Position numbers and translations under genes: made by a program. Under the pieces are notes generated by a model. That model had not been told where the DNA came from. It made no database searches and saw only the letters and a list, made by a program, of their open reading frames with translations. Shown piece after piece: positions 1-64,000 of a stretch of DNA of 64,000 nt (position 1 is the first letter of the stretch; every line of letters begins with the position of its first letter). This stretch comes from Candidatus Aminicenantes bacterium (GTDB lineage: Bacteria; Acidobacteriota; Aminicenantia; Aminicenantales; JAFGBC01). The stretch spans positions 3,040,001 to 3,104,000 of the forward strand of contig OY969696.1 of the NCBI GenBank assembly GCA_963702005.1. Direction: 5' to 3'.

Positions 1-2
1 CC

Positions 3-758
3 ATCATCCAGGGCATGGGCGAGCTCCACCTCGACATCTACGTCGAGCGAATGAAGCGCGAGTACAAGGCCGAGGTTTCGACCGGGATGCCCCAGGTCGC
101 CTACCGGGAAACCATCGCCCAGCGCGTCGAGTTCGACTACACGCATAAAAAGCAGACCGGAGGCGCGGGCCAGTACGCCCGGGTCATCGGCGCCCTCGCA
201 CCGCTCCCGGGCGGCTCGTTCGAGTTCGTCAACGAGGTCAAGGGCGGCCGCATCCCCAGGGAATTCATCCCCGCCTGCCAGAAGGGATTCCAGGCCGTGC
301 TCCGCAAGGGCGAGCTGACAGGGTTCCCGGTCGTCGGCGTCAAGGTCGTCCTGACCGACGGAGCGGCCCACGAGGTCGATTCCTCGGACATGGCTTTCCA
401 AGCGGCGGCCCAGGGCGCATTCCGCGAAGTCTACCGGAGAGCCAAACCCCAGATTCTGGAGCCGATCATGAAGGTCTCGGTCGAGGGCCCGTCCGAATTC
501 GCCGGGAGCGTTTTTGCCTCGATCAACCAGCGCCGGGGCATCATCGTCAGCTCGGTCGAGGACGGCCTGTTCGCCCGGGTCGATGCCGAGGTCCCCCTCA
601 GCGAGATGTTCGGCTACGCGACGGCCCTCCGCTCCCTGACTCAGGGCAAGGCGGAGTTCACCATGGAGTTCCTCAAGTACGGGAGGGTCCCGGCCGCCAA
701 GGCCGAGGAGCTCGTCGCCCAGTACGAGGAGAAGAGGCGCCAGGGCACCTCGAAGTAG
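3..758 (+). CDS. fusA: Elongation factor G, C-terminal part (5' end outside window)
   Basis: [42 protein letters not shown] and LRSLTQG motifs of EF-G domains III-V. Confidence 0.97.
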
Positions 759-788
759 GCCGAACGATGGGAACGAGGAGATGACGAC

Positions 789-1490
789 ATGACGGTTCAA
801 ACCGAATTCGCGCGGAGAAGCCCGATCCGGGACATGGAACGGCACATCCACGGCGGCCTGGGCAAGGGGAACCTCGGGGTCCTGGCCTCTCCCAAGGGCG
901 TCGGAAAGACGGCCTGCCTCGTCCACATCGCGACGGACAAGCTCTTCCAGGACAAGCCCGTCATCCACGTCTCCTACGCGAGCCGGATCGACTACATCAT
1001 CACCTGGTACGAGGACATCTTCCGGGAGATCGCCGGCGCCCTGGCGGCCGAGCCGCCGCTCGAAGTCCACGACGAGGTCGTCAAGAACCGCGTCATCATG
1101 AACTTCAAACAGGAAGGGACGCGGACGGAACAGGTCCTCAAGAGCTTGGAGGCCATGATCACGATGGGGCGCTTCGCGGCGGACACGGTCATCGTCGACG
1201 GCTACGACTTCTCGCTGTCGCGGCCCGAGGACCTCCTCAAATTCCGGGAGTTCGCGGGACGGCTCAGCCTCGAGATCTGGTTTTCGGCGTCGCTCCGGGG
1301 CGACGGCCCCCTCTGGGACGATACCGGGACGCCCTTCCTCCTCAAGGATTTCCTGCCCGCGATCGACGTCCTGATCACCCTCCACGCCGAGCCCGATCAC
1401 GTCCGGCTTCGCGTCGTCAAGGACCGCGCTTATCCCGCCGCCGGGAACCTCCCCCTCAAGCTCGATCCCAAAACGCTGCTCATCGCCTGA
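789..1490 (+). CDS. RecA/KaiC-like P-loop ATPase, function unknown
   Basis: Walker A ASPKGVGKT, Walker B-like VIVDG; RBS GAGGAG upstream; directly after fusA. Confidence 0.75.
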   Translation: MTVQTEFARRSPIRDMERHIHGGLGKGNLGVLASPKGVGKTACLVHIATDKLFQDKPVIHVSYASRIDYIITWYEDIFREIAGALAAEPPLEVHDEVVKNRVIMNFKQEGTRTEQVLKSLEAMITMGRFAADTVIVDGYDFSLSRPEDLLKFREFAGRLSLEIWFSASLRGDGPLWDDTGTPFLLKDFLPAIDVLITLHAEPDHVRLRVVKDRAYPAAGNLPLKLDPKTLLIA

Positions 1491-1643
1491 GATCGAGCGT
1501 CGGCCTCCTCCCCTCCTCTCGAATTTCGATAGGAGACCCGGGTCCCGCCCCGGGAATCCGTCCCTCATCTTTCGGCGCCATCATTGAGTCAACCGGGAGA
1601 TTCGGCTATGATAGCTTCCGGTCAACCCAGAAAGAGGGACGGG

Positions 1644-2798
1644 ATGAACGTATCAAAGAACGCAGGGCTGTTTCGCCAGACCAGCCTATCTATCATGATG
1701 GCGGCAATCACCGTTTCTTCTTTGGCCGGACAAATCATTGAGAATCCTAAAAAGCCGCCCAGCCCGAACGCGGGGCGCATCGTTGCGCTCAAAGAGGTCC
1801 AGCGGATCGGGGACGAATCCGGAAAATTTTTCTTCGTAGATCCTTTCGGAGTATTCGCCGGCCCGGACGGCTCCGTTTACGTCCAGGAATATAAGCAGTT
1901 TTTGAAGTTTGACGCCCGAGGGCGATACGTCGGGAACCTTCTCAAGAAGGGAGAAGGGCCAGGAGAAATCAACGATAATCTGACGGACGTCATTGTCGGG
2001 GACAACGACATCCTGCTCTATTCTTCGAATAGTCTCAAGCTCGTCCGGATCAGCCCGGACGGCCGCCTGCTCGATGACAGAAGGTTCGGCCAAGGCCAAT
2101 TCGGAAACTTGCTGGGGTTCCGGAACGGCCGCTATTTTTTTCTTCGCTGGGAGATCGGGGAGACCCCCCGAATCAACGGAATCGCCGAGACCAACTACCG
2201 CCTCATCATCGTCCCGGAATCGGGCGATATCATCCCGACCCCGGTCTTGATGCCCATGACCGTCGCGAGAGAATTCGGCCCAAGACGCGGGAGCATATCG
2301 AGCATTTCCCGGCTGACCCTGGTCCGGGCGGACGACCGCTTCGTAGCCCTCTTCCATTCCCCGGACTATCTCATCAAGCTGCTCGACCTCGAAAGCGGGG
2401 AGATCGTCCGGAGCTTCCGAAGGGACTATGACCGTGTCCGATATGACTACAAGCCGCCTAAGGATTATCCCGGTGAACTCATTCCGAAATATCACAACGA
2501 CCTCTGCCGTCTCCTCTGGAGAAACGACCGCCTTTGGGCTGTGACCTCGACGTTCGACGCGAAAAAGGGGATCCTGGTCGATGTCTTCAGCCGAGACGGG
2601 AAGTACCTGGACAATTTCTACTTGCCGCTCTTCAAGATCCGGAAGAACAACCCCCAGTACTACGCTCCGATGGCCGTCCACGGGGATTCGCTCTACCTCC
2701 TCGAAGCCGACGAAAACGACCTCATCTCTCTCATCAAGTACGAAATCAGCGAAGAAACGGATTCGGGTTTCCCCTCCGCCGAAATGACGAAGCGCTGA
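1644..2798 (+). CDS. Secreted 6-bladed beta-propeller protein
   Basis: Signal-like N-terminus, NPKKP, KGEGPGEI and DVFSRDGKYL motifs; start uncertain. Confidence 0.75.
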   Translation: MNVSKNAGLFRQTSLSIMMAAITVSSLAGQIIENPKKPPSPNAGRIVALKEVQRIGDESGKFFFVDPFGVFAGPDGSVYVQEYKQFLKFDARGRYVGNLLKKGEGPGEINDNLTDVIVGDNDILLYSSNSLKLVRISPDGRLLDDRRFGQGQFGNLLGFRNGRYFFLRWEIGETPRINGIAETNYRLIIVPESGDIIPTPVLMPMTVAREFGPRRGSISSISRLTLVRADDRFVALFHSPDYLIKLLDLESGEIVRSFRRDYDRVRYDYKPPKDYPGELIPKYHNDLCRLLWRNDRLWAVTSTFDAKKGILVDVFSRDGKYLDNFYLPLFKIRKNNPQYYAPMAVHGDSLYLLEADENDLISLIKYEISEETDSGFPSAEMTKR

Positions 2799-2819
2799 TT
2801 GAATTGAATTGAGGTGGCC

Positions 2820-4820
2820 ATGACGAACAATCGTTTCCCCATTGCCTTCTCTCTGGCCTTGGGTCTTTTCGTCGCCGCGATTTCCTCGGGCTTGCGCTCC
2901 GAACCCGAGGGAGCGGTCACCGGATGGAAGGCGGTCGGACCGGACGGCGCCGATATCCTGGCCCTGGCCGAGAATCCCTCTGACCCGAGCGAAGTCTATG
3001 CGCTTGCCACCACGAACTATGGCCAGGTTTTCCGATCTCTGAACGGCGGAGCGAGCTGGAGACGGACGGCCTGGATCAACGATTTTATCTATGACCTGGC
3101 TTGCGACCCCCGGAATCCAACGAACATCTACGTGCTGTGGTTGTTCGGCGTCTATAAATCGACCGATAAGGGACTCACCTGGACCAAATATACGTTTCAG
3201 ACCCCCCATTATTCGTACGGCCGCATCGCGGTCTCTCCCAAAAATTCGAGCGTCGTTTATGCGACAGGAACGTACGTCACGGACGAGTATTCTTGGAAAA
3301 CCTGCATGGCTCTCTTTAAATCCAACACCGGCGGCCGGACCTGGTCCTTTAAGCTCATCACCCCCAACTCCACCCAGGGTCAGGCGCGCGCCCTGGCCGT
3401 CGACCCCGGCCAGCCCAACACCCTCTACGTCGGAGGCTGGTACACGACCGATGTCAATCGGCAAGGACTGTTCAAAAGCACGGACGGAGGGACGACTTGG
3501 ACCGAGATAACCGGCACGATCGGCGAAGAGCCCAAGGCCATCGTCATCGATCCTTCGAATACGTGCCGCCTCTATGTCGGGACGACCGCCGGCGTCTACG
3601 GTTCCTCGGACGGCGGGCTGACCTGGATTAAGGGCAAGAAAATCGGGGCCGCGACCGTCCTGGCCGTCGAGCCCTCCGATCCTCAAGTTCTCTACGCCGG
3701 GAACGGATCGACGATCTACCGCTCCGCCGATCGCGGGGCGAACTGGACCGCGCTCCACGCCACGGTCTACGGGTCGCTGTCCTGTTTCTCGCTGTCATCC
3801 GGGCGAATGTTCTACGGGTCCAGCGGGGGGATCTATCAGAGCACGGACAAAGCCGCGACTTGGACCTCGAGCTATAAGGGAATCAAGGCCGCCAAGATGG
3901 GACCGCTGGTCGAATCGAAGGCCGCGCCGGGAACCCTGTTCGCCCTCGTCCCTTCGCTCGGGATCCTGAAGAGCCCGGACCTAGGCGCGAGCTGGGCCAA
4001 ACTCCCCGATTTCGAGCGGGGCCAAGGCGTCACCCGGATCGCCCTTCATCCCACGAACCCGAAGATCATCTACGCCCTGGCGGGCGGACCGCTTCTATCG
4101 GCGAACTCGAAAGCGGACCCGTCGCCCTCCGTTTACAAAACCCTCAACGGAGGGACGTCCTGGAGCAAGGTTTTGACTGGGATGTTGGCCGATGTGGAGC
4201 TGAGCCAGAAAAATCCAAGCCGGGTCTTCGCGGCCGGAAAGGCCGTGTCCGGGTCGAGCGACGTCATGGCCTTGTTCGCGTCCGTGAACGGAGGGAAGAC
4301 CTGGACGACGCATACGGTCTTTCCCTACGCCAACACCCATGTCTATGATCTCGCGGTCGACCCCACGAACGACAAGATCATCTATATCGGGGGGGATCAG
4401 GGCATCTACACGAAGCTCTTCTTAAAATCCACGGACGGCGGCGCGAGCTGGATCGACCTGTCGTCGGGCTTGCCCGGCATCCCCGTCGGGACTTTGGTCT
4501 TCGACCCCGCGAACTCCCGGCGGCTCTACAACGTCCACTCGGCCGGAACCTATCGCAGCGATGACGGCGGCGTCTCCTGGACGCGGCTCCTCATCCACAA
4601 TTTCCAGGCCGAGGCGATGGTCATCGACCCGTCCTCTCCGAGCACCCTCTGGGCCGGGGGCTATTTGGGCGTCCGGATGAGCGTCGACTCCGGACTGACC
4701 TGGTCGGATATCACCGGGAACCTGCCCCTGAAATACATCCCCAGCCTCGCCTTGGATGCGAAGAACAGGATTCTCTTCGCCGGCACCTACGGCGCCAGCG
4801 TCTACAAGAAAGCGCTTTGA
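2820..4820 (+). CDS. Secreted BNR/Asp-box repeat (VPS10/YCF48-like) beta-propeller protein
   Basis: Many SxDGGxTW Asp-box repeats; signal peptide. Confidence 0.85.
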   Translation: MTNNRFPIAFSLALGLFVAAISSGLRSEPEGAVTGWKAVGPDGADILALAENPSDPSEVYALATTNYGQVFRSLNGGASWRRTAWINDFIYDLACDPRNPTNIYVLWLFGVYKSTDKGLTWTKYTFQTPHYSYGRIAVSPKNSSVVYATGTYVTDEYSWKTCMALFKSNTGGRTWSFKLITPNSTQGQARALAVDPGQPNTLYVGGWYTTDVNRQGLFKSTDGGTTWTEITGTIGEEPKAIVIDPSNTCRLYVGTTAGVYGSSDGGLTWIKGKKIGAATVLAVEPSDPQVLYAGNGSTIYRSADRGANWTALHATVYGSLSCFSLSSGRMFYGSSGGIYQSTDKAATWTSSYKGIKAAKMGPLVESKAAPGTLFALVPSLGILKSPDLGASWAKLPDFERGQGVTRIALHPTNPKIIYALAGGPLLSANSKADPSPSVYKTLNGGTSWSKVLTGMLADVELSQKNPSRVFAAGKAVSGSSDVMALFASVNGGKTWTTHTVFPYANTHVYDLAVDPTNDKIIYIGGDQGIYTKLFLKSTDGGASWIDLSSGLPGIPVGTLVFDPANSRRLYNVHSAGTYRSDDGGVSWTRLLIHNFQAEAMVIDPSSPSTLWAGGYLGVRMSVDSGLTWSDITGNLPLKYIPSLALDAKNRILFAGTYGASVYKKAL

Positions 4821-4854
4821 GGCGTCTCCTGCCCCCTACCGTCCGGCCGACGCC

Positions 4855-4884
4855 TTGACAGGGATTCGCATCTCGTCCTAAGAT
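4855..4884 (+). promoter_or_regulatory. Putative sigma70 promoter
   Basis: TTGACA-18 bp-TAAGAT upstream of the 4921 CDS. Confidence 0.5.
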
Positions 4885-4920
4885 CACTCTGTTACCCCGA
4901 ACGCTTAGGATGGAGGGATC

Positions 4921-5274
4921 ATGGCCAAAATACAAGCCTACTGCGGGCTTGATTGCGGAGAATGCGAAGCGTACATCGCGACTCAGAAGAACGACCGGGC
5001 CGGACTCGAAGCGGCCGCGAAAAAATGGACCGAGCAGTTCGGCGCTAAAGGCATCAGCGCGGATATGTGCGTCTGTGACGGGTGCCCGTCGGGCAAAAGA
5101 ATCAGCACGGCCCACGCCAAAAAATGCGGCCTCCGACTCTGCGCGTCCGCGCGCGGAGTTACGACTTGCGCTCATTGCCAGGACTACGGCTGCGAAACGC
5201 TGAAAGGATTCTTAGCGTTCGCGCCGGTCCTCAAGGAGAAACTGGAGGCGATCAGAAAAGAGCTCGGGAAATAA
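4921..5274 (+). CDS. DUF3795-like Cys-rich protein
   Basis: AYCGLDCGECEAY, CDGC, CAHCQDYGC pattern; RBS GGAGG. Confidence 0.8.
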   Translation: MAKIQAYCGLDCGECEAYIATQKNDRAGLEAAAKKWTEQFGAKGISADMCVCDGCPSGKRISTAHAKKCGLRLCASARGVTTCAHCQDYGCETLKGFLAFAPVLKEKLEAIRKELGK

Positions 5275-5299
5275 GCCGAAACGAATCCGCGGGCTGTTG

Positions 5300-7048
5300 T
5301 CAGCGGACGAGCGACAGACCGTGGCCGGCCGGGAACCCCGGAAGCGAAACGGGCAATTTTCCCTTGGCATCCGACTCCCCGAACAGAATCCGGGCGGCGA
5401 TGGGCTGCGTCTGCGGCGTATTGCGGTACATGCAGAGGTAAGCGGCCGTTTCCGGGAAATGCCTCAGGAAGTAGGGGCTCCCGAATGAGACGACGACGGC
5501 CGGTTTCCCCGCCCCGATCCACTTCTGGATGAGGGTGATATGTTTGGGCTCGAGGTCGACGGTCCCCTTCCCGGCACCGAGCCTGGAAAAGAGGGCGAAC
5601 ACGGCGATGTCCGCATCCTGGGCTCGGGCCAGATCGATCGTGAGCGAATCCCAGCCCGTATCGGCGTCGGCCAAGAAAACCTGAGCGCCGGGGCGCCTCT
5701 TGACGACCTCGGTCGCGAACGGCCGTCCCGCGTAATAATCGCCCGGGTCGCTGCTCAACGCGAAGACGGCGAGTTTCTTGTCGGGAGCGAGAGGCAGAAC
5801 GGCCCCCTCGTTCTTGACGAGGGTCGCGGCGCTCTCGAAGGCCTGCCAGGCCCGGTCGAGTGACGCCTTGGGGGCGATGACGCGCGGCAAGGCCTCGACG
5901 TCAACGAAGCGGTTCTTGAACAGGCCGAGCTTGGCCTTGACCGTCAGGATTCTCCGGACCGAATCGTCGATCCGCGCCCGCGGGATTTTTCCGGCCCGGG
6001 CGGCCTCGATCAGCGACGCGACGGCCTTGGCGGGCTCGGGCGGAAGAAGGAGGATATCGACGCCCGCCAGGAGCGCCCTGAGGGAGGCGTCCTCGGTCGA
6101 GAAGCTGCTTGTAACCCCCGCCATTTCCAGGGCGTCGGTCACGATCAGCCCCTTGAATCCGAGCTCCTTGCGGAGGACCCCGGTCAGGATGGGTTCGGAC
6201 AGCGTCGCCGGAAGGTTGGGCGTCGGGTCGAGCGCGGGGACGAACAGATGGGCGGTCATCACCGCGCCGACCCCGGCCGCGATCGCTTCCCGGTAGGGGG
6301 CGAGCTCGACCCGGTCGAGCCGGGACCGGTCGGCGGCGATGGTCGGGAGAAGGCTGTGGGAATCCTGGTCCGTGTCGCCGTGGCCGGGGAAATGCTTGGC
6401 CGTGGCGATCATGCCGTTCTCCTGGCAACCGCGGATAAAGGCCTTGGCCAGCCGCCCCACCAGGGCCGGGTCCTCGCCGATCGCCCGCACGTTGATGATG
6501 GGGTTGTCGGGATTAATGTTGACGTCGACGACGGGCGCGTAAGTCATGTGGATGCCGAAAGCCCGGCCTTCGACCGCCGTGATCTTGCCCATGTCGTAAG
6601 CGAGCTCCTCGGACCCCGCGGCGCCGATGGCCATCAGCGGCGGGAAGAGCGTCGCGCCCGTGACCTGGTTCCCGGTTCCCCGCTCGAAGTCCGAGGCCAT
6701 CAGAAGCGGGAGCTTGGCCAGCTTCTGGAAGTGATTCGTCAGCGAGGCCGTCTCCAAGGCTTCTCCCCCGAACAGAATGAGCCCGCCGATTCGTTGGTTG
6801 ATGATGAGGGATTCGAGGTCCTTGACGGAACTCGCGTCGAGGTTGGTGAATTCGCCCGTGTAGCGGCAGGCCACCATCTGGCCGATTTTGTCCTCGAGCG
6901 TCATGCGGGCCAGGGTCTTCTCCACCCGCTTGGCGTCCACGGGCAGGAAGCCGGCTTTCGTTGTTTTAGCGGCCGGAACACAGCTCATCGCCGACACACC
7001 CAGGCCGATGGTCAGGAGCCGGAGCCAACGAGCGCTTGGCAGCTTCAT
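5300..7048 (-). CDS. GH3 beta-N-acetylglucosaminidase, probably exported or a lipoprotein
   Basis: DFERG, APVVDVN, KHFPGHGDTDQDSH and VTDALEM motifs; C-terminal GH3 domain. Confidence 0.92.
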   Translation of the reverse strand: MKLPSARWLRLLTIGLGVSAMSCVPAAKTTKAGFLPVDAKRVEKTLARMTLEDKIGQMVACRYTGEFTNLDASSVKDLESLIINQRIGGLILFGGEALETASLTNHFQKLAKLPLLMASDFERGTGNQVTGATLFPPLMAIGAAGSEELAYDMGKITAVEGRAFGIHMTYAPVVDVNINPDNPIINVRAIGEDPALVGRLAKAFIRGCQENGMIATAKHFPGHGDTDQDSHSLLPTIAADRSRLDRVELAPYREAIAAGVGAVMTAHLFVPALDPTPNLPATLSEPILTGVLRKELGFKGLIVTDALEMAGVTSSFSTEDASLRALLAGVDILLLPPEPAKAVASLIEAARAGKIPRARIDDSVRRILTVKAKLGLFKNRFVDVEALPRVIAPKASLDRAWQAFESAATLVKNEGAVLPLAPDKKLAVFALSSDPGDYYAGRPFATEVVKRRPGAQVFLADADTGWDSLTIDLARAQDADIAVFALFSRLGAGKGTVDLEPKHITLIQKWIGAGKPAVVVSFGSPYFLRHFPETAAYLCMYRNTPQTQPIAARILFGESDAKGKLPVSLPGFPAGHGLSLVR

Positions 7049-7222
7049 GGAACCTCCTCGTTCCGTTCGGTTCTATCTTCCGGCCTATTGTATCCGATTC
7101 GGGACGGGAGGTGCCACCCTCGCTTGCGATTTCTGATTTCGTCGTTCGCCCATACGTATGGAATAAGACTCGGCTTCAGCAATCCCCTTCGCAGGATTCC
7201 ACGGACGTAATTCCGCGGAGCT

Positions 7223-7780
7223 TCAGTAAATAAACGGCAGCAAACGACATGTTCCTCGCTTGTATTCCAGGTAGTCCGATCCAAATTGATCGATCAACGC
7301 TTCTTCTTCGACCTTCATTCGATGAAGCATCGCCAAGCTGACGGATATCACGATGATCCCGAGGCTCATCCAGTTATTGAGCGACAGGCCGAAACCGGCG
7401 AATGATACCAAGGAACCCAAATAGGCCGGATGCCGGATCGTCCGGTAGAGGCCCTTCTTGATGATGACATGTTGATCTCGAATCGTCACATCAACGGTGA
7501 AGAATCTTCCCAAGGTCCATATGGCATAAAACCGGATCGCCATTCCCGTTAGGATCAAGAAGAGGCCCATATAAGGCACCGTCATATGCCGCGAGATCGG
7601 CATACGGGAAAAACGAGAAAAGACAACTCCCAAAGAAACGGCAAGACCGATCGTAATCCAGATAATTCTTATCGATCCTTTATCCCGACCCTTCTGATCG
7701 CCAGGATCGGACCTGAACAATCTATTGAGGGCTATTTCTGAAATGAACCACAAAGACTGAACGATGATAAAAATTCTCAT
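7223..7780 (-). CDS. Isoprenylcysteine carboxyl methyltransferase family membrane protein
   Basis: GLYRTIRHPAYLG and EEEALIDQFGSDYLEY motifs; lower GC than neighbours. Confidence 0.88.
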   Translation of the reverse strand: MRIFIIVQSLWFISEIALNRLFRSDPGDQKGRDKGSIRIIWITIGLAVSLGVVFSRFSRMPISRHMTVPYMGLFLILTGMAIRFYAIWTLGRFFTVDVTIRDQHVIIKKGLYRTIRHPAYLGSLVSFAGFGLSLNNWMSLGIIVISVSLAMLHRMKVEEEALIDQFGSDYLEYKRGTCRLLPFIY

Positions 7781-7984
7781 AACGAGAATCCGACGTCAGC
7801 GACCTTCACTCATCGATTTTCCTTTTTTTGCCAAAAAACCAGAGGAATAACTCCTCCCTTGCGATTTCCGATTTCGACGCCCACCCTCGCAGACAGAATG
7901 AGACTCGGCCTGGGCGTCCGGAGAAATTGGGGAAATAGATGTCTGTCACCAATTTTGGCATATTTTATTGAAGAGACGGTGCGT

Positions 7985-9310
7985 TCACTCGATGATGTAC
8001 CTAAGGATGAACAGCGCCGAGAAGAGGTAGATGAGCCAGTGGACCTGCCGTCCCTTCCCGGTGACGAGCTTGAGGAGCGAGTAGGAGATGAACCCGAAAG
8101 AAATGCCCTCCGTGATGCTGACCGTCAGCGGCATGATGACGATGGTCAGGAAAGCCGGAATGGCTTCGGTCAGATCATCCCAGTCGATCGAGGTCACCGA
8201 CTTCATCATCAGGTAGCCGACGATGATCAGGGCCGGCGCGATGACGGGCCGGAGGACCAGGCCCTTGGCGACGTATTCGCCCGAGATCATGGCGGCCAGC
8301 GGCGAGAAGAACAGGGCCGCGATGAAGAGGAGGGCCGTGAAGACGTTGGCCAGGCCGGTCCGCGCGCCCTGGGCGATCCCGGTCGCGCTCTCGATGTAGC
8401 TCGAGACCGTGGATGTGCCGAGGAGCGTCCCCTCGACCGTGCCGATGGCGTCGGCCAGGACGGCCTGATTGGCCCGGGGGAGCTTGCCGTCCTTGAGAAA
8501 GCCGGCCGGCGCGCTGACGCCGATCAGGGTCCCGACGCAGTCGAACAGGTCGAGGAAGAAAAAGACGAAGACGACGGTCAGCAGCCCCGTGTTGAAAGCG
8601 CCCGCGATATCGAGCTTGAGGAAAGTCGGGGCGAGGCTGGGCGGGGGGGCGACCAAGCCATGATACTTCACGATTCCGAGAGGGATCCCGAGCAGGGCCG
8701 TGGCCAGGATCCCGATTAAGATGGCGCCCGGCACGCGGAGGGCCATCAGGACGGCGGTCAGAGCCAAGCCGGCCAGGACGAGGACGACGGGGCGGCTGGC
8801 CAGGTCGCCGATTCCGACGAGCACCCCCTGGGCGTCGACGACGACGCCCCCGTACTCGAGGCCGACCAGGGCGATCAGAAGCCCGATCCCGACCGCGATC
8901 GAATATTTAAGGGCGTCGGGAACCGCGGCGACGACCGTCCCCCAGATGCCGATGATTGAGAGGATGATCTGGATCATGCCCGAGATGAAGATGGCGCCCA
9001 GGGCGACCTTCCAGGAATAGCCCATGGTGCCGCAGACGATGACGGCGAAGAAAATGTTGTGGCCCATGGCCGGAGCTTGGGCGATCGGATAATTCGCCAG
9101 CAGGCCGGTCAGGAGGGTCGCCAAAGCGCTGGCTAAACAGGTCGCGACCATGACCGCGCCCCGGTCCATGCCGGCCAGGGACAGGATGGCCGGCTGGACG
9201 AAGATGATGTAGGACATGGTCATGAAGGTCGTCGTCCCGCCCAAGAGTTCCGTCCGGACGGACGTATGGCGCTCCGAGAGCTTGAAGAAGCGGTCAAGCC
9301 GGTTCATCAA
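7985..9310 (-). CDS. NCS2/AzgA family purine permease
   Basis: TELLGGTTTFMTMSYI, APAMGHN and YIESATGIAQGARTGL motifs; adjacent to apt. Confidence 0.93.
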   Translation of the reverse strand: MMNRLDRFFKLSERHTSVRTELLGGTTTFMTMSYIIFVQPAILSLAGMDRGAVMVATCLASALATLLTGLLANYPIAQAPAMGHNIFFAVIVCGTMGYSWKVALGAIFISGMIQIILSIIGIWGTVVAAVPDALKYSIAVGIGLLIALVGLEYGGVVVDAQGVLVGIGDLASRPVVLVLAGLALTAVLMALRVPGAILIGILATALLGIPLGIVKYHGLVAPPPSLAPTFLKLDIAGAFNTGLLTVVFVFFFLDLFDCVGTLIGVSAPAGFLKDGKLPRANQAVLADAIGTVEGTLLGTSTVSSYIESATGIAQGARTGLANVFTALLFIAALFFSPLAAMISGEYVAKGLVLRPVIAPALIIVGYLMMKSVTSIDWDDLTEAIPAFLTIVIMPLTVSITEGISFGFISYSLLKLVTGKGRQVHWLIYLFSALFILRYIIE

Positions 9311-9343
9311 ACGTATCTCTCCGTGCCCGATTTCCGCATCCCA

Positions 9344-9874
9344 TCAATAGCGGACGAGATAAAACACGTCCACATCCGGGTGGGCCTTCTTGATGTTGGC
9401 CTCCCCCTGCAGGAAACTGAGCTCGACGACGGCCGCGAAACCGACGACGGCCGCCCCGAGCTTCCGGACGAGGTTGATCGCGCTCGTCGAGGACGATCCG
9501 GTCGCGATCAGGTCGTCGACGATGAGCGCCCGCTGGCCGGGCTTGAGGGCGTCCCGGTGCATCTCGAAGTGCTCGACGGCGTATTCGTTGGGCGCTTCGA
9601 CCGAGACCGTCTCGCGGGGAAGCTTCCCCTTCTTGCGGATGATCGTCATCCCCAGCTTGAGCTCGTGGGCCAGGGCGGCCGCGAACAGGAAGCCGCGCGA
9701 CTCGATCCCGACGATGATCTCGGGCTTCCGTTTGCGGGCCCAGGCCGCCATCTCGTCGATGACGTACTTGAAGGCTTTGGCGTCCTGGACGATCGGCGTG
9801 ATGTCCTTGAACCCGACGCCGGGCTTGGGAAAATCCTTGACCTCGAGAATGAATTGTTTCAGGTCGATGGCCAT
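9344..9874 (-). CDS. apt: Adenine phosphoribosyltransferase
   Basis: DFPKPGVGFKDITP, GIESRGF, PRPP-binding IVDDLIATG. Confidence 0.93.
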   Translation of the reverse strand: MAIDLKQFILEVKDFPKPGVGFKDITPIVQDAKAFKYVIDEMAAWARKRKPEIIVGIESRGFLFAAALAHELKLGMTIIRKKGKLPRETVSVEAPNEYAVEHFEMHRDALKPGQRALIVDDLIATGSSSTSAINLVRKLGAAVVGFAAVVELSFLQGEANIKKAHPDVDVFYLVRY

Positions 9875-9968
9875 TCTCCGTCCTTTCCCGTTGGAATCTT
9901 CCTCATTATAAAAAATTCCGGGGACACATACCATAATTCCTTTCCGAGCTCGGCGCTTGCCGCCCAAA

Positions 9969-10412
9969 TCAGGGCAAGGATCCTCGAATCACGATGCGGC
10001 GAACGTCGTCGGCGTCCACCTCGATCGAGACACGAATACCGTCGAGCCTGAACGGGATTTTCTCGGCCCACTCGACGATGACGACTCCTTCACCGATAAA
10101 ATCTTCCCAGCCCAGGTCCTCGACCTCGCGGCCCTTGGCGAGCCGATAGAGGTCGATATGAAAGACGGGGCACCGCCCCTGATAGACATTGATAAGGGTG
10201 TAGGAAGGGCTGCAAACGCGGCCGGCGTCCTCAACGCCCAAGCCAGCGGCCAGCCCCTTGGCGAAGATCGTCTTGCCCGCCCCGAGCTCGCCGAAGAGGA
10301 GGACGACCTCGCGGCCCTGGAAGCGCCGCGCCAGCCCTTCGGCCAGCCGGAAGGTCTCCTCCTCGGTCCTGGTCAGGATGTTTCCGGCGGCCTTGGCTCT
10401 GGCTGGGCTCAT
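9969..10412 (-). CDS. tsaE: t6A biosynthesis ATPase TsaE
   Basis: GELGAGKT, SPSYTL, HIDLYRL and VEWAE motifs; ATGA overlap with nnr. Confidence 0.93.
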   Translation of the reverse strand: MSPARAKAAGNILTRTEEETFRLAEGLARRFQGREVVLLFGELGAGKTIFAKGLAAGLGVEDAGRVCSPSYTLINVYQGRCPVFHIDLYRLAKGREVEDLGWEDFIGEGVVIVEWAEKIPFRLDGIRVSIEVDADDVRRIVIRGSLP

Positions 10413-11956
10413 TCGAGCGACTTCAAGGCCCGCGGCAGGAACTTGGCGAGGTCTCCCGCGCTCAAGGCCTTCTCCCCGTTTCGTTCGGCAGCCAGGTCTC
10501 CGCACAGTCCATGCGCGTAGACAGCCGAGAGAACCGCGCCCAGCGTGTCCTTCTCCTGGACGATCTGGGCGGCGATCATGCCGCTCAGGACGTCGCCCGA
10601 CCCGGCCGTGGCCATGCCCGGGTTTCCGGTCGGGTTGACGAAGACCCGCCCGTCCGGCGCCCCGATCAGGGTCCGATATCCCTTGAGGACGAGGTGGACG
10701 CCGTGCTCCTTGGCGAAGGCCGGAACGATCTCGAGCCTCCGATCGAGGACCTCTTGGGTCGAAAGTCCGGTCAGGCGCGCGAACTCGCCGGGGTGCGGCG
10801 TCAGGACGGCGGGCTTGGGCAGCGCGTTCAGGATATCGAAGCGCTCGGCGATCGCATTCAGCCCGTCGGCGTCGACGACGATGGGAACCTTGACCTTGGG
10901 GAGGAGCGACAGGACGAATTCGGCCGTATCGGGATGGGTCGTAAGCCCCGGTCCGACGAGGAGCCCATTCTTTCCCTTGAGGAGGGCGAGCAGCTTGGGG
11001 ACGGCGGCGGCGGCGATCGTCCGCTCCGGCGTCTCGGGCAGGGGCTCGGTCATGAGCTCATCCATCGTCTTCGCGATCGCGGGGAGGGCGCTCCCGGCCG
11101 TCGCGATCGTGACGAGCCCCGCGCCCATCTTCAACGCCGCCTTGCCGGCCAGGGCCGCGGCGCCCGTCTTCCCCCACGATCCAGCCGCGATCAGGAGATT
11201 CCCGTAGCTCCCTTTATGGGTGTCTCTTTTTCGCTTTTGGAAGAAGATCGCGATGTCCTTCTTCTCGACGAGGTCGAGCGTGAGGCCGGGATCCTCGAAC
11301 AGGAAATCGGGGACGCTGATACCGGCGACGATGAGCTCGCCGACCCGTTCGGCGGCCGGCGGGAAGATGTGGGCGATCTTGGGCGCGGCCAGGGTCACGG
11401 TCAGGTCGGCCCGGACGCTGGGCCCGTTGACCTGGAAGGTGTCCGAGGAGAGGCCCGACGGGATATCGACGGCGACCTTGAAGGCGCGCGACTTGTTGAT
11501 ATCCTCGACGGCCCGCGCGTAGAGCCCATCGAGCGGCTTCAGGAGTCCGGTCCCCAAGATCGCGTCAATGATGACGGTCGCCCGCATCAAATCGCGCCGA
11601 TTGGCCTGCCACAGCTCGGCCGTGGAGACATCGATGATCTCAAGGCCGATCTTTTCGGCGATCTTAAGGTTCAGGGCCGCGTCGCCCCGGATTTCGTCCT
11701 TGGCGCCGAGAAGAAAGATTTGGGGAGAGGCGTCCAGGTTCAAGAGGTGACGGGCCACAACCAGGCCGTCGCCGCCGTTATTGCCCTTGCCGGCCACGAC
11801 GACGAAAGTTTCCTTGCCGAGGTCGGGGAACCTCTTCCGAATCGCGCGGACGACCTGGAAGCCGGCGTTCTCCATCAGGACCGGACCCGGGATGCCGATC
11901 TCCTCGATCGTCTTCCGGTCGATCTCTTTCATCTGGGCCGTGTTCAGGATCTTCAT
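10409..11956 (-). CDS. nnr: Bifunctional NAD(P)H-hydrate epimerase/dehydratase
   Basis: LMENAG, GKGNNGGDG, DIPSG, LTPHPGEF and GSGDVLSG motifs. Confidence 0.95.
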   Translation of the reverse strand: MKILNTAQMKEIDRKTIEEIGIPGPVLMENAGFQVVRAIRKRFPDLGKETFVVVAGKGNNGGDGLVVARHLLNLDASPQIFLLGAKDEIRGDAALNLKIAEKIGLEIIDVSTAELWQANRRDLMRATVIIDAILGTGLLKPLDGLYARAVEDINKSRAFKVAVDIPSGLSSDTFQVNGPSVRADLTVTLAAPKIAHIFPPAAERVGELIVAGISVPDFLFEDPGLTLDLVEKKDIAIFFQKRKRDTHKGSYGNLLIAAGSWGKTGAAALAGKAALKMGAGLVTIATAGSALPAIAKTMDELMTEPLPETPERTIAAAAVPKLLALLKGKNGLLVGPGLTTHPDTAEFVLSLLPKVKVPIVVDADGLNAIAERFDILNALPKPAVLTPHPGEFARLTGLSTQEVLDRRLEIVPAFAKEHGVHLVLKGYRTLIGAPDGRVFVNPTGNPGMATAGSGDVLSGMIAAQIVQEKDTLGAVLSAVYAHGLCGDLAAERNGEKALSAGDLAKFLPRALKSLE

Positions 11957-12122
11957 CGTATCTCTCCTCCCGCCGCGAAACCCATTCTAACAAATCGGGA
12001 AGCTCAATACCATGTTCCGGCCTCGTTGAGACCGGTGCCCGAAGCCCTGAAGCTTCACGGACTTGCGTCGGTGGGATCCCGCGAAGGGGATTGAATTCAG
12101 CGCCTATTTATGTTAGTTTTGA

Positions 12123-13157
<1,035 letters not shown>

Positions 13158-13162
13158 CGGCC

Positions 13163-14341
13163 ATGAGATTCGTCGAAGAGCTGGAATTCAAGGGACGGAC
13201 CGTCTTCCTCAGGGTCGATTTCAACGTCCCCCAGGACGAGACGGGCGCCGTCCGCGACGATACCCGGATCCGGGCCTCGCTGGCGACCATCAACTTCATC
13301 CTCGAGCTGGGCGGCCGGCTCGTCCTCGCCTCCCACTTGGGACGGCCCAAGGGCAAGGTCAATCCCAAATACAGCCTGGCCCCGGCGACGCGCCGACTGG
13401 CCGAGATCATCCCCAACAAGGTCGTCCAGGCGCCCGACGTCATCGGCCCCGAGGTCGACCGCCTAAAAAGAGAGCTCGCGAACGGCGAGGTTCTTGCCCT
13501 GGAGAACCTCCGCTTCTATCCCGGCGAAGAGGCCAACGACGCGGGCTTCGCCGCCGAGCTGGCCCGGGGCATCGACATCTACGTCAACGACGCCTTCGGC
13601 TCCTGCCACCGCGCCCACGCTTCGGTCGACGCCCTGGCCCGCCTGGTCAAGGTCAAGGCGGCCGGCTATCTCCTGAAGAAGGAGGTCGATTATCTGTCCC
13701 GGGCCGTCCGCAATCCGGCCAGGCCCTACGTCGCCATCCTGGGCGGCGCCAAGGTCGAGGACAAGATTCCCTTCCTGGAAAACCTCATCAACAAGGCGGA
13801 CAAGATCCTCATCGGCGGCGCGATGGCCTACACCTTCTTCAAAGCCCAAGGCTACGATGTCGGCAAGTCCCTGGTTGAAGAAGATAAGAAGGAGATCGCC
13901 CTGGCCATTCTCGACAAGGCCCGGGCCAAGAACGTCAAGCTCCAGCTCCCCGTCGATCACATCGCGGCGGCGGCCGTCGAGGCGGGGGCCGCGACCCAAG
14001 TCGTGAGCGGTTTTCCCTTTCCGGCCGGCTTGATGGGCGTCGATATCGGGCCGAAGACGATCGCGCTCTTTGCCGAGGCCATCGGCCGGGCCAAGACGAT
14101 AGTCTGGAACGGACCCATGGGCGTCTTCGAGATCGACGCTTTCGCAACCGGGACCATGAAGATCGCCGAAGCCGTGGCCGCGTCCAAGGCCGTTTCCATA
14201 GTGGGCGGCGGGGATTTGGTGGCAGCCGTCCACAAGGCCGGCGTCGCCGACCGGATCTCCCACATCTCGACCGGCGGGGGGGCCTCGCTCGAGTACCTCG
14301 CCTATGAAACCCTGCCCGGGATCGAGGCTCTCGATTCGTGA
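13163..14341 (+). CDS. pgk: Phosphoglycerate kinase
   Basis: RVDFNVP, SHLGRPKG, WNGPMGVFE, HISTGGGASLE. Confidence 0.98.
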   Translation: MRFVEELEFKGRTVFLRVDFNVPQDETGAVRDDTRIRASLATINFILELGGRLVLASHLGRPKGKVNPKYSLAPATRRLAEIIPNKVVQAPDVIGPEVDRLKRELANGEVLALENLRFYPGEEANDAGFAAELARGIDIYVNDAFGSCHRAHASVDALARLVKVKAAGYLLKKEVDYLSRAVRNPARPYVAILGGAKVEDKIPFLENLINKADKILIGGAMAYTFFKAQGYDVGKSLVEEDKKEIALAILDKARAKNVKLQLPVDHIAAAAVEAGAATQVVSGFPFPAGLMGVDIGPKTIALFAEAIGRAKTIVWNGPMGVFEIDAFATGTMKIAEAVAASKAVSIVGGGDLVAAVHKAGVADRISHISTGGGASLEYLAYETLPGIEALDS

Positions 14342-14369
14342 GGCGGCCGCACCAAGACCGGAGGCTGAT

Positions 14370-15158
14370 ATGAAAAACGCCCGAATACGGCCGCTCTTGG
14401 CCGGGAACTGGAAAATGCACTTGAGTCTGTCCGAGGCCCGGGCTCTCGCCTCGGCGGTTGCCGCCTCCTCCCGGGAGCTCGCCGAAGCCGATATCGTCCT
14501 CATCCCGCCGTTTACGGCCCTGGCCGAGGTCCGCAAAGCCCTCGAGGGAAGCTCCGTCGGACTGGGCGGTCAGGACCTGTTCTGGGAGGATAAGGGCGCC
14601 TTCACCGGGGAAATCTCGGCTCCCCTCCTCAAGGATGCCGGCTGCCGATATGTCGTCATCGGCCATTCCGAGCGTCGTCAGCAGTTCGGAGAGACGGACG
14701 CCTCGGTCAACAGGAAGACGAAAGCGGCGCTCCGGGCGGGCCTCTCCCCGATCGTCTGTGTCGGGGAGACGCTCGAGGAGAGGGAGGCGAGCCGGACGAT
14801 GGATCGGGTTTCGATCCAGGTCCGGGACGGCCTGGACGGATTGAGCCGCGAAGAAATGGCCGCCGTCGTCATCGCTTACGAGCCGGTCTGGGCGATCGGG
14901 ACGGGCCGGAACGCGACTCCGGACCAGGCCGAGGACGTCCACCGCTTCATCCGGGGGCGGCTCGAAGAAAAATATGGAAAGCCGACGGCCTCCTGTGCTA
15001 TAATTCTTTACGGCGGATCGGTCAAGTCCGCCAATACTTATTCTTTGCTTAAGGAAAAGGACATCGACGGCGCTCTGGTGGGAGGGGCGTCTCTCGAAGC
15101 CGGATCGTTCGTCGAGATCGTCCGAGAAGCGATTAGAGGTCGGAAGGAAAGACAGTGA
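14370..15158 (+). CDS. tpiA: Triosephosphate isomerase
   Basis: AGNWKM, GHSERR, AYEPVWAIGTG, LYGGSV. Confidence 0.98.
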   Translation: MKNARIRPLLAGNWKMHLSLSEARALASAVAASSRELAEADIVLIPPFTALAEVRKALEGSSVGLGGQDLFWEDKGAFTGEISAPLLKDAGCRYVVIGHSERRQQFGETDASVNRKTKAALRAGLSPIVCVGETLEEREASRTMDRVSIQVRDGLDGLSREEMAAVVIAYEPVWAIGTGRNATPDQAEDVHRFIRGRLEEKYGKPTASCAIILYGGSVKSANTYSLLKEKDIDGALVGGASLEAGSFVEIVREAIRGRKERQ

Positions 15159-15538
15159 GTTTACTAGTCACTCTTCTTCACATCGTCGTGTGTTTCATCC
15201 TGATCGTGGCCGTCCTGCTTCAGTCGGGAAAGGCGGCGGACCTGGCGGGCGCCTTCGGCGGCGGGGGAAGCCAGACCGTTTTCGGGCCGCGGGGAGCCGG
15301 AACGCTCCTGTCCAAGGTCACCACTATCTGCGCCATCATCTTCATGTTCACATCCCTGGGCCTCTGGATCATAAGCGGCAAGGGCGGCAGATCCGTCGTG
15401 AGCGGAGTAGCGACTTCCAAACCGGCGGCGACCGAAACCAAGAAAGAACAGACGCCCGCTCCCGCCCCGAGCCAAGGGCAGAAACAGCCCTCCCAGGCTG
15501 AGCAGAAACCCCCTGCCTCAGTCCCGGAAAAGAAATAA
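15155..15538 (+). CDS. secG: Preprotein translocase subunit SecG
   Basis: VLLQSGK..DLAGAFGGGGSQTVFG; conserved tpiA-secG-tRNA-Leu order. Confidence 0.96.
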   Translation: MSLLVTLLHIVVCFILIVAVLLQSGKAADLAGAFGGGGSQTVFGPRGAGTLLSKVTTICAIIFMFTSLGLWIISGKGGRSVVSGVATSKPAATETKKEQTPAPAPSQGQKQPSQAEQKPPASVPEKK

Positions 15539-15550
15539 ACCAGCCTGAAT

Positions 15551-15637
15551 GCCGAAGTGGTGGAATTGGCAGACACGCTAGCTTGAGGGGCTAGTTCCTG
15601 GTAATCGGGAGTGGGGGTTCGAGTCCCCCCTTCGGCA
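15551..15637 (+). tRNA. tRNA-Leu(GAG)
   Basis: GCCGAAG/CTTCGGC acceptor stem, CTAGC-TTGAGGG-GCTAG anticodon arm, long variable arm, GGTTCGAGTCC T-arm; CCA not encoded. Confidence 0.96.
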
Positions 15638-15837
15638 TTTCCCGTCGCCTTATCCGAGACGGAAGCAACAAGCCGGTCCCTGTCGTCGTATTCAGCAGAG
15701 AGAGTTGCCAGGAGCCAACGGGTTTCGGTAATATAATTGTAAAGCGACTTTACGGAATATCCGTCTGCGCTGAGGGAGGTTATCTGAATAGTGTCCTGCA
15801 CACGGCGCTCTTAGGGTCGACAGAAGGAGGCTTAATC

Positions 15838-17088
15838 ATGGCCAAATCGCGATTGATGAAGCTAACGATTCCTATGTTAATCATGTGCGGCCTCATTCCC
15901 GGGATTCTGCCCGGCGCGCCGCGCTCCGGCCAGGACACCTCTCCTTCTCCGGCTCGTCCCATCGAGATTCCGGTCCGGATCAGCGGTCCGGACGGACAGT
16001 TCATCGACTCCCTGACCCTGGATGATTTCGTCCTGTCCGAAAATGGAGTCCCCCAGAAGATCGACGGCTTCTATCTCGTCAAGGGCCAATCCATCCTGAG
16101 CAAGGCCGGAACGCCGATCGAGAATCCCCAAGTCGCCCGCCATTATTACCTCATGTTTCAAGCCATCGAGTACGACCCCAAGCTCGCCGAAGTCGTCGAT
16201 ACTCTGTTCCGGAATCTCCTCCGGCCCGGGGACACCATGACCTTGATGACGCCCGCCAAGGCCTACTCCTTGACTCCCCAGGCGCTCGCCGCCAAGCCCA
16301 AGGACGTCCTGTCCAAGGAAATGAACCAGATTCTGCGCAAGGATATCCAGATCGGCGGCTCCGATTATCGAAGCCTTCTGCGCGACCTCAAACGGCTCGT
16401 CAAGTCCATCGAGGGCGAAAACTCGGCCTTCGACCCCGAGATGGAGACGGATACGACGACGACGAGCGCGGTCGGACTCGAGGTCCTGCTCGAGCGCTAC
16501 CGGGATTCGCTGATGAAGATGGAGGACCTCCGGCTCATCGACGAGCGCAAAATCCTGAGCTTCGCCCAGGCCCTCAAGAACCAGACCGGCCAGAAGAACG
16601 TCTTCCTCTTCTACCAGCGGGAATTCCGGCCCGAGATCAACCCGACCTTCCTCAACACGATGATGAGCCTCTACCAGGATCAGCAGGAGGTCCTGTCCAT
16701 GCTCATGGAGCTGTTCCAGTTCTACAAGCGCGAGACGACCTACAACCAAGACCGGATCAGCCGGGCCTTCGCCGACGCCTCGCTCATGTTCAACTTCATC
16801 TTCATGAATAAAGAGTCCCAATACCTGTTCGGGGCCGATATGAAGGAGCAGTCGGAAGACGTCTTTTCGGTCTACTCCCAGGTGGCTAAGGCTACCGGGG
16901 GACTGTGCGAAACGGCCCCCAATCCGGCGGCGAGCTTCAAGAAAGCGGTCGTTTCCTCCGAAGATTCCTACCTTCTCTACTACACGCCTTCCAACCCGGC
17001 CAAGGACAAGACGTTCCGGAGCGTCACCGTCGCCGTCAAGAGGGCCGGCGTCACGGTCTCCCACCGCCTGGGATACTACGCTTTTTAA
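15838..17088 (+). CDS. Secreted VWFA-related protein (Acidobacteria-type VWA)
   Basis: LTLDDFVLSENGVPQKI N-terminus; ATGG, YLLYYTP and HRLGYYA C-terminus. Confidence 0.75.
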   Translation: MAKSRLMKLTIPMLIMCGLIPGILPGAPRSGQDTSPSPARPIEIPVRISGPDGQFIDSLTLDDFVLSENGVPQKIDGFYLVKGQSILSKAGTPIENPQVARHYYLMFQAIEYDPKLAEVVDTLFRNLLRPGDTMTLMTPAKAYSLTPQALAAKPKDVLSKEMNQILRKDIQIGGSDYRSLLRDLKRLVKSIEGENSAFDPEMETDTTTTSAVGLEVLLERYRDSLMKMEDLRLIDERKILSFAQALKNQTGQKNVFLFYQREFRPEINPTFLNTMMSLYQDQQEVLSMLMELFQFYKRETTYNQDRISRAFADASLMFNFIFMNKESQYLFGADMKEQSEDVFSVYSQVAKATGGLCETAPNPAASFKKAVVSSEDSYLLYYTPSNPAKDKTFRSVTVAVKRAGVTVSHRLGYYAF

Positions 17089-17100
17089 TCCGGGCCGGCT

Positions 17101-18409
17101 CTATCCCGAAACGATCGGAATCGTCAACGGCAGGGACCCCCTATCCCGGAACCAGAAATAGTATTCCTTGACCAGGTCGATATGGAGATGAAAAGAGCCT
17201 TTCTCCGCAAGCGAGGGCAGGCTCAGATTCATGATGACCTCGTCCCCCGGTTTCATATCGCGGGGAAGCGAGAAGCGGAGAGGCTTCTCCGGTCAGATTC
17301 CTGCCGTCTTCGGCCGTCAGCCAAGCTCCGACCCTGACCCGGTGGCTCCGCGACGAATTTCGGTACCAGGTCGCATCGCCCTCGTTTCGGACATTGAGCG
17401 AAACCGCAAACTCCGAGCCCGGACCGACGCGGGCCGGAGCGCGGACGACGTCCCAGCCCGCCCTGAATAGGAATGGTTCCGGCGGCGTATCGATCTCCTC
17501 CCCGATCAAAGCCTGGCCGCTTCCGGCCGGATCGCCCGGCTTGAGGAGAAAGAGCGAAAGCGAGGTGAAGATGGTATGAAAAAACCGGAGGACGACATGG
17601 GGAGTCCGATAGACCTCATGAGGAAAAGCGATCGGCGGGAAGGCGAATTCCTCTTCGATCCCGAGGTCCAGGGGCCCGGACAGGGCGAACCCGGCGTCCC
17701 GGATGAGCTCGACCAGGTCTCCGATCTTGAAATAATCCCGTCTCCATCCCAGACGGTTCACGATCAACTCCGTGGTCAGCGCCGCGACTCCGCCGGGCTT
17801 CAGAACCCGGTTCATTTCCTTCAAGGCCCGCAGCTTGTCGGCCCTCCGGCCGAAGTGCTCCAGCGAGGAGAGGGAAAATACGATATCGAATGATCGATCC
17901 TCGAAAGACAACTCCGTGGCGTCCATTCTCAGGACGCGGAGGCGGTCCTCCGGATAGCGGAAAGGGGCGTACTTGTCGGGATGGACAAGGACGTCGGAAA
18001 CGCCCTCTCCGCCGAGATAGCCTCCCTGGTAGAGGTCGGTCGCATAGACCATCTTGAGCCTGGTGGCGAGAAAATACATGAGCTCCTCATGCCCGCAGCC
18101 GACGCCCAGGGCGACGGCGTCCGGAGACAGCCTATGCAATGTTCTTAAGCCGTGGATGATCTGGTTGAATTCCCAGATCTTGCGATGGAAGATATTTTCG
18201 GCGGGGGGAAAAAGCAGGTCCGAGAATCCCCTGGCCCAGGAGGCGTTTCGGCCGTCGGCCAGGCGGCAGAGCTTGTTGAGAGCGATCGTGTCCGTCGGAT
18301 AGGAGGAAGACGGCTTGACCTCGACCGTATAGCGATCGAAGGGAGCCATGAACAGGGAATAGGCCCGGTTCCCCCAAATGAGTTTGACGGCAAAGTCTCT
18401 TAGAGACAC
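17101..18409 (-). pseudogene. Class I SAM methyltransferase with C-terminal Ig-like (NBR1-like) domain; +1 frameshift near 17285
   Basis: ALGVGCG, SFDIVFSLSSLEHFG and RVLKPGG motifs. The Ig-like C-terminus (LRFSLPRDMKPGDEV...IDLVKEYYFWF) continues in another frame to a stop at 17101; total span is 3n+1. Confidence 0.7.
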
Positions 18410-18452
18410 GGCGCGCTCCTCGCCCTTTTCCCTCGGGGCCCGGCCTCCGCCT

Positions 18453-18890
18453 TCAGCTCCGGCTGGCCACCCAGAGGGAAAAGTCCGCTTCGGACATGGC
18501 CCCGGTCGCCCGGCCCCGCTCAGCCTGCTTGTGGACGACGATGAAGGTCGGGACGGCCTGGACGCCGAAGCTCGCGGCCAGCTCGGGATGCCGGTTGATG
18601 TCGACCTTGGCGACCATGAGATCCCCCGCCCTCCGCTTGGCCAGCCGCTCCAGAATGGGCGCCATCATATGGCAGGGCCCGCAGGTCTCGGAGCTGAAGT
18701 CTAAAAGAATGGGCAGCCGGGCGCTGTTGATGAGGACGAACAGCCGGTCCGGCTTCAACTCCAGGACGGTCCCCGGAGCGGGCAGAGGGGTCTTGCATCG
18801 GCCGCAGACGACCTGCTTGTCCAGGGCGTCGGCCGGGAAGTTATTGGTCGCGCCGCACTGAACGCAGCTGACCTTGATTTTATCGGCCAT
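18453..18890 (-). CDS. trxC: Thioredoxin 2-like (N-terminal Zn ribbon plus thioredoxin)
   Basis: CVQCGATN...CGRCK zinc ribbon and CGPC active site (preceding Trp replaced by Thr). Confidence 0.88.
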   Translation of the reverse strand: MADKIKVSCVQCGATNNFPADALDKQVVCGRCKTPLPAPGTVLELKPDRLFVLINSARLPILLDFSSETCGPCHMMAPILERLAKRRAGDLMVAKVDINRHPELAASFGVQAVPTFIVVHKQAERGRATGAMSEADFSLWVASRS

Positions 18891-18903
18891 GTCCGCCCGG
18901 CCG

Positions 18904-21900
18904 CTAAGGGCCCTTCTTGGGGAAGGGCGGTATGGCCGGGATGTCCTGCCCCTTGGTCTTGAGCTCCTCGAGGATGACCTCGATGGCCTTGGTGAGCTGC
19001 TCGTCGATTCCGGCATATTCCTTGGCCGGGTCGTTGTCGACCCGGATATCGGGCTCGACGCCGCGGCCCTCGATGATCCAGTCCTTGCCGTCCTTGCTGT
19101 AGGGGGCGAATTCGGGCTTAGTGAGGACCCCGCCGTCGAGGAGAGGCAGGCTTCCCCTGATCCCGACGACACCCCCCCAGGTCCTCTTCCCGATGAGCTT
19201 GCCGAGTCCCATCGTCTTGAACCGGAACGGGAAGATGTCGCCGTCCGAAGCCGAGAACTCGTCGATCAGACAAACCTTGGGACCGACCAGAAGATCGGCC
19301 GGGTCCGGCCCGGGGATCGTGTTCCGGGCCATCTCGACCATGACCATCTCTCGGCGCAGCCTCTCGATCAGCATGGATGAGACACTCCCGCCGCCGTTCC
19401 CGCGGACGTCGATGATCAGGGCCTTCTTGCGGAGCTGGGGATAGAAGTGGCGGACGAACTCGTTGAGCCCGCCCACGCCCATATCGGGGACGTGGATGTA
19501 GCCGACCAGGCCGCCGGTCGCCTTGTCGACCTTCTCGGCGTTGGCTTGGATCCAGTCCTCGTAATAGAGGTCGTTCTCGGTTTCGATCGGGACGACGACG
19601 ACCTCGCGGCTCCCCTGCTCCTCGGGGACGGCGTTGACCTTGAGCTTAACCTGGCGGCCCACCGTGTTGACGAGGGCTTCGTAGACGTCCCTCAGGCCGT
19701 TGACGGGCTTCCCGTTGACGGCGATCAGGTACTCTCCCTCCTTGACGTTCACGCCGACCTCGGTCAGGGGCGAACGGAGGACGGAATTCCAGTTAGCCCC
19801 GCGCAGGATATGGCCGATTTTGTAATATCCCGACGCGGGGTCCCGCTCGAGCCGGGCGCCCAGCATCCCGGTCGCGATCTTGGGCACGCGGGGCAGGTCG
19901 CCGCCGCCGACGTAGGTGTGCCCGGAGCTGAGCTCGCCGATGAGCTCTCCGATGACGTAGGTCAGGTCGGCCCGGTGGTTGGCGGCCTCGGCCAGCGGCT
20001 CGTAGCGGAGGCGGAGGGCCTCCCAGTCCACGCCGTGCATGTTCGGGTCGTAGAAGAAATATTTCATCTGCCGCCAGCACTCTTCGAAGATCTGGCCCCA
20101 CTCCTGACGGAGGTCGAGGACGACTTCCATCTTGCTAAGGTCGAGCTTCTCGTCGAACTTGACCGGGCCCTTGGGCAGGTCGATGATGGCGTAGCTGCGG
20201 TCCTTGGCGACGAGCATCTTCTTGAGGTCGGCCGAAATTTCATAGCCGTCAACCGCGCCCAAGTCGGTCTCCTTGAGGTCGGTCAGGCTGTACATCTTGA
20301 GCGATACCGCCGTGTCGCGGTCGCCCCGCTTGAGGTAGTAGACCGTGTCGCCGACGACGGCGACCGGTCCGTAGTTCGCCACCTCGATGGGCAGGGCGAG
20401 GATTCGGTTCTTGAGTCCGGCGCCGTCGATCTTGACCGTAACGGCCGCCGGGACCGCTTCCTCTTTTTTGTCCTTGTCCTTATCCTTGCCGGCGTCCTTT
20501 CCCGCCTTGGCCGGCTCCTCCTTCTTCACGGCCACCTCGTCGCTCTTGGGCTCAAAGGGAGACTTCGTCTCTTGGGCCAGGGCCAGCAGGTAGATGCGCG
20601 ACATGGACAGGTAAGCGTGGTTCCACTCGGTCTGGCTGAAGATGGGATTGTAATCGCGGTCGGAAACGAACACGACGTACTTGCCGTCCGAGGAGAAGGC
20701 CGGACTTCCGGAATTGTACCAGCCGTCGGTTGCTTCGATCTTCGTTTTCGAGTCGATGGCGTAGAGATAAATCCTGTTCATCGGCTCGGGCATCGGCCGG
20801 GTGTAGACGATCCAGCGGCTGTCCGGGGACCAGGCGTATTCGCTGAACTCCCAACGCTCGGCCTTGTCGACCTCGACGACCTGCTTGGTCTGGACGTCGA
20901 CATACAGGAGCCGGAGCTTCTTGTCGGCCCAAAGGATTTTCTTGCCGTCGGGCGACCAGAGGATCTGGTACTTGTAGGTATCCCCGTCCGCGGTGAGCTG
21001 CTGGGCGGGGCCGGAGCCGTCCTGGGGCATGATCCAGACCTCGTCGCCGCCGCTCTTGTCGGAGAGATAGCCGATCCATTTTCCGTCCGGCGACCACTTG
21101 GAGTTCCGCTCATGGATGCCCGGCGTCGCGGTCAGGTTCCGGGTATTCCCGAACTTGGCCGGAACGGTGAAGATGTCGCCCCGGGCGCCGAACAGGGCGC
21201 GCTTGCCGTCGGGCGAGATCTCGAAGTTGCTGACCTGGTCGCCGACCTTGAGGAGCTTGGTCCGGCCCGCCAGCATATCGTCGGCGATGACGATCGGGAC
21301 CTTCTCGGTCTTTTCGGCGGCCAGGTCGAAGCGGTAGATAAATCCGCCGTTCTCGAAGACGATCGACTGCGGCCCGAGCGAGGGGAACTTGATGTCGAAG
21401 TCCCTGAAGTCGGTCAGCTTCCTGGTCGTCCTGCCGGCGAGGTCGTAGACATAGAGGTTCATCCGCCTCGCCTCATCCCGGTCGGACAGGAAATAGATTC
21501 TGTTCCCCGACCACATCGGGATGATGTCGAGGGCGGGATTGTCGGTGATGTTCTCGACGGCCTTGGTCTTGAAGTCATAGATCCAGACGTCGTCGGCCAT
21601 GCCGCCCCGGTAGCGCTTCCAGGTCCGGAACTCCCGGAAGATGCGGTTGTAGACCAACTTCGCGTCGTCGGGGGCGAAGGAACAGAAACCGCCCCGCGGC
21701 AGGGGAAGTTCGTCGGGCGTTCCGCCCTCGACCGGGACGAGATAAAGCTGGCCGTTGAAGGAGTTCCATTCCCTCATCCGCGAGCGGAAGACGACTTTCT
21801 TCGAATCGTGGGTCCAGCCCATGACGAGGTTGTTGGGGCCCATCCGGTCCGAGATGTCGTCCCGGGTCAGGACGGGAGTGAAGGTCAGCCGCTTGGGGAC

Positions 21901-22209
21901 GCCGCCCCCGGCCGGGATGAGGTAGACTTCCCGGTTCCCGTCGTATTCGCCCGTGAAGGCGATCCACTTCCCGTCCGGGGAAAAGCGGGCGAAAGCCTCA
22001 TAGCCGGGATGGCTGGTGAGCTTGCGGGCGACGCCGCCCGCCAAGGGAACGATGTAGAGGTCCCCGGCATAGCTGAAAGCGATCTGATCCGCGGATACGG
22101 TCGGAAAGCGAAGGAGCCGCGTTTCCGCAGCCGGAGCCTGGGCTTGGGCCAAGGCCGGCCCGGCCATGGCCAGAAACACGCAAAGTATAAGGACGAGTTT
22201 ATGTTTCAT
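18904..22209 (-). CDS. Tricorn protease homologue (S41 peptidase, PD40 repeats, PDZ)
   Basis: RLLRFP, WKRYRGG, GELSSGH, DVRGNGGG, SASDGDIF and GKRTWGGVVGI motifs; signal peptide. Confidence 0.95.
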   Translation of the reverse strand: MKHKLVLILCVFLAMAGPALAQAQAPAAETRLLRFPTVSADQIAFSYAGDLYIVPLAGGVARKLTSHPGYEAFARFSPDGKWIAFTGEYDGNREVYLIPAGGGVPKRLTFTPVLTRDDISDRMGPNNLVMGWTHDSKKVVFRSRMREWNSFNGQLYLVPVEGGTPDELPLPRGGFCSFAPDDAKLVYNRIFREFRTWKRYRGGMADDVWIYDFKTKAVENITDNPALDIIPMWSGNRIYFLSDRDEARRMNLYVYDLAGRTTRKLTDFRDFDIKFPSLGPQSIVFENGGFIYRFDLAAEKTEKVPIVIADDMLAGRTKLLKVGDQVSNFEISPDGKRALFGARGDIFTVPAKFGNTRNLTATPGIHERNSKWSPDGKWIGYLSDKSGGDEVWIMPQDGSGPAQQLTADGDTYKYQILWSPDGKKILWADKKLRLLYVDVQTKQVVEVDKAERWEFSEYAWSPDSRWIVYTRPMPEPMNRIYLYAIDSKTKIEATDGWYNSGSPAFSSDGKYVVFVSDRDYNPIFSQTEWNHAYLSMSRIYLLALAQETKSPFEPKSDEVAVKKEEPAKAGKDAGKDKDKDKKEEAVPAAVTVKIDGAGLKNRILALPIEVANYGPVAVVGDTVYYLKRGDRDTAVSLKMYSLTDLKETDLGAVDGYEISADLKKMLVAKDRSYAIIDLPKGPVKFDEKLDLSKMEVVLDLRQEWGQIFEECWRQMKYFFYDPNMHGVDWEALRLRYEPLAEAANHRADLTYVIGELIGELSSGHTYVGGGDLPRVPKIATGMLGARLERDPASGYYKIGHILRGANWNSVLRSPLTEVGVNVKEGEYLIAVNGKPVNGLRDVYEALVNTVGRQVKLKVNAVPEEQGSREVVVVPIETENDLYYEDWIQANAEKVDKATGGLVGYIHVPDMGVGGLNEFVRHFYPQLRKKALIIDVRGNGGGSVSSMLIERLRREMVMVEMARNTIPGPDPADLLVGPKVCLIDEFSASDGDIFPFRFKTMGLGKLIGKRTWGGVVGIRGSLPLLDGGVLTKPEFAPYSKDGKDWIIEGRGVEPDIRVDNDPAKEYAGIDEQLTKAIEVILEELKTKGQDIPAIPPFPKKGP

Positions 22210-22278
22210 AAGACCTCCTCTGAACATAAGGGGCTTCACTATAACAAAAAAAATGACCATGGACAATCGCGCTGTCCG

Positions 22279-23022
22279 CTATTTTTTTGTTTTCAGGAGG
22301 AGCGCACGGCGTTTGGCCGGGGGAAATCTCTCGATGGCGTAGCGGAGGGTCGTCCGGGGAATGCGGGGACCGTGCTTGAGCAGGAAGGCCTCGAGGGACG
22401 CCATGTCCTGCTTCCCCGCCTCGCGCAGGAGCCAGCCGGCCGCCTTGTGGATGAGGTCGTCTTCGGAGTCGAAGTGGGACCGGGCCATTTCATAGACGGC
22501 AGCCTTGAATTCGGGGCGTTTGGCGAGCTTGATGAAAGAGACAAGGGACGCCCGCCGGACCCAGCGGCTGGGATGGACAGCCCAGGCCTTGATCTCCCTC
22601 CTGAGCTCGGGATAGGCGGTCAGCAGAGCCCCGCCCGCGTAAGGGCAGAGGACATCGACCGAAGCCCAATTGTCGAGATAAGAAGCGGCCAGCCAGTCCT
22701 TGATTTTGTCGAACAGGTCTCGGGGAAAGGACTTCTTGAAGCGCAGGAGGATGAACGCTCCCAACGCTTTGTATTCGAGCTCGGGCCGGGGAAAGACGAG
22801 GTCGCAGAGTTTCACGGCGTCCGCCGCCGTCCAGGTCCCCTTGATGTCGTTGTAAAGGCCGGTGACGATCGCCCCGATTTCCGGGGAGGACAGCCCGAAC
22901 AGCTTGACCCGCTCCTTGAAATACTTCTGCCCTTGAGCCGCCCTGGCGGGATCGGCCTTGGACTTGAACAGGTCGGCCGCTTTTGCGGCGACTTCCTGGG
23001 CGGACAACTTATACCGATCCAT
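22279..23022 (-). CDS. DNA alkylation repair protein (AlkD-like)
   Basis: DNWASVD, WVRRAS, DLIHKAAGWLLREAGK, PRTTLRYAIERF. Confidence 0.88.
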   Translation of the reverse strand: MDRYKLSAQEVAAKAADLFKSKADPARAAQGQKYFKERVKLFGLSSPEIGAIVTGLYNDIKGTWTAADAVKLCDLVFPRPELEYKALGAFILLRFKKSFPRDLFDKIKDWLAASYLDNWASVDVLCPYAGGALLTAYPELRREIKAWAVHPSRWVRRASLVSFIKLAKRPEFKAAVYEMARSHFDSEDDLIHKAAGWLLREAGKQDMASLEAFLLKHGPRIPRTTLRYAIERFPPAKRRALLLKTKK

Positions 23023-23042
23023 GCTTGCCTCCTCTTTAAGCC

Positions 23043-24158
23043 TCAGACGAACGCGGAAAAAACGCTGTTGGCAACAAGCCAGCGTTCTTCCGGTATGGAA
23101 AGGCGGTCTTCCTCGACCGTAAGCCACCCCTCCTCCGCCAGCTCCCCGATCGCCTCCCGGTACCGTTCCCTGATATCGACCCCGAAGCGCCTCCGGATAT
23201 CCGAGGGGCGAATCCCTTCCCGGAGCCTGAGCCCGAAAATGACGGCCTCGGCGGCCAGGCGGCCGGGATCGAGGCTGAGGACCTCAATCTTCGGATCGCC
23301 GCCGTCGGCCAGGGTCCGGCTCCAGTCATCGACGTCCGCCCTGTTGCACCATCGCCTATGTCCGAGATGAGAGCAGGCCGAGGGGCCGACTCCGAGAAAC
23401 GGCTCGTAGCGCCAGTATTTGAGATTGTGGAGGCAGCGCCGGCCGGGCCGGCTGAAGTTCGAAATCTCATAGTGCTCGTATCCGAGCCGGGATAAACTCC
23501 GGCACAGCCCCGCGTGGGCTTCGGCGACGGCATCGTCGTCCGGGGGATTCTGCCGGACGACGGCTTCAAAAGGAAGCCCCTCGACCTCCTCGAGAATATA
23601 GACGGAAACGTGGTCGGGAGCGAGGCGGCTGACCCCATCCAGGATTTCGGCCGCCCGGCCGCCGCCTTCGCCCGGAACGCCGATCATGAAGTCGAGGTTG
23701 ATGTTGTCGAATCCGGCCCGGCGGCAGGCGTCATAGATGCCGATCGCCTCGGAGGACGAATGCTCCCGGCCCAACGTCTCGAGAATGCGGTCGTCAAAGG
23801 ATTGGACGCCGAGGCTGAGCCTCGTCACCCCGGCGGCCTTCCATCCCCGGAGGAGGAGCGGATCGAGACGGCCCGGATTGGCTTCGAGCGTGAATTCCCG
23901 GAACTTGGCCCTCAAAGCCGTTGCCAGATCACCGGCCAGCCTGGATATATCGTCCGGTTGGAGAAGGGACGGCGTCCCCCCGCCCAGATAGAGGGTGTCG
24001 AACTCGAGGTCCAGCCCGGCCCAGCGGCCGGCCTCCGCGGCGATCCCTTCCTGCCAGCCCCTCAAGCGCCTTTCATCGTAGGGCACGCTCAGGAAATGAC
24101 AATAGGGGCACTTATTTCGACAGAACGGAAAATGGACGTAGAGGCCCGCCGATTCCAT
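23043..24158 (-). CDS. hemW: Radical SAM heme chaperone HemW
   Basis: YVHFPFCRNKCPYCHF, GGGTPS, YEISNFS and HNLKYW motifs. Confidence 0.92.
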   Translation of the reverse strand: MESAGLYVHFPFCRNKCPYCHFLSVPYDERRLRGWQEGIAAEAGRWAGLDLEFDTLYLGGGTPSLLQPDDISRLAGDLATALRAKFREFTLEANPGRLDPLLLRGWKAAGVTRLSLGVQSFDDRILETLGREHSSSEAIGIYDACRRAGFDNINLDFMIGVPGEGGGRAAEILDGVSRLAPDHVSVYILEEVEGLPFEAVVRQNPPDDDAVAEAHAGLCRSLSRLGYEHYEISNFSRPGRRCLHNLKYWRYEPFLGVGPSACSHLGHRRWCNRADVDDWSRTLADGGDPKIEVLSLDPGRLAAEAVIFGLRLREGIRPSDIRRRFGVDIRERYREAIGELAEEGWLTVEEDRLSIPEERWLVANSVFSAFV

Positions 24159-24216
24159 GGGATGCCATGATAATAGAATCGGGCCGGCCGCGGCAATCGG
24201 GAAAAAACCGCTCAGG

Positions 24217-24753
24217 TCATTCGTAGGCGATCACGGCGCCGTGGAAGCGGAGCCGGTCGACCCCATCGTAAAAAACGACGTAGAGGGCGTACGAGTAACG
24301 GGTGTTGTCGACGACGGCGTTGGCGACCGTCTTATCCTCGACGATGCGCCGATCGATGATGCAGGGGACGCCCTCGGTCGTGGTCATGGCCATGGTCTGG
24401 AGCTTCCCGGTCGCCAGGTCATGGCGCATGAGATTCACGACCAACTCCTGGTTGGCGCCGCAGGCATTGTCCGTGTAATAGACGGTCAGGCTCTTAACCC
24501 GAACCCCTTGGGACAGGTTCAACGGAACGTAGGCGTAAGAATTGACCGGGGCCGACAGGTTGTTAGCGAAGTAAAAAGCATCCGAGTTGGACACCCAGGG
24601 AAGGGCGTCGTTCTTGAAATCGGCCGGCTTGAGGGCGGTCGGGGGGACGGACAGAGACCTGAGGGTCGCCGGGGCCGCGCCCGCTCCGCCGGCCGAGGCC
24701 AGAATCGAGACGAGACCGAGGACGGCCGTCAAGACTATCTCAAAACGTTTCAT
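24217..24753 (-). CDS. Secreted hypothetical protein
   Basis: Signal peptide MKRFEIVLTAVLGLVSILASA; beta-rich; RBS AGAGGA. Confidence 0.7.
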   Translation of the reverse strand: MKRFEIVLTAVLGLVSILASAGGAGAAPATLRSLSVPPTALKPADFKNDALPWVSNSDAFYFANNLSAPVNSYAYVPLNLSQGVRVKSLTVYYTDNACGANQELVVNLMRHDLATGKLQTMAMTTTEGVPCIIDRRIVEDKTVANAVVDNTRYSYALYVVFYDGVDRLRFHGAVIAYE

Positions 24754-24837
24754 GTTAATTCCTCTAATTCCTATAGATTTTGTAGTTATAATACAGAAAG
24801 GCGGGGGCGCTGTCAAGGGTATCGGGCGGAAGCTCCG

Positions 24838-26019
24838 TTAAAGTGCGATGGCTTCGGTCTCGAAATTCTCGGTCAATGCGATCATCCCGGGAGTCTTCCC
24901 GAACTTGCGGACGTAGTGAACCTCGATGTCCTGGCTCAGGCCGTCCAGGATGTTCTTGCGGGCCAGGACCACGGCGCAGCCGCCGAAGCCCGCCCCGGTC
25001 AGCCGGGCCCCGCTGGCACCCGAGGCCCGCGCCGACTCGACGATGAAGTCGAGCTCGGGGGCGCTGACCTCGTAGTCCTCCTTGAGGCTCCGGTGGGATT
25101 CAAAGAAGAGCCGGCCGACCTGCTCCAGGTCGTCGGCCTGGAGGGCCTTGACGGCCTCGAGGACGCGGCCGTCCTCGGAAACGACGTGGGCCGCCCGCCG
25201 CCGGACCGTCTCGGGCAGACCGTTTTGATAGCGGGCGAACATTTCGGGGTCGACGTCGCGCAGGGCTTTGACGGCCGGGGCCTTGACCTGGAAGTAGCGG
25301 ACGGCCTCGTCGCACTCGGCCCGCCTTTGGTTGTAGGCGGACTGGGCCAGCTCGCGCTTGACCCTGGTGTCCACGATCAGGAGACCGTGCTTGGCCAAGC
25401 GGAGCGGCACGTTCTCGTAGGCGAGGCTCCGGCAGTCCAGGAACAGCGCGTGGTTTTTTCGTCCCAGCCGGCAGACGAATTGATCCATGATCCCGCAGTT
25501 GACTCCGACAAAGGCGTTCTCAGCTTTTTGGGCAAGCAGGCTCATCCGGACCGGGTCGAGCCCGAGCCCGAAGGCTTTGTCCAGGCCGTAGGCGGTGGCG
25601 ACCTCGATGGCCGCCGAGGAACTGAGGCCCGAGGCGATCGGGACGTCGCCGTAAACGACGCCTTCGCTCCCCTTGAAATCGACCCCGGCCTCGCCGAGGA
25701 CCTTCATGACGCCCTTGAGGTAGTTCGACCAGTGGTGCCCTTCGCTCCGCTGGATCCCGGCCAGCTCCCACGACGATTTCTCCATGAAGTTCAGCGAGTA
25801 GAAGATGCAGCTGTCGTCCGTTCGGGGCCGGAGGCCGATATAGACGGCCCGGTTGATGGTCGTCGGAAAGACATAGCCCTCGTTGTAGTCTGTATGCTCT
25901 CCGATGAGGTTGACCCGGCCCGGCGTCCGGACCAAGATCATGCCCTCCGCGCTCTCGAATTCGCGCTTGAAGACCTCGATGATCTGGTTGTAGATCACGG
26001 CCTGGGTTTTATCCGGCAT
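24838..26019 (-). CDS. galK: Galactokinase
   Basis: PGRVNLIGEHTDYN, GLSSSAA, CGIMDQ, GARLTGAGFGG. Confidence 0.96.
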   Translation of the reverse strand: MPDKTQAVIYNQIIEVFKREFESAEGMILVRTPGRVNLIGEHTDYNEGYVFPTTINRAVYIGLRPRTDDSCIFYSLNFMEKSSWELAGIQRSEGHHWSNYLKGVMKVLGEAGVDFKGSEGVVYGDVPIASGLSSSAAIEVATAYGLDKAFGLGLDPVRMSLLAQKAENAFVGVNCGIMDQFVCRLGRKNHALFLDCRSLAYENVPLRLAKHGLLIVDTRVKRELAQSAYNQRRAECDEAVRYFQVKAPAVKALRDVDPEMFARYQNGLPETVRRRAAHVVSEDGRVLEAVKALQADDLEQVGRLFFESHRSLKEDYEVSAPELDFIVESARASGASGARLTGAGFGGCAVVLARKNILDGLSQDIEVHYVRKFGKTPGMIALTENFETEAIAL

Positions 26020-26140
26020 TCCCTCACTCCTCGGCGGATATCAATCCTATGATCCGACACGCCCCAAAATAGCATCCGACGCGGAGGGATGTCAACTCGG
26101 AACGGAACCTTCGCCGGGCGGCTTATGGACCTGACGATAA

Positions 26141-26395
26141 TTATTTCTGCGCGGAGCCGCCCCTCCGATTCCGCCCCTTGACCAGCGCCACGACGATGAG
26201 CAGGGCGCCGACAAGAAGGACGACCCCGCCCCAGATCAGGTTGACGTTGAGGCCGAAGGATTTCGCGTACTCGGAAGGGTTGCTCAGGAGTCCGTAGAGG
26301 ACGAGGACGACGCCGTAAAAGACGAGGAGCCCGCCCAGCGGAATCCTGAGGTCGAGGAAATGGAACTTGCCGCCGCTCTTTTCGGTTTGATCCAT
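26141..26395 (-). CDS. Small two-TM membrane protein accompanying the SSS transporter
   Basis: DLRIPLGGL...NVNLIWG; directly downstream of the symporter. Confidence 0.75.
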   Translation of the reverse strand: MDQTEKSGGKFHFLDLRIPLGGLLVFYGVVLVLYGLLSNPSEYAKSFGLNVNLIWGGVVLLVGALLIVVALVKGRNRRGGSAQK

Positions 26396-26421
26396 GATCG
26401 TCTCCTTTCAGGATCCCGCGC

Positions 26422-28041
26422 TTACCAGAAGAGGAGGTTGAGGATGAAGGCCGCCACCAGCACCGCCGAGCCCCAAACCTCGGGCCTGAGCAGGAATCGG
26501 GCGGCGGCCTTGGCCTTGGGCGAGACGCCGTAGACGAGGCCGGCCAGCTCGCTCACGGGCTTCTTCCGCGTGACCAGGCTGACGCCTATCGTCACCACGA
26601 AGTCGGTCGACCAGGCCCACCAGGCCTGATAGAAATTGGCGCCCATCTCGCTCGCGTATTTGATCGTTCCTGTCTTATAAAGGGCGTAGTGGCCGGCCGC
26701 GGCCAGGATCCCGGCCAAGAGCCCGCAGAATCCGCCCTTGGGGCTCGCCCGTTTCCAGAACATGCCGAGCAGGAAGGTCGCGAACAGCGGGGCGTTGAAG
26801 AAAGAGAAGATGAGCTGCATGTAATCCATCAGGTTGGGGAAGCCCTGGACGATGAAAGCCGTCCCGACGCTGAGGACGATCCCGACGACCGTCGTCCACT
26901 TCCCCATCAAGAGGTAGTGCCGGTCGGGCATGCCCTTTTTGATGTAGCTTCCGTAGATGTCGTAGGTCCAGACCGTGTTGAAGGCCGTCACGTTCCCGGC
27001 CATCCCCGACATGAAGCTCGCCAGCAGCCCGGTGATGGCCAGGCCCAGGAGGCCGTTCGGGAGGTAATGGGACATTAGCAGAATCAGGGCCGAGTTGTAG
27101 TTGGGAGTTTGTCCGGCCGCCTGCTGGAATTGGGGCAGCACGGCCACGGCCAGCAGGCCCGGGGTGACGACGATGAGGGGGACGATCATCTTAGGGAAGG
27201 CGGCGATGATCGGTGTCCGGCGGGCCGCGGCCAGGTTCTCGGAGGCGAGCGCCCGCTGGACGACCAGGAAGTCCGTCGTCCAGTAGCCGAAGGACAGGAC
27301 GAAGCCCAGTCCGAGGACGACGCCCAGCCACTCGATCCCGAGCGGATTGGCCGATGAGCTCCCCAAATTCTTCCAGGCGTGGAGGAAGGACGCCGGGACC
27401 TTGGCGATGAAACCCTGGAAGCCGCCGACCTCTTTCAGCCCGAGAAAGACGATCGGGAGCAGGCCGAGCCAGATCAGGAAGAACTGGATGACTTCGTTGT
27501 AGATGGACGAGGACAGCCCGCCCCAGAAAATATAGAGGAGAACGACCAGGGCCGAGACGAGGATGCTCGTCATCAAAGACCAGCCGAGCATGAGCTTGAA
27601 GAGGAGGGCCATCGCGTACATCGAGATCCCGCTCATGAGAAGGGTCATGATGGCGAACGAGATCGCGTTCAGGCCGTGGGTGGCGTTGTTGTAGCGACGC
27701 TTGAGATACTCGGGGACGCTTTTGACCTTGCTTTCATAGTAGAAGGGCATCATGAAGATGCCCAGAAAGACCATGGCCGGGATGGCCCCGATCCAGTAGA
27801 AATGGACGGTCAGGATCCCGTACTTGGCCGAGTTGGCGACCATGCCTATAATCTCCAGAGCCCCCAGGTTCGCGGACAGGAAGGCCAGGCCCGTGATCCA
27901 GCTCGGCAAGGAGCGGCCCGACAGGAAGAAGTCTTCCCCGGTCTTCATGTATTTTTTCAGGCCGTAGCCGACGAGGACGGTCACGACCAGGTAGCCGACG
28001 ATGATGAGGTAATCGACGAGATTGACGCTGATGGGATTCAT
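26422..28041 (-). CDS. Sodium:solute symporter (probable Na+/galactose)
   Basis: DFFLSGRSLP, SANLGALE and YWTTDFLVVQRAL motifs; multiple TM segments; upstream of galK. Confidence 0.92.
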   Translation of the reverse strand: MNPISVNLVDYLIIVGYLVVTVLVGYGLKKYMKTGEDFFLSGRSLPSWITGLAFLSANLGALEIIGMVANSAKYGILTVHFYWIGAIPAMVFLGIFMMPFYYESKVKSVPEYLKRRYNNATHGLNAISFAIMTLLMSGISMYAMALLFKLMLGWSLMTSILVSALVVLLYIFWGGLSSSIYNEVIQFFLIWLGLLPIVFLGLKEVGGFQGFIAKVPASFLHAWKNLGSSSANPLGIEWLGVVLGLGFVLSFGYWTTDFLVVQRALASENLAAARRTPIIAAFPKMIVPLIVVTPGLLAVAVLPQFQQAAGQTPNYNSALILLMSHYLPNGLLGLAITGLLASFMSGMAGNVTAFNTVWTYDIYGSYIKKGMPDRHYLLMGKWTTVVGIVLSVGTAFIVQGFPNLMDYMQLIFSFFNAPLFATFLLGMFWKRASPKGGFCGLLAGILAAAGHYALYKTGTIKYASEMGANFYQAWWAWSTDFVVTIGVSLVTRKKPVSELAGLVYGVSPKAKAAARFLLRPEVWGSAVLVAAFILNLLFW

Positions 28042-28116
28042 GGGTACCTCCTCCGAGGCGTTCTCCGGCCGGGGCCGATTATAAAAACAATCGGGAGATA
28101 AAGCAAGCCATCCCGA

Positions 28117-28145
28117 TTGACAGCGGGCGCATGGCTGACTATCCT
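28117..28145 (+). promoter_or_regulatory. Putative sigma70 promoter of the 28186 gene
   Basis: TTGACA-17 bp-TATCCT; abuts inverted repeat AATCGGGA/TCCCGATT (28089-28118). Confidence 0.55.
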
Positions 28146-28185
28146 GTGATCAGATTGAAGGACGGGATGGTCTAGGGAGGACCTC

Positions 28186-31100
28186 ATGAATAAGAGCCTC
28201 GGTCTATTTTCGCTTTTCGCCTCGGTCGCGCTGGCCGCCGCCTTTCTCTTCTCCGCCCAGGCTCTGGGCCAGGATGGGGGCCAGGCCGGATGGCTCCGCG
28301 TTTACGGAGTCAAGGCCGAGGAGATGCAGGTCCTCAAGGGGCCATCCTTCATGGCCGGATTCCTGGTCGGGACGTCCGTAGTCACCGCCGCGGACGGAAA
28401 TTTCCTCGTCGCCGGATATGTCAGGGCCTACGAGGGCCATCCCGTCGAGCTGGCGGTTTTCAAGATCGACCCGGCCGGCACCATCCTTTGGTACAAAGAG
28501 TATGCTCCGCCTAAGGGCCGATTTCCGGGGACTCCGTCCTTCCCCAGGGACCAGTGCGGATGGGCTCAGCTTGTGCCGCTCAACGACGGCGGCGCGCTCG
28601 TCGCTTTCGGGTCGGTCGTCCTCCACATCGAAAAGAACGGCAGGCCCGCCGAAGCCATCGAACTCAGACCGGCCGGACCGCCGGGAGACAAGGAGGGCTC
28701 CTCTTTCCTCCTCAAGAACCTGATATCGCTCGGCGAGCGCGGATTCGCCGTCGCCGGCGTATACACGCCGCCGTCCATAGCCCATAAGTTCGCCTCCATC
28801 TTCGCGGCCCGCATCGATTACAGCGGCGAGATCGTCTGGGCCCAGAACTATCCCGGCCTCGAGCCCTGCGAGCAACCTTCTCTCCTGGTCTCCCCCAGCG
28901 GGGCTTGGATCATCGGCAGCGAGCCCAAAGCCATCGCCGGGATTAATCCTAAAACAGGAGAGGCCGTCTGGGCCTGGACCGTGTTTCATCAGCCGTTCCA
29001 GCGCGGCCTCAAGGAGCGCCCGGACGTAGGCAGGCTTCTTCACTACCGCAGCCTCAGCCTGGCATCCAATGGCGATATTATTTTCAGCGGAATCTACGAC
29101 CTCTCCTGGTCAACCTATAGGGCGCCCGCCGCCCTCCTCGCGCGGATGAACCCGGACGCGAGCGGTTTCAAGTGGATCGAGCGGGTTCACAGCACGGGCC
29201 ACGGCGGATTCAGCGCCGTCAACGCCGTTAAAGCCGTAGGCGAGGATTTCTATCTGGTCGGGACGTCGACCGAATTCGGCGCCTCCGACATCTACATGAA
29301 CAACAACGTCCTGGCCGCCAAAATGAGCGGCAACGGCGCTCTTCAGTGGATCCGCTCGATCGGAAAGAAGAAGCTGTCGACCGCCGAGTCCGAATACTGC
29401 AACGAGATGGGAAACGCTCTGGCCTTGACGGCCGACGGAGGCCTGATCCTGGCCGGCGCCTCGAACTCCTTCGCCCACCCCGATCCCGGCTTCCACATGG
29501 TCATACGCTGGACGGAAATGCACTATGACCTCGTCCTGGCCCGGATCGGGGCCGGCGGCGGAATCGCCAACCTCCCGGCCGGCCGTTACCCGCGAATCCT
29601 GAGTATCGCCGATCCCGGCGATCCGAAAAAGGTCGATGTCGTCAACCCTCCCATGGGAGTCCAGAGGCTCGACCTCAAGTCCGAAGAGCTGACGGCCGAA
29701 ACGAACAGGCTGGCTTACTCCTCCCTGACGGGCGAAATCCAGACCCAAATCACAACGTCCGGGACGGGGACGGGCGGAGGCGCGGACTCCCTCACTCCGG
29801 TCGCCGATTTCAAGCTGCTGCCGCCCCCGTCCGAAGGCAGCCCGCGCGTTCTGTTCGACGCCACGATTTCCAAAGCGTCGGAGGGCGCGACGATCATGCG
29901 CTATGATTGGACCTTCGGAGACGGGAAAACGGGAACCTCGGCTAAAACCTGGCACCAATACCCGAGCGCGAACACCTGGGCGGTCGGCCTAACGGTCGTT
30001 GACAGCAAAGGGCGCGAAGCGAGCGTCACCAAGCAGGTCGTCGTGGGTTGTATCGTGCGCGGCAAGGGCATCCCGCCCGCCTTCGCCTCCGGGACGAAGG
30101 CGGATTACACGATCGAAGTCGTGACTGGAGACGTCGAGGACGCCGGAACGGACGCCAACGTTTACATGGCCCTTTACGGGAAAGAGGATGCGAACGGCCA
30201 GCGCAACGCCAGCGGAGACATGTACTTGAGCCCCAGTTACGAATCCGCCTGGAGCTCGAATATATTCGAGCGGGGCCAGAAGAATACTTTTGTGATTACG
30301 GATCAGTGGAGCCTCGACGACGTCGATCACATGATCCTCCGGCATGACAACCTCCCAGACAAACCCGGCTGGTACGTCCAAGGCGTCAAGATCACCAACA
30401 ACACGACCAAGGCCGAATGGATCTTCGTTCCCGACCAATGGCTGGCCGACGACGAAGGCCCCGACCACAGGACCTGGGGAAAGTTCACGCCGGTCGAACC
30501 GTATCCGGCCGGCATTCTCCTCAAAGGCAAACCGGCCAGCCACGGCCTGAGCGCGGCCAGCGACAATGTCGTCATACTTGAAAACGGCCTGACCGAGTTC
30601 TATTTCACGACCTGCGAGAAAGGATGGTTCACCCAAGTCTTCTACTCGAGCGGCGTCCTGCTGGGATCCAGCTCCACGGACGGTTCGGGTCCGATAATCT
30701 TCCCCTATATCAAGAAAGAGCAGTGGGGCGTCAAGTGCGAGACGAGCAAGATCGCCAAGCCGGAATCGTTCAGGGTCCAGATTGGCGATAAGAAGACCCT
30801 GGTCTGGGTTTTTCCCAATAACTGGAAGGGATACGAGGAAGAGGCCCGCAAGATCGCCCTCCTCTACCCGCTCCGCAACGAGACCAGCGTATTCAGCTAC
30901 GCGAGTACAGCCAAGACCTTCCTCCTCGGCCAGGTCAACACGGAGACCTTAGAGCAGATCCTGCTGCCCATCCTCGACTACGGGACGGCCGCCCTGGGGA
31001 TCTTCGGAGATATCCCCGACGAACGTCTCAGCTGGTACCTGGAAAACAACACGGACAAATACACCCAGTACAAGGTTCTCAAGGTTACGGCCCAACTCCT

Positions 31101-31764
31101 CAATAAGGTCGAGACCGACCTCAAGCCGGTCGTTTCCGCGTTCTTCGATTTGATGGATACGTTGTGGAAAGCCAAGAATTGGGCCGAGCGCCTTCCCGAC
31201 GTCATCGGCATCTCGGCCGACGCGCCCAACGCCAACGACCTCCTCAAGCAGCTTGCCGACAACGACCAGAATTTCAACCAGATTATTTACATATTCGCCG
31301 GTCTCAAGACAAAATTCGACGCCCTGGTGACGGCCGTCGGCGCCAACAATCCCTCGACCGCCCGCAGCCTACTCGAGGACCTCCGGGATATCGCGGTCGG
31401 ACCCAACCCGAAAAGCGAGTCCCAGACCAGCCACCTCCTCCACTACGGAGACTACGGGATCACTAGAGCCGGATCGGATACCGCCCACGACTATCCGCTC
31501 GCCCTGCTCCTCATCCTGGAATTCAACAATATCAGGGACTGGAGGAACGGAGGCCATCCCTACCTGAATTCGGCGTGGAGCAAGGAACAATCCGACATGA
31601 GAATGACCCTTCCGAATTACGTGCCGCCCTGGAATCCGGTGACCGCCACCCGAGCGGCGCTGGATTCCTTCGCCCCGATCATCGAGAACATTTCCAACAT
31701 CGCCAGCATCTTCATCGATACGGCCCTCTGCGTCGACGACAAAGATCCGCAGTGGATGAACTGA
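28186..31764 (+). CDS. Large secreted protein: beta-propeller-like region, PKD, PLAT/LH2 and helical C-terminal region
   Basis: Signal peptide; PKD motif YDWTFGDG; PLAT motifs YTIEVVTGDVEDAGTDANVYMALYG, FERGQ, RHDN...GWY and QWL. Confidence 0.8.
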   Translation: MNKSLGLFSLFASVALAAAFLFSAQALGQDGGQAGWLRVYGVKAEEMQVLKGPSFMAGFLVGTSVVTAADGNFLVAGYVRAYEGHPVELAVFKIDPAGTILWYKEYAPPKGRFPGTPSFPRDQCGWAQLVPLNDGGALVAFGSVVLHIEKNGRPAEAIELRPAGPPGDKEGSSFLLKNLISLGERGFAVAGVYTPPSIAHKFASIFAARIDYSGEIVWAQNYPGLEPCEQPSLLVSPSGAWIIGSEPKAIAGINPKTGEAVWAWTVFHQPFQRGLKERPDVGRLLHYRSLSLASNGDIIFSGIYDLSWSTYRAPAALLARMNPDASGFKWIERVHSTGHGGFSAVNAVKAVGEDFYLVGTSTEFGASDIYMNNNVLAAKMSGNGALQWIRSIGKKKLSTAESEYCNEMGNALALTADGGLILAGASNSFAHPDPGFHMVIRWTEMHYDLVLARIGAGGGIANLPAGRYPRILSIADPGDPKKVDVVNPPMGVQRLDLKSEELTAETNRLAYSSLTGEIQTQITTSGTGTGGGADSLTPVADFKLLPPPSEGSPRVLFDATISKASEGATIMRYDWTFGDGKTGTSAKTWHQYPSANTWAVGLTVVDSKGREASVTKQVVVGCIVRGKGIPPAFASGTKADYTIEVVTGDVEDAGTDANVYMALYGKEDANGQRNASGDMYLSPSYESAWSSNIFERGQKNTFVITDQWSLDDVDHMILRHDNLPDKPGWYVQGVKITNNTTKAEWIFVPDQWLADDEGPDHRTWGKFTPVEPYPAGILLKGKPASHGLSAASDNVVILENGLTEFYFTTCEKGWFTQVFYSSGVLLGSSSTDGSGPIIFPYIKKEQWGVKCETSKIAKPESFRVQIGDKKTLVWVFPNNWKGYEEEARKIALLYPLRNETSVFSYASTAKTFLLGQVNTETLEQILLPILDYGTAALGIFGDIPDERLSWYLENNTDKYTQYKVLKVTAQLLNKVETDLKPVVSAFFDLMDTLWKAKNWAERLPDVIGISADAPNANDLLKQLADNDQNFNQIIYIFAGLKTKFDALVTAVGANNPSTARSLLEDLRDIAVGPNPKSESQTSHLLHYGDYGITRAGSDTAHDYPLALLLILEFNNIRDWRNGGHPYLNSAWSKEQSDMRMTLPNYVPPWNPVTATRAALDSFAPIIENISNIASIFIDTALCVDDKDPQWMN

Positions 31765-31791
31765 GGCCGCGGAAAGCGGAATCGGAAGGAG

Positions 31792-31835
31792 CGCGCCCGG
31801 AGGGATTTGAACCCCCGACCTTTGGATTCGTAGTC
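31792..31835 (-). other. tRNA-Arg 3'-half remnant (att scar; ACG anticodon loop)
   Basis: Minus strand GACTACGAATCCAAAGGTCGGGGGTTCAAATCCCTCCGGGCGCG; no D-arm or acceptor 5' strand upstream. Confidence 0.88.
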
Positions 31836-31992
31836 TACAGCCGCATTGCAGCTTGCCCGCACAATGTTTTCCTATAATCCGTAACAAAAGCACCGAACTT
31901 CATCGCGGCGCCGCCGGTCGCCATGACGCCGTGGCCGTCGTCGGCGTTCGCAGTGATCTCGAAATCAGATACCTTGAAGGGCCACCGGCCGA

Positions 31993-34437
31993 CTAGCGAT
32001 GCGGGGGCGGCGAGGTCCGGGTCTTCAGGCTTCGCCCGACCGGGCGACGAGCCGCCGAGGAGGCAGGTTTTTTGAGGGTGACGGTGTCCTTCAGAAAGAG
32101 GATGTTGTCGCCGAGCTTGGCATCCCGGAACTGTTCGAACCTATCTACGTAGGCGCCGATGTACAGGTAGACCTCATCATTGTAGTAATAGAAGCTCTCC
32201 GGTATGGCCGCCTGCAGAGCGTTAACAGAGATGCTCATCGTCGTTTCGAAGGCGCCGCCGGGGGCGATAGCGGGGACAGTCGCTTTGGACAGAAAGAGAT
32301 CGTCGTCGGTAATCGCATCGTCCAGGGACGCGTACAGCCAAACCAGCGTCGGACTCGAGGCCACGCTTCCGCCGTTCTTGATCCGAACGGTCGCTTTGAC
32401 CTTATCCCCGGATTCCCAGATGAGTTTGGGCAGGCTCAACGAGGAGACCTCGAAATCGAATTTTCCCGCGGCCGGCAGGGGCGGCTTCAAGACAAAAAGG
32501 CTGTTATAGTGTCGAAAGCCCTCTATCTGGTCGAGGTTGAGGGCGGCCCCGGGATCCTCTCCCCCGAAAACTGCCCAGGCGCTCCCGCTCACGTCATAGA
32601 CTCCGGCCGATGCGCAGAGAGAACGACCGCCCTGGGTCAACAGCGTCCAGTTCGCTCCGTCCCAGCTCCAAGTGTCGTTCAGATAGACCCAGCGATAATT
32701 GTAATATTCGTTGTAGTTGTTGGGATCCCGACAGATCCTGATCCCTTCCGTGAGGATGACACACTGCCGGAGGGCATCATAGAAAAGCACATGATAGCAC
32801 CTGGCCTGCGGCCAATTTCCGGCGGCGGCGGATGCGGTCGGCTTGGCCTTAGCGGACCAAGTTGTTCCGTCAAATTCCCAGACCGTGTCAAAGAGAGGGG
32901 GCCACATCCGGCTATATTCCGTGCCCTCTCCGCCGAACAAGACCAGTACGCCCCTTCGGGCGTCATAGGCCATAGCCGTGCCAAAGATCTCCCCGGATTC
33001 AGGGGAAACGGTCGTCAGGATCTGTGTCCAGGTTTGGGACTGCCACTGCCATTTAAAGGTCCTACAGTCCCGGCTGACCAGGATGAAGGTGCCTAATTTC
33101 GGATAATAAGCCATGGCTCCCGACGTCGCCGGGCCGTTGAGGGCCGCCTGGGTCCATCTCTGGCCGTTATAAGTCCAGGTGTCCTTCAGTGCTTGCCATT
33201 GGGAGTCCCAGCCGCCGTGGAGGACGACGACCTTCACCGCTTCGTCATAGGCCATCGAGGGGGACCGTCTCGCCGATGGTCCGCTCACGGCAATCTTCGT
33301 CCACCCGTTTTCGTCTCGCTCCCAGGTATCGTTGAATAACTTCAGGCTCACGCGGCTCGAGTCGGCTTCTCCGCCGAACAGCACCAGCTTCTTTCTTGAG
33401 GCATCGTAGGTGAGACCGTGGCGAGCCCTCGCGTCCGGAACGCTTAGGCTGATCTGAACCCAGCCATTATTCTTGAACGCCCAGGTGTCCGACAGGATAA
33501 GTGCCGTTCCCCGCCATCCCCCAAAGAGGAGGACCCGGTCCTGCTCGGAATCGTAGGCCATGGCGGCTCCGGCCCGGGCCGACGGGCCTCCGCTCGCGAT
33601 CTTGCTCCACTTACCGGCCTTGAATTGCCAAGTCGCGCCCAGGAGAGCCGTCCCCTTGAGGCCTCCAAAAAGAACGACCCGTTGGCGAGCCGAGTCGAAC
33701 GTCATGCTGGGCGTATTCCGCGCCCCGGGGTTCGGGCCAGCGATCTTGGTCCAGACGTTCCCCTTCAGGGCCCAGGTGTCGCTCAGATCGGCGGCGGCCA
33801 AACCTCCATAAAGGATGAACTCCCGGCGGACGGAATCATAGACCAGGGCGTGCTTCCATCGGGCGGGCGGAGCCGCGGCGATCGTCAGCTTGGTCCAGGC
33901 ACCGTTCTCGTACTTCCAGGTGTCATTCTCAAAGCCGGCGGCGGAACGTCCGCCGAAGAGGATGACGGCCTTGGATTCGCTGTCGTAGGCCATGGCGGCT
34001 CCCTCGCGCGCGGAGGGGCCCGCCGTCGCCGAGGCCTTGACCCAGCCGTTCTTGAAGAGCCACAGGTCGCCGCAGAGAATCCCGTAGGCCGCTCCTCCGA
34101 AAACCATCATTTCGCCCCTGGCCGCATGAAAGCAGGAGGCGAACCGGCTCCGAGCCGAAGGGACGGGGGCCGACGGCCCGGCTGAAAACCGTTTCCAGAC
34201 TCCATTTTGGAAAATCCAGGTGTCCTGATGGGCGCGGCCGTAGGCGATGCCGCCGAACAGGATCATACGTTTCTGCCCGGCGTCATAGACCATGCCGCTA
34301 TCGGTTCTATCAGACGGAGGAAAAATGAGCTTCCAAGGCCCCTCTTGGCCGAGAAGAGCCAGGGAGGCCGAATAAACCATGGCGGTCAAGGCAGCAACCC
34401 TCCAAAAAACAAGACGAGTCTGTTTTGTCGAATTCAT
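31993..34437 (-). CDS. Secreted Kelch-repeat beta-propeller with C-terminal CARDB-like domain
   Basis: Repeated PSARxxxxMAYD...LFGG...DTW units; TVRIKNGG...LYASLD domain; RBS GGAGG. Confidence 0.85.
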   Translation of the reverse strand: MNSTKQTRLVFWRVAALTAMVYSASLALLGQEGPWKLIFPPSDRTDSGMVYDAGQKRMILFGGIAYGRAHQDTWIFQNGVWKRFSAGPSAPVPSARSRFASCFHAARGEMMVFGGAAYGILCGDLWLFKNGWVKASATAGPSAREGAAMAYDSESKAVILFGGRSAAGFENDTWKYENGAWTKLTIAAAPPARWKHALVYDSVRREFILYGGLAAADLSDTWALKGNVWTKIAGPNPGARNTPSMTFDSARQRVVLFGGLKGTALLGATWQFKAGKWSKIASGGPSARAGAAMAYDSEQDRVLLFGGWRGTALILSDTWAFKNNGWVQISLSVPDARARHGLTYDASRKKLVLFGGEADSSRVSLKLFNDTWERDENGWTKIAVSGPSARRSPSMAYDEAVKVVVLHGGWDSQWQALKDTWTYNGQRWTQAALNGPATSGAMAYYPKLGTFILVSRDCRTFKWQWQSQTWTQILTTVSPESGEIFGTAMAYDARRGVLVLFGGEGTEYSRMWPPLFDTVWEFDGTTWSAKAKPTASAAAGNWPQARCYHVLFYDALRQCVILTEGIRICRDPNNYNEYYNYRWVYLNDTWSWDGANWTLLTQGGRSLCASAGVYDVSGSAWAVFGGEDPGAALNLDQIEGFRHYNSLFVLKPPLPAAGKFDFEVSSLSLPKLIWESGDKVKATVRIKNGGSVASSPTLVWLYASLDDAITDDDLFLSKATVPAIAPGGAFETTMSISVNALQAAIPESFYYYNDEVYLYIGAYVDRFEQFRDAKLGDNILFLKDTVTLKKPASSAARRPVGRSLKTRTSPPPHR

Positions 34438-34493
34438 TTTTTTCCCTCCGTGAAGATACCATGACACGCGTCTCCGGCGGTTTGGATCGAAAG

Positions 34494-34645
34494 TGACCTG
34501 CCCCCGATCAATGTGCCACCCCTGCATTGAGGTTTTCAAACCATTTCACCTCCGGCGCTGGCGGCTTATAGCCCATAGAATTGTACAGCCTAAAGTTATT
34601 GTATTCCTGTCGCCAGCCCTCGACAAGAACCTTTGCTTCCATCTG
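34494..34645 (-). mobile_element. IS3-family right-end fragment
   Basis: Terminal TGACCTGCCCCC; minus strand encodes orfB C-terminus EAKVLVEGWRQEYNNFRLYNSMGYKPPAPE. Confidence 0.78.
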
Positions 34646-34656
34646 CGTTCTCATTC

Positions 34657-34725
34657 CCACTGTGTCACTTTTGTGTCACCTATTTGCATTATTCCATACA
34701 AACAATGCAAACGGCGGGAACAGTA
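34657..34725. repeat. Integrase att-arm-like segment, copy 1
   Basis: 67/69 identical to 50840-50908; contains tandem TGTGTCAC x2. Confidence 0.85.
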
Positions 34726-34760
34726 AAGATCCCCGCGGCAAGCCGCGGGGATCTTTACTG
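34721..34760. repeat. Perfect 19-bp inverted repeat (REP/IS200-IS605-like hairpin)
   Basis: CAGTAAAGATCCCCGCGGC-AA-GCCGCGGGGATCTTTACTG. Confidence 0.85.
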
Positions 34761-35286
34761 ATAACCTCCACTTTGATCATATCATCCCCTTCACGCTTGG
34801 CGGCTCTTCTCTGGTGGCTGAGAATATTCAGCTTCTATGTGCGCGGCATAATATCGCAAAAAAAGATAAGATCGAATAAATCGAGAGAACGGTCACAATT
34901 TGGTCACAATCCTCTCTTAGTGGAGTTGCCCCTCCCCTGTTTCTGATTGATATTATAGGAGATCTAGGGTGCTTCCGGCGCGAGGGCGTTGGAGGGGGTA
35001 TCTGGACTTGCCCTGGGTGTACTGAAATTATATCCAGAAATCGATATTCAGCTGCCTAGCGCCGAGCTCGGTGGTCTGATATGATCACCTTTCAGGTTCC
35101 GTAGCCTAGCTCCATATTGGAGCATAGAGGAAGGCTAGCGCGAGAGCCAAACGCCGAACCGGCAGCTTGTCATTTGAAATTCTTTACCGAATTGGCTAAA
35201 ATTAAGCCCACCTGAATGCTGGTTGTCGGCTGAAGGCTTAAGGTTTAGCAAAGACAACTATGACTAGCTCACGGGAGGTCGCTCTG

Positions 35287-35898
35287 ATGCATTTTCAAAA
35301 AGTCAATGTCGGGTCTCTGATGCTTGGGGTCTTGCTGGCTTTTACGGCCGGAAATGGCTTCAGTAACGCCGCGGCGCAAATCAGCTCAGAAAAATGGTTA
35401 TATTTCAAGTTCAAGTCCGGACAGTTTTTTCGATATGAGATGAAGTCGGAGAGGGGGCTCAAAGGCTGGCTAAGCATCAAAATCGAAGACGGGAGCAACG
35501 GAGTCTTGAATGTGACTCTTGCCGGGAACTGGACGGGAGAGTTTTCGGAAACCGCTAAGCTGAAACCGGGCATGTCGCCTTTTGATCTCGTCTATGCCTT
35601 CAAGAACGCCGAGATCTCAAATGCCGCAGGCAGCCTTCTCAACATCGACGCCGTAGTCGTTGACAATACGATGTGGAAGGATGGTTTTCACTGGGCTCAG
35701 GGCGACACATCCATTGACGTCAAGGGCGAGAAGGAATGTGCCGGGATCAAAGGGCTGCTTGTTGTTTACGGCAGCAAAGTCTTTGGAAGGGTTCAGAAAA
35801 GAACCTACGGCGTGAATTCCGATCTCCCCCTTCCTCTTTATGCCGAGGTTCCTGCGGCCAACGATACCTGGACTTACACATTGGTGGAAAGAAAATAG
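35287..35898 (+). CDS. Secreted hypothetical protein
   Basis: RBS GGGAGG before ATG 35287; signal peptide ending AAA-Q. Confidence 0.7.
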   Translation: MHFQKVNVGSLMLGVLLAFTAGNGFSNAAAQISSEKWLYFKFKSGQFFRYEMKSERGLKGWLSIKIEDGSNGVLNVTLAGNWTGEFSETAKLKPGMSPFDLVYAFKNAEISNAAGSLLNIDAVVVDNTMWKDGFHWAQGDTSIDVKGEKECAGIKGLLVVYGSKVFGRVQKRTYGVNSDLPLPLYAEVPAANDTWTYTLVERK

Positions 35899-36038
35899 AT
35901 TTAAGAAACCGACAAAACCGCTATTTCCGTTTCTGACATCAACAGGTAATCTCAGCGCCCCCACTGTACGGGGCGCTGCATGGTAACGCCCATTTCGTCG
36001 ATGATATCCTGGGTACTGTCCCTTTCTCTTGCTCAAAA

Positions 36039-37099
36039 TGGACCTCATCCCTTAAAAATGGTCCGGACATGAAGAAGTACGGGGGGCTGGGCGTCTCGGA
36101 GCTGCGGCGGCTGAGGCAGCTTGAGGAGGAAAACCGGCAGCTCAAGCGCCTGGTGGCGGATTTAACGCTCGACAAGCCGATGCTCCAGGATGTCCTCTCC
36201 AAAAAATTCTGAAGCCAGCTCAGAGGCGGGAGCGAGTGGTTGCTCTCGAGGAGGCCTATTGGGTGAGCGAACGGCGGGCCTGCCGGGTCGTCGGGTTCTG
36301 CCGTTGACAGCCGTACGTCCCACCGGTATCGCTCGCACCGCAGAGACGACCGGGCCCTGCGGCAGCGGATCGTCGAGATCGCGGAGACGCGCGTTCGGTA
36401 CGGGTATCGGCGGGTCCATGTTCTGCTTCGGCGCGAGGGCTGGCGCGTCAATCATAAGCGGACCTATCGGATCTACTGCGAAGAGGGGCTTCACTTGAGG
36501 AGGAAACGACCTCGTCGACATGTCTCTGGAAGCCGGCGGATGGCGCGGCCGGAAGCTGACCGTCTCAACGCCTGCTGGAGCATGGACTTTGTCTCAGACA
36601 GCCTCTTTAACGGCCACCGGTTCCGGGCCTTAACGATAGTCGATAATTATAGTCAGGAGTATCTGGCCATCGAAGCCGGCCAGAGCATGACGGGCGCGGA
36701 AGTCGCGGCTGTCATCGAGCGGCTGGTGAAGGAGCGGGGCGCTCCGGACCGCATCCAATGCGACAACGGCAGCGAATTTATCTCAAGGGCATTGGATAAG
36801 TGGGCGTATGAAAACGGGGTCATGATGGACTTCTCAAGGCCCGGTAAGCCTATGGATAACGCGATGATCGAGTCGTTCAACGGTTCATTCCGGGACGAAT
36901 GCTTGAACGTCAATTGGTTCTTGTCGATGGAGGATGCCCGGGAGAAGATAGAGAAGTGGCGAATGGATTACAATGAGTTCCGGCCGCACAGTTCGCTCGG
37001 AGACTTGACGCCGAGGCAATTCGTTGATACATACAAGAGAAGCTTAAAAAGCCAAAAAACTCCATTTTTGGCTGGACCAGTTTTCGGGTGAGGCGCCCA
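36039..37099 (+). mobile_element. IS3-family element, defective copy 1
   Basis: IRL TGGACCTCATCCCTTAAAAATGGTCCGGACA; orfA 5' deleted; orfB DDE motifs WSMDF, DNGSEF and IESFNG; 10-bp insertion at 36305; matching IRR at 37069-37099. Confidence 0.92.
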
Positions 37100-37122
37100 T
37101 TCCAAGGTCTTTCTCATCATAC

Positions 37123-37149
37123 CTGGACCGATCTTCAGGGGGCAGGTCA
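37123..37149. mobile_element. Orphan IS3-family terminal inverted repeat
   Basis: CTGGACCGATCTTCAGGGGGCAGGTCA, complementary to the TGACCTGCCCC ends elsewhere in the window. Confidence 0.6.
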
Positions 37150-37233
37150 GTTTCGTATGTTTTTTTCGTAGGAGGCCGGCACGGAAATGCTTCTCGCCTT
37201 AATAAGCTCTTCGGCGCCGTGGCGAGAGATTGT

Positions 37234-39465
37234 TCACATCTTAGCGAGGCCTATGGTAAAAATATTTTTTGCGCCTTTCTCAACATGAATCTTAGTCCTC
37301 TTTGTCTGATATCCTAAAGAGCTAACTTGTATTTCATATTCTCCTGCAAATCCTTTAAAGACAAATTTTCCATCGCCAGAAGCTGCGCCTTCCCCACTTG
37401 TAACCCAGCTTCCCAATAAATCCCGTAGCCTAAAAAAGGCTTTTTTCGGCTTCAAGTATCTATCAAATAATCCAACGTTAGCATAACCGTTGTTTGGATC
37501 ATCAAAAGTCGCGAGCCAGATGACGCCAAGACAGCTTGGCTTACTGAAAGCTAGAGTGTAGAGATAGCGGGCATAAGCTGCTTGGGCTTCTTCACTGAGA
37601 CCATGCCAATACCACTTGGGAATCAGGCCACAGCCAGGTTTATAGTATTTTTTATCCGATTCCTTCAAAGGACCGGACGGAAGCCACGCTTCCGATATGA
37701 AGTAAGGCTTCTTTGCGGCGCCATAGTAGTCTAGGATCTGGCTTAATCTCAACATATCAATTGGCGGATAAGCAGTGCCGTAATATATTTCTAGGCCTAG
37801 AGCGTCATAATCTACCCCTTTTTGCTTCAACTTCTCATCGAGCTTCAAGCCATAGGGAACAGAAGAAATGGGTATGTTCATTGGATTGTAGGCGGGCCAT
37901 GCGATCCATCCCAGGTTGAAGTATAAAGTCGACTCTGGATTGGCTGTTTTCCCGGCTCTGTAAATGCCGGCCATAACCGATACGAGCCCTGCTTCGTTGA
38001 GGTCGGTGATCTCATTGAACCAAACAGCCTGTTCTGGTTCGTTGAAGACATTCCATAGCCAAATTTTTTGTTTAAAATGCGAAATTAAATCGCGCACGAA
38101 TTTCTGAGCGAGCGCCTTGAATTCCTCGACATTTCTTCCTTTAGCATTCTCCGGTTCAGAGGCGCTTCCTATCCACACCAGCCCGCCATCGGCAACGAGA
38201 CTCTTCAATCCCGCCCTGGAAATCTTTTCATACAGCCAATCATTGGAAGAAATATCCTTGGCCAGGACAGTCCAGGGGAGTTCAATATGCATATAGTTGA
38301 ATCCCGCGCTCAAACAATCTAACAGGACCTTTTGATAATCATAATCGCCAAAATACCAACCCCCGACATATCCTCCGCCGAAAGCGAAGTCATGCGATTT
38401 TTGATCATATTGAATCTTGAAATCCGGGATTCTTTCCCCTGTTCCATCGACGGCAACAATCTTAACATCCAGCTTTCTGTACTTTTCGATATCCTGCTCT
38501 GCCGATTTTAAGGCTAATGATTCCTTAGCTTTCAATGTATTCGTCAAAGATTTATAGGCTGCTTGTGATATTAATTTTTCGTCTCTGCAAGACATCGATT
38601 CACTTGCCATCGCGCCAGCGGCAGCGATCAAGGAAGACACATCATGGAAAAAAGCATACCCCTTTGACCTATATTCATTATATAAATCTCGCAATTTCCG
38701 CGACTCTGTCTTAGCAAATTCAGCCACGATATCCAATGTCAGGAGTTCCGATTGATTCACGGCATATCCCGCCCCTCCATTATCCGCCTCCAATATCACG
38801 GAGCCAACAGAGGGAACTTCCCATAAGCCAAGGATCTTCACTTTCATTCCTACAGGAATGAGCATGACAGCGGGATTCTTGTCTGTCCCATCTTCCCATC
38901 CCCAGAAAACCGGCTTCAGGCTCCCCTTCTGACTATGGATATCATTACCATAAGGCTGTAAATCAACGGGGAATATGCCAAAACATGATGCATCAAAAAA
39001 GTCTTGCCGATACATGAGGTTCCCTTTAGGGTCAAGGCTCTTAAGCCAGATCGTCCCGGCTTTTCCCAAGATAAAATTGACATTGGTGACATGAGTCACG
39101 GCTATTTTTCTATCTTGCTGCATCCAAGTTGAAGGTAACCGAACGTTCCCAATCTGTATGACGGCACCAGGCTCAGCGCTGATCCAATAGCTATTTTCTT
39201 TTGTTACCGAAATTTCATACCTGCCATTTTTATCCGTATATCCAAAGCCAAGTTGCGCCCCATTCTGCACTGAAGTCACGCCAATATAAATACGCTCTAT
39301 TGGCAAACCCATCGGGTCCGTTACCCGACCTGTTATCTTAATTTTATTAATGGCTTCAAAGCCGGCCAATAAATCATTATTTGTAAGATTAGAAATCGCA
39401 GGTCGATTATGACCGATAAGCATAAAAGGAACGATAAACAATAAGCCGAAACAATTACGCTTCAT
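37234..39465 (-). CDS. Secreted protein with carboxypeptidase-regulatory-like domain and GH10-like (clan GH-A) TIM barrel
   Basis: ITGRVTD..G.P, TDKNGRYEI; WNVFNEP acid/base; FISE nucleophile; GLFD...PKKAF; AT-rich. Confidence 0.72.
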   Translation of the reverse strand: MKRNCFGLLFIVPFMLIGHNRPAISNLTNNDLLAGFEAINKIKITGRVTDPMGLPIERIYIGVTSVQNGAQLGFGYTDKNGRYEISVTKENSYWISAEPGAVIQIGNVRLPSTWMQQDRKIAVTHVTNVNFILGKAGTIWLKSLDPKGNLMYRQDFFDASCFGIFPVDLQPYGNDIHSQKGSLKPVFWGWEDGTDKNPAVMLIPVGMKVKILGLWEVPSVGSVILEADNGGAGYAVNQSELLTLDIVAEFAKTESRKLRDLYNEYRSKGYAFFHDVSSLIAAAGAMASESMSCRDEKLISQAAYKSLTNTLKAKESLALKSAEQDIEKYRKLDVKIVAVDGTGERIPDFKIQYDQKSHDFAFGGGYVGGWYFGDYDYQKVLLDCLSAGFNYMHIELPWTVLAKDISSNDWLYEKISRAGLKSLVADGGLVWIGSASEPENAKGRNVEEFKALAQKFVRDLISHFKQKIWLWNVFNEPEQAVWFNEITDLNEAGLVSVMAGIYRAGKTANPESTLYFNLGWIAWPAYNPMNIPISSVPYGLKLDEKLKQKGVDYDALGLEIYYGTAYPPIDMLRLSQILDYYGAAKKPYFISEAWLPSGPLKESDKKYYKPGCGLIPKWYWHGLSEEAQAAYARYLYTLAFSKPSCLGVIWLATFDDPNNGYANVGLFDRYLKPKKAFFRLRDLLGSWVTSGEGAASGDGKFVFKGFAGEYEIQVSSLGYQTKRTKIHVEKGAKNIFTIGLAKM

Positions 39466-39782
39466 AGAAAGCCTTCCTTGCCCTTGGCTATGATATCCTG
39501 CTATTTCGCGTCGAAAATCTCATCACGCCGCTTTTGGATAACTTATATCAAGGCTCAAAGCCTGTCAAGGACGGCTCGAGAGAACGGAGAGACGGCGATG
39601 ATGAAAGGCATTATTCAACTCCAGACTCCCCTTTAGGCGAATATAATTGCTTATTCCCGGCTGGTCTAGTAGCTTTATAGACTTCTCCCCATGTAACGCC
39701 GGTGTAACAGATTGTGCCTAATCTCGCTTAATCTTGGCTAATGGTGCTTAAAGGGATTCAGAGGAAAACAAGGAAAAAGGAG

Positions 39783-39855
39783 CGCGCCCGGCAAGATTCG
39801 AACTTGCGACCTTTGGATTCGAAGTCCATCGCTCTATCCACTGAGCTACGGGCGC
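39783..39855 (-). tRNA. tRNA-Arg(TCG)
   Basis: GCGCCCGTAGCTCAGTGGATAGAGCGATGGACTTCGAATCCAAAGGTCGCAAGTTCGAATCTTGCCGGGCGCG; full cloverleaf with A-A mismatch at the top of the anticodon stem. Confidence 0.93.
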
Positions 39856-39968
39856 GCATTGAGTCTATCTTATTGATTTTAATTAAATGGCTGTTCTTGA
39901 CTCGTCTCATCGCCGGGTGGCTCATTCTTATCAATTCTTTGCGCTTATCAGACTAATCGGTTCAATCG

Positions 39969-41330
39969 TTAATACTTAATGGTCGCGTAGTCGTAATTGG
40001 TGCCTGAACCCCAACTCGTTCCGGCGACATAGATATGGCCCGAGCCGTCTACGGCAATGGCCTCTGCTTCATCCCTGCCCTTACCGGGCCCGTTGTACCT
40101 TTTTGCCCAGAGCTGGTTGCCGTTTGTGTTGTACTTAACGGTGGCGTAGTCGGTCCCGGTGTCTGAACCATAGCTATGTCCAGTGACATAGACATTGCCC
40201 GAGCCGTCCGCGGCAATAGCATATGCAGAGTCATAACCATTTCCTGGCCCGTTGTATCTCTTGACCCAGAGCTGTTTACCGCTTGTGTTGTACTTGATGG
40301 TGGCGTAGTCATAATCGGTACCTGAGCCTTTGCTCGTTCCGGTGACATAGACATTGCCCGAGCCGTCCACCGCAATGGCCGATGCGTCATCAGAGCCGTT
40401 ATCTGGCCCGTCATAGTTTTTTACCCAGAGCTGTTTGCCGTTTGGGCTGTACTTGATGGTGGCGTAGTCGTATGCAGTCCATGAACCCCAACACGTTCCG
40501 GTGACATAGACATTGCCCGAGCCGTCCACCGCAATGGCCTCTGCGTAATCATTGTTGTCTTCACTGTCACCGGGCCCGTTGTACCTTTTTGCCCAGAGCT
40601 GGTTTCCGTTTGTGTTGTACTTGATGGTGGCGTAGTCGGTCCCGGTGTCTGAACCATAGCCATGTCCAGTGACATAGACATTGCCCGAGCCGTCCACCGC
40701 AATCGCTGTTGCATCATCATAGTTATGACCCGGACCGTCGTACCTGCCGACCCAAAGCTGTTTTCCGTTTGTGTTGTACTTTATGGTGGCGTAGTCGTAA
40801 TCGGTGCCTGAACCCCGGCTATGTCCGGTGACATAAACATTGCCCGAAGCGTCCACTGCAATGGCCGATGCGTAATCTTCGCCGTTACCTGGACCGTTGT
40901 ACCTTTTTACCCAGAGCTGGTTGCCGTTTGGGCTGTACTTGATGGTGGCATAGTCGCGAACGAGGCTTGAGCCCGAGCTCGAACCGGTCACGTAGACATT
41001 CCCCGAACCGTCCGCGGCAATGGCCTCTGCGTAATCATACCAGTTACCTGGCCCGTTGTACCTTTTTACCCAGAGCTGTTTGCCGTTTGTGTTGTACTTG
41101 ATGGTGGCGTAGTCGTAATGAGTGCCTGAGCCCCAGCTATGTCCGGTGACATAGACATTGCCCAAGCGGTCCACCGCAAGCCCCGATATCCAATCTTCGC
41201 CGTTACCTGGCCCGTTATACCTCGCCACCCACTTCTCTTGTTGGGCAAGGCCGTGCGCCCTTCCCAAAGGAATCAACAAGGGGACACAAACAAGAATTGA
41301 ACTGATGGTGATCCAAACCCTCTTCTTCAT
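39969..41330 (-). CDS. Secreted SBBP-repeat beta-propeller protein
   Basis: Seven near-identical units AIAVDGSGNVYVTG...DYATIKY...GKQLWVKRYNGPG; signal peptide. Confidence 0.88.
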   Translation of the reverse strand: MKKRVWITISSILVCVPLLIPLGRAHGLAQQEKWVARYNGPGNGEDWISGLAVDRLGNVYVTGHSWGSGTHYDYATIKYNTNGKQLWVKRYNGPGNWYDYAEAIAADGSGNVYVTGSSSGSSLVRDYATIKYSPNGNQLWVKRYNGPGNGEDYASAIAVDASGNVYVTGHSRGSGTDYDYATIKYNTNGKQLWVGRYDGPGHNYDDATAIAVDGSGNVYVTGHGYGSDTGTDYATIKYNTNGNQLWAKRYNGPGDSEDNNDYAEAIAVDGSGNVYVTGTCWGSWTAYDYATIKYSPNGKQLWVKNYDGPDNGSDDASAIAVDGSGNVYVTGTSKGSGTDYDYATIKYNTSGKQLWVKRYNGPGNGYDSAYAIAADGSGNVYVTGHSYGSDTGTDYATVKYNTNGNQLWAKRYNGPGKGRDEAEAIAVDGSGHIYVAGTSWGSGTNYDYATIKY

Positions 41331-41668
41331 CTCACTCCTCCTTAAAGCCTCACCATTCTTTTATCCAGAAGGCATCGGCAGGACGCCTCTTGAGCTTGGC
41401 GGGCGAGTTGCCCCTTCAAGGGCGTGGTGAAAGGCCGTTCCGAGCGCTAAATCTCCCCTCCTGATCACGATAGTATAGTAATGCCGCCACATAGTTCTAT
41501 TCAAGTGACGAAAACTTGTGCAGAAAAAATTGACGGGATTAGTGACGTGTTCAAACGGAATTACCTAAGAATACCTAAGACTATTTAAGACAAATCAACG
41601 TTCTGATATTCAATGAATTAAGGCCATTTTCAGGGAAAAACAGGCTAAAGTGTCTTACAGCTTAGATC

Positions 41669-41709
41669 GGATTCGAAGTCCATCGCTCTATCCACTGAGC
41701 TACGGGCGC
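41669..41709 (-). other. tRNA-Arg(TCG) 5'-half duplicate (att scar)
   Basis: 41 nt identical to 39815-39855, ending just after the anticodon loop; TTGAGG-18 bp-TAAGAT promoter-like motif upstream. Confidence 0.9.
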
Positions 41710-41765
41710 ATCCAGGAGTACAATCTTATCTCATCTGGCCGAGCGACCTCAAGAGCGTCCTGATG

Positions 41766-41829
41766 GACCTGCCCCCGCTCAATATCCCACCTCTGAAGTG
41801 AGATTTTCGAGCGTTTGGGTGGCAGGTCA
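41766..41829. mobile_element. Miniature (~65 bp) IS3-end derivative
   Basis: GACCTGCC...GGCAGGTCA inverted ends; interior similar to 50739-50790. Confidence 0.65.
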
Positions 41830-41883
41830 GCAATTGTAATCCTTTTTTAATATTAATAATTTAGCGTGATTTCTCTTATCTAT

Positions 41884-42636
41884 TCATTTGGCGGCATGAA
41901 CCGCTATGACTTGTGGAATACGTTTTCTTTTTCCTCCCCCTGAAATCCTTATTGAACTAGAATCTTGAACAAGCTGATGAGCAATATAGAAACCATCAAT
42001 AATCGGCATAAAGAAAAGGGCACGGCCAAGAAGTCGTATCCTCTCCTCATGTTGAACGAGTTGAACTCCCCACGCATGATATGAATCGCCGGAATCTAAT
42101 AAAACGTACCCTCCAGATATCAACCGATCACAGATACGAATTGCTATCTCTGCATTAGTATTCGAGACCTCACAATGAAAATCTAAGAAATTTAGATGTC
42201 TATATTCACCAGATTTTATCTCAACTTTTGACTTTAAGCCTATCGAATACTGGCTATTTCTTTTCAATAGCTTACTAAGCTCGTGTTTCAATATTTTATC
42301 TCTCGTAATTTCAAGATCTTCACCTGACCCCTGATGATATAGCGCCGCGTCAAACAGGGCGTTATTAGATTGACCTTTTTTCAAACAGGTCAAGAATATA
42401 CTTTCCCAAAAAGGAATTCCCATCTCTTTTCTTGTCTTAAGAGCTTCGTTAATTATTTTCACCTCGAAAGTGCTCATTTTAATTCGCTCCTGTACGTTTG
42501 GAGGAGCCTTATAAAAACTTATTATGACTTTTTCTATCATTTCATTACAGCTTACCACTTTTTCAAATGCCTCAACTGCAGACATCCCTACCTTTATGCC
42601 CATATTCTGTATAGAGCTTCGCCTTGTTGCAGACAT
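41884..42636 (-). CDS. Minimal archaeo-eukaryotic primase (AEP)-like protein
   Basis: Candidate AEP motifs FLDFH (I), DSGDSYH (II) and IIDG (III); start 8 bp after the patatin stop. Confidence 0.6.
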   Translation of the reverse strand: MSATRRSSIQNMGIKVGMSAVEAFEKVVSCNEMIEKVIISFYKAPPNVQERIKMSTFEVKIINEALKTRKEMGIPFWESIFLTCLKKGQSNNALFDAALYHQGSGEDLEITRDKILKHELSKLLKRNSQYSIGLKSKVEIKSGEYRHLNFLDFHCEVSNTNAEIAIRICDRLISGGYVLLDSGDSYHAWGVQLVQHEERIRLLGRALFFMPIIDGFYIAHQLVQDSSSIRISGGGKRKRIPQVIAVHAAK

Positions 42637-42644
42637 GACCGATA

Positions 42645-44612
42645 TTATACAGGGCGTACTGCGCCCTCTATGCTTCGAAAACAATCATAATTAAACTCAT
42701 CCATTCTACGGCGAGGATCGAGGTGTCTAGTAGAAAGGATTGCTCTTCTTGGATCAATCGGTTTCCCGGGAAGATTTTCCTTTACTCCATCCACTATTAA
42801 ACAGCTTATCCGTTCAATTCCATTACGAAAACAATATAAAACGCGCGTATTGCCCTCAATGGCAATTTTATGTGTACCGTGTATCTCCACTACTGGCGGA
42901 GTTACTGTTGAAACCATATCGTTTCCTGAGAATACGCCCGCAACCTCAAACAAAGGAATACTTGATGACTTATAGCTTTCTACTAATAAAGCTATTTGTC
43001 TATACTTGTATGCACGAATGTATTGTGTGATAAGTTCGATATCAAATACCGATAATTCACCGAGTTCTATCCTAACATCTCTTGATGAATACTGGCCTAC
43101 ATTCCTCTTCAGTAAATCAATAATGCTATTTTCATTTAAAGGCCTCAAAGCTAATTTAAAAGGCGTTTTTTTTGAAAACATTCCTGAAAACTGATCACAT
43201 ACGGTAGCAATAATTTCTCTATGAATTGATCCTATATACGCTGTTGCCTTTGGCGCGTCTTCTGTTCCCCTATTATGAAAAACAATAGCAACATCTCTAT
43301 TATTGTCTTCGCGCCGAATAAAGTATCCGCTCATAAGAATATCTGGTTGCTCTTTCACTTCCACGCCCAGTGAAGTTAGGAGATTTCTTCTATGTTTTTC
43401 ACGAAGGGCCTTCTCGCCTGATATTGATATTGGTTTAACAATAACGTTCACTTTCGTGCCATTTGCAAGCCAACGATAAACGGAAGGAAATAACTTCCAA
43501 AACCATTCGGTGTCTGGTTCAACTATATATATTTCTTTTGAGGGTTCGATAGATGATCTAACCACAGTATCAAATAGCTCGTCTTTGTCCCAACAGGTTA
43601 TTTCATTGTTGGATGAGTTACGAATTTTCACATCCTCATTTTTTACAAAATCTTGCATAGCTTGATATCCAGAGGTACTTAAACGACTGATATCTTCAGA
43701 TGTAATTTTGTTAAAGTCTGTCGCACGGGTAGTCCCAGTAGGAATTGATACTACATGAACATCTCCTTTAATTGCTATTTGAAGTTCTGTAGCTCCAGAA
43801 ACAAGTGTTGTCACTAGCCTTTCTACGAATGAATTTATTGACCATTCCCAGTTTCTCGCCATTTCTTCTTCAAGCCTGAAAGCAAGAATCCGTCCCCCTA
43901 GTGATACTCCAGGCCTCTGGTCCGCATCAGCATAAACAAATGATGGAAGATTGCTCAGCATCCCCCCATCCACATAAAGATTTGTTCCCACGTGTACAGG
44001 CTGGAAATAAATTGGGATAGAACAAGAACATCGAACCGCAAGGCTCACACTCTCATTAGGAGTCTCTTCTGTTCCCCAAACCTTCGCCTTCCCTGCAACA
44101 AGATCTGTAGCAATGATTCTCGTCGGAATTAATAGATCTTTAAAAGTAATAGGCCCTGGGATAGAGGGGATTAATTTTGATAGAAGATCATCCATTAGTT
44201 TTTCTATTGGTTTTGAAGAATATATCCCTCCGTAAATGATTACTTTTCCAAATCCATCGATGAGTTTTATCTTCCTAAGTAAAAAGGATCTCAAAAAATG
44301 GGCAATTATTCTTATCCATAATCTTGATTCGAATTCATATTTCTCGGGCTTTGCGAGTAAACTTGAAAAACTCAAATTACTAATCGTATTTTTCAGAAGT
44401 TCTGGGGTTGCTCCCGCACCTACTAAAGCTGCCAAGATAGAACCGGCAGATGTTCCAGCGACCTCAGAGAAGTATATTCCACTTTTTATTGCAGCATCAT
44501 ATGCTCCGATATGAGCGGCAGCTCTGCATCCTCCGCCCTCGAATACACCTCGACAGGCATCAAAAAAAGCAGTTTTTGGAATATCATGAAGCGAACTATT
44601 ATTCTTTGGCAT
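42645..44612 (-). CDS. Patatin-like phospholipase fused to PLD/TrmB-like and ParB/Srx-like domains
   Basis: EGGGCR, GTSAG and VDGG patatin motifs; C-terminal PPVV...IEGNTR ParB-like motif; AT-rich. Confidence is high for patatin and moderate for the other domains. Confidence 0.82.
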   Translation of the reverse strand: MPKNNSSLHDIPKTAFFDACRGVFEGGGCRAAAHIGAYDAAIKSGIYFSEVAGTSAGSILAALVGAGATPELLKNTISNLSFSSLLAKPEKYEFESRLWIRIIAHFLRSFLLRKIKLIDGFGKVIIYGGIYSSKPIEKLMDDLLSKLIPSIPGPITFKDLLIPTRIIATDLVAGKAKVWGTEETPNESVSLAVRCSCSIPIYFQPVHVGTNLYVDGGMLSNLPSFVYADADQRPGVSLGGRILAFRLEEEMARNWEWSINSFVERLVTTLVSGATELQIAIKGDVHVVSIPTGTTRATDFNKITSEDISRLSTSGYQAMQDFVKNEDVKIRNSSNNEITCWDKDELFDTVVRSSIEPSKEIYIVEPDTEWFWKLFPSVYRWLANGTKVNVIVKPISISGEKALREKHRRNLLTSLGVEVKEQPDILMSGYFIRREDNNRDVAIVFHNRGTEDAPKATAYIGSIHREIIATVCDQFSGMFSKKTPFKLALRPLNENSIIDLLKRNVGQYSSRDVRIELGELSVFDIELITQYIRAYKYRQIALLVESYKSSSIPLFEVAGVFSGNDMVSTVTPPVVEIHGTHKIAIEGNTRVLYCFRNGIERISCLIVDGVKENLPGKPIDPRRAILSTRHLDPRRRMDEFNYDCFRSIEGAVRPV

Positions 44613-44708
44613 TATATCCCCCAACCATATAACCTTACTTTGAATTTTTAGCATGAAATTGAAAATAAATCAATCATTGTTCAAACTTCTAATAATATGA
44701 TCATTTTA

Positions 44709-45936
44709 AGGACCTCATCCCTTAAAAATGGTCCGGACATAATGTGAGTTTTCTGGCAAAATCTCTGGGAGGAGGTTTTGCCGATGAAGAAGTCGAAGTT
44801 CACGGAGGAGCAGATCGCGTTTGCGCTCCGCCAAGCCGAGACTGGGACACCGGTGGCAGAAGTTTGCCGGAAGATGGGGATCTCGGAGATGACGTTTTTC
44901 CGGTGGAAGAAGAAGTACGGAGGCCTCGGAGTTTCGGAGCTCCGTCGCTTGAGGCAGCTCGAGGAGGAAAACCGCCGGCTCAAGCGCATGGTGGCGGATC
45001 TGAGCCTCGAAAAACAGATGCTCTAGGATGTGCTCTCAAAAAAATTCTAAAGCCAGCTCAGAGGCGGGAGCGAGTGGTTGCTCTCGAGGAGGCCTATTGG
45101 GTGAGCGAACGGCGGGCCTGCCGGGTCTTCGGGTTCTGCCGTTGACAGCCGTACGTCCCACCGGTATCGCTCGCACCGCAGAGACGACCGGGCCCTGCGG
45201 CAGCGGATCGTCGAGATCGCGGAGACGCGCGTTCGGTACGGGTATCGGCGGGTCCATGTTCTGCTTCGGCGCGAGGGCTGGCGCGTCAATCACAAGCGGA
45301 CCTATCGGATCTACTGCCAGGAGGGGCTTAATCTAAGAAGGAAACGCCCTCGTCGTCATGTCTCCGGAAGCCGGCGGATGGAACGGCCGGAGGTCGAGCG
45401 TCCGAACGCCTGCTGGAGCATGGATTTTGTCGTCGACAGCTTCTTTAACGGCCACCGATTCCGGGCCTTAACGATAGTCGATAATTATAGTCGGGAGTGT
45501 CTGGCCATCGAAGCCGGCCAAAGCATGACGGGCGCGGAAGTCGCGGCTGTCATCGAGCGGCTGGTGAAGGAGCGGGGCGCTCCGGACCGCATCCAATGCG
45601 ACAACGGCAGCGAATTTATCTCAAGAGCCTTGGACAAGTGGGCGTATGAAAACGGGGTCATGATGGACTTCTCAAGGCCCGGTAAGCCTATGGATAACGC
45701 GATGATCGAGTCGTTCAACGGTTCATTCCGGGACGAATGCTTGAACGTCAATTGGTTCTTGTCGATGGAGGATGCCCGGGAGAAGATAGAGAAGTGGCGA
45801 ATGGATTACAATGAGTTCCGGCCGCACAGTTCGCTCGGAGACTTGACGCCGAGGCAATTCGTTGATACATACAAGAGAAGCTTAAAAAGCCAAAAAACTC
45901 CATTTTTGGCTGGACCAGTTCTGGGGTGCGGCTCCC
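44709..45936 (+). mobile_element. IS3-family element, defective copy 2
   Basis: Same IRL as copy 1; orfA MKKSKFTEEQI with premature TAG at 45024; A7 slippery site; same 10-bp insertion in orfB at 45143; IRR about 45907-45936. Confidence 0.93.
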
Positions 45937-46199
45937 TGGGTCGGGCACTGGTCCGCGGGAGACGCCTTCGATTCGTCGCTTTCCCCGGACGAGGAACTCT
46001 TCGGCCCGGACGCCTTCGAGGGGGAGGCATACTGTGCCCATGCGCACGCGTGGCCCCTCTACTGCTACTACCGGCTGCGTGAAGCGCGCTGACGGCGGTC
46101 GGCCTGCGAGGCCCGTCTCGCGGGCACGGTGGGAGGCCGTCACCGTCGAGACCGGTCTCCGGGCTTGCATATCGCGTGTTGTCGCGGATTACGTGTGCG

Positions 46200-47249
46200 T
46201 TATTCCTTGGTCGTGATTTTCGTCGCGAAGTCGAAGCGTCCGGCTTCTCGCCCGGCCAGTGCACCCAGGGCAAGCGTAATCATCTGAACCGGAAGAATTT
46301 CAAGAATCGGTTGTACGGCAATGGGAAGATCCGGCAACACACATGGAGAAATATTTGATCGATGACTTACCAATTCGGCTTTCCCACCGTGCTCCCGAAT
46401 GTCCTCCAACAGACTCTCGTTAAGCTTCTGCGCTTTACGATCGCCCCCAAAAATGAGCACAAATGTTTCCTTGCTGAGCATCTCCAGCGGGCCATGGCGA
46501 AATGCAGCGCTGCTCAGGCCTTCTGCCGCAAAGTGTGCCGACTCTTTCACGATCAGCGCGCCAGTGCCAACGGCGGACAGAGAATTGCCGCGTCCCACAA
46601 AAAACAGGTGGCGGACCGCTTCGAGCAAGCCCGCAAACTGCTCCGCATAGCCGCGCCAATGAGATAGATACTCGTCCACCTCTTGGGCAGCACACTGCAG
46701 TTCCTTGCGGCTTTTTCGCAGGTCCCGGTTGGCAATTACATCTGCTAGCCACTGCAAAGCCATTAGGCTGGACATGTACGTCTTACAGGAAACAGAAAAC
46801 TCGACTCCCGCGCGCGTTAGAATCAGAGCCTCCGCATTTCTTGCCAACGGGCTGTCTTGTGTATTGGTCACGGCGATCACGGGAGCCTTGCCCCGATTCA
46901 CGCGCAACAGCCGGACAATCTCCACGCTCTGTCCCGATTGCGAAACGGCCACCACAAGATTTTTGGAGTCAAAGAGTCGGCTCTTGTAATGCACCAGCTC
47001 CGAGGTTTCCACCATGAACGCAGAAAGACCCAGCTGAATCAGTTGGTTGTGTAAAGGATGAAGAGCATGAAAGGAAGAGCCCATGCCGGTCAGGACGATC
47101 GATTTAAAGCGCCCTTTGTAGATTCGCCCAGCAAGAGACTGAAGGGGTTTCGATTCTTCGAGGCTTGCTAGGGTGTCGAACAGCGCCTGAGGTTGCGCAA
47201 GAATGTCTCGCAGATACTGGCCTTCGGTAATTGTGAACTCACTGGGCAT
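46200..47249 (-). CDS. SIS-domain sugar-phosphate isomerase/deaminase (GlmS-like)
   Basis: TGMGSS, SQSGQS, TNTQDSPL and FRHGPLE motifs. Confidence 0.88.
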   Translation of the reverse strand: MPSEFTITEGQYLRDILAQPQALFDTLASLEESKPLQSLAGRIYKGRFKSIVLTGMGSSFHALHPLHNQLIQLGLSAFMVETSELVHYKSRLFDSKNLVVAVSQSGQSVEIVRLLRVNRGKAPVIAVTNTQDSPLARNAEALILTRAGVEFSVSCKTYMSSLMALQWLADVIANRDLRKSRKELQCAAQEVDEYLSHWRGYAEQFAGLLEAVRHLFFVGRGNSLSAVGTGALIVKESAHFAAEGLSSAAFRHGPLEMLSKETFVLIFGGDRKAQKLNESLLEDIREHGGKAELVSHRSNISPCVLPDLPIAVQPILEILPVQMITLALGALAGREAGRFDFATKITTKE

Positions 47250-48183
47250 GAGGCTCTCCTGTCGGAGCGAAGCGGTGATACCAGACGCGAGCCGCGCCGA
47301 TAAGGTTGGCGTGCTCGCCGAGCGAGGCTAAAGCTATTTCCGTTTTTTCGTGAGGAACGTAGCGGCAACTGGCAGCAATAATCCCCCGAATATTATCGAG
47401 AAACAGATCGGCGCTCTTCATCACACTGCCGCCCAGAACAATCGCGTCTGGCACATACAGCGTAACGAGGTTCGCCACTCCCAACCCCAGATAGCGTCCT
47501 TCGTTTTCGACAGCACGCAGCGCCCACTCATCTCCGGTGCGCGCAAGGTCGCAGATTTTCTTCGCACTCAACTCCGTTCGGTGAACGTACTCGTGTGGGG
47601 CATTGCGCTGGATCCAGCTCACCATAGCCGGTCCAGCCGCCAGAGACTCCCAGCAGCCACGGAATCCACATTCGCAAACAGGGCCGGAAGCGTCAATCAG
47701 GTGATGCCCGATTTCCGGATGCGATTGGTTGACTCCTCGATACACCCGGCCGTCGAAGATAAGCCCAACTCCTATCCCGGTGCCGACGGTCACGTAAATG
47801 AGGTGCGATTTGTTGCGCCCTGCTCCCCAACCGGCTTCACCAAGGGCGGCGGCGTCCGCATCGTTTTCAATCGCGACGTCAACCTTAAATTGATTGTGAA
47901 GATCGCGAACCGGGTTTTCACCGCGCCAATCTGGAAAGAAATTTACATCGCCAATCTCTCCCGTCAGCGGGTAAATCGGGCCTGTGGAGCCGATGCCGAT
48001 TCCGGAAATACGCTCTCCCGTCGACAACTCAATCTTTCGCAGCAAGGAGATTACCCGTTCAATTGCAGCCTTGTATCCGGACTTCGCATCTGTGGGGGTC
48101 TCAAATCGTTCCAGTATTCGGCCGTTGGAATCAACGCCACCAACGGCAATCTTCGTGCCGCCTATATCAACCCCCGCAATCAT
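47239..48183 (-). CDS. ROK family sugar kinase
   Basis: GVDIGGTK, ENDADAAALGE, GTGIG, EIGH and CECGFRGCWE motifs. Confidence 0.92.
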   Translation of the reverse strand: MIAGVDIGGTKIAVGGVDSNGRILERFETPTDAKSGYKAAIERVISLLRKIELSTGERISGIGIGSTGPIYPLTGEIGDVNFFPDWRGENPVRDLHNQFKVDVAIENDADAAALGEAGWGAGRNKSHLIYVTVGTGIGVGLIFDGRVYRGVNQSHPEIGHHLIDASGPVCECGFRGCWESLAAGPAMVSWIQRNAPHEYVHRTELSAKKICDLARTGDEWALRAVENEGRYLGLGVANLVTLYVPDAIVLGGSVMKSADLFLDNIRGIIAASCRYVPHEKTEIALASLGEHANLIGAARVWYHRFAPTGEPHAQ

Positions 48184-48217
48184 CGAAAACGCTCCGTGCC
48201 GCGAATTGGCCTGAACA

Positions 48218-50392
48218 TTACTGTTTCCATTCGAAAATCACGGCATCAAATGGTTCAAGCCTGCTCTTCCAGGTGGAAGATTGCAGTTGCAGCGAAGTTG
48301 GCACAGTACCGGTAACCGTAGAAACGGAGCGCAAGTTCAGCGAGGACGTAACAGAAAATTCCTGGGCTTTGGCGCTGTGGTTGATCGCAACTATATACCC
48401 GCGATGATCACCACTTAACACCGACAATTCTATCTCCGGGCAATCCGCCTTAAACGCTGGCTTCCTGCCCGTCCAATCGCGAAAGGCCCCGTACAGCCGA
48501 TACGTTTCTTCCGGTTTGTCAAACACTGCAGGCGTTTCCGCCAGATAGTGTTCCAGAGGATAAGCGCTCAACAAAGTCTTACCGGAACCAATTTGATTCG
48601 TAACCAGCGCCGGATGACCGTCCTGATCTACCGCAATCACCTTGCCCGTGCTCACTTCCAATATTGTTCCCCAGGATTGGATCGACGAAGACGGCAACGA
48701 GTAATGAAGTGTGTCTCCCGGTTTAAAATCGCCGAACGGCTCAACAAATTTCAAGGTCACTTCCGAAGTAATCGCACGGTCCACCATCCGCGCCCCAAAC
48801 AACGAATCCATCTGTGGAACCGCTCCGTCGGCAGCCAAGGAGGCATATAGAAACCCGCCATTATCTACGTACTTCTGCGCCTTCTCATAAAAATCGCTGT
48901 GCACATGCGTCAGAAAAGGGTCACCGGTACTCGTCACCGGCGAGGGGAGAAAAATCATCGCGTGCTTGCCCCAATCGGAATACTCTCGCGGGAAATCCGC
49001 TTTCAACCCTGCGCGCCGCCCCAGCACGAACGAGGAAAGCGCCGATCCCATCAGCCAATGATTCCCGGAGTTGCCGTCTGGCTGTGTTTTTCCAGGAATT
49101 GCGTCCCCATCTGCGATTGAAAGATACGGCGTTACCTCCGGGCCGGTCAGCCCGAAGTGCGAGAAATCTCCATGTGTCTTTGCCCATTCATTCGGGATGA
49201 TGATGCCGATGTCAGCAGTTGCCGGTGAAAGTCCGCTCAGATCGAGCTGCCCAACTACCTTCGCAAATTTCTTGAACTCTCGAGCCAGTGGCTTGTCTTG
49301 CCGGTCCCACGTAGTCATTCCCCATCCGGTTTCCTGCGGCGTGCGCAGATACGGCACCTTATGAAATTGTTCCGGCGAAGCATCCGTATAACACCACAGG
49401 TCAACCCCGATACTTCCCGCACCGAGCCCGGAATATATTTGCGCCCGGTCATATGCCGCCACTCGCTCAGGCGAAAACTGCGCCGTCGACGCGCCCATTT
49501 CGTGAATCATCACCGGCCGTCCCGCTCCTTGGGATAGGGCGATCTCAAATGCGGCTCCGTATGTTCCTCGCGCAGATAGGAGTGCGTCCGGGAATAAATC
49601 CGTAACGTATAACGTAAATGGATGAACACTAAAGAAATCCACCGAACTCGCGATCGTGTCCGCTCGGAACGGACCGTGTGTCACTTCCTGCCCGCTTGTT
49701 CCCACCACGAGCGGGTGCATCTTGTCGTGTTTTCGAATCCCATCCGCAATCAGCCGCGTCCAGTTAATCGCCATGGCATCCGTCGTCTGCCCGTCCACGA
49801 TCCAGAACGGTGGTTCATCAGTGAGGTCCCACGCGATAATTCCAGTCTCATTGCCATACCGCCGACCGAACTCTTCTGCGAAATTCGTTTCCAGTCGCAA
49901 CATCTCCGGATCAGCATGCGGATGCCGTCCATGCCGCCACGGAACATCCCAATACGCCTCTCCAACTTCACCACCGATGAACAAGCTGGGATGTAAATAG
50001 ATTTTGTATTTGTGCGCAAGCGAAACGAGATAGTCCAGCTGTTGAAACGCCACTGGATTGTAATCGCCGGGCCGCGGCTCGAACCACGCCCACATCACAT
50101 CAAACCGCGCAACGCTGTAGCCAAGTTCATGCATCTTTGCGAAATCCGCTTCGATGTCCTTGGGATCCCACTGCACTGGCCATTGCATCGCCGCCTTTGC
50201 GGGCACCCAATGTGCGCCAACGGGCAGGAAGCGTTTCCCATCGGCGGAAAAATATGTGCCATCAAGATGAACTTGCGGCAGCTTGGCGGTTGCTTGCGCC
50301 TTTGCATTTTGCGCTGTGGCCGTCAAAGCAGAGGCGAACAGCGCACATGCGGCCAGGAAGCCATTGAGCCATGCATGATGGTTTCGGTTCAT
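48218..50392 (-). CDS. Secreted clan GH-A glycoside hydrolase (GH5/GH42-like) with C-terminal accessory domains
   Basis: Signal peptide; WAWFEPRPG, WDLTDEP (acid/base) and IHEMG (nucleophile). Confidence 0.75.
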   Translation of the reverse strand: MNRNHHAWLNGFLAACALFASALTATAQNAKAQATAKLPQVHLDGTYFSADGKRFLPVGAHWVPAKAAMQWPVQWDPKDIEADFAKMHELGYSVARFDVMWAWFEPRPGDYNPVAFQQLDYLVSLAHKYKIYLHPSLFIGGEVGEAYWDVPWRHGRHPHADPEMLRLETNFAEEFGRRYGNETGIIAWDLTDEPPFWIVDGQTTDAMAINWTRLIADGIRKHDKMHPLVVGTSGQEVTHGPFRADTIASSVDFFSVHPFTLYVTDLFPDALLSARGTYGAAFEIALSQGAGRPVMIHEMGASTAQFSPERVAAYDRAQIYSGLGAGSIGVDLWCYTDASPEQFHKVPYLRTPQETGWGMTTWDRQDKPLAREFKKFAKVVGQLDLSGLSPATADIGIIIPNEWAKTHGDFSHFGLTGPEVTPYLSIADGDAIPGKTQPDGNSGNHWLMGSALSSFVLGRRAGLKADFPREYSDWGKHAMIFLPSPVTSTGDPFLTHVHSDFYEKAQKYVDNGGFLYASLAADGAVPQMDSLFGARMVDRAITSEVTLKFVEPFGDFKPGDTLHYSLPSSSIQSWGTILEVSTGKVIAVDQDGHPALVTNQIGSGKTLLSAYPLEHYLAETPAVFDKPEETYRLYGAFRDWTGRKPAFKADCPEIELSVLSGDHRGYIVAINHSAKAQEFSVTSSLNLRSVSTVTGTVPTSLQLQSSTWKSRLEPFDAVIFEWKQ

Positions 50393-50456
50393 TTGAAATC
50401 TCCAAGAGGAAAACTGCAAATACTTCCCTCAGAATTTAAATCGCACGGCGATCTGC

Positions 50457-50738
50457 TCAGGCGACGCCGAGACGCGCGAGCCGCGTCTCGAGGTCGGCAC
50501 GCAGCCGTTCTTCCGCGTCGCGGCGGACTATCGACGTGCGCCCCTCGTAGCCACCCTCGTCGAGCATCGCGGCCGTCGGCAGATACTCGATCGACCCGCC
50601 GGTGAGGCTTACGGTTACGAGGTCGAGCTTCGGGTGGGCTGCACGCAAGGCCGCCGTCGTTTCGTACGGGATCTCCGTGTGCATGAAGGCGAGCGTCGCC
50701 CCCCCACCAAGGGCCAGCACGGCGAGGGGCAGCTCCAC
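50457..50738 (-). pseudogene. C-terminal fragment of a hypothetical (ceramidase-like) protein truncated by an IS end
   Basis: YLPTAAMLDEGGYE motif; very GC-rich; coding signal begins exactly at the IS terminus at 50739. Confidence 0.55.
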
Positions 50739-50790
50739 TGACCTGCCCCCATTCAATGTACCACCTCTAAAGTGAGATTTTCAAGCATTG
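50739..50790 (-). mobile_element. IS3-family right-end fragment
   Basis: TGACCTGCCCCCATTCAATGTACCACC, similar to 34494 and 41766. Confidence 0.7.
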
Positions 50791-50839
50791 AGGTGCTCCC
50801 GTCTCATGCAGAAGCCCATGCTTCATAGGGCTGCTTTTT

Positions 50840-51091
50840 CCACTGTGTCACTTTTGTGTCACCTATTTGCATTATTCCATGCAAACAATACAAACGGCGG
50901 GAACAGTACGAACCGCCCCGTTTCTACGTAAGTCGCTAATTCTTCAGTAAGTAGCTGACAATACCGGGCTTAGTCGAAAAAGCCCATTTTTCTTCCTGGA
51001 GGATTTTAAGTCCCTCCTCGGGAAGCCGGAAACCGTTTAAAAAGAGGCGTTTTCAGTTGACGGCCTCCGGCCAGGGACGATTCAGGGACGA
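50840..51091. other. att junction: TGTGTCAC arm, tRNA-Leu(TAA) anticodon-like core (51001-51015), CAGGGACGA arm
   Basis: Minus-strand AGGGACTTAAAATCC; tandem arm-type repeats on both sides; abuts the integrase 3' end. Confidence 0.7.
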
Positions 51092-52111
51092 AGCGGAGTC
51101 GTAGTTCAGCAGCTCGATTTCGTGCGCCATGAAATCCGGCGCAAGATGGGCGTAGCGGAGCGTCATGCTGATGGTTGAATGCCCGAGAATCCGCTGGAGC
51201 GAGATGATGTTGCCGCCCTTGGCGACGAAGTTGCTGGCAAATGTGTGCCTGAGATCGTGAAACCGGATTTTTCGTAATCCCGCGCTTTCAGCCGCTTTCC
51301 TCATCTCCGACCTGAAGTCGATGGTATGCATGCGTCCCTTTTCGTCGGGGAACACGTGCTCGCTATCGCCACACTTCAGGCATTCGCGAAGGATGGGAAG
51401 CAGCCGGGAATTGATGGGCACGTATCTCAGGCGCTTGCTCTTCGTTGAGCCGCTGCCGCTCCTTTCAACCCGAATCATCCTCCTTTCGAGGTCCACGTCT
51501 ATCCGTCTGAGGCCGACGATTTCGCCGACTCTCATGCCGGTATAGACAGCAGTGCTGGCGATGGGCAGGAAGTCGGGCGGACAATTGCGAAGGAAAAGCG
51601 CTACCTCATCCTCGCTGTAGTAGTCGAATCCCTTCTGGGGCTCGCGGAGCTGCTGGACCTGCTTCATCGGGCTGGCCGACAGGAATCCCCACCTGACCGC
51701 GTCGTTGAACATCTTGCGGAGAATCGCGAGCGTCCTGTTGATGGTCGCGGGCCGAATCAACAGCTCCCTGCTCTTCTTGTACTCGTCGACCATGCGCGGC
51801 GTGATGTAGCTGGCTTCCCTGTCGCCGAAATACGGAATCAGGTGCTTCGCAAGCCGCTCCCCGTTCTTCCGGTACTGGGACGGAGCATTGGAGACTTTCG
51901 AATAGTTTTCGAGCCAGTACCGGGCAAGCTGCCCGAAGGTCATCTTCCTTTTGACCGGGATGTCGAACCGGTCGTGAAAGATGTCCGCCTCAAACTTCCG
52001 GAGGGCTTCCATCGCTTCCCTCTTGGACCTCCCTACCATTCTCTTGTGCCTCTCGCCTCTGATAACGAAATTGACGTACCACTTTCCGTTATGCCTGAAA
52101 ATGGTAGCCAT
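51053..52111 (-). CDS. int: Tyrosine recombinase/integrase
   Basis: TGMRVGE, TKSK, FHDLRHTFAS and LGHST..MT.RYAHL motifs. Confidence 0.96.
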   Translation of the reverse strand: MATIFRHNGKWYVNFVIRGERHKRMVGRSKREAMEALRKFEADIFHDRFDIPVKRKMTFGQLARYWLENYSKVSNAPSQYRKNGERLAKHLIPYFGDREASYITPRMVDEYKKSRELLIRPATINRTLAILRKMFNDAVRWGFLSASPMKQVQQLREPQKGFDYYSEDEVALFLRNCPPDFLPIASTAVYTGMRVGEIVGLRRIDVDLERRMIRVERSGSGSTKSKRLRYVPINSRLLPILRECLKCGDSEHVFPDEKGRMHTIDFRSEMRKAAESAGLRKIRFHDLRHTFASNFVAKGGNIISLQRILGHSTISMTLRYAHLAPDFMAHEIELLNYDSASSLNRPWPEAVN

Positions 52112-52114
52112 TTG

Positions 52115-52336
52115 CTATTTGAGGAGAGAGTCATCGCCTCTTATTATATCAAACGAGCTGGCCTTGAGCCATTCGTCGAGGCGTGACTTTGAGAAGCGGA
52201 GGAACCTGCCGATCTTGACGTAGGGAATCCTGCCGAAGTGGACCCATTCGTAAAGCCGCTGGCGCTTAATCTTCAGGAGAGCGCAAACTTCCTCGGGCGT
52301 CAGCAGTTCCGCGAATTCGACTCTCTCGCCTTTCAT
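52115..52336 (-). CDS. Excisionase-like helix-turn-helix protein
   Basis: LLTPEEVCALLKI...LYEWV...IPYVKIGRFLRF; directly upstream of int. Confidence 0.88.
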   Translation of the reverse strand: MKGERVEFAELLTPEEVCALLKIKRQRLYEWVHFGRIPYVKIGRFLRFSKSRLDEWLKASSFDIIRGDDSLLK

Positions 52337-52400
52337 CTTCGGCCCCGGTCATCATAAGCTCTGTTATGATGATCCCTTTTATCCCGTTTCTCCTATCTAT

Positions 52401-52658
52401 TTACTCTGTTTTGTTCCTGTCCATCCTCGCGCCGATCTTCCCCGGCGAGACGGTGGACAAGACCACATGTCCTTCATCCATAACGATGACGCTTCTCATC
52501 GGCTTCCCGCAGGTAGCGTCTATAAGGAGGCCCTTTTCCCTGGCCTCCCTGACCATCCTCTTTATCGGGGCGGATTTCGGGTCCGCCACCGCAACGATCC
52601 TCCGGACGGCAACCAGGTTCTCATAGCCCACGTTGACCGAGTTTCCGGTTTCTTTCAT
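52401..52658 (-). CDS. remA: DUF370 / RemA-family regulator
   Basis: NVGYENLV...RIVAV..PKSAPIKRMV..AREKGLLIDATCGK.MRSVIVMD..HVVLS signature. Confidence 0.88.
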   Translation of the reverse strand: MKETGNSVNVGYENLVAVRRIVAVADPKSAPIKRMVREAREKGLLIDATCGKPMRSVIVMDEGHVVLSTVSPGKIGARMDRNKTE

Positions 52659-52842
52659 GGCTTCTCCCTTGTCCTCATTTGGGAGGGCCAGGTTATTCTT
52701 TTCTCTTTTTGTTTTAATTCGATTTTATTCAAAATGAACCGATTTTCCCCGGTTTGAACGGATATCAAACCTGAGCTAATTCTAGCTTTCTTATTCTTAC
52801 AGCGATTTGCTTTTGCGAGTCGCTGGTCATAAGCTCGAATCG

Positions 52843-52902
52843 TCGAGCTGTCATCCCCATAGGGATAAAAAAACATGCTATTTGAGCGGGTTTTAATCAC
52901 TG
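52843..52902. repeat. ~60-bp intergenic repeat, copy 1
   Basis: TCGAGCTGTCATCCCCATAGGGATAAAAAAACATGC...AATCACTG; similar to 53657-53716. Confidence 0.8.
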
Positions 52903-53468
52903 GTTTTTCCTGAGTTTTCCAGTGCCTTGCCTTGTTTCGTCTTGCTGAAGGAGTCGCGGTAACTCGTGATGCCTGCCTCCTGGCATTCCATGATTATCTG
53001 GCTCATGCGGAGCTCTTTGAGGCGCGAGTCCCTGGCGTCCATGAGCAAGGCCATTTCTACGTCGCGGACGCGGCCTCCCTTCTGGGCGCACACCGTCTCC
53101 CTGGCCTCTTGATGCGCTTCGATTTCGTTTCGCAAAGAATCGAAGGATTCAGCGCTCGGCAGGGCGATATTGATGAGCGACGGCGACCCTTCCCTTGCCT
53201 CAGGCCGCGTCGCGTCGTTCTGCTTGCTTTTCTTCTTCGCATTCCTTTTTGCCTCCCTGATGATTTTGCCGAGGCAAGGATTGCAGAGGCGGAAGCTCCT
53301 GCGCCATAAGTTATCCTGGAAGCGGAAGCATAGGTGCTTTATGCCCTTGGGTATGGGAGCGCCGCATGATCTGCACTTGGCCTCCCTCTTTGCGGCCTCC
53401 ACGTAGCGCATGTATTCATTGGGAGGCAAGGTCTGCCTCCAGCTCTCGTTGAACCGATTTTCCGTCAT
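52893..53468 (-). CDS. Hypothetical protein with PARP-type zinc-finger-like motif
   Basis: YVEAAK..AKCRSCGAPIPKG...LCNPC; RBS AAGGAGGT before MTENRF. Confidence 0.6.
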   Translation of the reverse strand: MTENRFNESWRQTLPPNEYMRYVEAAKREAKCRSCGAPIPKGIKHLCFRFQDNLWRRSFRLCNPCLGKIIREAKRNAKKKSKQNDATRPEAREGSPSLINIALPSAESFDSLRNEIEAHQEARETVCAQKGGRVRDVEMALLMDARDSRLKELRMSQIIMECQEAGITSYRDSFSKTKQGKALENSGKTSD

Positions 53469-53656
53469 ATCGAATACCTCCTTCTTGTCGGCCCTGTGCC
53501 TGCGGAGGCTTATCTTCTTTCTCATGCTCGCTTCCCTCGGCTGGAGCCGCGAGCGGAAGCCGAAAAGAAGAATATGCCGCCGCGGCATGCTGTCCGAACT
53601 GAGGAGGTATGACGGCAGGTCGTTCGGCGCAAAGAATCTGGAGGCATGCCAGGCCT

Positions 53657-53716
53657 TCGAGTTGTCATCCCCACAGGGATAAAAAAACACGCGGCTTAAG
53701 CTGATTTCAATCACTG
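53657..53716. repeat. ~60-bp intergenic repeat, copy 2
   Basis: TCGAGTTGTCATCCCCACAGGGATAAAAAAACACGC...AATCACTG. Confidence 0.8.
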
Positions 53717-54048
53717 TTGTCTGCCTTGGCCTGGAATCTTTTTAAGGTTGTGATGGTGTGGAAGCCTTTGTAATCCTCCAGGTTGTCTTTTAGCGAGCTT
53801 ATGTAGGCTTCCTTGTCATTGAGCTCTGCTTGCAGGGAGTCTCTTCCCTCCCTGATTTCCCTGATGTATCTGTCGCGCACTTCGAGCGAGCTGCGCAGGA
53901 TAGCCACGTCCTTCCTGAGCTCGTCCTCGATGTTCGGGTATGGCGGAGCGAGCGAGGGGACAAAGGCGCTGGATAGCTCGATCGTGCGGACGCTGCAGCC
54001 CTCGGCTGGCGCTTCTCTTAAATCCATGTTCGAGCGGTAGCCGTTCAT
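53707..54048 (-). CDS. Hypothetical coiled-coil protein
   Basis: RBS GGAGGTG; heptad-like C-terminal half. Confidence 0.6.
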   Translation of the reverse strand: MNGYRSNMDLREAPAEGCSVRTIELSSAFVPSLAPPYPNIEDELRKDVAILRSSLEVRDRYIREIREGRDSLQAELNDKEAYISSLKDNLEDYKGFHTITTLKRFQAKADNSD

Positions 54049-54069
54049 AGTTTCACCTCCCTATGGCTT

Positions 54070-54300
54070 TCATGGACCATAGCAATCACTCCTGTCGAGC
54101 CCGTGGTCCCTGCAATACAACTGCAGGGTTTCGTAGGCATACGCAGCCGCGGTCTCGCTGCCGAACCCGTTTTTCTCGTCCAGCAGGAAGCAGAGCCGCC
54201 ACAGCGTCCTGGAGACGCTAGGCTTTTTGCTGAAGAAGAGCGTAAGCTCATGCCAGAGCCCATAGCTCTTGCGCTTTCTCACGCGGTCTTCCCAGCTCAT
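54070..54300 (-). CDS. Hypothetical protein
   Basis: RBS AAGGAGG; ATGA overlap with the upstream gene. Confidence 0.55.
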   Translation of the reverse strand: MSWEDRVRKRKSYGLWHELTLFFSKKPSVSRTLWRLCFLLDEKNGFGSETAAAYAYETLQLYCRDHGLDRSDCYGP

Positions 54301-54545
54301 ACTCTCGCCTCCTTGTTCACATAGGGGATATCGCATCTTGTTATCTCCCATACGAAGGGAGCCAGCGACATTATTTCGCGCTCGGAGAAGTATCCCCATT
54401 CGGGGCATGTGCCAATGACGAAGCCGAAGAAGTAGCCAGGCTCGACCTCCTCGACGGCGAACCAGTACCAGCCGCTGAAGGATTCCCAGGCCCTGATGAT
54501 GGGTTTGCCATTGATTTTCCCGTCGGCGATTATCACTGTGGGCAT
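54297..54545 (-). CDS. DUF2958-like protein
   Basis: WYWFAVE...FFGFVIG..PEWGYFS.REI signature typical of mobile elements. Confidence 0.7.
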   Translation of the reverse strand: MPTVIIADGKINGKPIIRAWESFSGWYWFAVEEVEPGYFFGFVIGTCPEWGYFSEREIMSLAPFVWEITRCDIPYVNKEARV

Positions 54546-54554
54546 AGCATCACC

Positions 54555-54800
54555 TCACGCTCCGCTGCTTTCCTCAAGGATTTCTTCGCCATGAAGTATC
54601 TGGACCGTCGGTATCTTACGGCCCTCTTTCCAGTCAACGGTCAGATGAATCGCCAGCTTCTTGTCTTTGCGAGGACCCCAGAATACGGCTACGGCGATTT
54701 GCTTATTACCCCTGCAGGTAAATTGTTTTTGCCGAGTGTCGCTAATGCCTTTGAGGAATAATCTATCCTGGATGTCGCTTCGGGTTGTCATCTTGGACAC
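54555..54800 (-). CDS. Hypothetical protein
   Basis: RBS GGGGAG before GTG; co-oriented in the cluster. Confidence 0.5.
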   Translation of the reverse strand: MSKMTTRSDIQDRLFLKGISDTRQKQFTCRGNKQIAVAVFWGPRKDKKLAIHLTVDWKEGRKIPTVQILHGEEILEESSGA

Positions 54801-55117
54801 CTCCCCTTTTTAAATCGCTCAAGCGAGCCGTCGAGCTGCCTTTGCTTGCACTGCGCGAGCAAGTGAACTAAATTCACGTCTTTCGCTTGCATAGCACTCA
54901 CCTCCAGCGGAATGTTGGCGCTGCGAGTTAATCTGCCGCGCTTCGCTCTGAAGGCGTTAGGCAGAATTATCTTGCCAGCCAGAAATGTAGCTGGGGTGAG
55001 TGTGCCCTGGCGGAAGACGCATGGCCGTTCACTTGCTGACCAGAGCAAAGGGCATGTCATGCTGGCCTCTCGGAGCTCCATGGCTTGAGGTGGAGGAGAT
55101 CGTCAAGGACTGCGATT

Positions 55118-55630
55118 TTAGCTTTCATATTCATAGGCATCTTCATGGTTCTGTGCCGACTTTTCATCATCTTCATCTTCGAAGCCGTCGTCCTGCCAGC
55201 AGGATTCATCTTGATCGCCGGCGCGGGATTTTGCCTCAAGCTCGTCGGCCAGCCGCGCAAGCTCGGCTTGTTCCGCTTCCATCTCGCGCCAGACCTCCTC
55301 CCTGTGGCGCTTCTCCTCCTGCAGACGGGCGAAGGTCTCGGGATCGAAGTTCTCCGGGTGATCGTCCCAGGTGTCGTCAAAGTAGCCGCGAGATTCCAGG
55401 TCCTTGAATTTGTACCAGCAGCGGCGGAAACCTTCGTCTTTCGGATGCCAGACCGCAAAGCGCTCGCATTTGAGGCAGTCGATGTACGGGACTTCCCTGT
55501 CTTGCTCTGGGCAGAGGACTGGCGGCCCAACGACGGTCAAGCCAGAGTAGCGCCTTCCGGGGAGCGGCGGCAGTACCACGCGCCTCGGCATGCCCACTCG
55601 GTTGAACATTCGGCTTTGAGGGATTCTCAC
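55118..55630 (-). CDS. Hypothetical protein with Cys motif and acidic tail
   Basis: CP...DCLKCERF...RRC; very D/E-rich C-terminus; GTGA overlap with the ATPase. Confidence 0.65.
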   Translation of the reverse strand: MRIPQSRMFNRVGMPRRVVLPPLPGRRYSGLTVVGPPVLCPEQDREVPYIDCLKCERFAVWHPKDEGFRRCWYKFKDLESRGYFDDTWDDHPENFDPETFARLQEEKRHREEVWREMEAEQAELARLADELEAKSRAGDQDESCWQDDGFEDEDDEKSAQNHEDAYEYES

Positions 55631-57654
55631 AGGAGCTCTCTCACCAGGCTGAATTTCACTCTTGAAAGCTTCTCCCAGGGGACCGCCTTGTAGACCGCGT
55701 CCTTGGCCTCGTTCTGGGAGGCCTGGTTCTTCGTGACTATGACGACCTCGCTGAATCCGGCTTCAAGATCGCGCAACGCGTTTTCCGCGACGTGCGGATT
55801 AGCGGGTTCGAGCTCTATCTCGTAGGCGACCGCGCCTTCGGGTCGAATCTCCGCGACGTCTACGGCCTTGCCGTTGGCTTCATGCTCTATCGCCACGGTC
55901 TTTCCTGCTTTTTTCAGCGCTTCGGCAAGGAGGTTCTGCAGGATCACGTGCTCGGTCGAGCCCCTCCCGCGCAGGCGCACTTTTTCGTAATCTACGCCGA
56001 CGAATCGAGCGCCTTCTGGCCCGAGGACGGCATAAGTCTTCGGATTGCCGCGCTGGCCGAGTGAGAGCTGGCAGAGCTCTATGAGGCCCTGGCGCGCCAT
56101 TCCGTCCGCGATCTTCCGGGCCAGCCAGGGCGAGACGTTCCCCATGCGCGCATAGAGCTCGGAGAGCGTCATCTTTCCGGCCTCAACGAGCAGTTTCGCT
56201 ATGCCGGTCCAGATCCTATTGGGCTTCTGTCCAGTTGGCCTGCACTTCTCCCAGGGAAGAGGCTTTGCGTTGGCTTCGTTTGACAGGCTTGCCTCCTCTC
56301 CTAGCGGTGCATAATCAAGCGAAGCAAGAACCTCTTCAGAATGGCGTTCTGCATCCTTGTCCGAAACCTGCTCGAAGCTCAGCATAGGGATCTCGAAGAG
56401 AACGGGCTCGGGATAATCGGCCGACTGGAATACGCACTGGCGCTTTGGAATTACCGGCAAGAAGGCGGCCTGCTCCTGCATAAGGCTCAAGCCCTGCGCC
56501 ATGCGCCAGCCGCATTTGCCGTTTACGAGCCGCATGACGAAGCGGTTGTTGACGTTCGCAAGGAGCGGATTCGGAAGCTCGCTCGGCACCTGGTCGGAAT
56601 AGATGAAGCCGACGCCCCGCTTCCGGAACGTGCGGGCGCTTCCGAATATCATGCCTTCGCCCAGGTCATAGCGTTCCGAAAGGCGCTCGTTGAAGAGCTT
56701 ATGCGCCTCCTCGATGACGACAAGCATGCGGAGGCCGGAAAAAGCAAAGCGCTCCATATGGCTCGAAAGACGGAGAAGCTTGAGATAGATGTAAAAGTTG
56801 CGGATGTCATCGCTCACGCCGCCAGTCCTGAAGACGACGGTCTTGCTGGCGAGCGCGTCCAGGTCATAGCCCCGCCTGCACACGAGCGTTTTTTCCAGGT
56901 TGGCGGCCAGGCTCCGGAAGCGGTTTACCAGCGTTTCATGGAATCCAGAAAAACGGGTGCCGGGCTTGAATTCAATGCGATCCAGCGTCGCGACCAGATC
57001 CGTAATAGTGGGGTAGTTAATCCCGCCGTCGAGGACGCCGTTATTCGCGTAAAGCCCCCGGAGAATTCCGTCAAGCAGGTTAATCGAACCGTCGCGGAAG
57101 AAAAAGACCTCGCGGCAGAGGTTCTTTAGCCTGCCTAGCCATTCACTAGGGGCGATACCTGGCGGCGGCTGGAGGAAGTTGTCCCTGTCCAACGCTGGCG
57201 TCAAGACGAGGAAACGCGCCGGGTCGACGTGCCTGAGCAGGACCTTGTACTCGTTTTCGGGGTCAAATATCCAGGCGTGAATGCCTGCAGCGGCCAGCAG
57301 GGAAACGAGATAACGAATTAGATACGATTTTCCGCTTCCGCTGTGGCCGACTACGAGCGTGTGTTCGCCAAAAGAGCCGAATGGAATTATGAGCTTCCTG
57401 ACCTTCTTTTCTCCCAGAATAATGTCGCCCGGCGAGATCCCGTCCCCGGTTATCTTCCCGGACCCTAGGCCAAAGACCGGGAGGTCATATAGGGCCAGGC
57501 CTTGTTTTTTCAGTTCCCTCAGAAAGTGCCTTTTATAAAGCGGGATTTTGTCTGGATTCCGCGCGGCGCTCTCAAGGCATTTGATGATATCCGGCTTCTC
57601 GATGCCGATCATTCCGGCGATGGATTTGAGCTCTTCAAACCAATAGTCAGTCAT
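55627..57654 (-). CDS. HerA/VirB4/VirD4-like P-loop ATPase with C-terminal wHTH and PD-(D/E)xK-like domain
   Basis: HTLVVGHSGSGKS, VIEEAH, RKRGVG...DQVPS motifs; C-terminal EH...VDV...AYEIE. Confidence 0.8.
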   Translation of the reverse strand: MTDYWFEELKSIAGMIGIEKPDIIKCLESAARNPDKIPLYKRHFLRELKKQGLALYDLPVFGLGSGKITGDGISPGDIILGEKKVRKLIIPFGSFGEHTLVVGHSGSGKSYLIRYLVSLLAAAGIHAWIFDPENEYKVLLRHVDPARFLVLTPALDRDNFLQPPPGIAPSEWLGRLKNLCREVFFFRDGSINLLDGILRGLYANNGVLDGGINYPTITDLVATLDRIEFKPGTRFSGFHETLVNRFRSLAANLEKTLVCRRGYDLDALASKTVVFRTGGVSDDIRNFYIYLKLLRLSSHMERFAFSGLRMLVVIEEAHKLFNERLSERYDLGEGMIFGSARTFRKRGVGFIYSDQVPSELPNPLLANVNNRFVMRLVNGKCGWRMAQGLSLMQEQAAFLPVIPKRQCVFQSADYPEPVLFEIPMLSFEQVSDKDAERHSEEVLASLDYAPLGEEASLSNEANAKPLPWEKCRPTGQKPNRIWTGIAKLLVEAGKMTLSELYARMGNVSPWLARKIADGMARQGLIELCQLSLGQRGNPKTYAVLGPEGARFVGVDYEKVRLRGRGSTEHVILQNLLAEALKKAGKTVAIEHEANGKAVDVAEIRPEGAVAYEIELEPANPHVAENALRDLEAGFSEVVIVTKNQASQNEAKDAVYKAVPWEKLSRVKFSLVRELL

Positions 57655-57896
57655 TCCTTTGGAGACACCTTGTTAAGGAATCCGATTATTGCGGGCGCGA
57701 TTACGGCGGCTCCGATGACGACGAACATTAGAAGGATCGAGCCGCCCACTCCGCCGTATTTCGCGAGCGAAATGCCGAAGGCAAGCCCGATACCTGCGCC
57801 GACCGCAAGGCTGAAAACGGCGCGGGCATGCCTGGCCAGGAACCGGAAAAGCCCGGCGAGGAGCGCAATCACGATCTCGATAAAGGCGTACATCAG
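57651..57896 (-). CDS. Small membrane protein (2-3 TM)
   Basis: Hydrophobic Gly-rich helices; overlaps both neighbours; start approximate. Confidence 0.65.
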   Translation of the reverse strand: MMYAFIEIVIALLAGLFRFLARHARAVFSLAVGAGIGLAFGISLAKYGGVGGSILLMFVVIGAAVIAPAIIGFLNKVSPKE

Positions 57897-58270
57897 CTTT
57901 TCCTCCGCAGCGAAGCGCGGACCATCCCCGGCAGGCCGCACGTGCGGCATACTCGAACGCCAGGCTTGAGGATGCTTTCAGCGCTGCAGCCAGGGCAACA
58001 GATTCTTCCGCACGAAGAGCAAGCAAATTTGCCGGATTTCGCGTCGGCCTCGCATATCGTTGCCGTGCCGCACACGTGGCAGATAGCGCCCGTCGCTCCG
58101 ACATGGCCGCAATCGTTAAGGCCTTTTTCGACTTCGGTCGTCCGGTGAATCGTCCCTTCCGCGTCCACGCCTTCGACGTGCACTGTCCTCGCGACTTCGC
58201 CGGTCTCGGAGACGCGCCTGCCGATTCTTTCTATGGTAGTTTTGATTTCGTCCGGAGCATTCTTTCCCAT
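57893..58270 (-). CDS. Cys-rich zinc-finger protein
   Basis: CGH, CHVC, CSSC, CPGC and CRTC motifs; RBS AAGGAGG. Confidence 0.7.
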   Translation of the reverse strand: MGKNAPDEIKTTIERIGRRVSETGEVARTVHVEGVDAEGTIHRTTEVEKGLNDCGHVGATGAICHVCGTATICEADAKSGKFACSSCGRICCPGCSAESILKPGVRVCRTCGLPGMVRASLRRKS

Positions 58271-58295
58271 GCCTGCCTCCTTTCCGGCGCTGTTC

Positions 58296-59429
58296 CTAGC
58301 GCCAGAAGCCGCCGCCCGCGTCCTCAATTGCCCTGATCCCGAAACGCCTGGCCGCCTCCCTGGCCTCTTCTATTTCCGATGGGGACACCAGCCGGTTGAG
58401 GCCAGGATCGGTTTTCGTCTTCCAGTCCGGGACAAAATTGTCTATGACGCTGAGCCATATTTTTTCCCTGTATGCGCTCAGCTTTTCCAGGCCTGGCTTG
58501 TGGCAGCATTCCACGTGTCCGGGAAGGATGAGCATCCTGACGATTGCCTTTGCTTCTTGGCTGCATATTTGCCTCATGCCTTCCTCCGCGACCTCGACGT
58601 AATTTCCCGCGCCAGACAGCCTCCTAGCGCATGAGCTGTTGCCGTACTTGAAATCGGTCAGCCATACATCGACGACGCCGTCGAGCAGTTTGTAAAGGAC
58701 CGGGCTCGCATAGCCGTTGTCGTTCATCACGACGGGGAGCCGGAACGAGAGCGGAGCGGCGTTGAGGGCTTCGAGGATCGCGCAGGCCGACTCGTCAGGG
58801 TTCCCTCCGCCAAACTCCAGCGAAGCTGCTCTTGAAAAATATATGTCTGAAGCGAGCACTGCCCAGAGTCCGGAATCCAGTCTCCTTATTGGCTTCGGAG
58901 CGTAGCTTTCCCTGGCCTGGCAGAAAACGCAGTTCAGGGCGCAACCCACAAGCCTAACGGTAGCGCTTGGCGTGATGACGGCCTCTTCCGCGATGTGGAC
59001 GAAAGGCTCGTCGTAGTGAGCGTCTGGCCCGAGGCCGCAGCGACCCTTTCCCTCGAACCTGTTAGCTCCGCAATTCCTGCCGCACAGGCCGCAACGCTCA
59101 AGCTCCCTTCTGGCCAGCTCGATTTTCAGGTCGAAAAGGCTAAGGCCTCTCCCGTCGTCTGGTCCCTCCCCGCCTTCTCTGATCGCGCCGTCATGCAAAT
59201 CCCACAACTTGGAAGCATCGAAATCCTGTATCGTTTCTGGATCAGTGGCCTGAACGGAAACGCGCCTGGCCCTCTGGAAAGAGGGCACGAAATCCAAAGG
59301 AGGAGGAATGGACTGAATGCTGAAATCAGGCTGGAGCCTCGTTATGACCGGAAGGCAGTCGAAGCTCGGATCGACCATGAACAGCCTTCCGTCCTGCGTC
59401 AGGCTGCACTTGATTTTTCTGCCAGCCAT
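58296..59429 (-). CDS. PflX-like radical SAM protein with N-terminal extension
   Basis: CGLCGRNCGANR...CG, GCALNCVFCQ, DVWLTDFKYGN..CA..LSG..NY and RMLILPGHVECC motifs. Confidence 0.88.
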   Translation of the reverse strand: MAGRKIKCSLTQDGRLFMVDPSFDCLPVITRLQPDFSIQSIPPPLDFVPSFQRARRVSVQATDPETIQDFDASKLWDLHDGAIREGGEGPDDGRGLSLFDLKIELARRELERCGLCGRNCGANRFEGKGRCGLGPDAHYDEPFVHIAEEAVITPSATVRLVGCALNCVFCQARESYAPKPIRRLDSGLWAVLASDIYFSRAASLEFGGGNPDESACAILEALNAAPLSFRLPVVMNDNGYASPVLYKLLDGVVDVWLTDFKYGNSSCARRLSGAGNYVEVAEEGMRQICSQEAKAIVRMLILPGHVECCHKPGLEKLSAYREKIWLSVIDNFVPDWKTKTDPGLNRLVSPSEIEEAREAARRFGIRAIEDAGGGFWR

Positions 59430-59430
59430 T

Positions 59431-59919
59431 TCAGTGCGCGCTCTTGCTCCGGACTGCCTTCGCTTCTCTTTCGTGCTTTCCCTTGTCAAACAAGCGAGAA
59501 ATAGTGTCGAATTCGGTCGAAGTCGGGGGCAGGGCTTTCCGCTCCTCGAAGCTCGCTCCGAGCATCCCTTCGAAATTTCCCCTCGGCGCTAGCAGGAGAT
59601 TGACGGCCGGTCCGGGAAGCGAGCTGTACCCTTCCTGTTCCATCTCGAAGCCGGTCTTCTCTGCGGCTTCCCCGAGAAGACAGAGAGTCGCAGCCTGCTC
59701 AATGCTGAGGTTTCTCTGGAGCTCCCGGATGATTTCGCCCTGGAAAAGCTTGCCGGTGATTTCCGCAAATCCGATTGAAACGGGCTCAAAGGCCATGCCC
59801 AATTCGGGAGCCGAATGATCGAAAGCGACCCCTTCGAGCTCAAGCCGCCTGACTGCGGCTCCCAGGCCTCTGAGGAATTGGTCCATGTTGCGGACCGGAA
59901 GAGCAATGCTTCTTGACAT
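59431..59919 (-). CDS. Hypothetical protein
   Basis: RBS GGGAGG; 1-bp gaps to both neighbours. Confidence 0.65.
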   Translation of the reverse strand: MSRSIALPVRNMDQFLRGLGAAVRRLELEGVAFDHSAPELGMAFEPVSIGFAEITGKLFQGEIIRELQRNLSIEQAATLCLLGEAAEKTGFEMEQEGYSSLPGPAVNLLLAPRGNFEGMLGASFEERKALPPTSTEFDTISRLFDKGKHEREAKAVRSKSAH

Positions 59920-59920
59920 G

Positions 59921-61414
59921 TCAGTCTACCTCCCTCGTCACGGAATATTTTTTAAGGCGTGCGCCCGCCTTTTCGAAGAAACCCTTCCAGAAAGCCTTCA
60001 GCGCCGCCCAATAGGACGGCGACTTGTTGTTCGTCAGCACTCCAAGCACGAAAACGTCGACGTTCCTTAGCGGCGGGATCATGCCTCGCTTCTCCGCCAC
60101 TGCTAGCAGATCAGAGACGTTCAACCGTTCGGGACTCTCCAGGTCGAGCTCCTTCGTCGCTTGCCGCATGTCCGAAAAGACGATCAGCCGCTTTTCCTGC
60201 GCGCTCCCGTCCTCAAGGAAAATTTGCGCGATTGCGAGCGCTCCGATGACGTCGGAATTCGTGAATACGGGGTTGAGGTCCCTGGCTCTCGCCCGCCATT
60301 CGCTAACGAGCGAGGCCCTTTCCTCTTTCAGCCTTTCCTTGAAGTAACCCGGTTTCAAGCCGGTCCTTCCGCTGAGCAGTATCGCTGGCTTGCCGAAGCT
60401 TCTGTCGGTAACGGCCAGGACCGCAATTTTCTCGCCTGGCCCGGCTGCGTTCAGGCAGGCCTCAACGGCTTTCGCGTTCTTTACGCATTCGTCCTGGCCA
60501 ACGGACTTCGTGAGGTCAACGATGATGACCGTATTTTTGCCAAGCTCCTCGCCGAAGGCGCGGCCTGCTGCGAGCGAAAGCAGGATGGCAAGAATGATTA
60601 TTATGGGAAGAGCAATCGCCCACTTCTTCTCGCCTGACAATTTGTTCGTAGTCGCCTGCCGCGCCCAGATGGCGAATTCTGCGCCGATGATCTTCGGCCT
60701 GTTCCTGCGCACGTTAATCTCCCTGTCCCTCGCAATCATGTTCCGTATTTCCCGCTGCTTTCTTCTGTGCGCCCTGACTTCCGGCGAATAAAGCCACTCG
60801 ACCACGCGAAAAAGCGTAAGGCCCGCTGCGAGCTCGACTCCGAGCGCCAGCATGGGGAGCGCGATGGTGAGAAGCCTCGAAGTCGTCTGATAGAAGGATT
60901 CGGAGGCCGTTCCCAGGGTCCGAAAAAGCTGGCCTCGGACGATGCCGAGCTGGACATGCGCGATCAGAAGGCTCAGCAGGGCGACGCCGGAAAGGCTCAC
61001 GAGGACCCATTTTTTCGCGTAATACGCGGTAAGGAAGCCGTCCATCATCAGGCAGGTCGCCAGGATGATGCCGAGCGAGGCGAAGTGCGCCTTGATGCCG
61101 ATCTCGTAGGGCTCGAAGGTCAGGAACATGAGCGCATAGCTTGCGAGGACCAGAAAGACAAAAAGGAAGATGCCGAATCTTGCCCTGACAACCGCGTGTT
61201 CAAGAACCCATTCGGGCTTGGCTTTTATCCTGTTCAGCCAGGCATCAATCATCGCTACTGCGTCCTGCGATTTGCGGCCATCGACTTGCGCTTCCCTGAT
61301 GCGCGGCTCTTCTTCGAGCTCTATCTTCCTTTCGAGCTCTGCGCGGAGCTTCTGAACGTTTTTCCCGCTTACTTTTTTTGATCCAAGGATGTCAGTCCAA
61401 GGATGTTTTATCAT
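59921..61414 (-). CDS. Multi-TM membrane protein with C-terminal VWA-like domain
   Basis: About 5 TM helices; IIVDLTKS, NSDVIGAL and LIVFSDM (MIDAS-like) motifs; RBS AGGAG; ATGA overlap. Confidence 0.72.
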   Translation of the reverse strand: MIKHPWTDILGSKKVSGKNVQKLRAELERKIELEEEPRIREAQVDGRKSQDAVAMIDAWLNRIKAKPEWVLEHAVVRARFGIFLFVFLVLASYALMFLTFEPYEIGIKAHFASLGIILATCLMMDGFLTAYYAKKWVLVSLSGVALLSLLIAHVQLGIVRGQLFRTLGTASESFYQTTSRLLTIALPMLALGVELAAGLTLFRVVEWLYSPEVRAHRRKQREIRNMIARDREINVRRNRPKIIGAEFAIWARQATTNKLSGEKKWAIALPIIIILAILLSLAAGRAFGEELGKNTVIIVDLTKSVGQDECVKNAKAVEACLNAAGPGEKIAVLAVTDRSFGKPAILLSGRTGLKPGYFKERLKEERASLVSEWRARARDLNPVFTNSDVIGALAIAQIFLEDGSAQEKRLIVFSDMRQATKELDLESPERLNVSDLLAVAEKRGMIPPLRNVDVFVLGVLTNNKSPSYWAALKAFWKGFFEKAGARLKKYSVTREVD

Positions 61415-61680
61415 CCGCTCCTCCTTTCGCTCGGCCTCGCTGATTGCGCACATTTCTCGCATATTTGACCAGAGGTTTTGTACTTGTCGGTTATACGCTC
61501 CATGCAGATGTAGCAGCGCTCCCGCTGGCACAGGAGGCATGTTCGAAGGCACTTGTGGCAGAAGACGCTATTACACAGCAAACAGAAACCGAAATGTTCG
61601 AGCGTGTAAGGAAGCGAGCGCATGCAGCCTGGGCATGTTTGCATGAGCACGATTTCAGGGAGCTCAGCGGGTTGAGGCAT
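61411..61680 (-). CDS. Cys-rich zinc-finger protein
   Basis: Six CxxC pairs in about 89 aa. Confidence 0.65.
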   Translation of the reverse strand: MPQPAELPEIVLMQTCPGCMRSLPYTLEHFGFCLLCNSVFCHKCLRTCLLCQRERCYICMERITDKYKTSGQICEKCAQSARPSERRSG

Positions 61681-61849
61681 TTGCGAGCGCCTTTTCGGTT
61701 TCGGCGATCTTTTCGCTTTCTGAGAAAACCGACTCATCTTCGCACTCCATATCCAGGCTTCTCGCCAAGGCAATCATTCGGCTAAAAGCCATATCTCTCC
61801 ATACCTCGCATCTAAGCTTTGCTTCGATGGCCACTAACGAACCGTTCAT
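61664..61849 (-). CDS. Small hypothetical protein
   Basis: RBS GAGGAG; first gene of the leftward operon. Confidence 0.5.
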   Translation of the reverse strand: MNGSLVAIEAKLRCEVWRDMAFSRMIALARSLDMECEDESVFSESEKIAETEKALANASTR

Positions 61850-61966
61850 GTCAATCTCCTCTGTTTGAAAGTGAACCATATGCGGCTTGTCTATTGGTAT
61901 CGGAGAAACCTCGGATTTCTGAGAGGTTTCTGAAAAGGATTTAAAGACTACCGAGAAGTAATAATC

Positions 61967-62617
61967 ATGGCTTATATCGAAGCGAGGAAATACGGAATAA
62001 GCGGAGTCTTTATAGACGGATATATGCCTGTTTTTTCTGAACTAAGAAAGGTCGACTGGGACCGTGCGCTTGAACAGACGTTCTATAAATTTCCTTGGAG
62101 ACGTGACCAATTTAGCAAGATTAGAAAACACCTTGAACCAGGCTCAAGAGATTATGGTCCTTTTGTAAGGTCGGCAATATATGCAAAATTAATCGACAAT
62201 GTCAGGCTAGGCTTCTGTCAATATACAAGCAGGCCAAAATGGCCGTGCGATCACTGGTTCCATCCTTCCAAAGGACTAATGGGCATCAAATATTGTTTTT
62301 CTGCCAATTTGAACATGAATCCAGACGAGGTTGATGCTATATTCCATGCTGATGCGGAAACTGAAAGGGCGAAGGGAAAAGGAGAATATGCCTGCAATCT
62401 AATCGTAATCGACCGACGCCCCGACACTGGCTGTCGGGTTTTTAAGGAATGCAACTATCATTGGATGGAGTCTCTTAAGTTCGAGCCAAAAAGAAAAAAG
62501 GACCATTCCAACTTTAGAAATGTAAAAAAACTAGCTATGCAACTTCTAATTGAATCAATGATAATGATGGATAGCGAATATTTCGAAGATCATCGGTTAC
62601 GTGATTATTTCAGGTAA
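61967..62617 (+). CDS. Hypothetical protein
   Basis: 216-aa AT-rich ORF divergent from the operon. Confidence 0.55.
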   Translation: MAYIEARKYGISGVFIDGYMPVFSELRKVDWDRALEQTFYKFPWRRDQFSKIRKHLEPGSRDYGPFVRSAIYAKLIDNVRLGFCQYTSRPKWPCDHWFHPSKGLMGIKYCFSANLNMNPDEVDAIFHADAETERAKGKGEYACNLIVIDRRPDTGCRVFKECNYHWMESLKFEPKRKKDHSNFRNVKKLAMQLLIESMIMMDSEYFEDHRLRDYFR

Positions 62618-63499
62618 TTCTTCAATTAAACAATACTTCACATTATCGGGCAAAAATAATCTATATCCACTCCATCTTACAGTAACAATGAATTTTTTTA
62701 TTTCGGGACAGTGTTTAATAAGAGCAGACTTACATTGTTGGACATCATTGGTTCTCTCAAATTCCCATCTATTCCATTCCTCTAGATCCGTTTCCGCAGC
62801 ATTGTGCATAGCTTCGTATAATTTCCTATACGACACGTTATTCCCGATATTCTTTATTAGGCACGTCAAAAGTCTTCTTTCCTCAGGAAACATTTTTTGG
62901 GGAGTATTTCTCTTTATTAAATATTCACCATTCTTTTCATCCAGCCAGATAAATAACTTAGATTTGTCGATTTCTTTCTGCTCACTATATTGAATCTCTG
63001 TAAGTGGCTTGCCTTTTTTTTTATCATGAGAATACATCACATACTTTTTCTCTTCTTCCTCTTCAATAACAGGAAATCTTCCAATATTTTTCAAATCCTC
63101 TTTTATCATGGGGACAGCAAGCCTGATGGTCTTCAGAATCAGCCCTTCAGGCAAAGACTTTCCATACTTGGTAATTGTCTCTTCTATATCAGCATCCTGA
63201 ACTTGGCCCTTGAACTCCGCAAGCCTAAGCCACACCAATGATATCAAAGCGATAACTTTCGGCGTTTGAAGCCCCGCTACATCCGCTTCATCTAGGAACT
63301 GCAATTCTTTCGCAAGCTTCGCTTTATATTCTCGCGCTTCCAGCAGCTCTGCCGGGGATTCTCCCCTTTCCGAGATTTCCTTCTTAATTATTTGCCAGAT
63401 GCTACCGAATAGCTCTTTCTCTTCCGGAAGGCACTCCTCTACGACCTTCTTGCTGAGAGAATAAACAGCAGAATTACCTGAGTTCGAGGCGTTCATTTC
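62597..63499 (-). CDS. Protein with C-terminal OmpR/PhoB-type winged helix
   Basis: ERRLLTCLIKN.GNNVSY..LYEAM...IVTVRWSGYRL. Confidence 0.68.
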   Translation of the reverse strand, partial: EMNASNSGNSAVYSLSKKVVEECLPEEKELFGSIWQIIKKEISERGESPAELLEAREYKAKLAKELQFLDEADVAGLQTPKVIALISLVWLRLAEFKGQVQDADIEETITKYGKSLPEGLILKTIRLAVPMIKEDLKNIGRFPVIEEEEEKKYVMYSHDKKKGKPLTEIQYSEQKEIDKSKLFIWLDEKNGEYLIKRNTPQKMFPEERRLLTCLIKNIGNNVSYRKLYEAMHNAAETDLEEWNRWEFERTNDVQQCKSALIKHCPEIKKFIVTVRWSGYRLFLPDNVKYCLIEELPEIIT

Positions 63500-64000
63500 A
63501 CAGGCTCTCAATCCTTTTTATTCTCTGCGCCAAAACCGGCTGCGAGTAGCCCAATAATATGTCCCCGAAGAAAAACTCGTCGGTCGCTAAGAGTTTATAA
63601 TAAAACTTGCTGATTTTCATCAACCTTGTTTTGCCATTCCGCCCTTTGAGCGCCTCCTTTCTCAAAGCTTGGTTCAACAAGATTGTTTTAATTAAAGCAT
63701 TCTTCAGCGCTTCTTTATCCTCCGTAGCCCGGACACAAAACCTGTCGGCCTCATATTCCATTGCTACAAAATCGAAAAGCGCAGTGAGAAAATAATTGGG
63801 CAGCAAGGATATGCGAGAAAGAATCTTTGCCAGGAACAGCTTCCTTAGCCCCTGCTTCACGTGGCCAAGCTCGTGAGTAACCAACGCCATTATCTCATTC
63901 GCATCGAGTTTTTCCAATGCCTCGTTGCTGAGGTAGATCTTAGGGGTTTTCGAAAATAGGCCGCATTTTACTGAAGACTCTATCAGGGTCGATTTCATGA
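63498..64000 (-). CDS. M48/M56 zinc metallopeptidase, C-terminal part (5' end outside window)
   Basis: PKIYLS...HELGH and EYEADR motifs. Confidence 0.85.
   Translation of the reverse strand, partial: MKSTLIESSVKCGLFSKTPKIYLSNEALEKLDANEIMALVTHELGHVKQGLRKLFLAKILSRISLLPNYFLTALFDFVAMEYEADRFCVRATEDKEALKNALIKTILLNQALRKEALKGRNGKTRLMKISKFYYKLLATDEFFFGDILLGYSQPVLAQRIKRIESL

Follow-up and report, generated by a model that had tools for sequence, protein, structure and literature searches.

A patatin phospholipase fused to inactive HKD and ParB/Srx-like domains and a minimal AEP-like enzyme form a conserved two-gene cassette resembling a rare anti-virus system

A window of 64,000 nucleotides from the genome of a Candidatus Aminicenantes bacterium (contig OY969696.1, positions 3,040,001 to 3,104,000) contains two adjacent genes, one encoding a patatin phospholipase, presumably membrane-attacking, fused to two putative domains for the sensing of nucleotides or nucleic acids (gene 1) and the other a minimal AEP-like enzyme (gene 2). 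The pair is a conserved cassette: a gene 1 homologue is located directly upstream of gene 2 in 26 of the 27 testable loci, which are distributed over several phyla, and the adjacency that the initial annotation had proposed as a check is thereby established. The pair looks like a rare and unstudied bacterial anti-virus system. On balance it is probable that the cassette is a self-contained, mobile anti-phage pair of the abortive-infection type, in which a ligand made by gene 2 and read by the iHKD-ParB module of gene 1 gates the lipase.

Gene 1 (42645..44654, minus strand) is followed by gene 2 (41884..42636, minus strand), with a gap of 8 bp between the stop codon of the former and the ATG of the latter at 42636. 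The longest ORF of gene 1 encodes 669 amino acids, but translation probably begins at the ATG at 44612, which gives a protein of 655 amino acids matching the database form P0029. This ATG is also where the region described in the initial annotation ends. Gene 2 (250 amino acids) is contained within an ORF spanning 41884-42684 on the minus strand, and a shorter database form of 233 amino acids is disfavoured because G17 is invariant in the family alignment. The GC content of the operon is 37-41%, whereas it is 54-60% in the surrounding regions (40000-41500 and 45000-52000), so the tight coupling and the marked AT-richness noted at the outset both hold. An IS3-family element with orfA (HTH_Tnp_1, 44778-45026) and orfB (rve, 45378-46082) abuts the upstream side of the operon (44710..46100, plus strand, ends approximate), and sequence comparison identified a second, internally deleted copy with 94% identity in the same orientation (36040..37098, plus strand). 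A low-GC block from 37.1 to 44.7 kb is bracketed by these two copies. Downstream of gene 2, at a distance of 175 bp, lies a 41-nt stretch (41669..41709) that copies the 5' half of tRNA-Arg(TCG) without a mismatch, the parent gene being found at 39782-39855; the tRNA att scar suspected in the initial annotation is hence confirmed. The same annotation had the operon bounded by an IS3 copy and a mini-IS, of which the IS3 stands and the mini-IS is not supported; the spacer at 41331-41883 contains short dispersed repeats that are present elsewhere in the genome too. A scan of 41600-44900 for promoters and terminators gave promoter-like sites that were no commoner than in shuffled sequences, and nothing usefully placed. 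The foreign base composition, the IS3 copies and the repeated tRNA fragment suggest that the two-gene cassette has been acquired horizontally.

Gene 1 had initially been read as an intact patatin catalytic set followed by a PLD/TrmB-type fold without an HxK motif and a ParB/Srx-like tail, and each of these parts is upheld by the evidence below. The patatin phospholipase domain comprises residues 37-237 (43944..44546, minus strand) and matches Pfam PF01734 with an E-value of 7e-31 (108.3 bits, cut-off 27.7). Patatins are defined by a Ser-Asp dyad in GxSxG and DG[GA], combined with a Gly-rich oxyanion loop. The dyad and the loop can be read directly in gene 1, as the oxyanion loop G40GGCR44, the nucleophile S69 within G67TSAG71 and D229 within D229GG. 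This motif set is kept across 37 homologues, at least 90% of which share G67, D229 and G231 in the family alignment.

The middle domain, at approximately residues 348-495 (43170..43613, minus strand), matches the ‘inactive HKD’ (iHKD) family PF24402 at 27.8 bits, the cut-off being 27. Its PLD fold is evident from structural matches to Nuc (Z 12.2, rmsd 3.0 over 131 amino acids), SauUSI (12.2), TrmBL2 (11.9) and BfiI (11.5), and Foldseek retrieved PPK1, TrmB and SauUSI with E-values of 5e-6 to 2e-5. Alignment of 37 sequences revealed no conserved His-x-Lys, and thus no catalytic HxK(x)4D, in this domain; the invariant residues are instead W395, R422, G430 and Y473. The C-terminal domain, at approximately residues 509-662 (42669..43130, minus strand), was delimited by structural matches and invariant columns. 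It is most similar to Atu1540 (Z 7.2) and to the Arabidopsis sulfiredoxin (Z 7.0, rmsd 2.2 over 83 amino acids, 19% identity), followed by SerK (6.8), PadC (5.7) and KorB (5.2), with SbnI and the pNOB8 ParB also matched. Eight members of the ParB/Srx family match the tail at Z 4.9-7.2, values that are middling, yet consistent and spanning the whole domain. Invariant in the family alignment are P587, V588 and E590 (PPV.E) and E600, G601, T603 and R604 (EGNTR). No Pfam model matched residues 500-669, and a sequence search of the PDB with the profile of the gene 1 module family returned 0 matches. The tail is accordingly a predicted ParB/Srx fold, assigned from middling Z scores with no sequence-profile match.

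The AEP-like nature first ascribed to gene 2 is likewise borne out. Pfam PF24387 (AEP-like) matches with an E-value of 9e-23 (81 bits, cut-off 27), and the best 17 structural matches of the AF2 model (pLDDT 90) are all AEP domains (Z 10.2-6.2), among them RepB' (10.2), the S-2L PrimPol (9.3) and PriS (8.4-8.6). Foldseek gave an AEP probability of 0.99, although with an E-value of only 3e-3. The catalytic motifs of AEPs are defined as DxD/E (motif I), SGxGxH (motif II) and hD (motif III). In gene 2, the conserved motifs are II (S182-G-D-S-Y-H187) and III (D214), and motif I reads D152-F-H154. In an alignment of 27 family sequences, LDFHC, DSGDSYHA and P..D are invariant, the conserved residues being D152, S182-G-x-S-Y-H187, D214, H220 and R230. 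Throughout the wider PF24387 family, D152 is the sole invariant acidic residue of motif I and the second position (H154 here) varies, which renders classical two-metal primase chemistry uncertain for gene 2. Judged by its profile match and modelled fold, gene 2 is a complete but minimal AEP catalytic domain. The invariant motif residues and the full AEP fold are as expected of an enzyme or a ligand binder under selection, and gene 2 is presumably catalytically active.

A total of 29 loci with gene 2 were found. In 24 of these, gene 2 is directly preceded by a full gene 1 homologue in the same orientation; two have the C-terminal end of gene 1 at a contig edge and two lack upstream DNA. At the 10 junctions with compared ORF calls (L001, L005, L007, L008, L009, L010, L011, L012, L015 and L028, among 15 loci listed), the gap or overlap between the two genes is at most 11 nt. 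The pair is kept even in locus L043, where identity falls to 30% for gene 2 and 28-48% for the parts of gene 1, and locus G634, which was found from the gene 1 side, carries an AEP-like partner too. By a heuristic of contig coincidence only, 25 gene 1-type database proteins have a longest contig of the same length as that of an AEP-like protein, and by the same heuristic no coincidence was seen for divergent gene 1 homologues (E above 3e-63). One divergent locus examined, on a Kovacikia plasmid, has an unrelated 262-amino-acid gene upstream of the gene 1 homologue. As divergent branches of gene 1 showed no AEP-like partner in these comparisons, this partner belongs to one clade rather than to the whole module family. 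The possibility that the Kovacikia 262-amino-acid protein is a diverged AEP was considered and rejected (hhalign probability 0.13%). This protein exhibits a GG...D.D pattern, which we take to be that of Pol-beta nucleotidyltransferases, the MNT fold, and may possibly be of Pol-beta nature. The cassette is rare and patchy: in four phylum samples of 401 genomes each, it is present in 2, 2, 0 and 1 genomes, respectively. Among IMG/VR viral contigs, gene 2 matches a single contig carrying the pair, with glycosyltransferases and unknown genes as neighbours and no phage-like surroundings; a search of viral contigs with the gene 1 module profile found nothing, and PHROGs gave no meaningful match for the pair.

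A larger protein family (587 representatives at E<=1e-3) shares the iHKD-ParB module as its constant element, and relatives within it swap the patatin head for a CAP12/Pycsar-type TIR, a PNP nucleosidase or DUF4062. Among 32 module-bearing proteins, which were selected for atypical length, 10 carry a CAP12/Pycsar TIR, seven a patatin, one PNP_UDP_1 and one DUF4062, and iHKD was matched in 25 of the 32. For the TIR, PNP and DUF4062 variants, the heuristic above reveals no AEP-like protein on a coinciding contig. Relatives of gene 2 occur in other settings as well. Two of them close effector operons that are likewise centred on nucleotides, in keeping with a signalling role: one lies behind an HD+HD_assoc (dGTPase-like) gene adjoining an MmeI-type methylase, and the other is the last gene of a SIR2 - DprA/SLOG - PRTase operon on a Mycolicibacterium plasmid. 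One distant member is located between the repair genes uvrB and ruvA, in a housekeeping context.

The neighbours of the pair at some loci are related to defence, and comprise type I/II/III methylases, RE_TdeIII, a CBASS cyclase, a dGTPase, PIN_12 and HNH_5, as well as HepT/MNT/Cas6. Most of the 95 neighbouring ORFs at 14 loci are housekeeping genes, so that an enrichment in defence islands is not demonstrated statistically; KsgA-type and enoyl-reductase genes are among those immediately upstream of the pair. At the loci examined, the pair is not accompanied by genes for replication, partition or transfer. A defence reading is supported by the swapping of effectors on a constant iHKD-ParB module, by the rare and patchy distribution and by the defence genes found next to some of the pairs, and a role of the cassette in defence is therefore what we infer.

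In the preferred scheme, the patatin phospholipase of gene 1 would be the killing effector, and the iHKD (a catalytically dead PLD fold) and ParB/Srx (an NTP-binding fold) domains would together make up the constant module, acting as regulator or receptor. The obligate enzymatic partner would be gene 2, a minimal nucleotidyl-transferase of the AEP family. We infer that its product is most likely a ligand derived from nucleotides, which could be a small nucleotide or a short oligonucleotide, and that binding of this ligand by the iHKD-ParB module would switch the lipase on or off. A related proposal had been drawn from the architecture in the initial annotation, namely that the AEP-like enzyme might replace the CD-NTase and that its signal might be sensed or degraded by the PLD-like/ParB domains. 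A wider and more tentative extension, rather unlikely at present, is that the single-Asp AEP-like proteins (PF24387) represent a new class of immune signal synthases outside Pol-beta, the messenger being read by a dead-PLD plus ParB/Srx receptor, and that the same family serves the HD-dGTPase-like and SIR2/SLOG/PRTase effector operons.

Three other explanations may be considered. The patatin fusion could be a constitutive toxin that is held off by the AEP-like protein until interference by a phage with gene 2 or its product releases the lipase, as in a guard or toxin-antitoxin system. The tight, translationally coupled two-gene operon fits such stoichiometric control. The scheme is nevertheless unlikely, as the sequence data do not tell repression from activation, no antitoxin-like DNA-binding domain is present and the size and conservation of gene 2 are those of an enzyme. 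Two routes for gene 2 would be conceivable under it, likewise with a low probability: continuous synthesis of an inhibitory oligonucleotide, or nucleotidylation or binding of the ParB/iHKD module. Both have precedents, since the Hailong nucleotidyltransferase continuously makes an inhibitory oligonucleotide and MNT nucleotidylates HepT. The atypical single-Asp motif I is compatible with a nucleotidyl transfer other than that of primases, and the alternative partner of the Kovacikia homologue, with its presumed MNT-type pattern, points in the same direction at the motif level.

The AEP-like protein might also be a direct sensor rather than a messenger synthase, and prime on invading DNA that is single-stranded or undergoing replication. 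The primer-template would then be bound by the iHKD domain and the ParB-like clamp, which would trigger the lipase locally and with no diffusible signal. The closest folds agree with this idea, those of gene 2 being RepB' and S-2L PrimPol, primases from plasmid and phage, and those of the iHKD domain Nuc, SauUSI, BfiI and TrmBL2, PLD members that bind or cut DNA; ParB-family proteins, moreover, are NTP-gated DNA clamps. However, all 250 amino acids of gene 2 form the catalytic domain, leaving no zinc-finger, PriCT or helicase module for template recognition, and the same iHKD-ParB module drives TIR and PNP heads, which are ligand-gated in known systems. Such direct sensing is thus considered quite improbable. 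Least probable of all is a non-immune function in a mobile element or in housekeeping, for example a remodelling of lipids tied to the DNA repair or replication of the element. The distant AEP-like gene in the uvrB-ruvA context, the many housekeeping neighbours and the solitary IMG/VR contig could be taken in its favour, but the exchange of patatin, TIR, PNP and DUF4062 heads is difficult to reconcile with a housekeeping role, and the scarcity of the pair (0-2 per 401 genomes in each phylum sample), the foreign composition of the operon and the lack of accompanying replication, partition and transfer genes all argue against it.

If the ligand-gated scheme is correct, a primase-fold partner of ligand-gated effectors would be an enzyme class new to immune signalling, as the iHKD plus ParB/Srx combination would be a new type of receptor in this field, in which the enzymes of CBASS, Pycsar, Thoeris, type III CRISPR and Hailong are of the Pol-beta/CD-NTase, cyclase, TIR or Cas10 types. 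It would also provide a first function for two Pfam families presently without one, and PF24387, if read as a family of signal synthases, would be a general signalling hub parallel to the CD-NTases. Should the AEP-like protein not be a signal synthase, the pair would still be a conserved, uncharacterised lipase-based conflict module. With two genes in 2.8 kb, clear catalytic residues and natural effector swaps, the cassette is directly testable.

In PADLOC-DB v2.0.0 (2023) and NCBIfam (June 2026), no named system was matched by both genes and gene 2 had no match, while gene 1 obtained patatin-domain matches only, all below curated cut-offs, including generic phospholipase-effector matches in PADLOC (E 2e-10). 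No description of the pair was found in the main texts of openly licensed papers, and an earlier description is possible. Within this scope the view in the initial annotation that the pair is not a named system is sustained. Both the iHKD and the AEP-like domains have been seen by curators, since Pfam already holds models of them, and a paper on ParA systems names a TIR-iHKD gene in passing (bioRxiv 10.64898/2026.10.19.760177).

Compared with the AEP/PrimPol superfamily, gene 2 superposes as a whole on RepB', the S-2L PrimPol, PriS and LigD-Pol (Z 10.2-6.5, 144-157 residues) and shares motif II (SGxSYH) and motif III (D214). It differs in its size of only 250 amino acids, in lacking a helicase, PriCT or Zn-binding partner domain, in a motif I with a single family-wide Asp (D-F-H here) and in sharing its operon with effectors instead of replication genes. 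Effector fusions with ParB/Srx-type NTP-switch domains are known from GmrSD (DUF262), BrxU and SspE. In these, too, one polypeptide joins a toxic effector to a domain of ParB/Srx fold that has a [DE]-G-x-x-R loop. In gene 1, however, the ParB/Srx domain is C-terminal, follows a dead PLD domain and matches no ParB Pfam model; the effector to which it is joined is a lipase and not a nuclease, and an AEP-like gene accompanies the fusion.

CBASS with CapV combines a CD-NTase and a cGAMP-activated patatin phospholipase, and the cassette follows the same two-gene logic, with an enzyme of nucleotidyl-transferase type beside a patatin lipase. The TIR and PNP effector heads employed by CBASS and Pycsar recur in the module relatives, as CAP12/Pycsar TIR and PNP nucleosidase. 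Nevertheless, no cyclase model of SMODS or PADLOC matches either gene; the operon thus lacks a SMODS or Pol-beta cyclase, and the fold of gene 2 is that of an AEP. With 29.9 bits for the NCBIfam model CBASS_lipase, the cut-off of which is 200, gene 1 is not equivalent to CapV, from which the iHKD and ParB/Srx receptor part is absent. In Hailong, an oligo-DNA made by a nucleotidyltransferase gates the effector. The likeness is one of concept, and presupposes the putative gene 2 product: a small polymerase-type enzyme whose oligonucleotide would control a membrane-damaging effector. The components are different, gene 2 being an AEP and not a Pol-beta enzyme, the effector a patatin where Hailong has an ion channel, and the receptors dissimilar. 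A ligand-gated lipase of the kind proposed would thus operate on the principle of CBASS, Pycsar and Hailong, although neither its synthase nor its receptor is related to theirs.

The two genes of the cassette are read head to tail from the minus strand, gene 1 (42645-44654) as an ORF of at most 669 aa and gene 2 (ORF 41884-42684) from ATG 42636 as a protein of 250 aa, 8 bp after the gene 1 stop. The database form of the gene 1 protein (P0029, 655 aa) begins at ATG 44612, also the end coordinate in the initial annotation, and that of gene 2 (P0001, 233 aa) is probably too short, since a glycine at residue 17 is invariant in the family alignment. With 37-41% GC against 54-60% in the flanks (40000-41500 and 45000-52000), this is the coupled, AT-rich operon that the initial annotation described.

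Gene 1 carries a Patatin domain (Pfam, residues 37-237, E 7e-31) whose lipase motifs, G40GGCR44, G67TSAG71 and D229GG, are conserved in 37 homologues. It is followed by a match to PF24402 (‘iHKD, inactive HKD-REase’, residues 384-462) at 27.8 bits against the Pfam cut-off of 27. In a fold prediction for residues 345-669 (18-row alignment, pLDDT 82.7), the first half resembles PLD-superfamily and TrmB structures, both by Foldseek (PPK1 5e-6, TrmB 1.6e-5, SauUSI 2e-5) and by VIA-align (Z 12.2 for Nuc and SauUSI, 11.9 for TrmBL2, 11.5 for BfiI). The 37-homologue alignment shows no conserved His-x-Lys here, in line with the ‘inactive’ label of Pfam. Residues ~509-662 matched ParB/Srx-fold proteins only (VIA-align), among them Atu1540 (Z 7.2), Arabidopsis sulfiredoxin (7.0; rmsd 2.2 over 83 residues), human sulfiredoxin (6.0), the serine kinases SerK (6.8) and SbnI (5.8), PadC (5.7), KorB (5.2) and pNOB8 ParB (4.9); these Z values are middling, but the matches agree with one another. 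By sequence profile (Pfam; PDB sequence search with a profile) the tail reached no ParB family. Its invariant residues, P587, V588 and E590 together with E600, G601, T603 and R604, make up the loop that had been singled out initially. The intact patatin catalytic set, the PLD/TrmB-type fold devoid of HxK and the ParB/Srx-like tail first read from the sequence are all borne out, the last by fold. At one locus (L011, 3277-5233) two ORFs in different frames, of 488 and 153 aa, make up the gene 1 homologue, which is a frameshifted pseudogene or else has been misassembled.

Gene 2 matches PF24387 (‘AEP-like, archaeo-eukaryotic primase 1D-like’; Pfam, E 9e-23), and Foldseek on its AlphaFold model (pLDDT 90) places AEP domains at the top, with a probability of 0.99 and an E of only 3e-3. 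In a structure search independent of Foldseek, the best 17 rows are 17 AEP structures, including RepB' (Z 10.2, rmsd 3.1, 150 aa), S-2L PrimPol (9.3) and archaeal/eukaryotic PriS (8.4-8.6), and, lower, HP0184 (8.3), LigD-Pol (7.4) and CAPP (6.5). Since these matches cover residues 18-250, gene 2 is a single bare AEP catalytic domain, free of helicase, PriCT or zinc module, as the earlier reading of an AEP-like enzyme with no helicase partner had it. The motifs LDFHC, DSGDSYHA and P..D..Y..HQL.Q..SS.R.S.GG are invariant in the clade of paired genes. When the more distant PF24387 members recovered in this analysis are aligned with gene 2, invariance is limited to D152, S182-G-x-S-x-H187, H220, R230 and a few other positions, with D214 nearly invariant, and H154, D181 and D184 prove clade-specific; at a guess, the ‘1D’ of the Pfam name may refer to the single conserved acid of motif I.

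Searches with the gene 2 family gave 29 loci, of which 3 come from reference genomes, 25 from metagenomes and 1 from IMG/VR, some of them near-duplicates (L016 of L015; L023-L025 of L022), and the gene 1 partner was tested at each by local tblastn. A gene 1 homologue lies upstream in 26 of 27 testable loci, with all three parts directly upstream on the same strand at 24 and the C-terminal end at a contig edge at two (L020, L027); gene 1 is absent from one (L029), and two others (L003, L017) have no upstream DNA. The genes overlap or lie at most 11 nt apart (10 junctions compared, of 15 loci listed), and the order holds even in L043, whose pair is the most distant, with 30% identity for gene 2 and 28-48% for the parts of gene 1. 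The adjacency, for which a search of homologue pairs had been proposed, is thus conserved down to about 30% identity. An AEP-like gene also adjoins in G634, a genome found from the gene 1 module, and 25 gene-1-type database proteins match an AEP-like protein by the heuristic of an equal-sized longest contig, all among the closer rows (E<=3e-63); the same heuristic gave no coincidence for the more divergent rows.

The cassette is mobile and rare. PF24387 is matched in 2/401 genomes of the window's own phylum, and the module profile in 2/401, 0/401 and 1/401 genomes from the phyla of, respectively, a Nitrospira MAG (L002, G402), a Pyrinomonadaceae MAG (L003, G403; here a contig end truncates the copy of the seed genome itself) and a UBA1386 MAG (L001, G401). 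Named sources also include a Deltaproteobacteria MAG, Steroidobacteraceae, Mucilaginibacter and Lysobacter. The gene immediately upstream is sometimes plain housekeeping (e.g. KsgA-like, enoyl reductase), which means that the cassette inserts by itself. Most of 95 neighbouring ORFs at 14 loci are housekeeping genes; also present are RE_TdeIII, type I/II/III methylases, a CBASS cyclase, dGTPase, mad2/mad3, PIN_12, HNH_5 and RadC. In the window, the IS3-family element noticed initially (44710-46100; orfA, HTH_Tnp_1, 44778-45026; orfB, rve, 45378-46082) lies upstream of gene 1, and a second, internally deleted copy of the same orientation (94% identical) lies at 36040-37098. Together they flank a lower-GC block (37.1-44.7 kb) with a GH10-like 743-aa gene, a tRNA-Arg gene, an SBBP beta-propeller gene and the cassette, a composite-transposon-like layout. 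The presumed att scar corresponds to a perfect 41-nt copy (41669-41709) of the 5' half of tRNA-Arg(TCG) (39782-39855), downstream of gene 2. This half (41-45 nt, 95-100% identity) recurs in the same genome at ~3146357, 3150272, 3153645, 1792570 and 2367910, where the copies represent additional tRNA-Arg genes or else scars left by repeated integration. Between the tRNA gene and its duplicate, the SBBP gene (39969-41330, minus strand, 453 aa) consists of seven 159-nt tandem units with 62-78% identity to the reference copy. The ‘mini-IS’ reported beside the operon was not substantiated as an IS-like element, the spacer holding short repeats also present elsewhere in the genome. Two of these (~55-65 nt; 41420-41486 and 41766-41821) have counterparts that adjoin each other at 2898398-2898522 of the genome, so that a ~125-nt dispersed element appears split here by ~280 bp including the tRNA fragment.

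Among 1.84 billion cluster representatives, the iHKD-ParB module profile finds 587 with E<=1e-3, of which 209 reach E<=1e-30, and the N-terminal lengths of module-bearing proteins vary. Among 32 family members chosen for atypical length, 25 match iHKD, ten a CAP12/Pycsar-type TIR, seven patatin, and one each PNP_UDP_1, DUF4062 and, weakly, a cyclase. This variety shows a constant module with an exchangeable effector head, as is typical of ligand-gated immune effectors. The AEP-like family likewise has other associations. A second kind of pairing is found at L039 (7494-9538, minus strand, G328), where an AEP-like gene coding for 204 aa (PF24387, E 1e-30) shares 4 nt with an HD+HD_assoc (dGTPase-like) gene, with a 219-aa protein of no assigned family and a 970-aa MmeI/Eco57I-type methylase upstream. 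A third is the operon of Mycolicibacterium chubuense plasmid pMYCCH.01 (L044, 2416-6360, plus strand), in which SIR2_2, DprA/SLOG and an annotated amidophosphoribosyltransferase precede the AEP-like gene (E 1e-47), adjoined by an integrase and IS256. The distant gene at L029 (5848-6462, plus strand; 29% identity, PF24387 E 6e-30) lies on a 158-kb contig with a divergent uvrB on one side and ruvA on the other, and this branch may serve repair rather than immunity. On Kovacikia minuta plasmid pA (L045, 3115-5906, plus strand), a patatin-iHKD homologue (668 aa, 28% identical) has no AEP-like neighbour; it is overlapped by an upstream 262-aa gene and followed by MNT/HepT and Cas6 genes. The 262-aa protein has neither a Pfam match nor profile similarity to gene 2, and shows a GG...D.D pattern that we take to be reminiscent of Pol-beta nucleotidyltransferases.

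An intact lipase, a constant dead-PLD and ParB/Srx module, a conserved AEP-fold partner, exchangeable effectors and a rare, mobile distribution together tip the balance slightly towards a defence cassette, one rival being a non-immune role. Of the initial annotation, the domains and the pairing are upheld, while the signal synthesis, sensing and gating that it proposed are inferred from the architecture. Gene 2 would produce a nucleotide-derived ligand, the iHKD-ParB module would read it, and this reading would gate the patatin lipase and lead to abortive infection, a scheme that we hold only tentatively and regard as rather improbable in full. The sequence fits CBASS-like activation and equally a lipase switched by release of repression, in a Hailong-like or TA-like manner; it also accommodates both a diffusible messenger and a primer-template product acting in place as the trigger.

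Gene 2 has no model in PADLOC v2.0.0 or NCBIfam (June 2026), where gene 1 obtains generic patatin matches only, and no description of the pair was found in the full text, supplementary files apart, of openly licensed papers; within this coverage the pairing is, as first supposed, not a named system. Pfam models exist for both unusual domains, so that curators have met both. The cassette is not a CBASS, as it lacks the SMODS cyclase and its gene 1 is not equivalent to CapV. Judged from sequence, it would belong to the effector plus nucleotidyl-transferase type of conflict system, with a putative function, and its new parts would be the enzyme fold and the receptor.

Follow-up and report, generated by a model that had tools for sequence, protein, structure and literature searches.

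A family of small tRNA-targeting integrative elements with a HerA-like ATPase in its backbone and an interchangeable cassette that here encodes radical SAM and membrane-vWA proteins

The window analysed here, a stretch of 64,000 nucleotides from a Candidatus Aminicenantes bacterium (GenBank assembly GCA_963702005.1, contig OY969696.1, positions 3,040,001 to 3,104,000), contains a string of genes that all lie on the minus strand. Nine co-oriented and tightly coupled open reading frames (ORFs) had been described at its upstream end by the original prediction, and eight of these are supported, whereas the first, p71, is without a relative. The string runs past position 55118 and comprises ten further co-oriented ORFs, up to an integrase gene at 51053. 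With start sites refined by homologues, the features of the locus are as follows:

50837..50908, no strand, 72-nt stretch with GTGACAC-N5-TGACAC, repeated at window positions 34654-34725
51001..51016, no strand, candidate 16-nt attachment core, identically present as the anticodon arm in a hybrid pseudo-tRNA-Leu at a distance of 52 kb
51053..52111, minus strand, tyrosine integrase (PF00589, 107 bits)
52115..52336, minus strand, excisionase-type HTH_17 protein (PF12728, 59.3 bits)
52401..52658, minus strand, RemA-like (DUF370) DNA-binding protein of the backbone (PF04025, 97.7 bits)
52655..55081, minus strand, block of small genes p97, p81, p82, p112, p113, p273 and p81b, of which relatives have varying subsets
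55118..55630, minus strand, p170, conserved acidic-tailed protein with a coiled region and the motif CxxC..H..C
55627..57654, minus strand, ATPase675, P-loop ATPase of the FtsK-HerA superfamily with 675 aa (DUF87, AF2 model)
57651..57893, minus strand, TM80, about three hydrophobic helices in 80 aa, overlapping the Zn125 stop with its start and the ATPase start with its stop
57893..58270, minus strand, Zn125, conserved protein with a beta-rich N-terminal and a Cys/His-rich C-terminal part (Zn-ribbon)
58296..59429, minus strand, PflX/glycyl-radical-activase-like radical SAM enzyme of 377 aa (motifs; hits below cut-offs)
59431..59919, minus strand, hyp162, cassette gene (ORF) 1 nt from both neighbours
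59921..61414, minus strand, TM-vWA, 497 aa, predicted to have five TM helices, with a vWA domain at the C-terminus (homologues, fold)
61411..61680, minus strand, CxxC89, protein with six CxxC pairs (translation, homologues), upstream border of a variable slot
61664..61879, minus strand, p71, 71-aa ORF at the head of the string, a doubtful gene

The junctions, recomputed after this refinement, show overlaps of 17 nt between p71 and CxxC89, of 4 nt at CxxC89/TM-vWA, TM80/ATPase675 and ATPase675/p170, and of 1 nt between Zn125 and TM80, together with gaps of 1 nt at TM-vWA/hyp162 and hyp162/radical SAM and of 25 nt between the radical SAM gene and Zn125. GGAGG-like ribosome-binding sites lie upstream of TM-vWA, hyp162, Zn125 and TM80. 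As p71 has no tblastn relative in any of the 36 related loci, it may not be a gene; in one of them (L022) an unrelated 82-aa ORF stands in its position.

The six CxxC pairs foreseen for CxxC89 can be read straight from its translation, the start of which was moved to M32 because the homologues measure 85-96 aa; relatives are found by tblastn in 17 loci (31-54% identity), and there is a weak match to a Siva-type Zn-finger (E 0.008). Zn125 is present in 23 of 23 loci having at least 1.1 kb upstream of the ATPase, with nine Cys/His residues invariant across 12 sequences, and TM80 is matched by tblastn in 21 of the 23, the other two (L009, L010) having a hydrophobic ORF of about 78 aa in the same place. 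The acidic Cys protein p170, likewise confirmed from its translation, occurs in 31 of 31 loci having at least 600 nt downstream of the ATPase and received no family assignment in family searches. RemA-like relatives were found in 18 loci (45-80% identity). Within the block of small genes, the p82 homologue of L009 matches DUF2958 weakly and below the cut-off (E 0.018), and a 60-nt repeat is common to the 5' ends of p81b and p273.

Altogether, two of the 36 related loci lie in genome contigs and 34 in metagenome contigs, and ATPase identity is at least 34% in 33 of them. In 33 metagenomic or MAG loci the backbone genes stand in the same order and adjoin genes for a RemA-like protein, an excisionase and a tyrosine integrase, and the RemA-like and integrase genes are both present in all 13 loci having at least 3.3 kb downstream. 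The same genome contains a second, decayed copy adjoining a tRNA-Val, which consists of the backbone without the cassette. Two elements in G046, another genome of the phylum, encode an ATPase of 711-712 aa (23% identity) and show the order Cys-rich protein, multi-TM protein, ATPase, then xis, int and tRNA; TubZ-like genes are found in one of these elements and ParB-like genes in the other, and a TM-vWA homologue is located at another place in one of them. Gene order is kept outside this locus in related loci and in G046, and the predicted location in an integrative element is borne out by the tyrosine integrase that shares the element with these genes.

In contrast, the proposal that the nine genes form one core module or operon with an embedded radical SAM gene does not hold, as the trio of TM-vWA, hyp162 and radical SAM sits in a variable slot. 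Where both flanks of the slot are visible (n = 17), it contains TM-vWA and radical SAM genes in three loci, ThiF-type cassettes in six (Pfam-tested in L009 and L024 only), a DUF5131 gene with a TM ORF in one and an unknown pair in seven, i.e., 14 of the 17 slots are filled by other cassettes. The second copy in this genome lacks the trio as well, and a distant relative has TM-vWA elsewhere in the element, without a radical SAM hit on its 12.8-kb contig end. The region makes up most of an integrative mobile element from an undescribed family, whose members are small, target tRNA genes and appear to have Acidobacteriota-type bacteria as hosts, and its anatomy very probably consists of two layers, a constant backbone and a replaceable cassette. 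The backbone comprises CxxC89, Zn125, TM80, ATPase675 and p170, followed by small genes and the RemA-like, excisionase and tyrosine integrase genes, whereas the cassette lies between CxxC89 and Zn125, the radical SAM and membrane-vWA genes being just one among several interchangeable inserts. The core from CxxC89 to the integrase measures 8-11 kb, and the only enzymes in the backbone are ATPase675 and the integrase.

With respect to the integration site, a tRNA gene directly follows the integrase in 10 of the 19 loci scanned (six tRNA-Leu, four tRNA-Val), and in the remaining integrase-carrying loci the contig stops before any tRNA could be seen. For the present element, the 16 nt shared with the hybrid pseudo-tRNA-Leu are the only tRNA match in its genome, and the exact match of a related metagenome contig to the window starts at 51001. 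The GTGACAC-N5-TGACAC pair also occurs between integrase and tRNA in L012, L016 and L022. A far-end tRNA repeat or a direct repeat closing the 8-11-kb unit was found in none of nine loci. Neither transfer nor excision nor a circular form was observed: no joint between both ends appears in the contigs compared, and public runs contain at most 0.14 of the sampled words.

ATPase675 is composed of an ATPase domain (residues ~57-440), a winged helix (~480-560) and an alpha-beta-beta-beta-alpha-beta domain (567-675); it has no TM segment itself, and its AF2 monomer model reaches a pLDDT of 84. Its description as a HerA-like ATPase is upheld by DUF87 (PF01935, 35.6 bits against a cut-off of 23.2), and a profile of 28 homologues matches solved HerA chains at 1.3e-18 and 5.6e-16. 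The Walker A (GHSGSGKS) and Walker B (VVIEEAH) motifs are conserved, with G103, G108, K109, S110, E316 and H318 invariant in 28 sequences. Structurally the ATPase core is as near to VirB4 and TrwB as to HerA (VIA Z of 33.8 for DndH-C, 31.8 for VirB4, 28.4 for HerA, 27.4 for TrwB and 17 for STIV B204). An assignment to the VirB4/TraC-type ATPases at family level was rejected (NF045975 32.9 against 590, TIGR02746 15 against 567); the scores for TraG (Pfam) and for VirB4, TraC and TraD (NCBIfam) stay far under the cut-offs, as do those for all NCBIfam equivalogs (e.g., 31.2 against 850), and FtsK_SpoIIIE (PF01580) does not reach its own (16.6 bits against 24).

The winged helix is recognised as HTH_24 or MarR_2 in three of 12 members (best E 3.3e-6), and its profile matches the wHTH of ROK/Mlc regulators. 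Of the proposed ATPase-nuclease the ATPase half stands, whereas the nuclease half is suggested by secondary structure and conserved acidic residues and has no sequence match to a solved nuclease or a Pfam family. The order of DSSP elements in this domain (H567-582, E586-589, E600-603, E608-613, H621-631, E636-641) fits a PD-(D/E)xK core, and E590, K596, D599, E612, E614 and H621 are invariant; its motif is E-x-E, while the classic PD-(D/E)xK motif is E-x-K. A comparable arrangement is found in the MOB_C relaxases, for which a fusion to a motor ATPase is not known. These relaxases (e.g., TraX of pAD1 and MobC of CloDF13) belong to the restriction-endonuclease superfamily and have a DNA-binding helix-turn-helix followed by the catalytic domain (PMC12857230); residues 480-675 of ATPase675 show the same domain order, which is a resemblance in architecture only.

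Taken from gene content and analogy, our best, still tentative reading is that the backbone could be a DNA-transfer motor independent of a type IV secretion system (T4SS), like TraB or TdtA, combined with exchangeable envelope cassettes. ATPase675 would assemble into a hexamer that pumps double-strand DNA, with TM80 keeping it at the membrane; the winged helix of the ATPase would locate the excised element, which its C-terminal nuclease-like domain may cut, and the pump would push the element DNA out of the donor cell without a T4SS, as TraB does in actinomycete integrative elements and TdtA/NurA in Thermus ICEth1. This reading is favoured because the ATPase core is close to VirB4 and TrwB, the Walker motifs are conserved and start and stop codons of TM80 and ATPase675 overlap, and also because the ATPase and the integrase are the sole enzymes of the backbone and ICEth1 and TraB provide precedents. 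Counting against it are the negative result on transfer, excision and a circular form, the FtsK_SpoIIIE, TraG, VirB4, TraC and TraD scores far below their cut-offs, the nuclease-like domain that lacks a sequence match and has E-x-E in place of E-x-K, and the fact that no relaxase or replication initiator was recognised in the element. More precisely, neither a relaxase nor further mating-pair proteins were found among 20 proteins (Pfam) or 17 proteins (NCBIfam, PHROGs, PADLOC), and the search for a replication initiator with Pfam, NCBIfam and PHROGs was likewise negative.

As the element shows no further recognisable replication protein, and as a winged helix joined to a nuclease-like domain could nick an origin, ATPase675 might alternatively serve replication initiation, dimer resolution or segregation of an excised episome rather than export, all else being as in the transfer reading. 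The TubZ or ParB genes of relatives make an episomal stage likely and would suit this explanation. However, FtsK-HerA ATPases are known as double-strand DNA pumps and not as replicative helicases, and the strict coupling to a small membrane protein would be unexpected for a replication enzyme, so that such a maintenance role is very unlikely.

The best PADLOC matches of ATPase675 are defence HerA and mad8 models (mad8 at 2.8e-16, eleven HerA/mad3 models), which also counts against a transfer motor, and the NCBIfam model 'anti-phage-associated helicase HerA' is matched without reaching its cut-off. Among the nearest solved structures are the DndH-C, Sir2-HerA and DUF4297-HerA complexes, and the likeness to Sir2-HerA/Nezha, DUF4297-HerA and DndH extends to the ATPase fold (Z 25-34) and the motor-plus-nuclease logic. 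These data would fit a conflict system on an island, in which the ATPase would use its winged helix and nuclease-like domain to recognise and destroy incoming DNA, TM80 would be a membrane effector or anchor, and the cassettes would supply one or another sensor or effector module, comparable to the defence hotspots of other mobile elements. Further pointing in this direction and away from transfer, distant ATPase relatives adjoin restriction/Schlafen-type or defence-like genes: that of L056 has a type I restriction R subunit and a Schlafen/AlbA_2 gene as neighbours, and in low-GC islands a paralogous ATPase (24-26% identity) and a 270-aa protein are encoded by a conserved pair of genes. These islands also contain Abi_C, NERD, DUF3800, a type IIG methylase and a kinase and TPR pair, and the ATPase gene pair is found upstream in six related loci, too. 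However, the order with RemA-like, xis and int genes is kept down to 34% identity (23% in G046) while integrases and tRNA targets change, and therefore the module fits the backbone rather than cargo. In addition, the known HerA partners (Sir2, DUF4297, NurA) and other MADS components were not found, i.e., in contrast to the anti-phage HerA systems and DndH the partner effectors are absent here and the module is fixed in a mobile-element backbone; the full gene set of a described anti-phage system was not found by PADLOC among 17 proteins, the 16 non-ATPase proteins, including the other eight of the operon, having no match, and relatives carry the TubZ-like and ParB-like partition genes in the same string. 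Overall, a conflict system is thus unlikely, though it deserves consideration.

Among the PHROGs, ATPase675 matches phrog_7035 (1.2e-14) and, in the Walker A region only, phrog_2666 'terminase large subunit' (2.1e-9). A capsid-less membrane-enveloped virus in integrated form, or a vesicle-transferred plasmid, such as the pleolipoviruses or plasmavirus L2, would use the ATPase to load DNA into a budding vesicle, with TM80 as its main membrane protein, variable TM or secreted cassette proteins including the vWA protein as receptor-binding proteins, and the RemA-like protein compacting the DNA. Consistent with this are the 8-11 kb of the core, the presence of membrane or secreted proteins in every cassette type, the cassette being the varying part, the vWA domain predicted to face outward (see below) and the partition genes of relatives, which suggest an episomal stage. 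Nevertheless, it is quite unlikely, since the packaging ATPases of membrane viruses have about one third of the size of ATPase675, whose similarity to DndH, VirB4 and HerA (Z 28-34) exceeds that to STIV B204 (Z 17), no direct repeat closes the 8-11-kb unit in the loci checked, and none of the 17 scanned proteins matches a capsid, spike, portal or other structural PHROG, the ATPase accounting for all matches within the element. Moreover, none of 24 pattern matches in IMG/VR was confirmed as a relative, and 50,697 phage records yielded two remote hits only. The original statement that capsid, terminase and relaxase are lacking, made for the window, holds for the 17 proteins scanned from the element and the flank to its right, and no known ICE, phage, plasmid or defence module was matched in family and record searches. 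In the flank, an M48-type peptidase (63498-63998) matches phrog_2767, a family of unknown function.

For the transfer motor, two precedents can be compared. ICEth1 of Thermus thermophilus is a 14.9-kb element whose membrane-located hexameric HerA-like TdtA and NurA nuclease are needed for DNA donation (PMC5365140); this 'transjugation' system belongs to a small integrative element bounded by direct repeats and has no T4SS. The present element is likewise small and integrative, and its key function would likewise be a membrane-held hexameric ATPase of HerA/FtsK type that works with a nuclease and without a T4SS. In contrast to ICEth1, it has no NurA gene, the nuclease-like domain and a winged helix being part of the ATPase chain; the partners are a small TM protein and a Zn-ribbon protein, and the backbone is without a restriction enzyme/methylase pair.

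The actinomycete AICEs have a size of about 10 kb, and their TraB carries a DNA-recognising winged helix. Much as in the present family, these elements (e.g., pSAM2) are integrated at a tRNA and have int and xis, a single FtsK-like translocase and co-transcribed small membrane proteins, TraB and membrane Spd proteins moving double-strand DNA (PMC12857230). Unlike TraB, ATPase675 belongs to the HerA/VirB4/DndH branch, has no TM segment and possesses the extra nuclease-like domain, and the apparent hosts are of Acidobacteriota type instead of mycelial actinomycetes. Nor was a clear counterpart of clt, the array of 8-bp repeats recognised by TraB, identified; a GATGCCGA cluster (see below) and the GTGACAC-N5-TGACAC pair were seen.

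Rather than moving DNA, the cassette may, speculatively, determine the specificity of contact or exclusion, with a metal-dependent vWA adhesion domain placed outside the membrane and the radical SAM enzyme modifying a partner, possibly hyp162 or the vWA protein. The radical SAM enzyme resembles PflX and the glycyl-radical-enzyme activases in its CX3CX2C motif (C163, C167, C170) and the upstream CxxCxxxC..C cluster (C113, C116, C120, C131), all of which are invariant in 19 sequences, and its best NCBIfam models are PFLE_PFLC, NrdG and PflA. While the motif thus supports the predicted PflX-like radical SAM, Pfam Radical_SAM remains below cut-off (24.5 bits against 29.5), which is exceeded by the L019 orthologue (PF04055, 42.1); in a protein collection 37 clusters were found, four of them named 'putative pyruvate formate lyase activating enzyme'. 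Membership of the activase family itself was rejected (TIGR02494 25.3 against 174.35, TIGR02493 18.8 against 231.75). In contrast to that branch, the enzyme has an N-terminal extension of about 100 aa, scores far below cut-offs, lies in a mobile-element cassette beside a vWA membrane protein and has no glycyl-radical enzyme among its neighbours (Pfam). For hyp162 no family was found in Pfam, NCBIfam, PHROGs or PADLOC; L019, L020 and L034 have a 177-201-aa ORF in its position.

The predicted multi-TM vWA protein was confirmed: it has five hydrophobic segments, and its C-terminal ~210 aa fold as a vWA domain (AF2 mean pLDDT of 76.6 for the protein), for which Foldseek returns Rpn10, TFIIH p44, vWF-A3 and integrin I domains (prob 1.0, TM-score to target 0.55-0.65), although Pfam sequence models give no hit. 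The MIDAS-type residues D300, S304, T336 and D388 (D-x-T-x-S, T, D) are invariant in 14 sequences, and since an R/K-rich loop precedes the last TM helix, the domain is predicted to face outward. Matches in the protein collection form 12 clusters, the 497-aa form being the one found there, and the homologue in L058 aligns with a probability of 100 (hhalign, E 2.9e-53). Inside the TM-vWA gene, four GATGCCGA are clustered once, compared with ~0 in shuffles, which may stem from repeated x-G-I codons.

On the minus strand of the window, 19 co-oriented ORFs form an unbroken array from 61879 down to 51053, the first nine of which were described in the original prediction as co-oriented and tightly coupled. 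This description is borne out by the gene limits, for which start sites were adjusted by the lengths of homologues:

61664-61879, minus strand: p71, an open frame only
61411-61680, minus strand: CxxC89, a CxxC-motif protein
59921-61414, minus strand: TM-vWA, a membrane protein with a vWA domain, 497 aa
59431-59919, minus strand: hyp162, a hypothetical protein
58296-59429, minus strand: radical SAM enzyme, 377 aa
57893-58270, minus strand: Zn125, a Zn-binding protein
57651-57893, minus strand: TM80, a small membrane protein
55627-57654, minus strand: ATPase675, a large ATPase
55118-55630, minus strand: p170, a protein of no assigned family

The junctions from p71 to p170 measure, in order, -17, -4, +1, +1, +25, -1, -4 and -4 nt, and GGAGG-like sites precede several of the starts; scans for promoters and terminators gave the same counts as in shuffled sequences. 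The sole ORF of the nine without support beyond its open frame is p71, for which tblastn found no relative among the 36 loci carrying relatives of the ATPase. On the 3' side of p170 follow small ORFs and then the genes for a RemA-like protein (PF04025, 97.7 bits), an HTH_17 excisionase (xis) and a tyrosine integrase (int). A 60-nt direct repeat (83% identical; 52843-52902 and 53657-53716) spans the 5' ends of the genes p81b and p273, so that both proteins share the motif FFYPxGDD at their N-termini; a second copy of the element in the same genome has this motif too. Immediately upstream of the operon lies a divergent gene pair (61967-63511) whose products measure 216 and 304 aa, with a weak Trans_reg_C match in the longer one. 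Since this pair is also found beside the CxxC gene in L022 (6124-7687) and L023, with 26-31% identity, the element may reach past 61.9 kb although the GC content drops there.

The gene order proved to be conserved elsewhere, a point on which the original prediction depended. By a profile scan, two loci with relatives of the ATPase were found in species-representative genomes and 34 in metagenomes, as against none in the species-representative genomes by a single-protein scan. Searches by tblastn with all proteins of the element revealed one constant order, comprising the CxxC gene, a gap of 1.1-3.4 kb, the Zn, TM and ATPase genes, p170, small genes, the RemA-like gene, xis and int. In all 23 loci where the upstream sequence reaches 1.1 kb or more, Zn125 is present; TM80 occurs in 21 of these, a hydrophobic ORF of about 78 aa occupying its place in the other two. 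Of the loci that extend 600 nt or more downstream, 31/31 have p170. Where at least 3.3 kb downstream is available (13 loci), the RemA-like gene and the integrase are always present and xis in 12, and in ten loci a tRNA gene follows immediately 3' of the integrase (six tRNA-Leu, four tRNA-Val). Owing to near-duplicates (L015/L016; L017/L018; L022/L023; L019/L020/L021/L033/L034), there are fewer independent lineages than loci. In a collection of 5.8 billion clusters, ATPase675 has 39 related clusters at E <= 1e-5, two of which bear a name, Candidatus Aminicenantes, and its architecture, a common one in metagenomes, recurs in 589 representative clusters at E <= 1e-30, most of the best 150 being full length. 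Matches in plasmid records were 36 remote DUF87 proteins, none of which spans 80% of the query.

The region between CxxC89 and Zn125, by comparison, is a variable slot, the contents of which could be read in the 17 loci showing both flanks. In three of these (L019, L020, L034) it holds TM-vWA, an ORF of 177-201 aa and the radical SAM enzyme, as it does in the window and, to the limit of its contig, in L011. Six loci instead carry a ThiF-family protein whose C-terminus bears a TM segment, together with small secreted or anchored proteins (ThiF by Pfam in L009 and L024; L010, L013, L025 and L037 assigned from similar ORFs), L025 having an additional, different radical-SAM-like ORF and L009 a related one. 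One locus, L012, has DUF5131 and a TM ORF, and the remaining seven have ORFs of 202-253 and 107-145 aa of no known family. Because slot content differs between loci, the radical SAM and vWA genes form a cassette and are not the core of a module.

The second copy of the element (89,457-95,618 of the same genome; L048 3457-9618), which lies beside tRNA-Val(cac) and is decayed, retains int, xis, the RemA-like gene, a p113-like gene, p170, the ATPase, TM80 and Zn125, but lacks CxxC, TM-vWA, hyp162, the radical SAM gene and any cassette; its ATPase is split into two ORFs of 306 and 367 aa, and its integrase ORF extends into the tRNA gene. Because of the variable slot, this cassette-free copy and the different position of the TM-vWA gene in a distant relative, we rejected the nine genes as a single obligate module. 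Of the original prediction, the integrative element stands, whereas a radical SAM enzyme embedded in its core is not supported. What is conserved is a mobile-element backbone, whose sole enzymes are the integrase and a large FtsK-HerA-type ATPase, with a small membrane protein and Zn-binding proteins coupled to the latter; a swappable cassette is added to this backbone.

In the cassette of the window, TM-vWA has five hydrophobic segments and a C-terminal domain of vWA fold with invariant MIDAS-type residues, and the R/K-rich loop that precedes the last helix would place this domain on the outer side. Its matches in the ESM Atlas are Acidobacteriota clusters only, and the cluster collection holds 12 clusters of TM-vWA and 37 of the radical SAM enzyme. 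The latter shows a CX3CX2C motif and an upstream four-Cys motif, both invariant, and a weak resemblance to PflX and glycyl-radical activases. No described counterpart of the pairing of radical SAM and extracytoplasmic vWA proteins was found in the libraries searched, and Zn125, CxxC89, TM80, p170 and hyp162 received no family assignment from Pfam, NCBIfam, PHROGs or PADLOC. From about 51.0 to 61.5 kb, cassette included, the window is covered by contigs from soil and sediment metagenomes that are 85-99% identical to it. Within the TM-vWA gene, GATGCCGA occurs four times in 236 nt (60941-61176; about zero in shuffles); the copies probably derive from repeated x-G-I codons and, less probably, form a protein-binding array.

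ATPase675 scores above the Pfam DUF87 cut-off, and residues ~57-440 of its AlphaFold model (28-sequence alignment, mean pLDDT 84) superpose on DndH-C (Z 33.8), VirB4 (31.8), HerA (28.4) and TrwB (27.4) by VIA, and also by Foldseek, searches with the whole model covering residues 56-439 only. On these grounds the modelled motor is a member of the FtsK-HerA superfamily, the fold of which does not separate the transfer, repair and defence branches. Residues ~480-560 form a winged helix, the only match of a C-terminal profile to PDB and Pfam. The tail (567-675) has the order alpha-beta-beta-beta-alpha-beta with invariant E590, K596, D599, E612, E614 and H621 and, in the model, looks like a restriction-endonuclease-type core; as it matches nothing in sequence, we infer a nuclease here from the architecture.

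The best precedents for a DNA-moving ATPase are TdtA/NurA of ICEth1 (PMC5365140) and TraB with the Spd proteins (PMC12857230). The latter source also gives for MOB_C relaxases the domain order of winged helix and nuclease-like tail seen in ATPase675, a likeness of architecture alone. In its proposed working the element comes closest to ICEth1 or an AICE while being a member of neither, and we rate it as a variant among integrative elements that rely on one DNA-pumping ATPase. Tests of membership did not place it among type IV ICEs, TraB-type AICEs, known defence systems or viruses. Literature searches on Aminicenantes, integrases and HerA returned nothing relevant, and no paper on this element family turned up.

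By analogy, ATPase675 may be the DNA-moving engine of the element, a tentative reading to which we give somewhat less than an even chance. Against transfer it can be held that nothing was seen to move, that the nearest annotated models are defence HerAs, and that distant relatives reside in defence-like surroundings. A defence motor is rated as unlikely. A vesicle- or virus-like life style appears quite improbable: none of 24 pattern matches in IMG/VR was confirmed as a relative of the ATPase, and its two matches in phage records are both remote.

Partition-type genes in more distant elements bear on a further alternative, a role in episome maintenance. Among 401 sampled genomes of the phylum, only three others yielded matches at E <= 1e-20, and these were all distant. 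In one, G046, there are two elements, each with a Cys-rich protein, a multi-TM protein of 125 aa, an ATPase of 711-712 aa (23% identity), small genes, xis and an integrase adjoining tRNA-Ala or tRNA-Arg. A tubulin/FtsZ-family gene is present in one; the other has a ParB-like gene and, immediately before xis, a homologue of TM-vWA over its full length (hhalign probability 100, E 2.9e-53), on a contig without a radical SAM match. These two genes occupy the position held in the window by the small genes and the RemA-like gene: the tubulin/FtsZ-family GTPase, which is TubZ-like, is preceded there by a small winged-helix TubR-like protein (L057 8968-10416), and the ParB-like gene lies at L058 8177-9187. 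Such partition-type genes imply that elements of the wider family pass through an episomal stage; that maintenance is the role of ATPase675 itself seems highly unlikely.

Under the transfer reading, the element could be a minimal conjugation machine without a type IV secretion system in bacteria of the Acidobacteriota (double-membrane) type. One polypeptide would join origin recognition by the winged helix, DNA cutting, and pumping by a HerA-type ring; cutting would be due to the restriction-endonuclease-like domain, as in MOB_C relaxases; the 80-aa membrane partner would dock this polypeptide; and interchangeable envelope cassettes (vWA and radical SAM; ThiF and secreted proteins) would set which cells mate or are excluded. 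That all these steps hold jointly is unlikely.

To our knowledge, most genomic islands have no known means of movement, and outside actinomycetes and Thermus there is next to no known case of DNA transfer by a single pump of the FtsK/HerA type. In this family, a compact and well-conserved transfer candidate is available from a phylum that has been little studied and is mostly uncultured; by combining one backbone with different cassettes, the family also provides a built-in natural experiment. Should the backbone turn out to serve as a motor in defence, its layout would still be new: a HerA that carries DNA-recognition and nuclease-like domains of its own, together with a membrane partner.

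Excised circular forms, envisaged in the original prediction, did not turn up: terminal overlaps marking circular contigs were found in 0/36 loci, and metagenome contigs of four runs contained no joint between the two ends of the element. Among public sequencing runs the best match covered 0.14 of sampled words, and no RNA run was among those listed; a k-mer spacing search found no CRISPR arrays in the genome. As to the borders, a 16-nt string (51001-51016) is identical to the anticodon arm of a hybrid pseudo-tRNA-Leu (genome 3143121-3143209), the 3' half of which matches the tRNA-Leu following the integrase in relatives, the 5' half not being tRNA-like. By our own estimate the chance of such a 16-mer match in the searched space is about 0.007, and one related contig begins to match the window at exactly 51001. 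If these candidate att sites are genuine, the island measures 52 kb and would take in a low-GC stretch that holds two further integrases, numerous defence-like genes and a paralogue of ATPase675 together with its 270-aa partner. No convincing far-end att repeat of at least 11 nt was found in nine loci. A 72-nt direct repeat (96% identical; 34654-34725 and 50837-50908) contains GTGACAC-N5-TGACAC, which sits between int and the tRNA in L012, L016 and L022; here it lies beyond the 16-mer, which points to a rearrangement. Between the two copies lie 16 kb with two IS3-type transposase genes, a tRNA-Arg gene and genes of sugar metabolism.

The low-GC island to the right of the window (genome 3,101,967-3,143,210; L045-L047) ends at the hybrid pseudo-tRNA-Leu(taa), a normal tRNA-Leu(taa) being located at 1,659,135. 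It contains DUF3800, an M48/M56-type peptidase, a PALP enzyme with a class-V aminotransferase, integrases of 207 and 419 aa, a kinase and TPR pair, PRTase, NYN, a Cdc6-like AAA protein with NERD, Abi_C, RadC, ParB with DUF6602 and PAPS reductase, and a type IIG methylase. The paralogous HerA-type ATPase (677-681 aa; 24-26% identity to ATPase675) has as its partner a 220-270-aa protein without a known family and may constitute with it a separate two-gene system. Its two copies (genome 3,114,180-3,117,021, i.e. L045 13180-16021, and 132,441-136,059), 76% identical to each other, lie in low-GC islands, and the pair also occurs upstream of the element on the other strand in L009, L012, L013, L018, L024 and L037. 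A dispersed repeat of about 55 nt (window 50737-50795) has five more copies in the genome at 83-92% identity. Metagenome contigs reach a very high depth over it, up to 113, and have loose ends to either side; the repeat may be a miniature element or the end of an insertion sequence. Finally, a stretch of low GC content (0.39-0.45) at 41884-44654, located between the two IS3-type transposase genes (36495-37091 and 45378-46082), resembles a separate insert of the defence type; its products are an AEP-like primase-type protein (PF24387) and a patatin phospholipase joined to an inactive-HKD domain.
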